Part shown: positions 1 to 64,000 of the stretch, piece by piece | Layout of the letters: the number at the start of each line of letters is the position of its first letter | Numbering within the stretch: the first letter of the stretch is position 1 | Assembly: GCA_000004695.1 (NCBI GenBank) | Contig: CM000151.3 | Coordinates: 6,720,001-6,784,000 of the forward strand | Direction of reading: 5' to 3' | Length of the DNA stretch: 64,000 bases | Origin: Dictyostelium discoideum | Taxonomy: Eukaryota | Program-made: the position numbers and the translations under genes | The notes under the pieces: model-generated | Told to the model about the DNA's origin: nothing | The model's database searches: none | Seen by the model: only the letters and a program-made list of their open reading frames with translations

Positions 1-251
1 AAATAAAATTTTTTTTAATTTTTTCTTTACAAATTATTATCATCATAATTTTTTTTTTTTTTTGATTGACTAAATTATAATTTTTTTCTTTGGATTGGAT
101 TAAAATTTTTTCCAATTTTTCCAAAAATGGAGTTTTTTTTTTTTTTTTATTTTTTTTTTTTATTTTTTTTTTATTTATTTTTTTTTTTTTTGAATTTTTT
201 TTTTTTTTTTTTTTTTTTTTTTGAAAAATTTATATTAATTCCACAGACAAC

Positions 252-1431
<1,180 letters not shown>

Positions 1432-2282
1432 AACATAATAAAGAAGTTTCTTGAAATTTACCTAAATCGCCTAGTTTTTTTTTTTTTTTTTTTTTTTTTT
1501 CGACTGGATATCAATTATTGATAGAGAATCTATGGTTCATTCAAGTATGGAAATACAATTTCAAATAATCAATTCACCTATTATCCATCTGAAATTAATG
1601 GCTTAAAACCTTAAACAGATTATGTTCAATTTAATTGTGAAAATATTGATTCACCAAATAAAGCAGCCACTACAACTATATCAATTTCCTTTTTCTTTTC
1701 TATTTATTAATAATATAATTGTTTCGTTTTCTTATATTTTAATTTTCATTTAATAAAATATTATTATTTTAATTTAATTTTTCACTTTTTTTTTTTGAGT
1801 GTCCAATTATTTTTTTTATTTTTTTTATTTAAATAATTCAATAGTAAATGGTAATTTATATAATTTACTATTTAATTATTTAATTTATAAAAAAAAAATA
1901 ATAAGAATCTGGATTCAAAGTAGAATTTTTTTCATTTCCGAGCCAGTAATCATTTTTTTTTTTTTTTTTTTGCGATTTCCTGGGAAATAAGGAAAAAAAA
2001 AATAATAAAAATAAGTGTCTTGGTGAAGTTTTTCTTTAGGAATTGGGAAAAATGAGAATTGGAAAAAAAAAAAAAAAGAAAAAAAAAAAAAAATAAAAAC
2101 TAAATAAATAAATATTTTTCTCATTTGACATTGAAAGAAAAGTTTAGAAAAATGAAACATATATTATTTTTAGTTTTATTGGTTTTAAGTTTTACAGAAA
2201 AATGCCTGTAAATATGATTTATTATTTTTTACAATTTTATTTTTATTTTTATTTCTAATCACCATAATTTTTTAAATCTTAG

Positions 2283-2768
2283 TCTTTTAACATTTATTTT
2301 TATTGTGGATATCAATATAATATAACCATTGAAACAAATAACCCTCCAATTACCCAAATATCAGGACATACCAATTTTAATATAATTGTTCCAATGACAT
2401 TTAATTCTACACACTATAGTATGGAGCTTTCATCATATTTTACAAGTTATCAAAGTTCATTCAATGTAATGGTAAGTTTTAATAGATTCGAAAGTACAGC
2501 TCAACATGTTTTTACAATTATGCCTCCAAATTTCGAAGGTGTCAAATCAATCAGTAACGATTTAACTCAATTTGAAATAATAGGAAATGGACTTAAACAT
2601 AACAATTTTTACAATTTTTTAAAAGATATTCGATGTGACCAAGATATGAGTTTTGATCCAAGTAAGGAACGTTTTGTGTGCTATTCAGCTTTTTCAAATA
2701 GTTGTTTTAGTTTTGGATATTCCAATAAATTTTTTAATTTAACTAACCAATATTTTTTTTTCTGCTGG
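2283..2768 (+). CDS. Putative internal exon of an uncharacterized, possibly secreted, protein. An upstream signal-peptide-like exon at 2152..2208 (MKHILFLVLLVLSFTEKC) may belong to it, but the splice phases do not reconcile
   Basis: Open frame from the AG acceptor at 2281-2282 to a GTATGT donor at about 2769; Cys/Asn-rich; no recognisable family. Confidence 0.2.
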
Positions 2769-4083
2769 TATGTATGCATTAAAAGTATTTTAATTAAAAT
2801 AAAAATAATTTTTTCTTTATTTGATTAACAATTTTAAAAATATTAGTACCCACTATAAATTCAATTGAAAGAATAGGTTCATTTTTACTTATTGATGCAG
2901 AATTCCATTGTCAAAACTATGTGGATAGTATTAGAAAAGGTATTTCCATAGGAGCAAGAATTATATGGTTCACTCGAGAATGCAAATAGAAATTCAAAAA
3001 CACAATACACATTTGATCCAGAATCATATGATTTCTCTATGTGCTTAGAGAATGATAATTACAACATCTCTTTGATTTCTGATATTAAATCTCAAACAAA
3101 TTATTCAAGCCATGTTATATTGTGAAAAAGGTTATAGTAATGAACTTAGTAACAAAGATATCTACAATTTCCTTATTCTCTTTTATATTTATTTTATTAA
3201 TATAAAAACCTCAATAATGTAATAAATAAAATATTTTTAATAAAATTTAATATACATATATCTTTTTTTTTATTATTTTATTTTGATTTTAAGGTGTTTT
3301 TTTTTTTTTTTTTTTAAAATATAATAAACATTAATAATTTTCAACAAAGGTTGAAATTTCCACAATAGAATAAACATTAATAATTAAAATAGATTATTTT
3401 AATGTTATGTTTTAGCTGATCTTACAATTTCTCCACGAATACAAGTAGTTCAAATCGCAAAAGACTAATAGATTTTAATCTGTTTAATTTTTTTTAAAAG
3501 GGTAAAAAAAAGATTGTTAATTTAAAAAAGATTTGTCTCTGTTCCCCTTAATATTATGAATGATCTTTTTTTGTAGCACCATAATGATTTTTTTTTATTA
3601 TTTATTAATCAAAATGTTTATCCATTAAAGTAAATAAACAGTAATTAATAAGTTAATTTATGAATTTTTAATTTTTTTGAAATAAAATTATTTTGATTTA
3701 GATTTAAATACAGATATTTTATTATAGATCATCTAATCAGAATTTTGATTTTTTAAAAAATATGTTGTTCCTATTATTGCTGTTAATGTTTTTTTTACAG
3801 AGTTAATTCTAAATTTTTTGCTTTTTTAATATATTCTAGAGTGGCTAGTTTGTACCATTAGTTGAGAAGGGTTGGGAATGATAGCTTTTCACCTGTAGAT
3901 GGTTTGTCGTTATATAATTCCAGAAATACATTATTCGTGAACATAAGGAACAAAATCAAACAGCTCAGAATATCTGGATGATTAACCAATTGACGCACGC
4001 ATAAGGAACAAAATCAATAATGGTACGAAATTCACAAACAAGATGCAAAAACTCCAATGACAGGAAAGTTCTAATTTTGAAAG

Positions 4084-4095
4084 GGATTCGAACCA
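4084..4095 (-). promoter_or_regulatory. External B-box-like Pol III element (GGTTCGAATCCC on the minus strand) about 35 bp downstream of tRNA-Arg
   Basis: Exact match to the B-box consensus GGTTCGAATCC lying outside the tRNA. Dictyostelium tRNA genes commonly carry an ex-B box 20-40 bp downstream. Confidence 0.35.
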
Positions 4096-4129
4096 GTGAT
4101 TTTATTTCGGGTTTGGTTGAAAAATTATA

Positions 4130-4203
4130 CGAGACCATCAGGGGTCGAACCTGAGACCTACCGGTTCGTAGCCGGTCGTTATATCCAACTAAACTATAGT
4201 CCC
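4130..4203 (-). tRNA. tRNA-Arg (anticodon ACG)
   Basis: Reverse complement reads GGGACTATAGTTTAGTTGGATATAACGACCGGCTACGAACCGGTAGGTCTCAGGTTCGACCCCTGATGGTCTC. Acceptor stem GGGACTA/TGGTCTC has 2 G-U pairs. Anticodon stem ACCGG/CCGGT with loop CTACGAA (U33, ACG, A37). T-arm TCAGG-TTCGACC-CCTGA. A T5 run follows on the minus strand. Confidence 0.55.
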
Positions 4204-4903
4204 TTTGATATTTTTATTATTTAAATGCCAAAATAATTCTGTTAATTCTATTATCTATTATTTCCTTATTTTAGTGACTAAATTTATTACATTTAAATTA
4301 ATTATAAAAAATCTTATATCATTTTTATTTGTCTTGACCAGTTGCATGTCAGTCAGTACAAGAGCAAAACCTCAACAAAAAAATATTTCTCAAAAAATTT
4401 AAAAAAAATCACACTAGTAAAAGTTGTATTAAAAATTAAGGCTCATGGAATTAAAAACTCTATATCATATGAGAAAAAGCATCCCTATGGAGAAGTAACT
4501 TAAAATTTCTTTATTCAATTCAAAAAAAAAATCAAACTCTTCATTTAAATAATTTATATCAACTTTTAATAATAGAAGCAAAAAAAAGATTAATTCTTAA
4601 AATGATAACCTCTTTAATTTTAAGTTTTCTTGTGTCAAACCTTATTAATAATTTTCTTAAAATTAACCATATCAAATTTCCCTAAAAAAATAAAAATAGA
4701 ATTCTATTTTGGGAAGTGTGGTAAAAAAAAAAAAAAAAAAAAAAATTTAATAAAATCGGGTGTTTGGATAAAAAAAACAAAAAATCCAACAAAAATAAAA
4801 ATTATATAAATATTTATATTATTTTTAAAAATATAAATCATATAACAATTTCTCCCAACATTTAAATTATTACTCTAAAACTATTATTTTTTTTTTTAAT
4901 AAA

Positions 4904-6110
4904 ATGTATAAAATATCATTTTTTATTTTTATGGTATGTTTATTACTGACAAAATTAAATTATAAGGTATTTGCTGATAGTAGTTCATCAAATCCAACAT
5001 TACCAACAAATTGCAATGGCGTTGAATGTCCAATGACAGTGGTCTGTGGGATAGGATATAAACCACATATACCCCCTGGTGAATGTTGTCCAACTACATG
5101 TGAATGTGATACAACCTATCAATGTCCATTACTTGGATGTCCACCAGAAACTTATTATTATACCGCTCCAGGTAATTATAATTTTAATCATCACCATTTT
5201 TTTTTATTATTAATTAAAAAAAAAAAAAAATTATTAATTTTGTTAAATTATTTCCAAGGTGATTGTTGTGCAAGTAAGTGTGTTTGTAATTCAACCTATC
5301 CATGTCCACTTTTAGGTTGTGGTCCAGGCTATACCCCTTATACTCAACAAGGTAAAATTTTGTTTTTTAATCTTTTTTTTATAAAAATAATTCATTAATA
5401 TAAATAGAAATACTTTACAGGTGATTGTTGTCCAAACAAATGTGTATGTGATTCAAGTTATCAATGTCCTTTATTAGGTTGTCCCCCAAACACAATAACC
5501 TATACCAAACCAGGTAAATTTTTTTTTTTTTTAATTTTTTTTTTTTTTTTTAAAAAACTATTAATAAATTATTTTTTTATTTTTTTATTTTTTTTTTATT
5601 AATCTAGGTGATTGTTGTCCAAGTGAATGTATTCCAGATTGTAACGAAAATCAACCATGTCCAATTTTAAATTGTGCCACAAGTTTTATACCATATACTG
5701 AACCAGGTAAATTTTTTTATTTTGTTTTTTATATTTTGAATTCATTTAAAACCAATAATTAATATTAATTATTGATTTTCATTCTTTATTTAAAAGGTAA
5801 TTGTTGTGCCTCAAAGTGTGTTTGTGATCCAACATATCAATGTCCACTATTAGGTTGTGAACCAGGTTACAAAGCCTTTACTGCTCCAGGTGAATGTTGT
5901 GCAAGTCAATGTGTTTGTGATCCAAATTATCCATGTCCTTTATTAGGTTGTGGACCAGGTTATATTGCCTATACTCCTCCAGGTGAATGTTGTGCTAATA
6001 AATGTATTTGTGATCCAAATTATCAATGTCCTTTATTAGGTTGTCCACCTTCCACAATTGAATATACTGCTCCAAATGCTTGTTGTCCAAGTAAATGTGT
6101 TCCAGTTTAA
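4904..6110 (+). CDS. Secreted cysteine-rich repeat protein of ~288 aa; 5 exons (4904..5171, 5259..5351, 5421..5513, 5608..5706, 5797..6110); eight ~31-aa modules G-D/E-CC-x3-C-x-C-x3-Y-x-CPLLGC-x-PGY
   Basis: N-terminal signal peptide MYKISFFIFMVCLLLTKL. Every intron has a GTAA donor inside a Gly codon (phase 1) and an AG|GT acceptor. Exons 2, 3 and 4 each encode exactly one module. The total spliced length is divisible by 3. Confidence 0.55.
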
Positions 6111-6245
6111 ACTAATAATTTAATTTTAATATATATATAATAAAAAAATTACTATCTATTTAAAATAATTATTTAACTGTTTTATGTTAATATATTTTTT
6201 TTTACATTTTTTTTTTTTATTTTTTTATTTTTTTTTTACAATTGT

Positions 6246-7358
6246 TTAATTATTTTTATTATTGTTATGCCATTTCATAGCAATATATGGATCCCACATT
6301 AAACCAGTTGCAGACATAGCAATATCAGCACCAGAATTTAAAAAGTCATCAAAATGCTCAGGTTTGACAATACCACCACAACCCAAAAGTTTTAATTTAC
6401 TATTTTGTTTCTTAATGATTGAAGAAGCTGTTGAAACCCAATCTAAAGCAGCAGAACGAATTGGAGCACCACAAACACCACTTGTTAAACGAGAAGCACC
6501 CAATGATGGTTCACCAGTGATTTTATCGGTGACTTTCATTGATAAAGTATTGATACCAGCAATTGCGGCAACGCCAGCTCTTTCAGCTTGTTGGAATAAT
6601 CTTTCCATTTTTTCCAAGTCATCCATAACACCAACTTTAATAATGAGTGGAATATTCTTACTCGATAACTCTTTGACCAAAGTTGAAGAGATTTCATAGA
6701 CTGCATCTGGATTATGATAGATTTGACCCTCGCCAGTGACAACATTTGGACAACTATAATTTACTTCAACCATTTTTGCACCAGCATCACATGCAATACG
6801 AACTGTATCAACAAAATCTTGAAGAAAGTCATGTGCACTACTTGCGGTACCTGTAATTGATACGATCATTGATTGACCTGAACCTAAATAACTATGTGCC
6901 AATGCTATATCCTTATAGAGGTACTCTTTTCCCATACTTGGCATACCAAATGAATTGGTAATTGCTAATTGATCCATTGTGGTTGGAATGGTTTGAGTTG
7001 CATGTAATGTTGAACCACTATCTGATTTTGTAAATTGTTTATCCTCACTTTCCAAATCTAAATACATAACATTTGGTACTGGATGACCAAAATGTTCGTG
7101 ACTTCTAATGGTCTTATATGTTGGTAAATCAAATCCTGCTTCCAATGCAAATTTAACCCATTGACTATTTAATAATGGTCCTGCTGGTACACCAATTGGA
7201 CTTGCTAATTTTTGACCTAAGAAATCGATATATTTACTTGGATCTTTATTATCATTTCTATCTACTTTTTTATATCCTTCAATGAATGGTCCATTCTCTA
7301 AATTATCTTCCCAACTTTTATTAATATCATAAATTGGTTTATTAATTGGCCATTCCAT
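6246..7358 (-). CDS. Class-1 dihydroorotate dehydrogenase family flavoprotein (DHOD/DHPD-like TIM barrel), 370 aa, single exon
   Basis: Motif 'VEVNYSCPNV' matches the class-1 DHOD active-site signature N-x-SCPN with a Cys base. 'LLGCGGIVKPEHFDDFLNSGADIAMSATGL' matches the C-terminal FMN phosphate-binding G-T/C-GGI region. Overall collinear with Lactococcus PyrDa-type DHOD. Confidence 0.7.
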   Translation of the reverse strand: MEWPINKPIYDINKSWEDNLENGPFIEGYKKVDRNDNKDPSKYIDFLGQKLASPIGVPAGPLLNSQWVKFALEAGFDLPTYKTIRSHEHFGHPVPNVMYLDLESEDKQFTKSDSGSTLHATQTIPTTMDQLAITNSFGMPSMGKEYLYKDIALAHSYLGSGQSMIVSITGTASSAHDFLQDFVDTVRIACDAGAKMVEVNYSCPNVVTGEGQIYHNPDAVYEISSTLVKELSSKNIPLIIKVGVMDDLEKMERLFQQAERAGVAAIAGINTLSMKVTDKITGEPSLGASRLTSGVCGAPIRSAALDWVSTASSIIKKQNSKLKLLGCGGIVKPEHFDDFLNSGADIAMSATGLMWDPYIAMKWHNNNKNN

Positions 7359-8447
7359 TTTTTTTTTTTTTTTCTATTATAACGAATTTGAAAAAAAGAA
7401 AAAAAAAAAAAAAAAATATAAATTTGGTAAAAAAAAGAAGTAAAATGAAATTAAAAAAAAAATTAAAAAAAAAATAAAAAATGTCGCGTTTTTTTTTTTA
7501 TTTTTTTTTAAATTTTTTATTTTATTTTTTTTTTTTTTTTTTTTTGTTGCCGAAATATATGGCAATTTCACAATCCGATTTTTTAGATCTTTTTTTAATT
7601 TTATTTATAAAAAAAAAAAAAAAAAAAAACCCTTTAATAGATATAAATCAAATATAAGTTTAATACAAAAATTAAAAAAAAAAAAAAAAAAAGAAATTTA
7701 TTATTAACTTTTTTTTTTTTTTTTTTTTTATTTATTTTTATAAAAAAACGATTTACATTACGTAGTTTAATTAATTAACACACGGAGTGACAAATTTTAA
7801 AACTGTTTCGGTTTTTTTGGACCTTCTATAAAACCGATTACGGCTATTCAAAAATCATTTTTTTTTTATTTTATTTTTTTTATTTTTTTTATTTTATTTT
7901 TATTTTTTTTTATTTTTTTTTTTTTTTCACCTTTCGTTCGCTTTTTAAAAACTTTTTTTTTTTTTTATTTTCTCTTTTTCTTTTTTTTCTTTTCTCTTTT
8001 TCTTTACTAGTAAAGAGAGAGAGAAAAAAAAGTAGTGTAAAAATTAAATAAATAAACAAATTAATTAATTAATATTTTTTAAAATTAAAATCCAAAATCT
8101 TTTTTTGTTATTTTAATATCACTATTAATAAATTTTGATTTTCCAAAATTTAATTTTTTTTTTTTCAAAATTTTCTTTTTTTAGACTGCACCCTTTCAAG
8201 TTCACACACTCCCTACATTTTTTTTAAATTAAAAATTATATTTATTTTTTAAATTTTTATTTTTTCATTATTTAATTTCTTTTTTTTTTTTAATACACGA
8301 TATTTTTATTTTTTTTCATAATAATATCAAATTAAATCTGTAATAAACTTTTTATAAATAAAATAAAAAAAAAAAAAATAAAAAAAACCCTAAAAACAAA
8401 AAAAAAACAAAACAAAACAAAACGTTCAAATAAATTATATAAATTTA

Positions 8448-8478
<31 letters not shown>

Positions 8479-8610
8479 TTTAAAAGGTATGGTAATCTTC
8501 AAATTTTAATTTCATTAAAAAATTTCATCCCGATTATTAATTTCCAAAAATTTTTTTTTTTCTTTCTCCCTTTTTTTTTTTCTTCTCTCCCTTTTTCTCC
8601 TCCTTCTCCT

Positions 8611-8646
<36 letters not shown>

Positions 8647-8693
8647 CCTTTCTTTCCTTTTCTTTTAAGTAATCCAATATATATAAAAATAAA

Positions 8694-8877
8694 ATGGATA
8701 TTTTAAATAGAAAAAAAGGTTGTTTAGTACTTGAGGATGGTACTAAATTAAGTGGTTACTCATTTGGAAGTGAAAGATCTGTTGCAGGTGAATGTGTTTT
8801 TTCAACTGGTAAGTAAATTATAAAGAAAAAAAAAAAAAAAAAATTATAATAAATAAGATTATTAATTTTCAAATATA

Positions 8878-8928
<51 letters not shown>

Positions 8929-11900
8929 ATTTTAGGTATGGTTGGTTATAATGAATCAATTTCAGATCCATCATATACTGGACAAATTTTAGTATTCTCA
9001 TTTCCATTGATTGGTAATTATGGTGTACCATCATTTAGAGAAAGAGATCCAGAATCAGGATTAGCAGTAAACTTTGAATCAGATAAAGCACATGTTCAAG
9101 CAATTATTTGTTCAGAGTATTGTGATGAATATTCACATTGGGCAGCAGAGAAATCACTTTCAGAGTGGTTAAAAGAATCAAACATTCCAGGTTTGTACGG
9201 AATCGATACACGTGCTTTGATCACCAAAATTCGTGAGAAGGGCTCTCTAAAAGGAAAGGTAATCATTGGTGACTTTGATGAAAGTAAATTGGAGTTTGAA
9301 GATATTAATTTACGTAATTTGGTTGCAGAAGTTTCAACCAAAGAGATTAAAGAATACAAAGCTGCAGAGAACAATAAGAAAACTGGCGAAAAAAGAAAGA
9401 ATAAAAAAGTGATCGTACTTGATTGTGGTATTAAAAATAATCAAATCCGTTGTTTATTAAATCGTGGTGTAGATCTTAAAGTTGTACCATGGGACTACGA
9501 TGTGGTTGCAAACGAATCAATCAATGATTACGATGGTGTTTTCATTAGTAATGGTCCAGGTGATCCAAGTCTTTGTGGAAAAGCAATTGAAAACATTAGA
9601 AAAGTATTGGCATTGCCAGTTGCCAAAGCAGTATTTGGTGTTTGTATGGGTAATCAATTGTTAGGTTTAGCCGCTGGTGCACAAACTCATAAAATGGCCT
9701 TTGGTAATCGTGGTCTCAATCAACCATGTGTCGATCAAATTAGTGGCCGTTGTCATATCACCTCACAAAATCATGGCTTTGTTATCGATTCAAATTCTTT
9801 ACCAGCTGGTAGTGGTTGGAAAACTTACTTTATAAATGCAAATGATGCCTCCAACGAAGGTATCTATCATGAGAGTAAACCATGGTTCTCTGTTCAATTC
9901 CATCCAGAAGCTATGGCAGGTCCAACCGATACTGAATATCTTTTCGATAATTTCGTTGATAACGTTTGTGGTGAACAACAACATAAATCACCAATGAATA
10001 AATCTAAAATCATCGATTGTCCAAAAGGTATCAATAAAGTTTTAATTTTAGGTTCAGGTGGTCTTTCAATTGGTCAAGCTGGTGAATTTGATTATTCTGG
10101 TTCTCAAGCTATCAAAGCACTCAAAGAAGAAGGTATTAAAACCATTTTAATTAATCCAAATATCGCAACAGTTCAAACTTCACCAGGTCTTGCCGATAAA
10201 GTTTATTTCCTTCCAGTTAATGCTTCCTCTGTTCAAAAAGTAATTGAAAATGAAAATCCAGATGGTATTTTAGTAACTTTTGGTGGTCAAACAGCTTTGA
10301 ATTGTGGTATTGAACTCTATAAATCTGGTATACTCGAGAAATATAATTGTAAAGTATTGGGTACTCCAATTGAAACTATCATTGCCACTGAAGATAGAGG
10401 TATCTTTGCAGAGAAATTATCAGAAATCAATGAACGTATCGCACCATCAATGGCTTGTAATAGTTTAGAGGAATCTTTGATTGAAGCAGAGAAAATTGGT
10501 TATCCAGTCATTGTTAGAGCTGCCTATTGTTTGGGTGGTTTAGGTTCTGGTTTCGCCGATAATAAAGAACAACTCACAGCATTGGTCACTGAAGCAATGG
10601 CAACCTCTTCACAAGTTTTGGTTGAAAAATCACTCAAAGGTTGGAAAGAAATTGAATATGAAGTTTTAAGAGATAGTAAAGACAATTGTATCACCGTTTG
10701 TAATATGGAAAATTTCGATCCACTCGGTATTCATACTGGTGAATCAATCGTCGTTGCACCATCACAAACACTTTCAGATAGAGAATATCAAATGTTAAGA
10801 GAAACTGCAATTAAAACCGTTCGTCATCTTGGTGTAATTGGTGAATGTAATATTCAATATTCCCTCAATCCATATAGCGAAGAATATTGTATCATTGAAG
10901 TTAATGCACGTCTTTCACGTAGTTCAGCATTGGCAAGTAAAGCAACCGGTTATCCACTTGCTTTCATCTCTGCCAAAGTTGCTTTGGGTTATGATTTAGC
11001 AGCATTAAGAAATACAATCACAAAGAAAACTACAGCATGTTTCGAACCTTCATTGGATTATTTAGTTGTTAAAATGCCACGTTGGGATTTAAAGAAATTC
11101 ACTCGTGTTTCCAATAAAATTTCATCATCAATGAAATCAGTTGGTGAAGTTATGTCAATTGGTAGAAAATTTGAAGAAGCAATTCAAAAAGCAATTAGAA
11201 TGGTTATGGATGGTGCAGTTGAAGGTTTCCAAGCTGGTGTTTTCCCAACCTCTGATGAAGAACTTGAACATCCAACTAATAATCGTATTTTAGTATTGGC
11301 AAGTGCTTTCAAAGATGGTTATTCCATTGATAGAGTACATCAATTAACAAAGATTGATAAATGGTTCTTAACAAAACTTAAAGCAATCATCGATTTAGAG
11401 AATCATTTATCAACCTATAAAGAACCATCACAAATTCCATCAGAGATTTTGAAATTCTCAAAACAACAAGGTTTCTCTGATAAACAAATCGCCAGAGCAG
11501 TTGGTACCACAGAATTGAATGTTAGAGATTATAGAAAGAAAATGGGTATCATTCCATGTACAAAACATATCGATACAGTTGCTGCAGAATTCCCAGCTCA
11601 AAACAATTATCTTTACATGACTTACAATGGTGAAACCAATGATGTAAATATCAATGAAAAATCTTATATCACATTAGGTTCAGGTTCATATCGTATTGGT
11701 AGTAGTGTTGAGTTTGATTGGTGCGCAGTTAGTTGTATTCGTACATTACGTAGTTTAGGTTTGAAATCAATTATGATCAATTTCAATCCAGAGACTGTTA
11801 GTACTGATTATGATGAATGCGATTATCTCTACTTTGAAGAACTCTCATTGGAAAGAGTATTGGATATCTATGAACGTGGTGGTCCAAATTCAAATCATGG

Positions 11901-14900
11901 TGTAATATTATCAGTTGGTGGTCAAATTCCAAACAATTTAGCCATTCCATTATCACGTTGTAATGTTAAAGTTTTAGGTACTCATCCAGATATGATTGAT
12001 TCAGCTGAAAATCGTTATAAGTTCTCACGTCTTTTAGATACCATTGGAATTGATCAACCACTTTGGAAAGAATTAACAAGTGTTTCCGATACAAAAGATT
12101 TCTGTGAATCTGTTGGTTTCCCATGTTTAGTTCGTCCATCTTATGTACTCTCTGGTGCTGCTATGAATGTAGTTCACTCTTCACAAGATCTCGAAACATT
12201 CCTTACTGAAGCTGCTGCAGTTTCACGTGATCATCCAGTTGTCATTTCAAAATTCATTCAAGAAGCTAAAGAGATTGAAATTGATGCTGTCGCCGATAAT
12301 GGTCGTATTGTTTTATTCGCAATTAGTGAACATGTTGAAAATGCCGGTGTACACAGTGGTGATGCTACCATTGTTTGTCCAGCTCAAGATCTTGATGATG
12401 CCACCATCCTCAAGGTTGAAGAAACCGCTAGAAAGATCGCTGAAGCACTCAATGTCAGTGGTCCATTCAATATTCAATTCATTGCTAAAAACAATGAAAT
12501 CAAAGTTATCGAATGTAATTTACGTTGTTCACGTTCTTTCCCATTCGTTAGTAAAACATTAAATATCAATTTTATCGAATTAGCAACTAAAATCATCATT
12601 AAACATCAATATGATCTTCCAGTTGTAAATCCAATCAATTATGTTGGTGTCAAAGTACCACAATTCTCATTCATTCGTCTTAAAGGTGCAGATCCAGTTT
12701 TAGGTGTAGAAATGGCATCCACTGGTGAGGTAGCATGTTTTGGTAATACTCGTGAAGAAGCTTACGTCAAGGGTTTAATTTCTACTGGTTTCAAAGCACC
12801 AGAAAAAAATGTACTCCTTTCAATTGGTTCATTCAAAGAGAAACATGAATTCCTTCCATCAGCTCATAAATTAATTAAATTAGGTTATACCTTATTTGGT
12901 ACTCAAGGCACTGCCGATTTCTACAGTGAAAATGGTGTTCCAGTAACTCAACTCAATTGGGATGAAGAGGATTTAGGTGAAAATGTAATTCAAAAGAAAA
13001 TGACTGAAAATACAATTCATCTCTTCATTAATTTACCATCAAAGAATAAATATCGTCGTCCATCTTCATTCATGTCAAGAGGTTATTCATTACGTCGTGT
13101 TGCTATCGATTTCCAAGTACCACTCATTACCAACATCAAATGTGCTAAATTATTCGTCGATTCTTTATCCTACATGAAAGGTCCAATGCCAATTGAAAAT
13201 GTTGATTGGAGAACAAGTAATAAGATCATTCGTTTACCAGGTTTAGTTGATGTTCATGTTCATCTTAGAGAACCAGGTGCCACTCATAAAGAAGATTGGG
13301 ACAGTGGTACAGCAACTGCATTAGCTGGTGGTTTCACCATGGTTGGTGCTATGCCAAACACTAATCCAGCCATTATGGATGATGCATCATTTGAACTTTG
13401 TAAATCATTGGCAGCCTCAAAAGCACGTTGTGATTATGGTATTTTCATTGGTGCCACTTTTACCAATACAACAACCGCTGGTAAATTCGCATCCGATGCC
13501 ATGGGTATGAAAATGTATCTCGAAGAAACCTTTGCTCCACTTCCATTAAAAGATGATATCAACGTTTGGAGAGATCATATTATGAATTGGCCAGGTACAA
13601 CACCAATTTGTGTTCATGCTGATGGTAGAAATCTTGCAGCAATTCTCTTATTAGGTTGGATGTATGATAAACATATGCATGTTTGCCACGTTTCACATAA
13701 AGAAGAGATTGATATTATTCGTGATGCAAAGAAACGTGGTATGAAATTATCATGTGAAGTTTCACCACATCATTTAACCCTTTGTGATAAAGATATTCCA
13801 CGTATTGGTGCTGGTCAATCTGAAGTTCGTCCAAAACTTGGAACTGAAGAAGATTTGAATGCACTCTGGGACAATATCGATTACATTGATATGATTGCAA
13901 CCGATCATGCTCCACACACTTGGGAAGAGAAATGTAGCGCCAAACCACCACCAGGTTTCCCAGGTCTTGAAACTTCATTACCATTGATGTTAACTGCCGT
14001 CCATAATGGTAGAATCACCATTGAAGATTTGGTAATGAAAATGCACACAAATCCAATTCGTATTTTCAATCTTCCAGAACAACCAGATACTTACATTGAA
14101 GTTGATATGGAACAAGAATGGACCATTCCAAAGAAACCACTCTATTCAAGATGTGGTTGGACTCCATTCGAAGGTCTTCAAGTACGTGGTAAAGTTGTTA
14201 AAGTCGTACTTCGTGGTCAAATCGCTTTCATTGATGGTAAAATCATTGCACAAAAAGGTTTTGGTTTAAATTTACGTTCAAAAGAATATCAAGTTGAAAA
14301 AGAAAGATTACTCAATACTACCAAACCAATTTATGATAAAATCCCAACTGTTCAATCAACAAAGAATCAAACTACAAATATTACTTCACCATCATTAATT
14401 AGTGATTCACCAAATAAAGCCATCAATAAGATTAAATCTACTTCCACTTCTACAACTCCAAATACTCAAGAACAATCAACACAACATTTACCATTAGTTG
14501 GATCAAATCTTGCATCAGCTGTATTAAATAAAAAAGAAGATACACTCCAAACTGCTTTCAATATCTCAGATAATTCATTGGCAGGTAAACATATTTTCTC
14601 AGTTAAACAATTCAATAGAAAACAATTACATGCCTTATTTGGTATTGCTCATGAAATGAGAATTTTAGTTAAGAGATCAGGTGGTTCAGATTTATTGAAG
14701 GGTAAAGTTTTAGCTACTCTCTTCTATGAACCAAGTACTCGTACTCAATGTTCATTCACTGCTGCCATGCAAAGATTAGGTGGTTCAGTTGTCACTGTTG
14801 ATAATGTATCATCATCAGTTGCCAAAGGTGAATCAATCGCTGATACCATTCAAACTTTAGAATCCTATTGTGATGCAGTTTGTATGAGACATCCAGCTGT

Positions 14901-15498
14901 TGGTTCAGTTGAAAGTGCAATTCAAGTCGCCAAAAAACCAATCATTAACGCAGGTGATGGTGTTGGTGAACATCCAACTCAAGCTTTATTGGATGTTTTC
15001 ACAATTCGTGAAGAATTAGGTACCGTCAATGGTTTAACTATCACCGTTGTTGGTGATCTTAAACATGGCCGTACCGTTCATTCTTTGGTTCGTCTCTTAG
15101 CAAACTATCAAGTTAAAATCAATTATGTCTCACCATCTTCACTCTCAATGCCAACTGAAATCATCAAAGAACTCAATGAAAAAGGTATTGAACAAAAAGA
15201 ATATACAAATATCGAATCTATCCTTCCAACTACCAATGTACTATATGTAACTAGAGTTCAAAAAGAACGTTTCCAAAGTATTGAAGAATATGAAAAAGTT
15301 AAAGATTCTTTCATTATCACTCCACATACTCTCACTAAAGCTTCTGATAATATGATCGTTATGCATCCACTTCCAAGAATTAATGAAATTAGTCCAGAAG
15401 TTGATTCTGATCCACGTGCTGCTTACTTTAGACAAATGGAAAATGGTTTATATGTCCGTATGTCACTTTTAGCTCTTGTATTTGGTGCTGGTGTTTAA
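8694..15498 (+). CDS. pyr1-3: CAD multifunctional pyrimidine biosynthesis protein (GATase-CPSase large subunit-dihydroorotase-aspartate transcarbamoylase); 2 exons (8694..8808, 8936..15498), 2225 aa
   Basis: Exon 1 '[30 protein letters not shown]' joins '[20 protein letters not shown]' via a phase-1 GTAAGT intron, collinear with the CAD N-terminus. DHOase motif [15 protein letters not shown]; ATCase [13 protein letters not shown] near the C-terminus. The computed length equals that known for Dictyostelium PYR1-3. Confidence 0.9.
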
Positions 15499-15924
15499 AA
15501 TAAAAATTAAATAAATAAAAAAAAAAAAAATAAAAATATAAAAAAAAAAAATATAAAAAAAATTAAAAGATGTGTTCATTTTTATTTTTGTTAAGTTATC
15601 TAATCAAAACTTAGAATAGAAAAAAAAGGCGCATGGTTTAAAAATATCTTAAGATCAACCAATGAAAGATTAAAAAATCATGATTTTTCATATAAATTTT
15701 AAAATTAAAAAGATATTTTCTTTTTATTATTATGTTAAAATACTAAGAATTCTTTTTCTTATTTTTTTTTGAAAAAATCAGAATTATTCCTTTTTTTTTC
15801 TCAATTTTTTTTCTAATTTTTTTTTTTTTTTTTTAATTTACGTTTATTAAATTTTCTTCAACTGCAATCCTTTCCAAATCATAAACAAATAAATAAAAAA
15901 AATAGTGAAAAAATTTCCAATAAA

Positions 15925-22325
<6,401 letters not shown>

Positions 22326-22577
22326 ATATTGAATAAATAAATTAAAAAAAAAAAAAAAAAACTTTAACTTACTAGATTTTTAAAAAAAAGGCAAATAAAA
22401 ATAAATTTAATTAAATAAAAAATTTGATTGGTCTAAATAAATAAATAAAACCATTTATAATAATGTCAATAAAAAATAATAATATTCTTAATTTTAATCT
22501 GTATCTTTTTTTTTCTTCTCATAATGTTTTTTTTTTTTAAATTTTTTTTTATTTTTTGAATCCTATATATTGATAAA

Positions 22578-23421
22578 TTATTCTCTCGTTGATAATACAA
22601 ATACAGCTAAAACGAAAACCAAAAAGAATTTTAATTGTGGATAGTCGTGCATTACAATTGTTACCATACCAACTGATGGAAGGAAACCTTTAGCTCTACC
22701 AATGATATGATCTCTGCTTAACCATCTTTGACCTGGTGAATATAAACCAACATCATCAACATTGTTATTATCACCTTTAGTTCTAATATCATATAAACCA
22801 TCTTCTTTTTCATGTATTTGTAATATTCTATGAACGATTGGTATCTCTTTACCTTCAATTTTAAATACAACAATTTCACCAACTCTAAATGGTCCATCTT
22901 CCATATTTAAATATAAAAGATCGCCTCTAAAAAATGCTGGAATCATACTTCCACTATTATTTTAAAAATATTATTATTAATCATCAGTTTCATTAATAAT
23001 AATAATAATTATTATTATTATTTATTATTTATTATTTATTATTTATTATTTATTATTTATTATTTATTATTTATTATTATTATTTATTTGCACCATGATT
23101 TATAAGATTATCTACATTATTGAGATAATAATAATGGTGATGATGAAGATGTTGATAATATTTATAATAATGAATGATTACCTTAAAACTACAACAATTG
23201 GACTTTCACTTCCACTGAAAATCATTAAACCTTTCCATATCATTAAAGCTGTTGCTACAATCAATCCAAAATTTACAATTTGTTGTGCAATCTTAAGTTA
23301 AATAAATGATTAGAGAAAGATTTTTGGTAAAAAAAAAAAATTAAATTAAATATTTTATTTTACATACTTGGTGTTTTGGAATGCTGCTAAAAGGATTGAT
23401 TTTTGATATTATATCGTTCAT
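22578..23421 (-). CDS. sec11: Signal peptidase complex catalytic subunit SEC11 (SPC18/21 family); 3 exons on the minus strand (23421..23368, 23291..23182, 22953..22578), 179 aa
   Basis: Spliced protein [18 protein letters not shown]|[37 protein letters not shown]|[15 protein letters not shown]...PIVHRIL..KGDNN..D is collinear with human SEC11A (Ser-Lys dyad motifs SGSMEP, GDLL). GTATGT and GTAATC donors, AG acceptors, consistent phases. Length equals human SEC11A (179 aa). Confidence 0.85.
22995..23090. repeat. (ATTTATT)n heptamer microsatellite inside sec11 intron 2
   Basis: Direct reading of ~12 tandem attatt(t) units. Confidence 0.7.
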
Positions 23422-23499
23422 TTTTTTTTGGTTTTTTTCTTTTTTTTTTTAATAAGATTTCTATTTATATTGAACACAAACTTTAATTTAACAAATGAA

Positions 23500-23548
<49 letters not shown>

Positions 23549-23559
23549 TGATTTGTCTT

Positions 23560-23596
<37 letters not shown>

Positions 23597-25194
23597 AAAA
23601 ATTTAACATTAAAATCTATTTTTTTTTTTCTTTTTATTAAAGAACCTTTTTGATATAATTTATTATCCTTTATTTAAACAAATATTTTATTATTTTATTT
23701 TATCTTTGAAAAAAAAGGGTAAAATTTTCATTATGGGGTTTAAAATTTTTTTTTTTTTTTAATTTGAAAAGTTATTTTTAGAACAATAATAATTTAGAGT
23801 ATTTAAAAAACATTAAAATCGATATGTGTATTTGATGGTTATTAATAAATGTTATGTTGAAATAACATTCTAAAAAAAAAGAAGGTTATCCAATGGTGAA
23901 AGTATGAGGGTATCCACAGAATTAAAATAGTTTCTATATTGTAAATGTACAATAGGAGGAATTACACAAAAAGCAAGAGTATACTGCAGAATAGTTGAAT
24001 CTTTTTGAAACATCATTTTTTATCATTTGACTAGAAATTGAATTAATTGGCCAATGCATCTTCAATTTATAAATCCAATTCTGAAGTCTTGGCTTTATAT
24101 ATTGAAGTATTTTCTTCATTATTTTAAAAAATAATACTTGGCACTTTCTTAATCAGTTCTCTTTCTGTTTCCAAAAAACAGTGACCAAAAAAACAATACC
24201 AATTTTTTTTTTTTTATTTTTTATGAAAAAGCTGGAAATTTTTAGGCATGTTTGAGACTCAGAAAATTTATGTACCAGAACATCTAGCTCATTCAATATT
24301 AATTATAATTATAAATATAAATAATACAAAAAATACTTTAATAAAAATAAATAAAAATAGGACTCCCAAATTTGGGTGGAGGTTAAAAAAAAATTAATAT
24401 TAAATTTTATTTAATTTTTTTTTAACAATAAAAAAAAAAAACTTAAAATTATGAGTATGTCCTGTTGGACTTTTTTTTTTTAAAGTTTTAAAAAAAAGAA
24501 AAAAAGAAAAAAAAAAAAAAAAAAGGAAATAAACCTTATAATTTTAAAAAGAATATAGCTTAAAATAAATTAAAAAAAATAAATAAATAAAAAGTTAATA
24601 TTTAATTAAAACAAATGATTATCACATGATTTTTTAAGTGAAAAACACTATTCAAGGAATGTTAATATCAATATTAATAATAATTATTTTTTATTAATAT
24701 TTTCGATATATATCGAAACTAACCCCCTACTCAAATTTTTAAAAATTTTATTTTTATTTTTTTTAAATTCTTATTTTTATTTAAATTTATTTTTTTTTTT
24801 AATTTATTTTAATTTTAATTTATTTTTTTTTTATTTTAATTTTTTTTTCTCACATTTTTTTTTTTTCCATACTAATTAAATTTTTTTTTTTTATTTTTTT
24901 ATTTTTTTTTTTTTTTTATTATTTATTTAAAAAACAAATAATAAATTAATAAATAATATTTACACCAAACAATAACCAAACGTCGAAAACGAAAAATCAA
25001 TTTCAAAAAAAAATAATAATAATTGTTAAATAATTTTATAATATTAATTTTATTTTATTTTTATTTAATTTTTTAATTTGTATTATTAAAGTCACACATA
25101 TTAAAAAAAAAAAAAAACAAACAAGAAAAAAAAAAAAAAAAAAAAAATCGTCTTATTAAAATAATTTTTCAATTGTAAATATAAACCATAAAAA

Positions 25195-25484
25195 ATGTCA
25201 TCAAACCATGATTTTGATATTGAAGAAAAGATAGCTTCATTGATTTTAGCATTTAGTCATAAAAGAGAAGTGATTTTAGAAGTTTTAAAAAGAAATAACT
25301 ATGGAATTGATGCATCGGCTTTGGAATTATCTGAAATGCCAGTAGTAGAACAACCACCATCACACCAACCACCACAATTTAGACAATCAAATAATAATAA
25401 TAATAATAATTATCCATCAAATAGACAAATTCCACAACAACCACCACCACAATATCAACAATATCATCAACAACAAAAACCACC

Positions 25485-25530
<46 letters not shown>

Positions 25531-25547
25531 CCACAACAACAACAACC

Positions 25548-25578
<31 letters not shown>

Positions 25579-27564
25579 GATAAAGAAAGAAGTGAATTAA
25601 TAAAAGATATTGAAAATTTAATTGGAAATAATAGTTTAGATCAATCTACAATTTATGCAGTTTATCAACAATCTAATAAATCAATTGATCAAACCATTAA
25701 AACTATTAAAGAATTAACATTTGATCCAAATGAAGAACTTAAAAAGATTGAAGCTGAAATTGAAATGAGAAAGAAAGAAGAGGAAGCAATGCTTGAAGCA
25801 AAGAAACAAAAAGAAAAACAAGAACAATTGAAGCTTACTGAACAACAACGTATTGAACGTGAACAAAAACAACGTATGGAACGTGCTGAACGTGAACAAC
25901 AACAACGTCTTCGTGAAGAATATGAAAGAAGATTAAATATGGAACTTCAAAAGAAATTGGAAATCGAGAGACAAGAACAAGAATTGACCAGAAGAAAACA
26001 ATTGGAACTTGAACAAATTATGATCCTCAAGAAACAAGAAGAGGCAGGACTCCGTATTCTTCAAGAACAAAGAGAACATCAAGAAAAAGTTCGTCTTGCT
26101 AAAGAGAAAGAGGAGGAATTAAAAAAAAGAACTATGGAAGAAGAAGCAAGGAGATCGGCAATTCGTGCACAAGAAATTGCAAGAATGTCTAAACAACAAC
26201 AACTCGAAGAGGAAGCCAAACGTTTGGAACAACAAAAGAGACAAGAAGCAGAGTTTATACTTGCATTGGAAACCAAATCCAAAGAGGCCAACCTTATGCA
26301 ACAACAAGCCTTTTTCTTAAAACAAAAAGAACAAGAGAATCTCCAATTGATTGAAAAACAAAAGAAAGAGATCTATGAAAATCAAATTCAAATTGATATT
26401 TTGAAACTAAAAGAAATGGAATCTCAAAATCAAAGCAAATCAATGTTGGAGAAAGCTCAACAAGAAATTCAAGACCTCAAGAAGAGATTGGCTGATGGTG
26501 AAACCAAATTCAATCAAGAAACCGTAAAGAAAACCTCTGATGAAGAAGAGCTCAAAAAACAAATTCAAGAACTTGAGCAACAAAAAGATGTACTTCGCAA
26601 ACAAATTCAAGAACTTGAGGTTGTTCAAAAACCAAGATTGGAGCAATTGGAACAAGAATTGAAAAATAAAGAATTGGAACTTCATAACACCATCATCTCT
26701 AATCAAGTCTCTTTGGCTTCAAGTCTCGAAGAAAACTCCACCGATACCATTGTTGTTCATTGGAATTTGGAAAATAAATTTGAAGATGGTACTCCATATT
26801 GGATTGGTGTTTTCCCAACTCACCAACCAAAGAATGATCGTTATCTCTCCTTCAAACACATAGAAGGTAAAGAGGGTTTGGTTAGTTTCCCATCCATTAT
26901 TCCAGGTCATTATGAAGCTCGTCTCTTTAAGGATAAATATACTCTTATTCAAAAGTCTAGCTCCATTCAAGTTGGTCCATCCGTTACTTTATCAGCTCAT
27001 GTAATTGGTGATGAAATCTCTGTCACCTATAAAGTAAACTCTGAAACTGGTGCCAACACTAAAGATTGGATCGGTATTTATCATCCAATTCAACGTAATA
27101 AACATTACATTGAGTCATTGTATGCTTCAACCTCTGGTACCATCACTTTCAAATCACCAAGAATACCAGGTCTCTATGAGATTCGTTACTTTTTACATCC
27201 AACCAAATATAATGAACAAGCAAAGATCTCATTTGAAATCATTGATAACGATAAGATTCAAGTCCTTAGTGAAAGTCAATCTTGTCTTACCCTCTCACCA
27301 GATCAAGAGTTTAGAGTTGAATATGTTGTAAACACAACCGCTCCTTCCTCTTCCGATTGGGTTGGTATTTTCCCTGTTGATGAAATTAATAACAAACATT
27401 ACATTCATTCCAAATATACAACTTCCGCTGCATCTGGTGAATTAACCTTTAGAGCTCCACTTAAGACTGGTGATTATGAAGCAAGATTCTTTTCTTATGC
27501 AAAAGGAAAATATATTGCTCACAAGGTTTCAAATAAATTCTCTGTGTTTCCTCAATCAAATTAA
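25195..27564 (+). CDS. Coiled-coil protein with a UBA/CUE-like N-terminal helix bundle, a poly-Gln tract, a long ERM/myosin-like charged coiled coil, and three C-terminal SKICH-like repeats (signature DW[IV]G[IV][FY]); 789 aa
   Basis: Single ORF. Three ~95-aa repeats each contain 'YWIGVFP', 'DWIGIYHP' or 'DWVGIFPV' followed by 'G.YEARFF', resembling the SKICH domain of CALCOCO/NDP52/TAX1BP1 (DWIGIF..YYTF). Confidence 0.55.
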
Positions 27565-28128
27565 ATAAAATTTAATGTGTGTGTGTTTTAAATAAAATAA
27601 AAAAAAAAAATTAAAAAAATTAAAATTAAAATTTTAATATATTTATAAGTAAATTATTTTATTAACTATTTCTATTTATTATTTTTATTTTCATTTTTTT
27701 ATTTTCATTTTCTATTTTTATTTTATTTTTATTTTTATTTTTTTATTTTTATTTTTTTTTATTTTTATCTTTTTTATTTTTATCTTTTTTTTTTTTTTTT
27801 GAGAGGAATAATAAACTTAGATATAGGAGTTTTCTCCTAATTTCTTTTTCATTATTTTATTTATTTATTTTATTTTATTTTATTTTATTTTTAATGTTAA
27901 AAAAAAAACATGATTCAATTTTCAATCGCATCATCCTTATTAGTATAAATTTTAAGATTTTAAGTTATTAAAAAAAAAAAAAATATCTTAAAAAAAAAAA
28001 AAAAAAAAAAAAATTTAAAAAAAAAAAAGGAAAAAAAAAAAAAAATGAAAAAATTAAAAAAAAAAATCAAAAATTAAAAAAAAAAAAAAAAACAAACCCC
28101 ACACAAATTTTTTTTTAAAACACATCAT

Positions 28129-28142
28129 TTAATAATAATAAT

Positions 28143-28212
<70 letters not shown>

Positions 28213-28231
28213 TAATAAATAATAAAAATAA

Positions 28232-28283
<52 letters not shown>
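28129..28283. repeat. (AAT)n microsatellite, intergenic
   Basis: Direct reading. Confidence 0.8.
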
Positions 28284-28284
<1 letters not shown>

Positions 28285-28687
28285 GCATAATTTAAAAAAT
28301 AAAAATAAAATAATTAAAAAAAAAATTTCAAAGATCTTTAAATGTGTTTGAAAATTATATATTAATTAACTTTTTTTTTTTTTTTTTTTTTTCAAAATAT
28401 TTACTTATAAATATATATATTAATATATTATTTAGATTAGTATTTAAAAATACTAGTATAAGGAAATAACATAAACAGGTTTTTTGTTATTATTTTTTTT
28501 TATTTTTTATTTTTGTAAATAGTGATAATAATAATAATTAGTAATAAAAAAAAAAAAAATAAAAAAATAAGGAGATAAAAAAAAAAAAAAAAAATAATAA
28601 GGAGATAAAAAAATAAAAAAATAAGGAGATAAAAAAAAAAAAAATAAAAAAAAAAAAAAAAGTTAAAGAAATAGGGAAACACTAATT

Positions 28688-28867
<180 letters not shown>

Positions 28868-28877
28868 GTTATTAAAA

Positions 28878-39543
<10,666 letters not shown>

Positions 39544-40042
39544 ATGAAATAAAATTAAAATTAAATAAATTTTCTATTATAAAAAAAAAATATATTTTTA
39601 ATGTTTTAACAAATTTTTTCAATTTTATAAAATCACAATCTTTAAATGGACTAAAACCTTTTCAATTATGTTGTTGGGAGCTCATATCACTATTATTTTT
39701 TATTTGATTATTTTTTCAAAAGAATTTTATAATTGTTATAAATAATTTATATTTATAAAAGTCTCTTTATTAAAAATTATTTTTATTATTTTAAATATAT
39801 TAATATATTACTATTATTTAAAATAGGTTAATATTTTACCTAAATAATTATTATTTTTATTATTTTAATCCAGATTTATTTTAAGTTTTTCTGAATGTTA
39901 TGAGAAGTGGTAAAAAGAAAAAAAAATTAAATTTTGTTATTTTAATCATAAGAGATTTTTGGAAAAAAAAAAAAAAACAATGTCCTATTTTTAGTTTCTA
40001 AACACCCCTTTTTTTTTTCAACTTCACACACAATCAGTTAAT

Positions 40043-40079
<37 letters not shown>

Positions 40080-40196
40080 TAATAAAAAAAAAAATTAATT
40101 AAAAATTTTAATTATTAATTAATAATAAAAAAATAAATATATATTAATAAACAGTTTTAAAATTGTGTTTATAAATAAAATTTAAATTTTAAAAAA

Positions 40197-41306
40197 ATGA
40201 AAGTAATATTTTTATTAATATTATTAATTTTATTAAAAATTGTTAAAAGTTATGAATGTAATTGTATATTAAAAGAATATTGTAAACCATTAGAAGTTGG
40301 TGAGAGAATAGAATTTATTGGATTTTCATTTAATTCAACAGGAAATTATTTGAATTATGATTATTATTCAGTTACAACTATTGCAATTTCATATCAATCT
40401 AATTACGATATACCAGAAGAATTAGTTTGTAAATCACATGAAAATAGAGTAAGATTAGTTTGGTCTGCAATTATTTCAAATAATCAAATATCAAATGAAA
40501 CCTATAGAAATCAATTTATTGATTCCATTGTTGAGACAATTCAAAAGGAAAATATGGATGGAGTAATATATGAATTAGATAATCCAAATGATTTAACCAT
40601 TGAAAATAGTGATTACTTTACAGAAATAATTAAAAAAACATATCAAAAATTGAAATTGATCAATTGGAATTATCAAATTTCTGCAAAATTTCCATTTTCA
40701 CCAAATATTGATTTTTCGTATAATTACCCTGAAATTTCATATTACAGTGATTATTTAGTTATAATGGATTATAATATTGGTAGTAGAGTTTCAAATGATG
40801 GTAACTATTGTTTAGCAGGCTCAAATTCACCAAATCCTTTGATTGAGCAAGGTGTTCACAATTTCACATCAATGGGTATTCCTGGTGAAAGATTGGTTTT
40901 AACATATCCATGGTTTGGTTTAGATTTTATTTGTTTCAATGGTAATTTATCAAGTGTAGATTGTTTAGTTACTAAAAGTGAAAATGTTAGTTGTAATGAT
41001 ATCAATTCAATTTCAAATCAAATAAGTTATGGTGAAATATTAAAGATTCTAAATGATGATAACATTATAAATGGTGGAATAAATTGGAATTCTCAAAGTA
41101 AATCAGTATTTTTCAATTATTATGATAAACAAGGTATCCTTCACCAAATTCATTTTGATAATCCAAAATCACTCTTTATAAAAGTATTTTTAACAAAAAG
41201 ATTAAAAGCAAAAGGTATTGCTGCTCAAAGCATGGATAATTTGGATTTTAATGATTTAGTAAATTCATATAATATGTTTGATACAATGGCTTATTTTTTC
41301 ATGTAA
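40197..41306 (+). CDS. Secreted glycoside-hydrolase-family-18-like (chitinase-like / CHID1-like) protein, 369 aa
   Basis: N-terminal signal peptide MKVIFLLILLILLKIVKS. 'MDGVIYELDNP' resembles the GH18 / CHID1 catalytic-region motif (DG[FI]..E). Single ORF. The family assignment is tentative. Confidence 0.4.
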   Translation: MKVIFLLILLILLKIVKSYECNCILKEYCKPLEVGERIEFIGFSFNSTGNYLNYDYYSVTTIAISYQSNYDIPEELVCKSHENRVRLVWSAIISNNQISNETYRNQFIDSIVETIQKENMDGVIYELDNPNDLTIENSDYFTEIIKKTYQKLKLINWNYQISAKFPFSPNIDFSYNYPEISYYSDYLVIMDYNIGSRVSNDGNYCLAGSNSPNPLIEQGVHNFTSMGIPGERLVLTYPWFGLDFICFNGNLSSVDCLVTKSENVSCNDINSISNQISYGEILKILNDDNIINGGINWNSQSKSVFFNYYDKQGILHQIHFDNPKSLFIKVFLTKRLKAKGIAAQSMDNLDFNDLVNSYNMFDTMAYFFM

Positions 41307-41549
41307 AATTTAATAAAATAAAATTAAAATTTTTTTTTTTTTTTTTTCCACATAATATATCGTTGAATAATACATTTAATTGATTATCAATTAAATTTAC
41401 AATTTAATTTATAATGGAATAAAATTTTAATTTTAATTTAATTTTTCCTGATAATTTCTATTTTTTTTTTTTTTTTTTTTTTTCAGACCCACTCTTTTTC
41501 TGAATCATTTTTTTTTTTTTTTCCATCTATACTATTTTTCAAATCAAAA

Positions 41550-42644
41550 ATGGAATTAAAATCATTTACATTTAAAGTTTCAAATGTTAAAAAATCAAAT
41601 ATTGAAATAAAAGATTTAGATATATTTGATATAGTTAATCCAAAAGAAAATGAATTTATTCCACTTGCAGAAAGAAAACAAACACTTAGCTTTAATGATA
41701 AACCTCAAGAAAAAAGGATTGTAAAATCATCATTTACAAAACAATCTAAATATATTGGAATTAATTCATTTATAGTATCTGCAATAAAAGCATATTCACA
41801 TCATCATCACTTAGTGATAAGAGTTGATGATATATGGATGGCAATATTAAATCAATTTTCAATTTATGTTAATTCAAATGCAGAGATATTAAGAGAAAAG
41901 TTTGTTGATTTCAATGGAAAGAAAACATTGACAGTGACTAGTAATGTTCCAATTTTAAGTGCACCCCTTGATCAATTAACAATTCAAATGGCTGAAAATA
42001 TAAAATCAAATATTATTGATCCATCCATTAGAGATTTGATTATTGGTGATTTTAGTACAACTACAGAAAATGATCGAGTTGTATATTCTGCATCATTAAT
42101 GTCAACTTTTAAAAGTTATTTTGATTATAGGTATATGACATTTTGTGGTTTACCAAGTGTTACATTGCAAGGATCAACTGAAGATTGGTTAAATTTAAAA
42201 CAAAGAATTGAAAGATTAATTGATTTTGAAATTGATAGTAGTAGTAAGACAGGTGAAATGAAAGAATGGGTTAGTATGTTACATCCAATAATAGATCAAT
42301 TCATTTCCACTTCAATGGGTAAACCAAATATTGAATGGTGGAATCAGATCGCTGATAAAAAACAATCATCTGGTAGTGTAAATTTAACTGGTTGGATCAC
42401 TGTATTTTGTGTATATGATAAAAATGGTAAATGGATTGGTAAAAAAGACACAACAAATTCACAATGGTTAAGAATAAACTTTGATTCCATCCCATTAGGT
42501 TATCTATCAACTCCAATAACTTTAATAGATTTTGATAGACAAGAATATAAATGTGATCTATTATCTGGTCATATGGCAATTAATATTGATTTAAATGATC
42601 AAACAATTTTAAAACCATCATTAGATTGGGTAATTATTAATTAA
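41550..42644 (+). CDS. Hypothetical protein, 364 aa (no confidently recognised domain)
   Basis: Single uninterrupted ORF with normal Dictyostelium composition, flanked by A/T-rich spacers. Confidence 0.4.
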   Translation: MELKSFTFKVSNVKKSNIEIKDLDIFDIVNPKENEFIPLAERKQTLSFNDKPQEKRIVKSSFTKQSKYIGINSFIVSAIKAYSHHHHLVIRVDDIWMAILNQFSIYVNSNAEILREKFVDFNGKKTLTVTSNVPILSAPLDQLTIQMAENIKSNIIDPSIRDLIIGDFSTTTENDRVVYSASLMSTFKSYFDYRYMTFCGLPSVTLQGSTEDWLNLKQRIERLIDFEIDSSSKTGEMKEWVSMLHPIIDQFISTSMGKPNIEWWNQIADKKQSSGSVNLTGWITVFCVYDKNGKWIGKKDTTNSQWLRINFDSIPLGYLSTPITLIDFDRQEYKCDLLSGHMAINIDLNDQTILKPSLDWVIIN

Positions 42645-43232
42645 AAAAAATAAAATAAAATAAAATAAAAATTAAAATAAGTGTTCTTCCACACATTTCT
42701 GCATATTTTTCCATTTAAAAGTTTTTTTTTTTTTTTTTGATACCACAAAAATTGCAAATAAAAAAAAATATTTGGATTTAATCAGCAGTGCACTAAAAAT
42801 AAAACAAATCAAGCAGTTGGGATCCAAAAAAAAAAAAAAAAAAAAAAAAAATTTTTATTTTATTTTTTTTGATTTTTTTTTTTTTTTTCAATTTATTTTT
42901 AAATTTAATATCCTGGCCATATAAAGTTTTTTTTTTTTTTTTTTTCATTCACACACAAACCTTTTTTTTTTTTTTTTTTTTGTTTTTTCAATTATTAAAT
43001 TTATTTATTATAATAATAAAAATAAAATAAATAAAATAAAAAAAGATATATTAAAATTTCATATTTTTTTTTTTATTTTAATTTTTTAAAAAAAAAAAAA
43101 TTTATTCGGTACCACAAACAAAAAAAAAATAAAAATAAAAATAAAAATAACAAAGATAAACACCCACACACACACACAACACACTTTTATAAACATATAG
43201 ATAATTATTGAATTCAATAGTATAAATAAAAA

Positions 43233-45975
<2,743 letters not shown>

Positions 45976-46971
45976 ATTTTAAATAACAATAACCAATAAA
46001 TAAAATAAAAAAAATAAAATAAAATAAAATAAAATAAAATAAAATAAAAATAAATCATATCAAATAAAATAAACATTAAATCATATAAAAAAAAAATAAA
46101 AAATATATAAATAAAAAAATAAAATTAAAACTTTTAAACAAAAAAAAAAAAAAAATATTTGTAAAAATTTTTTGGATGGGAAAAAAAAAATATATAAATA
46201 ATAAAAAATGTTTATATATTTTTTTTTTCCCATCCAAAAAATATTGAAATTTTTTTTTAATTTTTTTTGTAACTCATTTTATTTTGTTTATTTTTTATTT
46301 GATGTGATTTATTTTGTTTTATTTTAATCCAAAACCTATATTAAATTATAAAAAAAAAAAATTTCCAACTTTTTTGTTCATTCACAAAAACATTCTTGAT
46401 TAAAAAATATTTTATTCTTTTTTTTTGTAAGTCTCTTAGAAAACTCCAATCGAATTTTGCTATTTTAGGGAAAGCTGAGACCATTATCAATAATCTTTTA
46501 TTGATACTTTTCAAATATTTTAAATATTGGATAGGTAATTAGTTTTCTAATATGGTTACTGCTATTCATTTTTAAAATATAACAGAAGTGGTATGCCCTA
46601 GAATGACTTGAAGAATTTATATTTTATTTATAATTTGATTTATATATTTATTTTATTTAACTTTATTAATTTAATTAATTTAATATTAATTTATTTTTTT
46701 AATTTTAATTATATATTTATAATAAAACTAACCAAAGTATCTTCTAATGAAACTAACATTTATTCTATATAAAATGAGTTGACATAATTTTCCAAAAGAG
46801 ATTAATTAAAATAATATACTAATTTGGAAAATATTTTAATTTTATATTAATTAATGAATATCTAATTTAATAATATAAATTTTCTAATAAACTATTAAAA
46901 TAGTTTAGAAATAATTATAAAAAATTATTGTAACGAACGACTACTGCTTTCGTAACAAAAATTTCCATCAA

Positions 46972-47045
46972 GCCTTAGTAGCTCAGTTGGTACGAGCGTG
47001 AGACTGAAGATCTTAAGGTCGCTGGTTCGATCCCGGCCTGAGGCA
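46972..47045 (+). tRNA. tRNA-Phe (anticodon GAA)
   Basis: GCCTTAGTAGCTCAGTTGGTACGAGCGTGAGACTGAAGATCTTAAGGTCGCTGGTTCGATCCCGGCCTGAGGCA. Acceptor GCCTTAG/CTGAGGC. Anticodon stem TGAGA/TCTTA with loop CTGAAGA. T-loop GGTTCGATCC. A T5 run follows. Confidence 0.85.
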
Positions 47046-47312
47046 ATTTTTATGATTTTCTATTAAATTTGTTGAATTGGATAGCGCCTTCCAATAAACC
47101 CTTACATCCCATCCACCCCTAAGACACCTGTCAATAAAGAAAAAAAAACCGCACCGCGATCAAGAGGATACAAGATACACGTGAAAAGTAATTCATCCTT
47201 TTCTATCCTTAATCTCGGTCAATTTTAACCAATCTTTCAAAAAAAATCACCAATCCACCACGATCTACAGATCTAACTTACCAAATCGCCGATTCAAAGG
47301 AATCCCATCGAG

Positions 47313-48566
47313 ATGAATTCCTACGCAGACGCGGCTAAAATGGCCAACCCCTCCACCCATATGGACGAGGCATCAGAGAACTTCATTAAGGAATTCTCCA
47401 CAAAAACAGCAGAGATAAAGGAGACCTACCCCAAATTATCAATAGGCCTCAAAGACATCTCCAAATACTGCGAGACCATATTGAACATGACTGCTCTCTC
47501 AACCTACGAGAAAAACAACGGATTCTACCCAATTACACTCGAATTCCCCAAAATGGATCTCATGGGGTTAGAAGAAATGAGAAAAACACTCTCAAACTAC
47601 GATATCCCAATCGACAAGATATACATAGGCAAAGGAACTAGAAAAACGATCCACCTGATGATTAAAAACGAACAATCTCTCCTAAATATCATTAGAGATA
47701 GAAGCAAATTGGGAACCTTCATCACCTCCAGTAGAGACTACCACGTCCTCACAGGAAGAGTAAGAATTCCAAGAGAAAAGGCAGGAATAGTGGACGCCCT
47801 CATCAAAACTGCCTTTGCAGAAGAAATACCCTATGCAATATACCATACTATATACTCCACCGACCACCTCCTAGTATTCGGTCTAATAGAATGCAAAATA
47901 GGCGATCAAATGAAATCTGGCCAACACAATACAGAAATCGCCAACTTTACCATCAGAACGGCCACCAAAACCTACTCCTCACAAAAGAAAAATAAGAAAG
48001 TAGAGTCAAACAACACGGAAGAACCATTAGAAGATGAGATGACAGATGATCCTCCCAACATCCAAAACAGGATAGCAATCAAATCCTCTCAACCAAAACC
48101 ACAACAACAAACATACAACCCAGCAAACAATAAGTCTGATAAACAATCAACCCAAGAGAAAAAAGCCCAATCAAAAAAGTCCTCTCAACCTCTTCCCCCC
48201 AAAAACCAAGCAGAATCTCAATCTGTCAAACCCACCACAACCACTACCACAACATCCAACGCCATCCAAAAAGACAATGCCAACAAAACGAGCACTAACA
48301 TCCATTCATCCTCGGAAAACAGAGAGAAGACACCAAACATCCCTCCATCACATAAACGCAAGAACGAGGAAATCCACTCAAACAACGAGGTCACCCAACT
48401 CTCACCAACAATAAACAGAAGCAACCCTTACATCCCATCCACCCCTAAGACACCTGTCAATAAAGAAAGGAAAGGAATCATTGAGAGCTTCATAGAGAGT
48501 ATCTACCCTTCACCATCCAAACCGCAGCTATACGACTCCCAAGAGGAGATCGATATCATCTCATAA
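47313..48566 (+). CDS. Retrotransposon ORF1 protein (417 aa, Ser/Thr/Gln-rich C-terminus)
   Basis: Single ORF immediately upstream of, and overlapping, the endonuclease-type ORF2 start. Present in two copies in the window. Confidence 0.55.
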   Translation: MNSYADAAKMANPSTHMDEASENFIKEFSTKTAEIKETYPKLSIGLKDISKYCETILNMTALSTYEKNNGFYPITLEFPKMDLMGLEEMRKTLSNYDIPIDKIYIGKGTRKTIHLMIKNEQSLLNIIRDRSKLGTFITSSRDYHVLTGRVRIPREKAGIVDALIKTAFAEEIPYAIYHTIYSTDHLLVFGLIECKIGDQMKSGQHNTEIANFTIRTATKTYSSQKKNKKVESNNTEEPLEDEMTDDPPNIQNRIAIKSSQPKPQQQTYNPANNKSDKQSTQEKKAQSKKSSQPLPPKNQAESQSVKPTTTTTTTSNAIQKDNANKTSTNIHSSSENREKTPNIPPSHKRKNEEIHSNNEVTQLSPTINRSNPYIPSTPKTPVNKERKGIIESFIESIYPSPSKPQLYDSQEEIDIIS

Positions 48567-48698
48567 TGGTAGTAATCAAAATCAACCAATGGAATGTCAG
48601 AGGTTGGGGCACTGACACCTCCTTCAAAAACAAAACAGACTTTATCAAATCCCAATCCCCCCCAAACTCATTGGCAATAACCATAGTCAATGAACTCA
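48566..48698 (+). CDS. Retrotransposon ORF2 N-terminus (endonuclease start), truncated by the N-gap
   Basis: MVVIKINQWNVRGWGTDTSFKNKTDFIKSQSPPNSLAITIVNEL, then Ns. Confidence 0.5.
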
Positions 48699-48798
48699 NN
48701 NNNNNNNNNNNNNNNNNNNNNNNNNNNNNNNNNNNNNNNNNNNNNNNNNNNNNNNNNNNNNNNNNNNNNNNNNNNNNNNNNNNNNNNNNNNNNNNNNN
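48699..48798. other. Assembly gap (100 N)
   Basis: Run of n characters. Confidence 1.
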
Positions 48799-48833
48799 CG
48801 CCAGTGTGATGGATATCTGCAGAATTCGCCCTT
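48799..48833. other. Cloning-vector contamination: pCR2.1/pCR-TOPO polylinker (CGCCAGTGTGATGGATATCTGCAGAATTCGCCCTT) abutting the gap, followed immediately by insert sequence
   Basis: The string GCCAGTGTGATGGATATCTGCAGAATTCGCCCTT (EcoRV and EcoRI sites, ending at the TOPO GCCCTT junction) is the standard TA/TOPO vector sequence flanking inserts. It is G+C-rich and unlike the host DNA. Confidence 0.85.
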
Positions 48834-50388
48834 GCTGGTAGTGCGTGGGCGTTGAGTTCATTGACTATGGTTATTGCCAATGAGTTTGGGGGGGATTGGG
48901 ATTTGATAAAGTCTGTTTTGTTTTTGAAGGAGGTGTCAGTGCCCCAACCTCTGACATTCCATTGGTTGATTTTGATTACTACCATTATGAGATGATATCG
49001 ATCTCCTCTTGGGAGTCGTATAGCTGCGGTTTGGATGGTGAAGGGTAGATACTCTCTATGAAGCTCTCAATGATTCCTTTCCTTTCTTTATTGACAGGTG
49101 TCTTAGGGGTGGATGGGATGTAAGGGTTGCTTCTGTTTATTGTTGGTGAGAGTTGGTTGACTTCATTGTTTGAGTGGATTTCCTCGTTCTTGCGTTTATG
49201 TGATGGAGGGATGTTTAGTGTCTTCTCTCTGTTTTCCGAGGATGAATGGATGTTAGTGCTCGTTTTGTTGGCATTGTCTTTTTGGATGGCGTTGGATGTT
49301 GTGGTAGTGGTTGTGGTGGGTTTGACAGATTGAGATTCTGCTGGGTTTTTGGGGGAAGAGGTAGAGATGACTTTTTTGCTTGGGCTTTTTTCTCTTGGGT
49401 TGATTGTTTATCAGACTGATTGTTTGCTGGGTTGTTTGTTTGTTGTTGTGGTTTTGGTTGAGAGGATTTGATTGCTATCCTGTTTTGGGTGTAAGGAGGA
49501 TCTGTCATCTCATCTTCTAATGGTTCCTCCGTGTTGTTTGTCTCTACTTTCTTGTTTTTCTTTTGTGAGGAGTAGGTTTTGGTGGCCGTTCTGATGGTAA
49601 AGTTTGCGATTTCTGTAATGTGTTGGCCAGATTTCATTTGATCGCCAATTTTGCATTCTATTAGACCGAATACTATGAGGTGGTCGGTGGAGTATATAGT
49701 ATTGTATATTGCATAGGGTATTTCTTCTGCAAAGGCAGTTTTGATGAGGGCGTCCACTATTCCTGCCTTTTCTCTGGGAATTCTTACTCTTCCTGTGAGG
49801 ACGTGGAAGTCTCTACTGGAGGTGATGAAGGTTCCCAATTTGCTTCTATCTCTAATGATATTTATGAGAGATTGTTCGTTTTTGATCATCAGGTGGATCG
49901 TTTTTCTAGTTCCTTTGCCTATGTATATCTTGTCGATTGGGATATCGTAGTTTGAGAGTGTTTTTCTCATTTCTTCTAACCCCTTGAGATCCATTTTGGG
50001 GAATTCGAGTGTAATTGGGTAGAATCCGTTGTTCTTCTCGTAGCAGTCATGTTCAATATGGTCTCGCAGTATTTGGAGATGTCTTTGAGGCCTATTGATA
50101 GTTTGGGGTAGGTCTCCTTTATCTCTGCTGTTTTTGTGGAGAATTCTTTAATGAAGTTCTCCGATGCCTCGTCCATATGGGTGGAGGGGTTGGCCATTTT
50201 AGCCGCGTCTGCGTAGGAATTCATCTCGATGGGATTCCTTTGAATCGGCGATTTGGTAAGTTAGATCTGTAGATCGTGGTGGATTGGTGATTTTTTTTGA
50301 AAGATTGGTTAAAATTGACCGAGATTAAGGATAGAAAAGGATGAATTACTTTTCACGTGTATCTTGTATCCTCTTGATCGCGGTACGG
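48834..50388 (-). mobile_element. Inverted second copy of the TRE-type retrotransposon 5' region (5' UTR 50388..50225, ORF1, ORF2 start); a few substitutions relative to the left copy
   Basis: Reverse complement of 47149..48698 with a handful of mismatches. Extends 18 nt further into ORF2 (..NELNAHALPA) before hitting the vector. Confidence 0.6.
49215..50224 (-). pseudogene. Second ORF1 copy, disrupted by a frameshift near 49985 (split into 82-aa and 259-aa ORFs)
   Basis: Left copy reads NMTALSTYEKNNGFYPITLEFPKMDLMGLEEM. Right copy reads NMTATRRTTDSTQLHSNSPKWISRG* and then restarts at MDLKGLEEM. This could be a sequencing error in a single-clone gap-filling read. Confidence 0.5.
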
Positions 50389-50442
50389 TTTTTGTTTTTT
50401 TTTTTTTTTTTACCTAAAAGTGGTGTAGGAGCAATTACATAG

Positions 50443-50518
50443 TTGAAAAAAGGAATTGAAAAAAGGGATTGAAAAAAGGAATTGAAAAAAGGAATTGAAA
50501 AAAGGAATTTTTTTTTTT
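50443..50518. repeat. Tandem array of a 13-bp unit (ggaattgaaaaaa), ~5 copies, adjacent to a T-run
   Basis: Direct reading. Confidence 0.8.
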
Positions 50519-50627
50519 TTTTTTTTTTACCTGTGATCAGACCTTCAAGGAATGTCCTTGTGTCTTTTCGGCGGTGTTTGTTAAACGATTTTATTTTTAT
50601 TATTCAATTGTATTAAATTTTTTAAAC

Positions 50628-50663
<36 letters not shown>

Positions 50664-50782
50664 ACTACTACTTAAATTGGAAGAGGGTTCGGAACTACTG
50701 GGGTTTGCCAGGCTTTGTTGAATTTGTATTTGTGAAGATCTTGATTGGTGTTTTTTAGTATTGCTTCGTCGTGTTTGATTTT

Positions 50783-51247
50783 CTATAGTGTGATGAATTT
50801 TTCAGTTTCGATGAGATTTAGTAATTCTGTTTCTATGACCTTTTGCTCGAATTTTGGCTCTGGTTTGCTTTCATCAGTGTTGAACAATTTTTGACAGATT
50901 ATCTTCCATAATTGGTGTGCTATTATTCCTATGAGATTGGGGAAGATTCTCTCAGTTCTGTTATATTTTGATATGTCTAAGGTATCCATTGACCATCTGT
51001 GGATTTTGATGAATGATAATTTGTTAACTGTTGATATGATGGTTTTTTCAATATCTAGGATATCTCGGCATAGAGTGAAGAGGTGAGAATAAGGGTCTCT
51101 GAATAGGTGGCCACAGATCTTGCATCTGGTGTCTCTTTCGTGGTTGATACCTGGAAGTGATCTTGAGAAGAAGGTGTTTCTACCTTTTTGGTGAGAAATG
51201 CTGTTGATGTTTATGAATACTTTGGGTATTGCTGTGTTGTATCTCAC
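50783..51247 (-). mobile_element. C-terminal fragment of a non-LTR retrotransposon ORF2 (Cys-His motif CKICGHLFRDPYSHLFTLC) with a 3' UTR and oligo(A) tail (to ~50520), bracketed by 13-bp tandem arrays
   Basis: A C-x2-C-x12-H-x4-C motif at the extreme ORF2 C-terminus is typical of non-LTR elements. The minus strand ends in a long A-run at 50540..50521. Confidence 0.5.
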
Positions 51248-51250
51248 CGA

Positions 51251-51330
51251 TTGAAAAAAGGAATTGAAAAAAGGAATTGAAAAAAGGAATTGAAAAAAGG
51301 AATTGAAAAAAGGAATTGAAAAAAGGAATT
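51251..51330. repeat. Tandem array of the 13-bp unit (ggaattgaaaaaa), ~6 copies
   Basis: Direct reading. Confidence 0.8.
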
Positions 51331-51360
51331 TTTTTTTTTTTTTTACCTAAAAGCGGTATA

Positions 51361-51540
51361 AATTGAAAAAAGGAATTGAAAAAAGGAATTGAAAAAAGGA
51401 ATTGAAAAAAGGAATTGAAAAAAGGAATTGAAAAAAGGAATTGAAAAAAGGAATTGAAAAAAGGAATTGAAAAAAGGAATTGAAAAAAGGAATTGAAAAA
51501 AGGAATTGAAAAAAGGAATTGAAAAAAGGAATTGAAAAAA
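51361..51540. repeat. Tandem array of the 13-bp unit (ggaattgaaaaaa), ~14 copies, ending 2 bp from tRNA-Pro
   Basis: Direct reading. Confidence 0.8.
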
Positions 51541-51542
51541 GT

Positions 51543-51614
51543 GGGGAGATCCGAGAATCGAACTCAGGACGCTACCACCCAAAGGTAGCATTATACCACT
51601 TAACTAATCTCCCA
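51543..51614 (-). tRNA. tRNA-Pro (anticodon UGG)
   Basis: Reverse complement reads GGGAGATTAGTTAAGTGGTATAATGCTACCTTTGGGTGGTAGCGTCCTGAGTTCGATTCTCGGATCTCCCC. Acceptor GGGAGAT/ATCTCCC. Anticodon stem CTACC/GGTAG with loop TTTGGGT (U33, UGG, G37). T-loop GTTCGATTC. Confidence 0.75.
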
Positions 51615-51685
51615 TTTTGGAATTTTTGAATTTTAATATCTAATATTATTCCTTTAATCTTTTACGATTGTGAATTATAAAAATT

Positions 51686-51759
51686 TGCCTCAGGCCGGGA
51701 TCGAACCAGCGACCTTAAGATCTTCAGTCTCACGCTCGTACCAACTGAGCTACTAAGGC
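51686..51759 (-). tRNA. tRNA-Phe (anticodon GAA), second copy, inverted relative to 46972..47045
   Basis: Exact reverse complement of the tRNA-Phe sequence at 46972..47045. Confidence 0.85.
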
Positions 51760-52072
51760 TTGATGAAATTTTTATTTTTTATACTTAATAAGGGTTCGAG
51801 TAATTTTTTTAAAAATATCGAGATTCAAATGAAATTAAAGGATTTCAATAGCATCCTATTTTTTTTTTTTTTACATATAATTTCAACACAAGAGAAAATA
51901 AAAAAAATGGTTCTTTTTCCCCACAATTAAAAAATTTGATGAACATGAATAAAGGATTAGAAGAAAATTAATTTTTTAAAGCCAATTTAAATTTATTAAT
52001 AATGCATTAATAACTTTTTATTTCTCGAACCATTGATTAAGGGTAAAAAAAATTAAAAAATAAAAAAAAGTA

Positions 52073-52075
<3 letters not shown>

Positions 52076-52132
<57 letters not shown>

Positions 52133-52135
52133 TTA
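52076..52135. repeat. (ATT)n microsatellite downstream of the HECT gene
   Basis: Direct reading. Confidence 0.8.
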
Positions 52136-52154
52136 TAGTAAAGTTTTTTTTAAA

Positions 52155-57982
<5,828 letters not shown>

Positions 57983-58048
57983 TTATAAATGTATATATGT
58001 ATATATATATATATTATTTTTTTTTTTTTTTTTTTTTTTTATTATTCT

Positions 58049-58087
<39 letters not shown>

Positions 58088-58159
58088 TAAATATGACTTA
58101 AAATTATTTATGTTAAATATTTAAACTGTGGATTATGATAAAAATGATAAAAAAAAAAA

Positions 58160-58194
<35 letters not shown>

Positions 58195-58378
58195 CGAGAC
58201 CAAATTTGTAACCGTGTTCAAAACTATTCTACGTGGTCTTAAGCCTACTTTTTTTTTTTTTTTTTTTTTAATTTCTCTATCCCAAAAATATCAATCTAAT
58301 TTTTTTTTCAGCATTCGATTTGTTTTTATAAAAAGTGGGAGAATAAAAAAAAAAAATAAAAATAAAAACTAAAAATAA

Positions 58379-58412
<34 letters not shown>

Positions 58413-58443
58413 AAAAGAAATTAATTTAAAAATAAAAAAAAAT

Positions 58444-58479
<36 letters not shown>

Positions 58480-58626
58480 AAATTTTTAGAAAAGTTTCCA
58501 AACCAACCCAAATTATAAGAGATTGAACAAATATAATAAAAAAAAAAAACAAATAAAAAAAAAAAAGATTATAAACTTTTTTTTTTTTTATTTTTTTTTT
58601 TTTTATAATTTAAAATATTTGGATGA

Positions 58627-60280
58627 ATGAATAAATTTCTACTGAAAAGAGAACTTGGTATATGTAATGAAAGAAGAGAAATAATTGATGAAATTAAAAG
58701 AAGTATAAGACATCTCGATTTATCAGTATATAAACAAATTATAAACTATAATAAAGGTCCTATCAATCATTTAGATATTGATGTTGCTGAAAATAGATAG
58801 TAATGTATAATAATATATTTAATATTAAAATTTTAAATTTATTTTAAAAATAAAATTTTTCTAACTATTTTCTTTTTTTTTTTTTTTTCTCTCTGTCATA
58901 TATATATATAGTTTATTATCTGTTAGTGGTGATGGAATAATACAAATTTATGATTTATTTGAAAATTTATTAAATAATAAAAAAAATAATGAAATTAAAA
59001 CAGAATTTCAACCAATATTAAAAATAAATAGAAAAAGTAATAATAATAATAATAATAATAATAGTAATAGTGAAGGTATTTTATTAAAAGGTATATCAAG
59101 TGTTCAATGGTACCCAATTGATACAGGAATATTTTTTATTGGTGGTGTTAATGGTAATGTTGAAGTATGGGATACTAATCTTGGACAAGTTTCACAAACA
59201 TTTTATCTTGAGAATTGTGTAAATTCAATATCCTACTCTCAAGTTAATTGTACCAATTTATTAATTGCCGCTGCAACAACTGATCCAAAAGTTAGACTAT
59301 GTGATATGCGTACAAACTCTTCCGTTCATTGTTTAACAGGTCATCGTGAAAGTGTACTCTCAATTAAGTGGTCACCTTTCTCTCCAAATTTAATTGCAAC
59401 CGCTTCAAAAGATAAAACAATTAGATTATGGGATATACGTAGAGGTGATACATTTCTATTTGCTTTAGATCAATATAATGGTAGTGGTATTGGTATTGGT
59501 GTTGGTGGTGGTAGTGGTGGTGAAAGTAATGATGATGTTGGTAATGATATTGGTGGTGGTAATAAGAATGATTTAAAGCAATCAAAAAGGTATAGACAAA
59601 AATTACATAAACCTAAATCACTTCAAACCAGTAGTAGTTCAATTATTGAGAAAAGAAATATTGGTGGTGGTGGTGGTGGTATTGGTGGATCAGCTAATTT
59701 AACATTGAAAAAAGAGGTACCAACTGCTCATAATGGTACAATCACATCAATTGCTTGGACACCCGATGGTAATTATTTAGTTAGTACAGGAGCTGATAGT
59801 AAAATTAGATTATGGGATATTCAAAAAGGTGGTGCAAATACAATGATCAATTATCCAAATGCTCACAATGTTCACAAAATACCAAATCAAATTTGTTTAT
59901 CTACCAATGGTCAATATCTATTTCATCCAAATGGTAGAGCGATTCATGTTTATGAAACTGCAACAGGTAATTTAGTACGTCAATTAAAAGGTCATTTTGA
60001 AAAAGTCAATTGTTGTGTTTTTAATCATTGTGATCAAGCTTTAATCTCTGGTTCAAATGATAGATTAACTTTGTATTGGGATAATTCAAATGATGATCAA
60101 ATTGATGATCAACAATTTTTAAATGAAGAAAAACAAAATAATCAAAATAATGATGATGATAATAATAATTTTCAAGTTACTACTAATACAACAACTAAAA
60201 CTTCAACAACAACAACAACATCAACAACAATATCTCCTCCGACAACTTTAGAAGATGTTGATAATTGGAGTGATGATTAG
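58627..60280 (+). CDS. Cockayne syndrome A (CSA/ERCC8) WD40-repeat protein orthologue; 2 exons (58627..58799, 58912..60280), ~513 aa, with Gly-rich and Asn/Thr-rich insertions
   Basis: A phase-2 TA|GTAATG donor and TATAG acceptor splice to give '...NKGPINHLDIDVAENRYLLSVSGDGIIQIYDLFEN', parallel to human CSA '[34 protein letters not shown]'. Further blocks: VQWYP.DTG.F, KVRLCDMR..S..H.L.GHR..VL...WSP, ATAS.D...RLWD.RR, TAHNG.I......DG..L...GAD...RLW, K.NCCVF. Confidence 0.8.
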
Positions 60281-60464
60281 TGAAAAAAAAAAAATTAAAA
60301 AATTAAAAAATTAAATTTATAAAAAAAAAAAAAAAAAGCGGTGTCGAATAATTCAATTTCATTTTTTGAATAAAAAAAAATATCACGACTAAAACAAAAA
60401 AAAAAAATAAATAAAAATAAAAATTAAAATTAAAATTTCGACTTCCATCCATTTTTTTATTTTT

Positions 60465-60502
<38 letters not shown>

Positions 60503-60753
60503 CAATTTTCAAAAAAAAAGTAAACTGAAAATTCCAAATGTTTCAAAAAAATAAAAAAAATAAAAAAAAAATATTTTTTGAAAAAAAAAAAAAAAATTAA
60601 AACAAAAAAGAAAAAGAAAAGGAAAATAAAAAAAAAATTAAAACAAAAATCGATTCTAATTGTTCTATTTTTTTCTTTTCTTTTTTTTCTTTTTTTTTTT
60701 TTTTTTTTTTTCATTAAATGGTATTGTAATAGTACCAAGTTATATTATTACAA

Positions 60754-60786
<33 letters not shown>

Positions 60787-60882
60787 CAAAACAAAAAAAA
60801 AAAAATTAAATAAATTATATACAAAAAAAAATAAAGAAAAAAAAAAAAAAAAGTATTTTCATTTTAATATATAAAAATTAAA

Positions 60883-60954
60883 ATGTCAAATAATAATTAT
60901 AATAAAATACAAAGCCAATCATCAGGCAAGCGGAGATTTTTACAAGAAATACGT

Positions 60955-61001
<47 letters not shown>

Positions 61002-64000
61002 AATTTTGGAATTTACTAATAGTCATAAATTTTAATTAATTTTTATTATTATTTATAGCCAAAGGTGAAGAAGATGAATTATATAGTGAGCATTTTATTG
61101 AGATAGATAAATTAATAAAACAAGAGCAAGAAAAAGAAGAAAATGGTGGATTTTCATTACCAAAATGGCCAGCTAGTAGTACTATAAACAACAATAGTAC
61201 TCAAAATTTATTTAGTAATTTTATGAGTGATAGTAGTAGTAGCATAAATAGTGATATTAATAGTAATTATACAAGAGATAATAATGGAATGTTTATAGTT
61301 AGAACAGATTTAAATACAGATATACCTTCATCACATAAATCAACCATCTATAGTAAACAACAACAATCACCAAGACATCAAGATATAAATAGTAATCATT
61401 ATTCAATGACTTATGATAGTAGTTTACTTAGTGTTAGTGGTAGTAATGCAAGTAGTAATTGTAATACATCAGCTTCATCATCAGTAAATAGTTGTAATAA
61501 TTCAATTGGTAATTTAAGTAAAGTTTTTAATTTAAATTCTTCAACAAAGAGTTTAAATAACAACAACAACAATAATAATAATAATAATAATAATATGGAG
61601 ACAATTTCAGGTTTTAATAATATAATGAAAATTGATAATCTTATAAATCATGATACAAATAATAATAATAATAATAATAATATGATAACATCACCATCAC
61701 TAACTACAAATACAACAACTACTACAACAATGACATCAAATAATAGTACACCAATTAGATCACCATCACCACCAAAAACTCCACAACATCAATCAGTATT
61801 AATATCACCAATGACACCATATGATGTTTATAATTCTTATAAATTTGATAAATTGAAAACAACGCCAACATCACCAACATCACCAACTAAATCAACAAGA
61901 TTTAAGGAACCTCTATTACCAAGATCAAATAATAATTTTAATAATAACAACAACAAGAATAGTACAATGAGTTTATCAGGAATGATGAGTGGAACATTCT
62001 CAACATCACATTTATCAAGTTGGGTTTGGGTTAAAAATAAACATAGTATTGTTATCATTGGTCCAACTGGTATTGGTAAATCATTTTTATTAAATACTTT
62101 ATTACATTCAACTTTTACACCTTCTTTAAATTCAATTAGACCAATATTAGGTAATCATAGATTATCTTTAAAACCACAACATGATACAACTTCAACTTCA
62201 ACAACTTCAACAACAAATACAATTTCAACCGATCATATTATGTCAAATAATGAATACTTTTTATTAGATAAATTAAAAACTAAATTAATGAATATAAGTA
62301 AGAGTCAAATTGATCAAAAGATGATATTGGATCAATCATTTTATCAATCAATAAATTGGGATAAAGAAAGGGATAATGAATTTGAACGTGTTTATACTAC
62401 CAGTCAATATTTAACTAAAAAGATACCTCAAGTTAATGATAGTCATGCTTTTATATTACCACAAGGTAGATTGGGTCCAAATCAACAATTTAAATTCACC
62501 TATGGTGCTATCTGTGAATTAAATGTTGAATTCCTACAAGAGAGTGAAGTTCGTGTCATACTTTGGGAATTACATCAATATTCAGAGGATAAAACCATAC
62601 CAATGAATCCAAATAGATTACAATCATTGCAATGGGTTTACTCATCGGTTGTTGATGGTGCAACTTTTGATTATTCAAATCAAAGTAGTTCAAGTAGTAC
62701 GAGTAGTATCAATAGTGGTACCAGTGGTAGCAATAGAATGGTTAGAGTGGTGGAAGATATTAACTCCTATTGGGATATACCCATTAAAGAGAAATTTAAA
62801 AAGTTATTTGGTAAAAGAATTCAATTTAAAGGCTTGGGTAAAGATCACAATATCGATAGAATTTATGTTCGTGAAAAGGTTAAAGAGGTTTTATCAGTTT
62901 ATGGTTGTATTTTAAATTTATTACATATCAAATTACCTTCAAGTGTCCTATTCAATAAACGTGAAATCACAATGATATCCGATGATTCTAAAAGAGGTAA
63001 CATTTCAAAGTTTACAATCACTCGTATTTTGGATGATGCTGATCAAATTTTATTATCAATTGATTATCGTGGTTTATCTGCTGATCTTGCTGATTTATTA
63101 TTAGCTTCAAAATTCACTCAAAAGTTTTCTGCTGATGATGGTTCTATTCAATTCCTTGAATTAGGTGAACATCGTCAATTTCAATTACAACAACAACTAC
63201 AACAAAAACTTCAACAACAACAAGTTTCATCACCACAACCACAACCACAACAACAACAACAACAGCAACAAGTTCAACAATGTCAAAGTCAACAATCACC
63301 ACAACAATGCCAAAGCCAACAATCACCACAACAATGCCAAAGTCAACAATCACCACAACAATGCCAAAGTCAGCAATCACCTCTACAACAACAACAACAA
63401 CAACAACAATCACCACAACAATTACAATCACCACAACAACTTCCAGATATTCATTCATTCGTTATTAATCAACTTAGAAAATTATTTAAAGATGCAAGAA
63501 ATATTTCAAATATTCATAGAATATTAGATTCTTTTAAAATTATTAAAATTAAAGTAAGTTAAAATATTTTTCAAAAAAATATATATGCATTATAAATTAA
63601 TATTAACTTAATTTTTTTATTATTATTATTATTTTATATAAAGCCTTTATTATTTTCATCAATTCATTTAAATAAATCAGTACCACCAGAGTATAAATTA
63701 AAAGGATATTCAAGTATTAGACAATTGAAAGAGATATCAAATGTACCAGTTTTAATAAGATTAATGCATGTTTCAAATAATTCAACATGGACAACTCAAC
63801 ATAATTTATTGGATAAATTTAAACAAGGTATTGCAAAGAAACCTTCAATTTTAAATCATTTAGTTGAACAACAACAACAACAATACCAACAACAAGATGC
63901 ATTAAATTCAACTGGATCAAAACCAATTCCAACTGATAAAGAATTAAATGATTTACAAGAACAATTAACAAATTCATTTAAAGATACTTTAAACGTTAAT
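60883..64000 (+). CDS. P-loop (GPTGIGKS) NTPase-like protein with Ser/Asn/Thr-rich regions and a C-terminal Gln-rich repeat; partial, continues beyond the window. Tentative exons 60883..60952 and 61059..63553, then a GTAAGT intron and a further exon from ~63641
   Basis: Main ORF 61223..63562 is open upstream to the AG acceptor at 61057-61058. A candidate first exon, ATG 60883 with C|GTAGGT donor, joins in phase 1. Walker A motif 'SIVIIGPTGIGKSFLLNTLL'. The 3' end 'KIKIKVS' lies at a GTAAGT donor and coding potential continues to 64000. Confidence 0.4.

Follow-up and report, generated by a model that had tools for sequence, protein, structure and literature searches.

Dihydroorotate dehydrogenases (DHODs) fall into three established classes, which differ in their electron acceptors. 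Class 1A enzymes, such as L. lactis PyrDA, S. cerevisiae Ura1 and the trypanosomatid DHOD, are fumarate-dependent. The class 1B enzymes of Bacillus and of L. lactis (PyrDB) consist of PyrD together with PyrK and depend on NAD+. Class 2 enzymes, such as E. coli PyrD and human DHODH, are membrane-bound and use quinones. A Dictyostelium gene encoding a DHOD that is active in yeast and complements ura1 was reportedly described by Jacquet et al. in 1985 (Biochimie).

The window analysed here, a 64-kb stretch of Dictyostelium discoideum DNA, carries a DHOD-like open reading frame (ORF) next to the CAD gene pyr1-3. The features of the locus are as follows.

6246..7358, minus strand: pyr4 coding sequence, an intronless 370-aa ORF with a Pfam DHO_dh match and an exact match to P07670
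7359..8693, no strand: divergent pyr4/pyr1-3 intergenic region, 1,335 bp, 14.4% G+C
8550..8648, plus strand (the CAD coding strand): pure C/T tract, ending 46 nt and beginning 144 nt before the ATG of CAD
8694..8808, plus strand: pyr1-3 (CAD) exon 1, 38 codons and 1 nt, with the ATG at 8694 and a GT donor
8809..8935, plus strand: pyr1-3 intron, GT..AG, A/T-rich
8936..15498, plus strand: pyr1-3 (CAD) exon 2, a 2,186-aa ORF with the Pfam domains GATase, CPSase, Amidohydro_1 (dihydroorotase-like) and OTCace (ATCase)

The 370-aa translation of 6246..7358 is identical, residue for residue, to XP_643195.1, EAL69246.1 and UniProt P07670, the Swiss-Prot entry PYRD_DICDI, named "dihydroorotate oxidase", of D. 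discoideum AX4. This exact match implies that the start, the stop and the absence of introns are all correct. The initial annotation had described an intronless 370-aa ORF with an NYSCPN motif, and a single unbroken frame identical to P07670 bears this out. It had also proposed a candidate step-4 enzyme or a second DHOD, which does not hold, since the product is the annotated pyr4 protein. The flagged ORF is the already known and named pyr4 gene, not a new candidate, and the finding as originally stated is a rediscovery of an annotated gene that adds little. The entry CAA26674.1 ("unnamed protein product"), presumably the sequence first published by Jacquet et al. in 1985, is 95% identical to the pyr4 product and differs from it in short scrambled stretches. 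These differences look like frameshift errors in the old sequence.

In a paper from 2008, DDB0167009 appears under the name "pyr4; dihydroorotate dehydrogenase, dihydroorotate oxidase". The full-text literature that was searched, to which the 1985-1989 Jacquet and Faure papers do not belong, contains neither a classification of the Dictyostelium DHOD nor a further DHOD class; its sole mention of a Dictyostelium DHOD is a table naming pyr4. The supplementary table of PMC5953543 holds no Dictyostelium entry.

The best explanation of the data as a whole, with a probability of roughly 0.85, is that the ORF is pyr4 and that its product would be the step-4 enzyme of pyrimidine synthesis, representing a separate lineage with class 1A-like chemistry, a bacterial origin and a late adjacency to CAD. 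The Pfam model PF01180 (DHO_dh) matches Pyr4 with 75 bits, above its gathering score, and covers only residues 132-359. This match, together with Cys203 in NYSCPN, supports the earlier recognition of a DHOD-family protein with a Cys base and places Pyr4 among the TIM-barrel flavoproteins of the DHOD/DPD superfamily. All curated NCBIfam models, on the other hand, score Pyr4 far below their cut-offs. The class 1B models PRK07259 and TIGR01037 reach 76.7 and 65.1 bits (cut-offs 269 and 270), the PreA model NF006183 61.3 bits (cut-off 335), the archaeal DHOD model 52 bits (cut-off 330) and the class 2 models 34-59 bits (cut-offs 267-477). The comparison with class 1A enzymes like Gram-positive PyrDA and yeast URA1, made in the initial annotation, fails on the same grounds, as the class 1A model PRK02506 stops at 50.9 bits (cut-off 301) and class 1B is missed as well. 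A full-length match to a tRNA dihydrouridine synthase (Dus) profile is likewise absent from Pyr4.

Pairwise comparisons give a similar picture. Class 1B PyrD, which shares the Cys base, is the best sequence-level match of Pyr4, and a sequence search of the PDB returned L. lactis PyrDB (1ep1) first, with E = 1.7e-9. In pairwise BLAST, Pyr4 or its bacterial relatives score 23-67 bits against representatives of classes 1A, 1B and 2 and of PreA. The scores against 1A and 1B are 30-67 bits, whereas 1A and 1B match each other with 113 bits, and 1B matches PreA with 123 bits. With class 1A enzymes, Pyr4 shares about 18-23% identity (30-40 bits, as with L. lactis PyrDA), and class 2 enzymes give only 23-33 bits. 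The FMN domain of DPD and PreA, which also have the Cys base, lie at a similar distance in sequence and structure. Judged from these profile and pairwise scores, the Pyr4 lineage is separate from classes 1A, 1B and 2 and from DPD/PreA.

The lineage has its own architecture. Family-wide marks are an N-terminal extension of ~45 residues (W-x-P..PIYD..KSY.EN...GPFF), an insertion of ~25-30 residues ahead of the NSFGMPS loop, spanning residues 100-128, and a truncated C-terminus. Compared with class 1A, Pyr4 has the extension and the insertion in addition and lacks the C-terminal helix region. The protein stops ~10 residues past the barrel and carries no C-terminal 4Fe-4S domain. The first 45 residues include 10 acidic (Asp/Glu) and 7 basic (Lys/Arg) ones and contain neither a hydrophobic segment nor a presequence-like stretch. 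This acidic, hydrophilic extension is unrelated in sequence to that of class 2 enzymes and fails to align with the N-terminal domain of E. coli PyrD; no class 2 membrane or quinone-tunnel domain was found in Pyr4.

The active site is intact. N-Y-S-C-P-N occupies residues 200-205 (VNYSCPNV in the translation), with Cys203 as the catalytic Cys, at the alignment position of the Ser base of E. coli class 2 PyrD. Residues N135, N200, S202, C203, P204, N205, K241, N270 and G328-G329 align with N67, N127, S129, C130, P131, N132, K164, N193 and G249-G250 of L. lactis PyrDA. These residues and G297 are kept in 105-124 of the 124 aligned family members, the least conserved being N200 (105/124, with Asp in 19). 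Mean column identity within the family is 59% (32 sequences aligned). By this alignment, Pyr4 retains all class 1 residues that bind FMN and the pyrimidine ring, including the catalytic Cys203, and K82, which belongs to an invariant YKT motif, probably corresponds to Lys43.

Homologues of Pyr4 with 63-94% identity occur in every dictyostelid sampled. Next, among the matches listed, come proteins of ~365 aa from metagenomes and metagenome-assembled genomes (MAGs), which are ~50% identical. A HMMER scan of 1.84 billion cluster representatives found 308 clusters at E<=1e-30, full length and including the N-terminal extension, and a scan of GTDB species genomes found relatives in 410 species. The best 80 of these 410 are almost all Chlamydiota MAGs; the remainder of the 80 belong to Patescibacteria (Magasanikbacteria among them), to one member of the Pseudobdellovibrionaceae and to a small number of MAGs that carry the label Gammaproteobacteria or Verrucomicrobia. 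The public names of the bacterial members are inconsistent and include "tRNA-dihydrouridine synthase", "PreA", "DHOD (NAD+) catalytic subunit" and "hypothetical protein".

The function of the family can be read from its bacterial gene neighbourhoods. ORFs of at least 90 aa were called in 85 bacterial loci, mostly from Chlamydiota and some from Patescibacteria, and labelled by phmmer against reference pyr proteins. In 62 of the 85 loci, pyrC directly precedes the Pyr4-family member, and in 69 this member is directly followed by pyrE or a pyrE-pyrF fusion. The genes are usually arranged as carA-carB-(GT9)-pyrB-pyrI-pyrC-X-pyrE-pyrF, where X is the Pyr4-family gene. Natural fusions join family members to OMP decarboxylase, OPRT or dihydroorotase; one Magasanikbacteria gene, for an X-OPRT-OMPdecase protein of 844 aa, directly follows a gene for a DHOase-carbamoyltransferase fusion. 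The placement in pyr operons, the fusions and the intact active site together point to step 4 of UMP synthesis. Pyr4 would accordingly be the enzyme converting dihydroorotate to orotate in de novo UMP synthesis. The same three lines of evidence argue against the DPYD, dihydrouracil and Dus readings, some of which are carried by MAG annotations, and the operon context fixes the role of the inconsistently named bacterial members. There is currently no curated family model, and a dedicated one would correct the annotation in several hundred genomes.

In Bacillus, pyrK lies directly upstream of pyrD, and this arrangement served as the positive control for a PyrK search. No PyrK homologue was detected in the 85 bacterial loci (phmmer E<=0.01, ORFs of at least 90 aa, within about 8 kb), in contrast to class 1B. 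ORFs between pyrC and the Pyr4-family gene in "Gammaproteobacteria" MAGs were considered as PyrK candidates and rejected, being TauE, DUF5692, an OTCase fragment or unmatched. A redox domain is also missing from the ten fused Pyr4-family forms that were scanned, which again differs from class 1B. The lack of PyrK, the lack of a redox domain in the fusions and the acidic, non-hydrophobic N-terminus suggest that the enzyme is soluble, works on its own and hands its electrons to a small molecule.

The presence of Cys203 in a class 1 motif implies class 1 chemistry, and Pyr4 may follow a ping-pong mechanism like that of class 1A. In the first step, dihydroorotate would reduce FMN, with Cys203 acting as the base. 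In the second, the flavin would be re-oxidised by a small soluble acceptor, for which fumarate would be the likeliest choice, with O2 as a side reaction. Patescibacteria generally lack quinones and respiratory chains, which disfavours a quinone as acceptor in the patescibacterial members. A fumarate-forming lyase is encoded directly upstream of the Pyr4-family gene, sometimes with a 4-nt overlap, in five of the 85 loci, all from Patescibacteria. Two of them, L059 and L072, have an AspA/FumC-like lyase (509 bits, cut-off 510), and two others, L003 and L030, have ArgH (319 bits, cut-off 279.5). These neighbours are a weak hint at fumarate, and they could equally reflect aspartate supply or a coupling of arginine and carbamoyl-phosphate metabolism. 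The assignment of fumarate as the acceptor of Pyr4 is therefore tentative, the odds being somewhat against it. No report of a defined electron acceptor for the lineage was found in the literature search.

Two other functions have to be weighed against a sole step-4 enzyme. Pyr4 could be a catabolic or salvage enzyme, a dehydrogenase or oxidase of dihydropyrimidine or dihydrouracil, as the initial annotation had considered. PreA and DPD are among its nearest neighbours in sequence and structure, one chlamydial homologue is annotated as PreA, and fungal proteins resembling class 1A have proved to be dihydrouracil oxidases (PMC10395836). However, the family has the SCPN motif of DHODs rather than the SCPQ of Salmonella PreA, and the PreA model falls far short of its cut-off (61 of 335 bits). 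DPD/PreA combines an Fe-S domain with a catabolic setting, whereas the Pyr4 family lacks both a C-terminal Fe-S domain and a neighbouring PreT. Its bacterial orthologues sit between pyrC and pyrE in biosynthetic pyr operons and are fused to pyrC, pyrE or pyrF, and this context, seen across the 85 loci, contradicts the catabolic alternative to the point that it is scarcely credible. The other possibility, and the leading idea of the initial annotation, is that Pyr4 is an auxiliary cytosolic DHOD and that another locus encodes a canonical class 2 enzyme in the mitochondrion. The window covers only 64 kb of the genome, and some euglenozoans possess both DHOD types (PMC7052976). Against this, the protein is the very one that Swiss-Prot lists as PYRD_DICDI/pyr4, and orthologues are retained in every dictyostelid sampled, so that an auxiliary role seems very improbable. 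To our knowledge, no class 2 paralogue occurs in dictyostelids.

The preferred reading, that Pyr4 carries out step 4, can be extended, with not quite an even chance of being right, to the proposal of a fourth DHOD class that is biochemically and structurally uncharacterised. Pyr4 would be its only genetically studied member. Such enzymes would have a Cys base, stand alone, carry their own N-terminal extension and insertion, and serve environmental Chlamydiota, Patescibacteria and a few amoebozoans, with an acceptor or a quaternary organisation unlike those of classes 1A, 1B and 2. In dictyostelids, a cytosolic enzyme derived from bacteria would have replaced the mitochondrial one. The DHOD of a major model organism fits no established class and belongs to a lineage without a solved structure. 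Should dictyostelids lack a class 2 enzyme, they make pyrimidines without a link to the respiratory chain, which would bear on the use of human DHODH inhibitors in Dictyostelium and on how Amoebozoa came to acquire bacterial genes.

The origin of the family was examined with a neighbour-joining tree of 124 members and four outgroups (362 columns, 100 bootstraps). The family separates from the four outgroup sequences, representing classes 1A, 1B and 2 and PreA, in 100% of the replicates. Dictyostelids are monophyletic with 100% bootstrap support. Their sister group (77%) consists of Ceratiomyxa fruticulosa (EukProt EP01112) and short environmental contigs, one of which, of 1.27 kb, is monocistronic and has UTRs and an AATAAA signal. 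These features identify this contig as a eukaryotic transcript. The eukaryotic clade is placed among Chlamydiota sequences, with 0-15% bootstrap at the connecting nodes in this simple tree with four outgroups, so that both the identity of the donor and the nesting as such are weakly resolved. Of two deeper-branching members, one has the gene surroundings usual for a bacterium (rpmF, acpP, rnc and a sigma-54 activator), and the contig of the other is too short to show its context.

Codon usage bears on the age of a transfer. The GC3 of pyr4 is 0.186, compared with 0.195 for CAD, and its relative synonymous codon usage (RSCU) correlates with that of the other ORFs in the window at r = 0.94. The gene is thus native by the codon-usage and GC3 comparison that the initial annotation had proposed, which rules out a recent transfer and makes any transfer of pyr4 ancient. 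Of the suggested horizontal acquisition, the bacterial affinities stand, in that the eukaryotic clade lies among bacterial sequences, albeit on unsupported joining branches, and a recent date does not. The tree suggests a single ancient bacterial transfer, with the closest bacterial sequences in Chlamydiota; pyr4 would have passed from a bacterium to a forebear of Dictyostelia and Ceratiomyxa. The opposite direction, with the family ancestrally eukaryotic or passed from an amoeba to chlamydial symbionts, has to be considered, as Chlamydiota live inside amoebae and the nodes joining eukaryotes and bacteria have almost no bootstrap support. It is nevertheless improbable, given that 410 GTDB species, Patescibacteria and further phyla among them, have a family member, that a deep branch shows a typical bacterial gene context and that bacterial copies are integral to pyr operons. 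Moreover, dictyostelids and Ceratiomyxa are the only named eukaryotes with a member, even in a search with a profile of the eukaryotic clade.

The head-to-head arrangement, the spacer and the pyrimidine-rich block described in the initial annotation are all confirmed from the sequence. The spliced CAD product has 2,225 aa, and the CPSase_sm_chain profile begins only at position 30 of exon 2. Coding sequence in the window has about 25-38% G+C and intergenic sequence about 14%. Both promoters presumably lie within 7359..8693, in which no Rfam family or tRNA gene was detected. In D. purpureum, CAD and pyr4 are likewise divergent neighbours, 1.24 kb apart, whereas the neighbours of pyr4 in Cavenderia fasciculata and Heterostelium album are unrelated genes. 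This distribution indicates that the pairing arose within the Dictyostelium lineage. An operon relic was rejected as its cause: the pairing is missing in basal dictyostelids, and CAD is a fusion protein of the usual eukaryotic kind. The adjacency would instead be a late rearrangement in the lineage of D. discoideum and D. purpureum.

Co-regulation of pyr4 and pyr1-3 is possible. The pair could work as one bidirectional regulatory unit in which the CT block controls both genes: the two serve the same pathway, and the arrangement is retained in D. purpureum. All PYR mRNAs are also said to fall during development, according to Faure et al. 1988 and 1989. However, pyr5-6 lies outside the gene pair and is regulated in the same way as the other PYR genes, and a spacer of 1.3 kb can accommodate two independent promoters. 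The arrangement is missing in Cavenderia and Heterostelium, the spacers of D. discoideum and D. purpureum share no conserved blocks but only matches of A/T runs, and the D. purpureum intergenic region has nothing that corresponds to the CT block. The shared regulatory element of the initial annotation thus lacks comparative support, and a bidirectional unit is unlikely.

Within the spacer, a (CT)n/(GA)n hairpin at 7973..8044 gave miRNA-model matches of 28 bits against a gathering score of 96, which were taken as chance. In the CT block, positions 8560..8650 are 100% pyrimidine (68 T and 23 C), and the block is unique in the 64-kb window at a threshold of at least 97% pyrimidine and at least 25% C over 60 nt. 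It is probably promoter-proximal or 5'-UTR sequence.

Database names for the homologues of Pyr4, the dihydroorotate dehydrogenase (DHOD), are inconsistent. One orthologous DHOD family in pyr operons appears as tRNA-dihydrouridine synthase, PreA, DHOD (NAD+) catalytic subunit or hypothetical protein (for example, P0060, P0077 and P0119, and many JGI entries). All NCBIfam models score below their cut-offs.

Some of the bacterial loci carrying a DHOD-family gene also have notable neighbours. In the Patescibacteria loci L003/L030, L059 and L072, the gene is directly preceded by one for a fumarate-forming lyase (ArgH, or AspA/FumC-like), and at some of these loci the two genes overlap by 4 nt. In chlamydial pyr operons, a Glyco_transf_9 (heptosyltransferase-like) gene recurs between carB and pyrB, as seen at L001, L002, L008, L010, L023 and other chlamydial loci.

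Unusual fusions were encountered as well. Two library proteins, P0174 and P0209, combine a class II aaRS-like domain (tRNA-synt_2), an MGS-like domain and a DHOD domain in one protein, to which P0209 adds a PRTase. At the Magasanikbacteria locus L072, the second gene upstream of the one for DHOD (5023-6651) encodes an argininosuccinate synthase fused to an MGS-like domain. Such fusions suggest that the early pyrimidine and arginine steps are organised in a non-standard way in some uncultured bacteria.

The Dictyostelium window itself contains the following further features:

4130..4203, minus strand: tRNA-Arg, anticodon ACG
4904..5398, plus strand: Cys-rich repeat ORF, repeated C-x-CD-x-Y-x-CPLLGC-x-PGY...
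5772..6110, plus strand: Cys-rich repeat ORF, same repeated motif
7973..8044: inverted repeat, (CT)n/(GA)n, within the pyr4–CAD spacer
47313..48566, plus strand: ORF of 417 aa, high GC3
49215..49994, minus strand: ORF of 259 aa, high GC3

The two Cys-rich ORFs, located just downstream of pyr4, have no Pfam match and are probably exons of a single secreted repeat protein. The inverted repeat resembles plant miRNA precursor models only weakly and below threshold (it scores 28 bits, where the gathering score is 96), and it is taken as a chance hairpin. The last two ORFs, likewise without a Pfam match, are near-identical in sequence and inverted relative to each other. Their GC3 values of 0.49 and 0.41, respectively, contrast with 0.08-0.21 in the other long ORFs of the window. 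The pair probably represents copies of some repeated or mobile element.

Follow-up and report, generated by a model that had tools for sequence, protein, structure and literature searches.

The metazoan CALCOCO proteins (NDP52/CALCOCO2, TAX1BP1, and CALCOCO1) possess a single N-terminal SKICH domain, a β-sandwich with a DWIG[IL][FY]-type strand, followed by a long coiled coil; a LIR/CLIR lies between the two, and ubiquitin-binding UBZ zinc fingers are present at the C-terminus. NDP52 and TAX1BP1 bind NAP1 and FIP200 through their SKICH domains, which act as protein-binding platforms (PMC9582228; PDB IDs: 5z7l, 7eaa), and in mammals SKICH-FIP200 binding supports ATG8-independent autophagy (PMC9582228). 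The CUET proteins, yeast Cue5 and human Tollip, are autophagy receptors that bind ubiquitin through a CUE domain and act as ubiquitin-Atg8 adaptors (PMC8394947). They harbor no SKICH domain. HECW1 and HECW2 are HECT E3 ligases with a single HECW_N domain. In SKIP (INPP5K) and PIPP (INPP5J), one C-terminal SKICH module accompanies a phosphatase domain and has a targeting, not a catalytic, role.

A 789-residue protein encoded in the Dictyostelium discoideum window (the whole 64,000-nucleotide stretch of DNA that was analysed) brings together elements of these systems in an order of its own (Table 1). Its ORF, proposed in the initial annotation, is real. The ATG start codon sits in a AAAAAATG context, the DNA upstream is AT-rich and gene-free, and the frame needs no introns. 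A library search returned 1462 matches at E≤1e-3, with full-length orthologues across Dictyostelia and other Amoebozoa (Dictyostelium citrinum, Tieghemostelium, Polysphondylium, Synstelium, Acytostelium, Heterostelium, Clastostelium, and Rhizamoeba) that are 53-94% identical, as measured over the C-terminal query region. The D. citrinum orthologue is 94% identical, and its first and last residues coincide with those of the D. discoideum protein. Across at least eight amoebozoan genera, the orthologues begin and end alike and arrange their domains in one order: a first CUE-like module, a poly-Q/P linker, a second CUE-like module, a charged rod of ~330 residues, and three SKICH-superfamily domains. 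The gene is conserved across Amoebozoa, and its product has the predicted architecture of an elongated adaptor. Environmental relatives harbor two to four canonical CUE/UBA-like modules (‘FPDL’, ‘MFG’) and three to four SKICH-like repeats; since they keep an identical plan, the coupling of CUE and SKICH modules appears to be under selection. By sequence inspection, nothing like a signal peptide is present at the N-terminus of the amoebozoan protein, the CUE helix coming first. The orthologues already carry the automatic database name “SKICH domain-containing protein”; in the literature searched for SKICH together with Dictyostelium, Amoebozoa, or CUE, neither the protein nor its architecture is described. 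With the entire protein as query, phmmer retrieved from the PDB only low-complexity and coiled-coil noise, such as the poly-Q of Nup155. The neighbouring genes encode a VWA protein, a MyTH4-FERM myosin, a GH18 protein, and a DUF4419 protein; they give no functional hint, as expected in a eukaryote.

Table 1. Features of the gene and its product (positions in the window).
Feature	Residues	Position	Strand	Evidence
Single-exon CDS	789 aa + stop	25195..27564	+	ORF list, start context, full-length orthologues
CUE-like module 1	~8-48	25216..25338	+	Orthologue profile A4, hhalign, Pfam CUE in orthologues
Low-complexity Gln/Pro/Asn-rich linker	51-127	25345..25575	+	Composition (53% Q, 17% P)
CUE-like module 2, degenerate	~133-175	25591..25719	+	Profile A3, hhalign, Pfam CUE in orthologues
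Charged, putatively α-helical rod	177-505	25723..26709	+	Composition; windowed heptad and charge-pair analysis
SKICH-like repeat 1 (YWIGVF)	506-594	26710..26976	+	Repeat HMM; Pfam SKICH 16.6 bits; all-β model
SKICH-like repeat 2 (DWIGIY)	595-684	26977..27246	+	Pfam SKICH 24.1 bits alone
SKICH-like repeat 3 (DWVGIF)	693-786	27271..27552	+	Pfam SKICH 25.7 bits; HECW_N 17.2 bits; repeat HMM

The N-terminus was initially described as UBA/CUE-like on the basis of a string found at residues 14-45. This segment is a divergent CUE rather than a UBA, recognisable only via more canonical orthologues, and a second CUE-like module had been overlooked. A Pfam scan of residues 1-58 and 128-194 yields no CUE match, neither module rising above any threshold; the top ubiquitin-related match in these segments is UBA_NBR1_C (E 0.05). 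Against CUE structures, profiles built from dictyostelids only reach Tollip at E 0.7 with module 1 and nothing with module 2, so that the CUE assignment depends on intermediate sequences. Mixed orthologue profiles of module 1 (A4) match the Tollip CUE domain (PDB ID: 1wgl) at E 4e-6, and those of module 2 (A3) the CUE structures of Tollip, CUEDC1, and Vps9. Taken together, the mixed profiles reach the Tollip, CUEDC1, Cue2, and Vps9 CUE structures, and 1wgl is the first-ranked PDB match for both modules. Using hhalign, the dictyostelid and non-dictyostelid versions align with probabilities of 96.6% (module 1) and 96.4% (module 2). The Pfam CUE (PF02845) threshold is passed, at 23-73 bits, by orthologues P0007, P0008, P0013, P0016, and P0024 for module 1 and by P0025 and P0051 for module 2. 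By transitivity through these intermediates, both modules appear homologous to bona fide CUE domains.

Canonical CUE domains contact ubiquitin through an MFP and a di-Leu motif, as in the Vps9 and Cue2 complexes. At these positions module 1 displays AFS and LS, retaining the Phe and the first Leu, and module 2 displays LIG and IK, retaining neither motif. Within dictyostelids Phe20 of module 1 never varies, and across all aligned orthologues it hardly does; Leu45 is invariant in both sets. Both modules are kept in position in every orthologue examined. Ubiquitin binding by these modules may be weak or lost.

The linker between the two modules, also overlooked at first, is conserved among orthologues neither in length nor in sequence. 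The rod that follows had been taken for a Glu/Lys/Gln-rich coiled coil of ~350 residues. The composition stands (59% E/K/R/Q, with 2 Pro and 2 Gly in 329 residues); a coiled coil over the whole rod is not accepted, since a crude heptad test (home-made and weak) gives a z of only about 1 overall. Residues 177 to ~415 are ER/K-like with weak heptads, and residues ~415-490 display a moderate heptad signal. Much of the rod looks like an ER/K single helix, and the weak heptad signal over most of its length weakens the case for dimerisation.

The three C-terminal repeats are real, with pairwise identities of 27-36% within the protein, which terminates three residues past the last of them. They measure about 90 residues rather than the ~95 first given. 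The DW[IV]G[IV][FY] signature, said to recur three times, occurs in its strict form twice (residues 624-629, nt 27064, and 721-726, nt 27355); its relaxed form, W[IV]G[IV][FY], is found three times, repeat 1 contributing WIGVF at residues 536-540 (nt 26800), whereas a shuffle of the C-terminal 285 residues is expected to yield 0.0008 occurrences. This strand aligns with ‘KDWIGIF’ of NDP52. The proposed resemblance to SKICH is borne out by Pfam SKICH (PF17751), which matches the whole protein in three stretches with 39.1 bits (cutoff 23.4); taken one by one, repeats 2 and 3 pass the cutoff and repeat 1 stays below it, and the alignment is restricted to positions ~11-57 of the 103 in the profile. 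Orthologues reach 42-56 bits, and in some relatives the alignment extends over positions 7-101. Between species, repeats of the same index are 37-46% identical, versus 27-32% for different indices, which indicates that the triplication predates the divergence of the sampled amoebozoan lineages. The triplet is the most conserved part of the protein (53-61% identity in dictyostelids). A six-frame scan of the window reveals no further SKICH-like repeats. A word-indexed homologue search with the C-terminal region and with 5-row and 45-row repeat profiles returned four short metagenomic fragments only (P0001, P0002, P0155, and P0156), which are useless for phylogeny and served as rows in structure prediction.

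Searched against the PDB, the repeat-family profile retrieves NDP52, TAX1BP1, and HECW2 only, the NDP52 SKICH domain ranking first. The AlphaFold model of repeat 2 is a seven-stranded β-sandwich that superposes on solved SKICH domains. Its closest Foldseek match is the NDP52 SKICH domain (TM 0.72-0.76), including its complexes with NAP1 and with the RB1CC1/FIP200 coiled coil (PDB IDs: 5z7l, 7eaa). In a single-sequence model of all three domains (pLDDT 69), repeat 1 is predicted as all-β, in blocks of mostly pLDDT 72-88; a fold search with that model found only generic tandem FN3 arrays and was undiscriminating, and the single-repeat model was used instead. The profile and model matches together place the repeats, as far as prediction goes, in the SKICH/HECW_N superfamily (PF17751/PF16562). 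Profile support thus exists for SKICH and CUE-type folds, whose absence the initial annotation had named as evidence against itself.

The nearest sequence relatives outside the CUE-rod-SKICH family, however, are bacterial. Human NDP52 scores 24.9 bits against a profile derived from eukaryotic repeats, covering half of it, whereas bacterial copies score 22-73 bits each (mostly 35-73) over nearly its full length. They occur as 4-12 tandem copies in presumably extracellular proteins with signal-peptide-like N-termini and catalytic domains (subtilase, β-helix, glucose/sorbosone dehydrogenase (GSDH), PKD). One of these proteins was traced to a Pyrinomonadaceae MAG locus, the others being metagenomic. 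In sequence, the repeats are much closer to these secreted bacterial tandem repeats than to metazoan SKICH domains, and a SKICH-type fold alone therefore does not imply autophagy. Modules of this kind in secreted bacterial enzymes generally serve as stalks or bind ligands.

The protein shares with the CALCOCO proteins the SKICH β-sandwich with its characteristic strand, along with an extended helical region and a module of the ubiquitin-binding type. The order is nevertheless reversed, as first noted, the helical region preceding three C-terminal SKICH-like domains; CUE-type modules are found in place of UBZ zinc fingers, the canonical LIR is absent, and sequence similarity is only 15-19%, over half of the profile. 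The protein is not a CALCOCO family member. It resembles the CUET proteins in possessing a CUE-type module as candidate ubiquitin reader, but has no C2, TBD, or Atg8-interacting motif, and its CUE modules, a duplicated pair at the N-terminus, have degenerated at the MFP/di-Leu positions. In contrast to HECW1 and HECW2, it lacks HECT, C2, and WW domains. The C-terminal position of the SKICH module recalls SKIP and PIPP, although three such domains are present here and no phosphatase. The bacterial arrays are alike in their tandem arrangement, but possess neither CUE module nor charged rod.

Tentatively, and at somewhat short of even chances, the protein is best explained as a ubiquitin-linked cytosolic bridging adaptor bearing candidate CUE modules and a SKICH triplet. 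The triplet would be the main partner-binding platform. The rod would serve as a spacer, partly an ER/K-type single helix and partly a short dimerising coiled coil adjoining the repeats. The CUE modules would contact ubiquitin, a ubiquitin-like protein, or a ubiquitin-pathway partner; given the decay of the contact motifs, this binding would probably be weak in dictyostelids. Platform, contact, and spacer together would make the protein a tether between ubiquitin-marked material, or a component of the ubiquitin system, and the partner of the SKICH triplet, most plausibly within degradative sorting by autophagy or by the endolysosomal pathway. This reading is weakened by the sub-threshold CUE modules with their degenerate contact motifs, and by the secreted bacterial enzymes in which the nearest relatives of the repeats outside the family reside.

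The label of selective autophagy receptor first given to the protein is not established. A search for the canonical LIR ([WFY]xx[LIV]) finds none in residues 1-505; all eight matches fall within the SKICH-like repeats, where the conserved W-[IV]-G strand accounts for several of them, and a non-canonical CLIR-type site is compatible with the sequence. No zinc-finger family appears in a Pfam scan at E≤10, and the repeats are nearer to the bacterial arrays. That the protein is a true NDP52/TAX1BP1-type receptor with its parts reversed, whose CUE modules capture ubiquitinated cargo and whose triplet recruits an Atg11/FIP200-like scaffold, or Atg8 by a non-canonical site, so that a canonical LIR is unnecessary, appears rather unlikely. 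The kinds of parts are CALCOCO-like, NDP52 with its NAP1 and FIP200 complexes is the best solved match, mammals offer the precedent of ATG8-independent autophagy via SKICH-FIP200 (PMC9582228), and CUE-based receptors exist in Cue5 and Tollip (PMC8394947). Against this weigh the missing motif and zinc finger, the degenerate CUE contacts, and the bacterial affinity of the repeats, as well as data from D. discoideum: the putative FIP200, AreB, did not interact with Atg1-complex subunits and behaved like a negative regulator, and the authors list no FIP200 orthologue and doubt a functional one (PMC4554924). Furthermore, their Atg8 two-hybrid library screen describes no protein with CUE/SKICH-type domains, and its two unnamed, reportedly LIR-bearing hits (minimal regions 1-556 and 1-280) show no obvious fit to this ORF (PMC4554924).

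A structural scaffold, in which the rod and triplet function, for instance in membrane or cytoskeletal anchoring, and the CUE modules are non-binding relics, is likewise improbable. Decay of both CUE signatures is specific to dictyostelids, where the triplet remained conserved, and long helices of the ER/K type commonly serve as spacers. A precedent for anchoring comes from the 5-phosphatases SKIP and PIPP, which their SKICH domains direct to membrane ruffles. The near-invariant Phe20 and invariant Leu45, however, as well as the positional retention of both modules, speak for more than relics, and the multiplication of canonical CUE modules in more distant relatives argues that the ubiquitin-type module is important to the family. 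A bolder version of the receptor reading is quite unlikely: CUE-rod-SKICH proteins with three SKICH domains would be ancient, Amoebozoa-wide receptors for ubiquitin-dependent autophagy/xenophagy, whose SKICH domains, derived from bacterial extracellular tandem repeats, bring in the initiation machinery with no need of a LIR.

It is very unlikely that the repeats are ligand-binding (e.g., glycan) or stalk modules acquired from or shared with bacteria, resembling metazoan SKICH only through a common ancient β-sandwich superfamily with no functional carry-over. The tandem copies of secreted bacterial-type proteins and their higher, near-full-profile scores fit that proposal, but the amoebozoan protein has cytosolic-type modules and no signal peptide-like N-terminus, and among solved structures sequence profiles find only SKICH and HECW_N. 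Finally, a chance ORF or annotation artefact, conceivable in AT-rich, low-complexity DNA (GC in the window is 17-40%, mostly 20-30%) where many poly-Q/N tracts create spurious ORFs on both strands, is already refuted: in at least eight amoebozoan genera, both termini and the succession of domains are conserved.

For the study of xenophagy and ubiquitin-dependent quality control, Dictyostelium is among the leading models. In the literature searched, p62 is the sole D. discoideum autophagy adaptor to figure (including PMC4554924). Combining ubiquitin-reader-type modules with three SKICH-type platforms, the bridging adaptor proposed here is an obvious candidate for a missing Dictyostelium adaptor. 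Should it act in autophagy despite lacking a LIR, it would speak to the evolution of SKICH-mediated, Atg8-independent cargo targeting; were such proteins LIR-free receptors throughout Amoebozoa, SKICH-based receptor logic would either predate Metazoa or have arisen twice. If it is not autophagic, SKICH-type domains would be generic binding modules, and architecture alone a poor predictor of autophagy. In either case, the link between eukaryotic cytosolic repeats and bacterial extracellular arrays is relevant to how the SKICH/HECW_N superfamily originated.

The ORF under study encodes a 789-aa protein composed of two N-terminal CUE-like modules, a central rod, and three C-terminal SKICH-like repeats (see table). 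It starts with an ATG in the AAAAAATG context, preceded by AT-rich gene-free DNA, in a window with a GC content of 17-40% and abundant poly-Q/poly-N tracts. Its first and last residues match the ends of the Dictyostelium citrinum orthologue (KAN0015698.1), to which it is 94% identical across the C-terminal 285 residues. This near-identity suggests D. discoideum, or a very close relative, as the origin of the window. The short opposite-strand ORFs within it are low-complexity mirror images.

The repeats are ~90 aa long (n=3), slightly shorter than the ~95 aa of the initial annotation. The strict signature DW[IV]G[IV][FY], counted there three times, occurs twice, in repeats 2 and 3, and it is the relaxed W[IV]G[IV][FY] that is present in all three (0.0008 occurrences expected from shuffling). 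Outside this W-[IV]-G strand, the repeats have G..F..P..PG.YE.R.F in common. A six-frame scan of the window found no further copies. The resemblance to SKICH is borne out: the whole protein scores 39.1 bits against Pfam SKICH (PF17751, cutoff 23.4), in an alignment covering only the first half of the model. Scored singly, repeat 2 (24.1 bits) and repeat 3 (25.7 bits) clear the cutoff, and repeat 1 (16.6 bits) does not. The HECW_N score of the protein is slightly below threshold. When all PDB sequences were searched with a profile built from 45 repeats of eukaryotic members of the family, significance was reached only by the SKICH domains of NDP52 (E 1.4e-4) and TAX1BP1 (~1e-3) and the N-terminal domain of HECW2 (3e-3). 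Three independent lines, these two among them, agree that the repeats are SKICH-like. This assignment is not new, since UniRef automatically names the Tieghemostelium, Polysphondylium, and Heterostelium orthologues "SKICH domain-containing protein".

At E<=1e-3, an exhaustive library search returned 1462 relatives. Among the top 150, about one in four has the amoebozoan architecture, and many of the remainder combine N-termini resembling signal peptides with the kinds of catalytic domain usual in secreted bacterial proteins. In such bacterial-type relatives (library proteins P0010, P0015, P0021, P0028, and P0037), subtilase, right-handed beta-helix, glucose/sorbosone dehydrogenase, and PKD domains are followed by 4-12 tandem repeat copies, which Pfam also labels SKICH/HECW_N. 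Against a eukaryote-only profile, the bacterial-type repeats score 22-73 bits each (mostly 35-73) over nearly its full length, and human NDP52 scores 24.9 bits across half of it. These scores place the repeats in a branch of the SKICH/HECW_N superfamily that is made up of tandem repeats and lies much nearer to the arrays of bacteria than to the SKICH domains of metazoans. Taken alone, a fold of the SKICH type cannot count as an autophagy signature. SKICH, a eukaryote-associated family, appears to possess a large prokaryotic extracellular branch.

Repeat-specific signatures are conserved ("HQPKN[DE]RY", "RNK.Y...PTKYNEQ", and "NNK.Y...KGKY" in repeats 1 to 3), and in comparisons between species, repeats of the same index share 37-46% identity and those of different index 27-32%, which dates the triplication to before the split of the sampled amoebozoan lineages (Dictyostelia, Clastostelium, and further relatives). 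The Heterostelium album orthologue (P0009, PPL_05037) has a truncated third repeat and a 458-aa C-terminal extension (residues ~734-1191) absent from all other orthologues; a fused gene model is the probable cause.

The N-terminal string quoted in the initial annotation is present in the protein, and its UBA/CUE-like reading stands by way of orthologues: in the protein alone, no ubiquitin-related Pfam match is significant (best UBA_NBR1_C, E 0.05). The alignment of full-length orthologues reveals two helical modules kept in position, separated by a variable poly-Q/P linker. Those of distant orthologues resemble textbook CUE ("IFGGQDITASVIRTVLSSNENKFDEAVDSLLNM", "MFGGDLSNSVICTVLESNKGELVDTVDTLLNM"), and distant relatives, among them Clastostelium, Rhizamoeba, and a number of environmental sequences, score above the Pfam CUE threshold (23-73 bits). 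Profiles including distant orthologues match the CUE domains of Tollip (E 4e-6 and 3e-4), CUEDC1, Cue2, and Vps9; dictyostelid-only profiles of both modules, used as a control, found no CUE structures. Together with the hhalign probabilities between dictyostelid and non-dictyostelid modules (96.6% and 96.4%), these intermediates identify both modules as divergent CUE homologues. Canonical CUE domains contact ubiquitin through Met-Phe-Pro and di-leucine motifs, as in the Vps9 and Cue2 complexes. At these positions, module 1 displays A-F-S and L-S, the retained Phe and Leu being conserved in nearly every aligned orthologue, and its binding to ubiquitin is plausible. Module 2 displays L-I-G and I-K, both motifs being lost in all dictyostelids, and its binding to ubiquitin is doubtful.

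The rod comprises 59% E/K/R/Q, two Pro, and two Gly, which makes a long helix very likely. The Glu/Lys/Gln-rich composition initially described is confirmed, and the coiled coil is only partly supported: in a crude windowed test, heptad enrichment of hydrophobics is absent from residues 177 to ~415 (z about 0), and a moderate signal (z 2-2.8) is found at residues ~415-490, adjoining the repeats. By the same test, residues 177-345 are poor in hydrophobics (mostly 14-23%) and contain, in every 35 residues, 5-12 i/i+4 pairs of opposite charge, as is characteristic of ER/K single alpha-helices.

Other genes of the window include two steps of one pathway, adjacent and divergent in a eukaryote, and a HERC-like architecture with an embedded kinase, which is unusual. 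No Pfam match was obtained for ORFs 16351-18621, 47313-48566, and 61223-63562.

Features of the ORF protein (residues), of the window (nt), and of a bacterial relative
Feature	Position	Strand	Remark
ORF under study	25195-27564	+	
Module 1	residues ~8-48		CUE-like
Module 2	residues ~133-175		CUE-like
Rod	residues 177-505		
Repeat 1	residues 506-594		YWIGVF; WIGVF from nt 26800
Repeat 2	residues 595-684		strict signature at nt 27064
Repeat 3	residues 693-786		strict signature at nt 27355
Close bacterial relative	L001 (genomic locus) 2001-2921		Pyrinomonadaceae (Acidobacteriota) MAG JAMQPH010000712.1
tRNA Arg-ACG	4130-4203	-	
Dihydroorotate-dehydrogenase-like gene	6246-7358	-	head-to-head with next
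CAD-type multifunctional pyrimidine-synthesis gene	8938-15498	+	GATase, CPSase, amidohydrolase, ATCase
VWA-domain protein	19977-22325	+	
Probably N-terminal exon of next gene	28878-30356	+	ends with myosin-head-like start; very long poly-N tracts; (AAT)n tract yields poly-Ile/poly-Leu ORFs in other frames
MyTH4-FERM class myosin	31438-39543	+	directly downstream; motor second half, IQ, two MyTH4, RA-like, FERM
GH18 chitinase-like protein	40197-41306	+	
DUF4419 protein	41550-42644	+	
PH-ArfGAP-ankyrin protein	44308-45975	+	
tRNA Phe-GAA	46972-47045	+	
tRNA Pro-TGG	51543-51613	-	
tRNA Phe-GAA, second	51686-51759	-	73 bp from Pro-TGG
HERC-like ORF	52155-57353	-	single ORF, 1732 aa; RCC1 repeats, protein kinase, C-terminal HECT ubiquitin-ligase domain

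The ORF protein is experimentally uncharacterised and assembled from known kinds of parts. A literature search found no account of the pair of divergent CUE modules or of the ER/K-like rod, of how old the triplication is and how near the repeats stand to bacterial tandem repeats, or of a protein family with the CUE-rod-SKICH plan. NDP52 and TAX1BP1 use their SKICH domains as platforms for binding the proteins NAP1 and FIP200 (PDB 5z7l, 7eaa; PMC9582228), and CUE proteins include the ubiquitin-Atg8 adaptors Cue5 and Tollip (PMC8394947). With these precedents, the parts list matches a ubiquitin-linked bridging adaptor, a role that we propose tentatively, with a little less than even confidence. 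The SKICH triplet would be the main binding platform, the rod a spacer and possibly a dimeriser, and the CUE modules weak readers of the ubiquitin system. A true selective autophagy receptor is unlikely, since residues 1-505 contain no [WFY]xx[LIV] motif, no zinc finger was found in the protein, and the CUE contact motifs are degenerate. Furthermore, AreB, the putative D. discoideum FIP200, showed no interactions with the Atg1 complex in a study whose authors saw no clear FIP200 orthologue, and the Atg8 two-hybrid library screen of that study, two hits of which are unnamed, lists no protein described with these domains (PMC4554924). A structural scaffold retaining the CUE modules as relics is likewise unlikely, and a ligand-binding or stalk role, as in the bacterial repeats, is very improbable. 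Environmental relatives combine 2-4 CUE/UBA-like modules with 3-4 repeats, a variation which indicates that the coupling of CUE-type and SKICH-type modules is under selection.

Follow-up and report, generated by a model that had tools for sequence, protein, structure and literature searches.

By definition, TRE3 retrotransposons of Dictyostelium discoideum are inserted ~40-150 bp downstream of a tRNA gene and share its orientation, whereas TRE5 elements sit ~50 bp upstream and point the opposite way (PMC5911963; PMC5006619). A TRE3 distance of ~100 bp is typical, with values up to ~230-300 bp in a genome census. Published consensus lengths are 5229 bp for TRE3-A, 5279 bp for TRE3-B and 4734 bp for TRE3-C (PMC5006619 Table 1), and ORF2 of TRE3-A is reached by a -1 frameshift (PMC5911963). 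TRE5-A is the sole TRE for which targeting has been tested, with results involving the B box, TFIIIC/TFIIIB and the binding of TFIIIB by ORF1 (PMC5006619; PMC5911963). Against this background we analyzed a locus in a 64,000-nucleotide stretch of D. discoideum DNA (the window; positions in Table 1 count from its first letter). [quoted passage not shown]

Table 1. Features of the locus, in window coordinates.
Feature	Position	Strand	Evidence
tRNA-Phe(GAA), left target gene	46972..47045	+	ARAGORN; Rfam 62.5 bits
Internal B box GGTTCGATCCC of left tRNA-Phe	47024-47034	+	
Unique flank, 51 nt, 3' of left tRNA-Phe	47046..47096	+	
Duplicate (46 nt) of a stretch within ORF1, running into an A-run, directly before the element 5' end	47097..47142	+	
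Left arm: 5' portion (1,556 nt) of a full-length TRE3-A-type element, ended by the gap	47143..48698	+	
Left-arm 5'UTR	47143-47312	+	
Left-arm ORF1, intact, 417 aa	47313-48566	+	
Left-arm ORF2 start (ATG), first 44 codons in window	48566	+	
Assembly gap, 100 N	48699..48798	.	
pCR-TOPO cloning-vector polylinker CGCCAGTGTGATGGATATCTGCAGAATTCGCCCTT, contaminant, 35 nt	48799..48833	.	exact string match
Right arm: another TRE3-A-type copy, 5' part	48834..50393	-	
Extra right-arm 5'-junction sequence, TACACCACTTTTAGGT + A17 + C	50394..50427	-	
Target-site duplication of right arm, 13 nt, (A)TGTAATTGCTCC	50428..50440	-	
Minisatellite distal block, 5 units of TTTTTTCAATTCC (minus strand)	50441..50507	-	
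5'-truncated copy, second TRE3 family (probably TRE3-C)	50508..51250	-	
True A21 tail of second-family fragment	50508-50528	-	
Internal A27 run in 3'UTR of second-family fragment	50637-50663	-	
ORF2 C-terminus of second-family fragment with Cys/His motif, coding	50783-51250	-	
Minisatellite middle block, 6 units	51251..51328	-	
Mini retro-insert TATACCGCTTTTAGGT + A16	51329..51360	-	
Minisatellite proximal block, 14 units	51361..51540	-	
tRNA-Pro(UGG)	51543..51613	-	ARAGORN + Rfam
tRNA-Phe(GAA), right copy	51686..51759	-	ARAGORN + Rfam

The tRNA genes converge, Phe(+) standing at the left and Pro(-) and Phe(-) at the right, and every retrotransposon piece of the locus lies 3' of a tRNA gene and shares its strand. 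The initial annotation had named two tRNA-Phe(GAA) genes, identical and inverted relative to each other, with a tRNA-Pro(UGG) gene between them, and the ARAGORN and Rfam calls bear this out; the two Phe genes agree at 74/74 nt, and the likeness of their flanks reaches only ~14 nt on the upstream side and ~6 nt on the downstream side. The 51-nt flank of the left gene shows no clear external B box. The same annotation had given the interval as ~4.6 kb made entirely of retrotransposon, and here it erred: the interval also holds the gap, the vector sequence and ~325 bp of minisatellite, and the gap makes it look too short, the tRNA-Phe genes being really ~13 kb apart. In a newer D. discoideum assembly, where the locus is called L001, 8,511 bp stand in place of the 134 positions of gap and vector; the comparison reaches window position 50189. 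What looks like a 4.6-kb inverted repeat is a ~13-kb cluster of which only the two outer ends are seen, the gap taking the place of its middle. The vector string CGCCAGTGTGATGGATATCTGCAGAATTCGCCCTT is printed exactly within a Zero Blunt TOPO clone sequence (PMC7827051), and the 23 nt that follow it (48834-48856) resemble, on comparison with L001, a primer or low-quality read end.

The complete left-arm element (L001 9831-15062, 5,232 bp without its tail) has two ORFs, and a TAATG overlap puts ORF2 in the -1 frame relative to ORF1. ORF2 of this copy is 1,234 aa long (read from the newer assembly beyond the first 44 codons) and combines a reverse transcriptase match (RVT_1, E 1e-33), a weak Exo_endo_phos match (E 1.7e-3, below Pfam's cutoff) and the Cys/His motif CPLCKEDMSKDPYGHLFFSC. 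With its APE, RT and C-terminal zinc-finger-like motif in ORF2, its poly(A) tail, its lack of LTRs and the short target-site duplications described below, the element has the build of a TRE. Outside Dictyostelium the homologues of ORF2 are L1-type APE/RT proteins. D. discoideum proteins match ORF1 at 100% identity, and 47487-48497 is matched at 100% by the AX4 model DDB_G0276397 (annotated 'partial'); the database names of matching ORF1 and ORF2 proteins are all 'hypothetical protein'. The ORF clusters comprise 37 and 79 members, spread over all AX4 chromosomes. Length, abundance and the -1 frame of ORF2 are those of TRE3-A, the most abundant TRE3, and the arms fit this subfamily, the subfamily letters being assigned from length and abundance only. 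The piece directly before the 5' end of the left arm is identical to 48423-48468 within ORF1; it arose either by a mini-insertion or by template switching.

A second family is present in the middle and right of the cluster. Its ORF2 is only ~39% identical to that of the arms in the Cys/His region, its Exo_endo_phos match is stronger (E 1e-9), and it too shows the TAATG overlap of ORF1 and ORF2. Besides the fragment in the window, a near-full-length copy on the plus strand lies within the gap region; it is missing its 3' 1.1 kb, so that a deletion which we cannot explain is required. Both are probably TRE3-C, an assignment made by length, with TRE3-B or TRE3-D possible. The ORF2 C-terminal fragment that had been described in the window is real; of its supposed oligo(A) tails, the A21 run is the true tail and the A27 run is internal to the 3'UTR.

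The 13-bp repeat had been taken for element sequence. Instead it is a minisatellite, pre-existing target DNA beside tRNA-Pro; each unit contains a T6 run, and the proximal array begins 2 nt past the tRNA gene. We considered whether the arrays might be part of a retroelement, for example the repetitive 3'UTR of an element ending ...CTTTTAGGT(A)n. Behind two of the arrays comes a short unique stretch that ends ACC(A/G)CTTTTAGGT plus poly(A), and neither the rest of the window nor ~100 kb of other loci contains the unit, as would be compatible with this reading. We nevertheless hold it to be improbable. Apart from the closeness of the array to tRNA-Pro, the unit is absent from every TRE copy examined, and both internal interruptions are bounded by in-phase duplications of 13-15 bp (15 bp at the mini retro-insert), as for insertion into an existing array. 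Moreover, the right-arm target-site duplication lies between the distal array and the TTTTAGGT(A)17 piece, and the two were therefore not contiguous before that insertion.

The right arm is an inverted copy of the left at 98% identity, with 31 mismatches and 4 indels (1, 10, 3 and 1 nt) over ~1.55 kb; its ORF1 is disrupted by the 10-nt and a 1-nt deletion, in line with the frameshift first noted in one ORF1 copy. In the newer assembly it carries an internal deletion of ~2.6 kb and its own poly(A) tail, after which the other copy of its target-site duplication is found (~L001 18858-18870). The extra sequence at its 5' junction is the 3' end of some polyadenylated RNA or element. Could a unit of tRNA-Phe plus TRE3-A have undergone inverted segmental duplication and so produced the inverted layout? 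The identity of the tRNA-Phe genes, which extends into the few flanking nucleotides on either side, and the closeness of the arms are what such a duplication would leave. However, the element-tRNA distances are unequal (97 nt against 1,292 nt), the junction sequences of the arms are not alike, and tRNA-Pro, the arrays and another element intervene on the right side only. The right arm also has its own target-site duplication with neither tRNA gene inside it, and we judge the duplication very unlikely. That the arms are a single element assembled twice in opposite orientation around the gap, a possibility raised at the outset and suggested by their meeting at 100 N beside vector and a primer-like end, a junction that is not clean, can be set aside as having next to no probability, since the arms differ by the substitutions and indels given above, have unlike 5' junctions and both recur as distinct copies in the independent assembly (left match 100%, right 99.5%) with 8.5 kb between them.

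Independent insertion next to tRNA genes is also what the remaining loci point to. Arm-family copies start 97 nt downstream of tRNA-Phe in the window and 97 nt downstream of tRNA-Ser at L006, 87 nt downstream of tRNA-Phe at L008 and, for a 5'-truncated copy, 49 nt downstream of tRNA-Arg at L002, in each case on the same strand; second-family copies start 81 nt after tRNA-Phe (L003), 113 nt after tRNA-Cys (L004) and, in the window, 292 nt after tRNA-Pro, again on the same strand. The orientation is that of the tRNA gene in 7/7 tRNA-adjacent copies and in both arms. Target-site duplications measure 11 bp at L002, 13 bp at the right arm and 14-15 bp at L003 and L004. It had been claimed that an element begins within ~100 bp of each tRNA-Phe gene on its own strand; the strand is right throughout and the distance right for the left arm, but the 5' end of the right arm (50393) lies 1,292 nt away from tRNA-Phe(-) and 1,149 nt away from tRNA-Pro(-), with other insertions in between. 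The right arm and the second-family fragment fall outside the canonical distance, and assumptions about insertion order and the array are therefore needed. With all pieces downstream of a tRNA gene and on its strand, the elements follow the TRE3 rather than the TRE5 pattern, as first suggested. TRE5, Skipper-2 and DGLT-A likewise cluster at D. discoideum tRNA genes (PMC5006619; PMC5911963), but the chance that the elements belong to any of these is minimal, as no examined copy lies upstream of, or antiparallel to, a tRNA gene, and the domain search gave APE and RVT_1 only, with poly(A) ends and no LTRs, integrase or RNase H.

At least six insertion events are visible at the locus. They comprise a near-full-length second-family (probably TRE3-C) copy on the plus strand, a 170-nt TRE3-A tail fragment, the full-length TRE3-A of the left arm on the plus strand, the internally deleted TRE3-A of the right arm on the minus strand, the 722-nt second-family fragment on the minus strand and a 16-nt mini-insert on the minus strand, all accumulating independently in the space between convergent tRNA genes. 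Target-primed reverse transcription is established for L1-type elements. At this locus the endonuclease would presumably nick the DNA downstream of a tRNA gene transcribed by Pol III, at a short and constant distance, the poly(A) RNA would be reverse transcribed from the nick, and each insertion would leave a target-site duplication of 11-15 bp. By analogy with TRE5-A, the tRNA gene may be recognized through its bound Pol III factors.

TRE3-A-type copies show a composite 3' end, in which A27 is followed by a 64-nt spacer, the last 170 nt once more and poly(A), and short A-terminated pieces precede three full-length 5' ends; we found neither feature described in the TRE literature examined. New copies stand directly behind A-tracts of older fragments. 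At L002 the read-through composite (element, 64 nt of flank and second tail) lies within a single target-site duplication, and from two loci we infer that it was mobilized as one unit. A read-through transcript of the left-arm element, which may be a recently active master copy, appears to have reached a different tRNA locus, 126 kb distant, bringing with it 64 nt of its neighbour's 5' end and a further TRE3-A tail. Such a transfer would be 3' transduction, which the literature examined does not describe for TREs. TRE3-A may also preferentially re-integrate into, or template-switch onto, A-tracts, and such a preference would explain the short A-terminated pieces, while the T6-containing minisatellite beside tRNA-Pro could serve as a locus-specific integration platform. 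Taken together, master copy, 3' transduction, A-tract preference and platform form a reading that we offer tentatively, as possible rather than probable.

In conclusion, the interpretation of the initial annotation is supported; its errors concern details only, namely how far the right arm lies from its tRNA gene, which A-runs are tails, what the 13-bp repeat is and how long the interval is. The locus is an ordinary, already known feature of the D. discoideum genome and biologically nothing new, since ~61% of tRNA genes bear at least one TRE and tandems arising by sequential targeting are documented (PMC5006619). Its practical use is curatorial: the reference here carries 35 nt of vector and a gap concealing ~8.5 kb, which include a full-length, apparently intact TRE3-A. 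It also provides clean examples of target-site duplications, of internal A-runs mistaken for tails and of possible 3' transduction, which could aid TRE annotation in newer long-read assemblies.

In human L1, 3' transduction and re-integration at poly(A) tracts are known. The movement of the L002 composite as a unit and the copies behind A-tracts at our locus may be analogous, although here the case is built on two loci and a putative source locus. TRE5-A (DRE) shares the host, the L1-like architecture and tRNA genes as landmarks, but its position ~50 bp upstream in opposite orientation and its modular A/B/C UTRs do not apply here. The second family resembles TRE3-C in its downstream, same-strand position, with 14-15 bp target-site duplications; its composite of ~4.70 kb, assembled from two truncated copies that overlap at 99.5% and including variable A-runs, compares with 4,734 bp published. 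In length the arm family comes close to TRE3-A (formerly Tdd-3), with 5,232 bp here and 5,229 bp in the published consensus, and by features rather than sequence the likeness extends to the presence of two ORFs with ORF2 in the -1 frame, the order of APE, RT and Cys/His motif, and the poly(A) tail.

The two tRNA-Phe(GAA) genes are an identical inverted pair, as first described (74/74 nt the same, one on each strand), and their flanks agree for about 14 nt on the upstream side and 6 nt on the downstream side before diverging. The left arm is GC-richer and ends at the run of N; its 5'UTR of 170 nt is followed by an intact ORF1, and a TAATG overlap leads into ORF2, which begins at 48566 and is in the -1 frame. 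The right arm, across the assembly gap, is the reverse complement of the left-arm sequence, with 31 substitutions and alignment gaps of 1, 10, 3 and 1 nt between the two. Because of these alignment gaps the right-arm ORF1 is frameshifted, in agreement with the initial annotation, which had reported a frameshift in one ORF1 copy. Homologues of ORF1 were Dictyostelium proteins only: two proteins of the newer D. discoideum assembly match it at 100%, and window 47487-48497 is matched at 100% by DDB_G0276397, an AX4 model with the annotation 'partial'. The database homologues of the elements were all labelled 'hypothetical protein', none with a TRE subfamily name. Pfam searches with ORF1 and the ORF2 fragment gave no significant match, a PDB sequence search with ORF1 gave no match, and an AlphaFold2 model of ORF1 residues 1-229, made without an alignment, was unusable (mean pLDDT 44).

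Features of the tRNA cluster and of the compared loci (window positions unless a locus is named; L001, the window's locus in the newer assembly; L002, L006 and L008, other loci of the arm family)
Feature	Position	Strand	Remarks
tRNA-Arg(ACG)	4130-4203	-	
ORF2 remnant	3807-3920	-	degenerate
tRNA-Phe(GAA)	46972-47045	+	ARAGORN and Rfam agree
A-terminated piece	47097-47142		46 nt of own ORF1
Left arm	47143-48698	+	5' end 97 nt after tRNA-Phe, on the tRNA's strand
Left-arm ORF1	47313-48566	+	417 aa, intact
Assembly gap	48699-48798		exactly 100 N
Vector polylinker	48799-48833		35 nt
Divergent stretch	48834-48856		23 nt
Right arm	48834-50393	-	
A-terminated piece	50394-50427		16 nt of unknown RNA + A17
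13-bp array blocks	50441-50507, 51251-51328, 51361-51540		
ORF2 C-terminal fragment	50508-51250	-	second family
tRNA-Pro(UGG)	51543-51613	-	ARAGORN and Rfam agree
tRNA-Phe(GAA)	51686-51759	-	ARAGORN and Rfam agree
Complete left element	L001, item 1		5,232 bp without tail; ORF2 of 1,234 aa
Composite 3' end	L001, item 2		A27, 64-nt spacer, repeat of the element's last 170 nt, A32
MID, a different element	L001, item 3	+	291-aa ORF1, endonuclease, RT; without 3' end
Right arm	L001, item 4	-	internal deletion of about 2.6 kb; own poly(A) tail
Arm-family 5' end	L006		97 nt after tRNA-Ser, on the tRNA's strand
Arm-family 5' end	L008		87 nt after tRNA-Phe, on the tRNA's strand
Arm-family 5' end	L002		49 nt after tRNA-Arg, on the tRNA's strand; 5'-truncated by 29 nt
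A-terminated piece	L006 1280-1330		38 nt of own 3'UTR + A12

The content of the gap was read from L001, the window's locus in GCA_054883475.1, obtained by exact-protein look-up. Over the span compared (window 37305-50189), positions 37305-48698 correspond to L001 1-11386 at 99.88%, and 48833-50189 to L001 19898-21254 at 99.5%; 8,511 bp of L001 replace 134 window positions. Consequently, the distance between the two tRNA-Phe genes is about 13.0 kb and not the ~4.6 kb first proposed. ORF2 of the completed left element matches Pfam RVT_1 (E 1e-33) and, weakly, Exo_endo_phos, and a CX2C...H...C motif was seen by eye. The middle element, MID, is missing its 3' 1.1 kb. Mis-assembly of one copy twice, put forward at the outset as an observation that would overturn the reading, is excluded since L001 holds both arms; the arms are two real, separate copies.

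The vector string beside the gap is CGCCAGTGTGATGGATATCTGCAGAATTCGCCCTT. The same string is printed for a Zero Blunt TOPO clone (PMC7827051), where it runs on from ...CTCGAGCGGCCG with the insert directly adjoining, and a shorter core of it is also found in a pCR2.1-TOPO study. Comparison of 48799-48833 with PLSDB plasmids gave no match, and its identity as pCR-TOPO cloning-vector polylinker left in the assembly came from the literature string match. The 23 nt that follow show an 8-nt deletion and 3 mismatches against both L001 element copies, as expected of a primer-derived or low-quality end. The presence of 48799-48856 inside the genome sequence is a matter of contamination or curation of the assembly.

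Three further copies of the arm family were fetched for the targeting test. The canonical 5' end of the family is (A)6-9 CCG(C/T)ACCGCGATCAAGAGG, and its distances from the tRNA genes are tabulated; at L007, a fifth copy forms a tandem with a copy of the same element ahead of it. The initial annotation placed an element 5' end within ~100 bp of each tRNA-Phe, which holds for the left arm but not for the right. Two pieces, the right arm and the fragment of the second family, are farther from a tRNA gene than the canonical TRE3 range (about 40-150 bp downstream, same orientation; PMC5911963). Elsewhere in the window, tRNA-Arg(ACG) is followed at about 210-320 bp, on its own strand, by the degenerate remnant of an ORF2 C-terminus, which is TRE3-A-related and shares 58% aa and 78.6% nt identity with the arm family. 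This tRNA gene has a clear external B box, GGTTCGAATCC, at about 4086-4096, about 35-45 bp past it.

The ORF2 C-terminal fragment shares only 39% identity with the arm family, in the Cys/His region, and therefore derives from another family; all of its homologues are short fragments. This second family is also present at two other loci. One of them, L003, aligns with window 51249 to 50509 at 95.8%, the alignment continuing straight across A27 (50637-50663), and its copy terminates in GGTCTGATCACAGGT(A)n. Of the oligo(A) tails first assigned to the fragment, A21 (50508-50528) is thus genuine and A27 internal; as the end of the fragment A27 was ruled out, two other copies continuing through it. 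L003 also overlaps MID at 99.5%, so that the window fragment and MID belong to one family, the length of which, with two truncated copies added, is about 4.70 kb. At these loci the family is found 81 nt after tRNA-Phe and 113 nt after tRNA-Cys, on the tRNA's strand, and its target-site duplications there measure 14-15 bp. At L003, a tandem pair of second-family copies (1635-4482) is enclosed by one target-site duplication of 15 bp, (G)AAAAAGGTTCTTTTA; the pair follows another tRNA-Phe(GAA) gene, which has the external B-box-like sequence GGTTCGATTCT.

The 13-bp unit, TTTTTTCAATTCC on the minus strand, starts 25 times in three blocks (14, 6 and 5 units), of which the first begins 2 nt past tRNA-Pro, and every unit contains a T6 run, a Pol III terminator-like motif. 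In length, the unit equals the target-site duplications of the inserted elements. One interruption of the array is a mini-insert, TATACCGCTTTTAGGT(A)16, surrounded by an in-phase 15-bp duplication; the other is a 722-nt fragment with its tail, surrounded by an in-phase duplication of 13-14 bp. At the right arm, a 13-nt duplication, (A)TGTAATTGCTCC, stands at 50428-50440 between the distal array block and the TACACCACTTTTAGGT(A)17 at the arm's 5' end, and again behind the poly(A) tail in L001. The repeat had initially been grouped with the elements for comparison with the TREs. None of the element copies and none of the other loci fetched contains it, and on the simplest reading the array is target DNA, a pre-existing minisatellite beside tRNA-Pro into which elements inserted. 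Two 16-nt pieces, TA(C/T)ACC(A/G)CTTTTAGGT, each with A16-17 behind it, occur at 50412-50427 and 51345-51360 on the minus strand. They are the 3' end of a polyadenylated RNA or element that finishes in ACC(A/G)CTTTTAGGT and has no match among the TRE copies fetched. L005, a relative with 58% identity in ORF2, contains neither the 13-bp repeat nor the CTTTTAGGT tail and was rejected as their source.

Two TRE3-A copies 126 kb apart (L001 15062-15321 and L002 14946-15211) have a common composite 3' end: poly(A), a 64-nt spacer (GCCTACAGTTGATC...ACATCAACT), the element's last 170 nt once more, and poly(A). A single 11-bp target-site duplication (ATATGAAGATA) encloses the whole composite in L002; in L001, AACATCAACT is found on both sides of the 170-nt piece. 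These structures suggest that a read-through (3'-transduced) transcript originated at the window's locus. Full-length TRE3-A 5' ends have short A-terminated pieces directly ahead of them at three sites, which suggests insertion into older A-tails or template switching by the reverse transcriptase.

In conclusion, the initial interpretation is right, with several details wrong or produced artificially by the gap. For the D. discoideum genome this is an already known textbook case, and only the vector contamination, the 5' junctions associated with A-tracts and a possible 3' transduction are mildly new. Element structure, tails, target-site duplications, and position and orientation relative to tRNA genes were seen directly, and at least six separate insertion events are represented. 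Insertion would proceed by target-primed reverse transcription, as established for L1-type elements, and the Pol III transcription complex on the tRNA gene may be what is recognised, by analogy with TRE5-A, the sole TRE in which such recognition has been tested.

All TREs have two ORFs, APE-RT-ZF in ORF2 and an oligo(A) end, and TRE5 elements lie about 50 bp upstream of tRNA genes in opposite orientation (PMC5006619; PMC5911963). TRE3-A ORF2 requires a -1 frameshift (PMC5911963). The same tRNA gene can be hit sequentially by TREs, producing tandems, and 61% of tRNA genes carry TREs (PMC5006619). Every testable TRE and TRE3 feature was present and the TRE5 features were absent, which sustains the original preference for TRE3 over TRE5. 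L005, which comes from a further assembly labelled D. discoideum, was looked at as a candidate TRE3-B; it is part of a transposon cluster with no adjoining tRNA gene. The ORF1 of its element (3685-10107) shares 40% identity with that of the TRE3-A type, in contrast to the literature, where TRE ORF1 proteins are without mutual similarity. Consensus lengths are 5,229 for TRE3-A, 5,279 for TRE3-B, 4,734 for TRE3-C and 1,559 (partial) for TRE3-D (PMC5006619). By length, the arms, at 5,232 bp against 5,229, are probably TRE3-A, and for the second family, at about 4.70 kb and fitting the 4,734 consensus best, we lean towards TRE3-C.

What the first reader, a model, noticed from the sequence alone, without database searches (positions are those of the whole stretch)
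48699..48833. Assembly gap flanked by TOPO cloning-vector sequence at the centre of a 1.5-kb inverted repeat
Immediately after the 100-N gap comes CGCCAGTGTGATGGATATCTGCAGAATTCGCCCTT, the pCR2.1/pCR-TOPO polylinker up to the GCCCTT insertion junction. It is followed by retrotransposon ORF2 sequence in reverse orientation. The flanking arms (47149..48698 and 48834..50388) are near-perfect inverted copies. This looks like an untrimmed gap-closure PCR clone, so the inverted arrangement and the right-arm sequence are suspect. The ORF-track entries 48566..48841 and 48668..48985 translate through the Ns and vector and are artefacts.
Basis: seen in the sequence. Interest (0 to 1): 0.55.

Follow-up and report, generated by a model that had tools for sequence, protein, structure and literature searches.

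The report
Leftover cloning-vector sequence beside assembly gap
Next to an assembly gap in Dictyostelium discoideum AX4 chromosome 2 sit 35 bases of a commercial PCR-cloning vector and a 19-base PCR primer, a finishing artefact that should be trimmed. The surrounding inverted pair of retrotransposons is real and ordinary.

Summary
The window's only N-run (48699-48798, 100 N) is followed by a 35/35 match to the pCR-TOPO polylinker, ending at the GCCCTT cloning junction (48799-48833). The next 19 nt (48834-48852) read as a PCR primer. They match retrotransposon ORF2 at the correct position in only 15 of 19 bases, and the left contig stops exactly at the mirror position of the primer's 3' end.

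The window is D. discoideum AX4 chromosome 2. An independent, gap-free assembly (GCA_054883475.1) reproduces both sides colinearly, including the right arm in the same inverted orientation. It lacks the vector and places 8,511 bp where the reference has the gap plus vector.

So the inverted arrangement is genuine. Two TRE3-type non-LTR retrotransposons lie tail-to-tail downstream of convergent tRNA genes. The right copy is a different, degenerate copy: 97.8% identical to the left, ORF1 broken, a 2.6-kb ORF2 deletion and its own target-site duplication.

Only the innermost ~257 nt of the right arm (48834-49090) are unreliable. All 7 substitutions on that side fall there. Three of them carry the allele of the other copies, which suggests a PCR chimera.

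The ORFs that run through the Ns and vector are artefacts. This is a curation matter with little biological interest.

The parts
46972..47045 (+). tRNA-Phe(GAA) gene, the target of the left (+) retrotransposon cluster
   Evidence: ARAGORN. Also present in the independent assembly at L001 9660-9733.
47097..47148 (+). Roughly 40-nt copy of an internal TRE3 segment (equivalent to 48423-48465) ending in AATAAAG plus an A-run, fused directly upstream of the left copy's 5' end
   Evidence: Direct repeat D6, 96% identical; sequence read.
47133..48698 (+). Left arm: 5' part of a full-length TRE3-type non-LTR retrotransposon. It holds the 5'UTR, an intact ORF1 (47313-48566, 417 aa) and ORF2 codons 1-44 (48566-48698). 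The contig ends at the base before the mirrored primer site.
   Evidence: It is 1566/1566 identical to the independent assembly. Its ORF1 corresponds to the annotated DDB_G0276397 (partial).
48699..48798 (.). 100-N gap of unknown size. It stands for 8,511 bp in the independent assembly (together with the 35-nt vector stub it replaces).
   Evidence: only N-run; ASM 11387-19897 lies between the two matching blocks.
48799..48833 (+). pCR-TOPO family polylinker: partial NotI site, BstXI, EcoRV, PstI, EcoRI, then the GCCCTT topoisomerase junction. This is vector contamination.
   Evidence: 35/35 match to the polylinker (recalled sequence). The identical string precedes an unrelated insert in a Zero Blunt TOPO clone read (PMC7827051). 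It is 100% identical in the engineered strain BL21-AI between tet(B) and T7 RNA polymerase and in E. coli 536. It is absent from L001 and L002.
48834..48852 (+). First 19 nt of the cloned insert, GCTGGTAGTGCGTGGGCGT: PCR-primer-derived sequence, antisense to TRE3 ORF2 codons 45-51
   Evidence: It aligns without gaps to the adjacent genomic bases with 15/19 matches, and its 4 mismatches are private with respect to all three copies compared. P = 1.2e-6 for 15 or more matches out of 19 by chance. The left contig ends exactly at the mirror position of its 3' end.
48853..49090 (-). Inner part of the right arm. At 48874, 48983 and 49090 it carries the allele of the left/other copies rather than that of the right copy: probably a PCR chimera or mixed repeat reads.
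   Evidence: Five-way alignment. These are the only substitutions in 48853-59991 against the independent assembly. Fisher test p = 1e-5.
48853..50404 (-). Right arm: 5' part of a second, degenerate TRE3-type copy in the opposite orientation. ORF1 is broken by 10-, 3- and 1-nt indels.
   Evidence: Every discriminating site from 49157 to 50189 matches the right copy of the independent assembly.
50428..50439 (+). Right-hand copy of the 12-nt target-site duplication GGAGCAATTACA of the right TRE3 insertion. The left-hand copy lies in the sequence hidden by the gap.
   Evidence: The motif occurs at ASM 18859 and 21492, and once in the window at 50428.
51543..51759 (-). tRNA-Pro(UGG) (51543-51613) and tRNA-Phe(GAA) (51686-51759), convergent with the left tRNA-Phe; the targets of the (-) retrotransposon cluster
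   Evidence: ARAGORN. The same convergent tRNA genes are present in a divergent strain that lacks the TRE3 pair.

Best explanation
This is a finishing artefact in the D. discoideum AX4 chromosome 2 reference. It lies inside a real, ordinary cluster of tRNA-targeted retrotransposons. Two TRE3-type non-LTR elements inserted downstream of convergent tRNA genes, each in the orientation of its tRNA gene. They therefore lie tail-to-tail and form a natural inverted repeat that shotgun assembly could not cross. To anchor the repeat ends, PCR products were made from each unique flank to a primer in the 5' end of ORF2 (antisense, GCTGGTAGTGCGTGGGCGT) and cloned in a pCR-TOPO vector. On the left side, vector and primer were trimmed, so that contig ends at 48698. 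On the right side, 35 nt of polylinker and the 19-nt primer were left in. The two contigs were then joined by a 100-N gap of unknown size, which hides 8.5 kb. That hidden stretch holds the rest of the full-length left element, a 170-nt TRE3 3' fragment, another TRE-like element, and the 3' part of the internally deleted right element. Because the ORF2 primer anneals to every TRE3 copy, the primer-proximal ~240 nt of the clone came from another copy (a PCR chimera). Shown: the vector identity, the organism, the real arrangement, the gap content, and where the discrepancies lie. Inferred: the use of one shared primer for both sides, the chimera mechanism, and the finishing history.
For: Vector: 35/35 match, unique and not expected by chance. 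The same string plus GCCCTT precedes an unrelated insert in a Zero Blunt TOPO clone (PMC7827051). It also occurs in the engineered strain BL21-AI and as a 68-nt polylinker stretch in E. coli 536. Organism: exact protein matches to AX4 chromosome 2 genes. Arrangement: window 37305-48698 matches ASM 1-11386 (99.88%) and window 48833-59991 matches ASM 19898-31035 (99.75%), colinear with no N; the vector and the exact 19-mer are absent. Separate copies: 34 mismatches and 3 indels between the arms, and every discriminating site from 49157 to 50189 is right-copy-specific. The right copy has a TSD, a 2.6-kb ORF2 deletion and a poly(A) tail. Primer: 15/19 ungapped identity at the correct position, the mirrored contig end, and the general fact that the ends of a TOPO-cloned PCR product are its primers. 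Local unreliability: 7 substitutions in 48834-49090 against 0 in 49091-59991, p = 3e-12. Biology: ORF2 has RVT_1 at 1e-33 and an APE-type nuclease region. The left copy lies 52-103 bp and another copy 50 bp downstream of a tRNA gene in the same orientation, matching the TRE3 preference of about 100 bp downstream (PMC5006619).
Against: UniVec/VecScreen itself could not be run. The 35-mer had no hit in PLSDB, GTDB genome contigs or IMG/VR, as expected for collections that do not hold cloning vectors. The strain and sequencing technology of GCA_054883475.1 are not known to me; near-identity, with only homopolymer differences over 10.9 kb, suggests an NC4/AX-lineage strain. The primer sequence was not found in the literature, and the genome papers' methods were not available, so the finishing history is inferred. 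The chimera claim rests on only three sites. The left contig end at the mirror position could also come from some other trimming rule.
Confidence: 0.93

Rival explanations
1. One reading: the whole right arm is a misplaced or mis-oriented gap-closure clone, so the inverted repeat is an assembly artefact.
For: The vector stub sits exactly at the inner end of the right arm, and both arms end at the same element coordinate.
Against: The independent assembly has the right arm in the same orientation, contiguous with 9.6 kb of right flank. The arms differ at 34 sites and 3 indels, and the window's right arm carries the right copy's private alleles. A TSD flanks the right copy. Convergent tRNA genes explain the convergent insertions.
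Confidence: 0.02
2. The polylinker is really in the genome of the sequenced AX4 stock, through in-vivo integration of plasmid DNA.
For: The reference cannot exclude it on its own, because the other side of the stub is a gap.
Against: The junction is exactly the CCCTT topoisomerase cloning site followed by primer-like sequence, which is the signature of in-vitro TOPO cloning. The independent assembly reads continuous TRE3 ORF2 at this position with no vector.
Confidence: 0.01
3. The 19-mer and the three nearby substitutions are natural differences between AX4 and the strain of the other assembly, for example gene conversion between TRE3 copies, rather than primer and PCR-chimera sequence.
For: The strain of GCA_054883475.1 is not documented here. 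The left flank does contain a cluster of 6 substitutions at 42673-42853.
Against: All 7 substitutions on the right side fall within 257 nt of the vector junction, with none in the next 10.9 kb. The first bases of a TOPO insert are primer-derived by construction. The three sites all switch to the allele shared by the other copies.
Confidence: 0.07
4. Chance resemblance of native Dictyostelium sequence to a vector polylinker.
For: None.
Against: About 6e-19 occurrences expected, 0 of 100 shuffles even at 3 mismatches. Four restriction sites sit in a row. The string is absent from the orthologous position in the independent assembly.
Confidence: 0

Closest known systems
Vector or adaptor contamination of deposited genome assemblies (the kind flagged by NCBI VecScreen/UniVec or FCS-adaptor)
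   Same: An exact stretch of a commercial cloning-vector polylinker at a contig end next to a gap, ending at the cloning junction and absent from an independent assembly.
   Different: Nothing essential. The stub is short (35 nt) and starts 3 nt before the end of the NotI site, so an earlier screen probably trimmed only part of it (inference).
E. coli 536 reference chromosome NC_008253.1, about 8006-8073
   Same: It carries the same pCR-TOPO polylinker...GCGAATTGGGCCTCTAGATGCATGCTCGAGCGGCCGCCAGTGTGATGGATATCTGCAGAATTCGCCCTT, in the yaaJ-tal intergenic region. It looks like the same kind of untrimmed PCR clone.
   Different: It is in a bacterial genome, not next to a gap, and has a longer stub (68 nt). 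I did not check whether it is absent from other E. coli genomes at that position.
TRE3 tRNA-gene-targeted non-LTR retrotransposons of D. discoideum (PMC5006619, PMC5633606)
   Same: Two ORFs, ORF2 with APE and RT regions, a poly(A) tail, a TSD, insertion about 50-100 bp downstream of tRNA genes in the same orientation, and nested clusters at tRNA genes.
   Different: The subfamily (TRE3-A versus B, C or D) was not determined because no reference sequence was available. The right copy has a 2.6-kb ORF2 deletion. Both copies here carry poly(A)-tailed foreign fragments fused to their 5' ends.

Membership tests
pCR-TOPO cloning-vector contamination | Exact match of at least 30 nt to the vector polylinker | tested here: met
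   35/35 to the recalled pCR2.1/pCRII/pCR-Blunt II-TOPO polylinker. The identical string occurs in a published Zero Blunt TOPO clone read (PMC7827051), in engineered BL21-AI and in E. coli 536 with 33 further polylinker bases. UniVec itself was not available.
pCR-TOPO cloning-vector contamination | The match ends at the topoisomerase cloning junction (C/T)CCTT, followed by insert | tested here: met
   ...GAATTCGCCCTT|GCTGGTAG... at 48822-48833|48834. The same junction precedes an unrelated insert in PMC7827051.
pCR-TOPO cloning-vector contamination | Absent from the same locus in an independent assembly of the organism | tested here: met
   The 35-mer is not in L001 or L002. ASM 11387-19897 reads continuous retrotransposon sequence instead.
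pCR-TOPO cloning-vector contamination | Which member of the vector family it is (pCR2.1-, pCRII-, Blunt II- or XL-TOPO) | not testable with these tools
   The 35 nt are, from memory, shared by these vectors, and no backbone sequence is present (no M13, T7, SP6 or lacZ motifs in the window).
TRE3 non-LTR retrotransposon (D. discoideum) | Two ORFs, with ORF2 ordered APE endonuclease, reverse transcriptase, zinc finger | tested here: met
   ORF1 is 417 aa. ORF2 is 1234 aa in L001, with RVT_1 at E = 1.1e-33. Exo_endo_phos is below the cut-off in the left copy (E = 0.0017, 18.6 bits against 24.5) and at the cut-off in the right copy (24.5 bits). A C-terminal Cys/His motif is visible but was not scored.
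TRE3 non-LTR retrotransposon (D. discoideum) | Insertion about 100 bp downstream of a tRNA gene | tested here: met
   The left copy starts 52-103 bp after tRNA-Phe(+). The L002 copy starts about 50 bp after tRNA-Arg(+). The right copy is 1.1 kb from tRNA-Pro(-), with later insertions in between. Criterion taken from PMC5006619.
TRE3 non-LTR retrotransposon (D. discoideum) | Poly(A) tail and target-site duplication | tested here: met
   Poly(A) tails at ASM 15064-15086 and, on the reverse strand, 18873-18903. TSD GGAGCAATTACA for the right copy and ATATGAAGA for L002.
TRE3 non-LTR retrotransposon (D. discoideum) | Sequence identity to a named TRE3 consensus (A, B, C or D) | not testable with these tools
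   No reference TRE sequence is held. The source databases name the proteins only 'hypothetical'.
Artefactual inverted duplication (mis-assembled or chimeric clone) | The arms are the same DNA used twice, with no independent support for the second arm's placement | tested here: not met
   The arms are 97.8% identical with 3 indels. The right arm and its flank are reproduced in the independent assembly.

The most novel reading that the evidence does not exclude
Apart from the artefact, both TRE3 copies at this locus have a short poly(A)-tailed fragment of another RNA fused directly to their 5' ends. At 47097-47148 it is an internal TRE3 segment ending at an AATAAA signal plus A9. At 50397-50427, on the reverse strand, it is ...TACACCACTTTTAGGT plus A16, a motif that recurs at 51329-51360. 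If these fragments were made during insertion, they would be footprints of the TRE3 reverse transcriptase jumping from the 5' end of its template onto the poly(A) end of a second RNA, as in L1/U6-type chimeras. To my knowledge this has not been described for Dictyostelium TREs. The alternative is that each element simply inserted next to an older, severely 5'-truncated insertion.
Probability: 0.15. Interest if true: 0.3.

Novelty: not a real feature. Interest (0 to 1): 0.08.

Why it matters
The value is for curation. 54 nt of non-genomic sequence (48799-48852) and about 240 nt of wrong-copy sequence sit in a widely used reference genome. They generate spurious ORFs and can mislead searches, primer design and transposon annotation. 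The gap can now be filled with 8,511 bp from an independent assembly, which would restore a full-length TRE3 element with intact ORF1 and ORF2 (5'UTR to poly(A) tail) and the true structure of a tRNA-associated transposon cluster. It is also a caution against over-correcting: the inverted repeat looked suspicious but is real, produced by convergent tRNA genes acting as retrotransposon targets.

Tried and rejected
1. I searched for the 35-mer in PLSDB plasmids, GTDB genome contigs and IMG/VR and found no hits. These collections do not hold cloning vectors, so the result is uninformative rather than negative.

2. The D. discoideum genome papers (Eichinger 2005, Gloeckner 2002) are not held. The centromere paper from the same group describes gap handling but not TOPO cloning.

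3. The 19-mer primer sequence was not found in the literature. No paper was found for assembly GCA_054883475.1.

4. Two homology searches with the right-flank kinase-RCC1-HECT gene, meant to reach the right flank of the independent assembly, returned no D. discoideum protein. Exact look-ups of several right-flank ORFs also failed. The flank was finally reached by reconstructing the annotator's spliced 320-aa model of the right copy's ORF1.

5. I first read the 19-mer as an 8-nt deletion variant of the genomic sequence. Ungapped alignment at the adjacent position (15/19) is the better reading.

6. Pfam gave nothing significant for ORF1, in line with the statement in PMC5006619 that TRE ORF1 proteins lack known homology.

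Full report
OBSERVATION

The window has a single N-run, 100 N at 48699-48798. It is followed by CGCCAGTGTGATGGATATCTGCAGAATTCGCCCTT at 48799-48833. This string is unique in the window. It has no match in 100 shuffles even with 3 mismatches allowed, and about 6e-19 occurrences are expected from base composition. It is 51% G+C in a roughly 26% G+C window. Read directly, it contains BstXI, EcoRV, PstI and EcoRI sites back to back.

Around it lies an inverted repeat. The left arm is 47133-48698 and the right arm is 50404-48853. Over 1,552 aligned nt they are 97.8% identical, with 34 mismatches and indels of 10, 3 and 1 nt. The ORFs at 48566..48841(+) and 48668..48985(-) run through the Ns and the 35-mer.

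VECTOR IDENTITY

The 35-mer matches 35/35 the right-hand polylinker of the pCR-TOPO vectors as I recall it (...GCGGCCGCCAGTGTGATGGATATCTGCAGAATTCGCCCTT|insert). Three independent checks support this.

- A published read of a clone made with the Zero Blunt TOPO kit prints ...CTCGAGCGGCCGCCAGTGTGATGGATATCTGCAGAATTCGCCCTT followed by an unrelated mouse insert (PMC7827051).
- Among 5,426 complete E. coli genomes the 35-mer occurs in only four. One is the engineered expression strain BL21-AI, where it sits between tet(B) and the T7 RNA polymerase gene in the ara locus. The two others besides strain 536 were not examined.
- The fourth is E. coli 536, where 68 nt of the same polylinker lie in the yaaJ-tal spacer.

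PLSDB, GTDB contigs and IMG/VR gave no hits, as expected for collections without cloning vectors. No other vector motif is present in the window.

ORGANISM AND LOCUS

Proteins encoded in the window are exact matches to D. discoideum AX4 chromosome 2 proteins: the GH18 protein EAL69263 and DDB_G0276367. The left arm's ORF1 is annotated as DDB_G0276397 (partial).

THE DECISIVE TEST

The same exact proteins occur in another D. discoideum assembly, GCA_054883475.1, on contig JBTAPE010000033.1 (4.9 Mb). I fetched 31,035 bp of it (L001 plus L007, no N).

- Window 37305-48698 aligns to positions 1-11386 at 99.88%.
- Window 48833-59991 aligns to positions 19898-31035 at 99.75%, in one colinear block and in the same orientation.
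- The vector is absent.

So the inverted arrangement, the right arm and its linkage to the right flank are all genuine. The reference's gap plus vector stands for 8,511 bp.

The hidden stretch has four parts.

- The rest of the left element: ORF2 of 1234 aa with RVT_1 at E = 1e-33 and an APE-type nuclease region, then the 3'UTR and a poly(A) tail ending at 15086.
- A 170-nt TRE3 3' fragment with its own poly(A) tail (15151-15320).
- A different TRE-like non-LTR element in + orientation (15321-18870; ORF1 of 291 aa, APE, RT).
- The 3' part of the right copy in - orientation, with its poly(A) tail appearing as a T-run at 18873-18903.

The right copy lacks 2.6 kb of ORF2. It is flanked by a 12-nt target-site duplication, GGAGCAATTACA, at assembly positions 18859 and 21492; the second is window 50428.

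WHY AN INVERTED REPEAT IS THERE

The elements have two ORFs, an APE-RT ORF2, poly(A) tails and TSDs. They sit downstream of tRNA genes in the orientation of the tRNA gene. The left copy lies 52-103 bp after tRNA-Phe(+), and another full-length copy (L002) lies about 50 bp after tRNA-Arg(+). This is the published behaviour of TRE3 elements, which insert about 100 bp downstream of tRNA genes (PMC5006619; PMC5633606).

The locus has convergent tRNA genes: Phe(+) at 46972, and Pro(-) and Phe(-) at 51543-51759. Convergent tRNA genes — Phe(+), plus an Ile(+) not seen in the window, facing Pro(-) and Phe(-) — are also present in a divergent D. discoideum strain (93-97% identity) that has no TRE3 pair. 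Convergent targets give convergent insertions, which produces a natural inverted repeat that Sanger shotgun assembly could not cross.

THE 19 NT AFTER GCCCTT

GCTGGTAGTGCGTGGGCGT (48834-48852) aligns without gaps to the bases that follow in the real element, but with only 15/19 identity. Its 4 mismatches are private with respect to the three copies compared, and 15 or more matches out of 19 has p = 1.2e-6 by chance.

The ends of a TOPO-cloned PCR product are its primers, so I read this as the primer. It is 68% G+C with a Tm of about 60 C. It lies antisense in ORF2 codons 45-51 and points toward the element's 5' end and the flank.

The left contig stops at 48698, exactly the mirror position of the primer's 3' end. 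I infer that the same primer was used with a unique-flank primer on each side. The left product was trimmed of vector and primer; the right one was not.

HOW MUCH OF THE RIGHT ARM IS UNRELIABLE

Against the independent assembly, the right side (48834-59991) has substitutions only at four positions in the primer and at 48874, 48983 and 49090. From 49091 to 59991 there are only six homopolymer-length differences. That is 7 substitutions in 257 nt against 0 in 10,901 nt, p = 3e-12.

At the three non-primer sites the reference carries the allele shared by the left copy and L002. At all of the roughly 40 discriminating sites from 49157 to 50189 it carries the right copy's allele. A switch of this kind next to a primer that anneals to every copy is what PCR template switching would produce. 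Mixing of repeat reads during assembly is an alternative. This part rests on only three sites and is an inference.

The left arm is 1566/1566 identical to the independent assembly.

VERDICT

The vector claim, the untrimmed PCR clone and the artefactual ORFs are confirmed. The suspicion about the inverted arrangement and the right arm as a whole is refuted. Only 48799-48852 is foreign sequence, and only 48853 to about 49090 is of doubtful copy origin. This is a known kind of artefact in an ordinary transposon cluster. Its value is in correcting the reference.

LIMITS

UniVec could not be searched. The strain and technology of GCA_054883475.1 are unknown to me; its near-identity to the window suggests the same laboratory lineage. 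The finishing history is inferred, because the genome papers were not available and the primer was not found in the literature.

Noticed in passing
L004 2968-3035 (E. coli 536, NC_008253.1, about 8006-8073): The RefSeq chromosome of E. coli 536 carries 68 nt of the same pCR-TOPO polylinker (GCGAATTGGGCCTCTAGATGCATGCTCGAGCGGCCGCCAGTGTGATGGATATCTGCAGAATTCGCCCTT) in the yaaJ-tal intergenic spacer. It is probably another untrimmed gap-closure clone in a reference genome.
   Followed up: partly
window 47097-47148 and 50397-50427 (also 51329-51360): Both TRE3 copies have a short poly(A)-tailed fragment fused directly to their 5' ends. On the left it is an internal TRE3 segment ending at AATAAAG plus A9. 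On the right, on the reverse strand, it is TACACCACTTTTAGGT plus A16, and nearly the same 16-mer plus A16 recurs at 51329-51360. These are either tiny older insertions or template-jump chimeras.
   Followed up: partly
window 50441-50510, 51249-51330, 51361-51541: A 13-nt tandem repeat (AATTGAAAAAAGG)n starts right after the 3' end of tRNA-Pro(-) and is split into three blocks by poly(A)-ended insertions. It looks like an original microsatellite-type target that was hit repeatedly. It is absent from the divergent strain L006.
   Followed up: partly
window 50638-51248 (- strand): A 5'-truncated fragment of another TRE-type ORF2 C-terminus (154-aa ORF with a Cys/His motif, ...CKICGHLFRDPYSHLFTLC...) followed by a poly(A) tail (the T-run at 50638-50665). 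It is part of the nested cluster downstream of tRNA-Pro and tRNA-Phe(-).
   Followed up: no
window 42673-42853: Six substitutions and a 4-nt indel relative to GCA_054883475.1 cluster within 180 nt of the intergenic region after DDB_G0276367, while the rest of the 9.8-kb left flank differs only by one homopolymer indel. This is either a low-quality patch in the reference or a local polymorphism.
   Followed up: no
window 52155-57982 (- strand): A large gene encodes a protein with RCC1 repeats, a protein kinase domain and a HECT domain, interrupted by long poly-N/T tracts. Orthologues were found in D. purpureum, Tieghemostelium and Acytostelium, but the D. discoideum protein itself was not returned by the protein index.
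   Followed up: partly
L006 16700-18820 (GCA_054859385.1, divergent D. discoideum strain): Between the convergent tRNA genes this strain has an extra tRNA-Ile(+) and, at about 17046-17480, an intronless ORF resembling ribosomal protein L27e with an internal stop, in place of the TRE3 cluster. The locus is highly polymorphic between strains.
   Followed up: no
L001 14923-15086 and 15151-15314: The 3' end of the left TRE3 copy is followed 64 nt later by a second, 100% identical 164-nt 3'-end fragment with its own poly(A) tail. It is either a severely 5'-truncated second insertion or a tandem 3' duplication.
   Followed up: no
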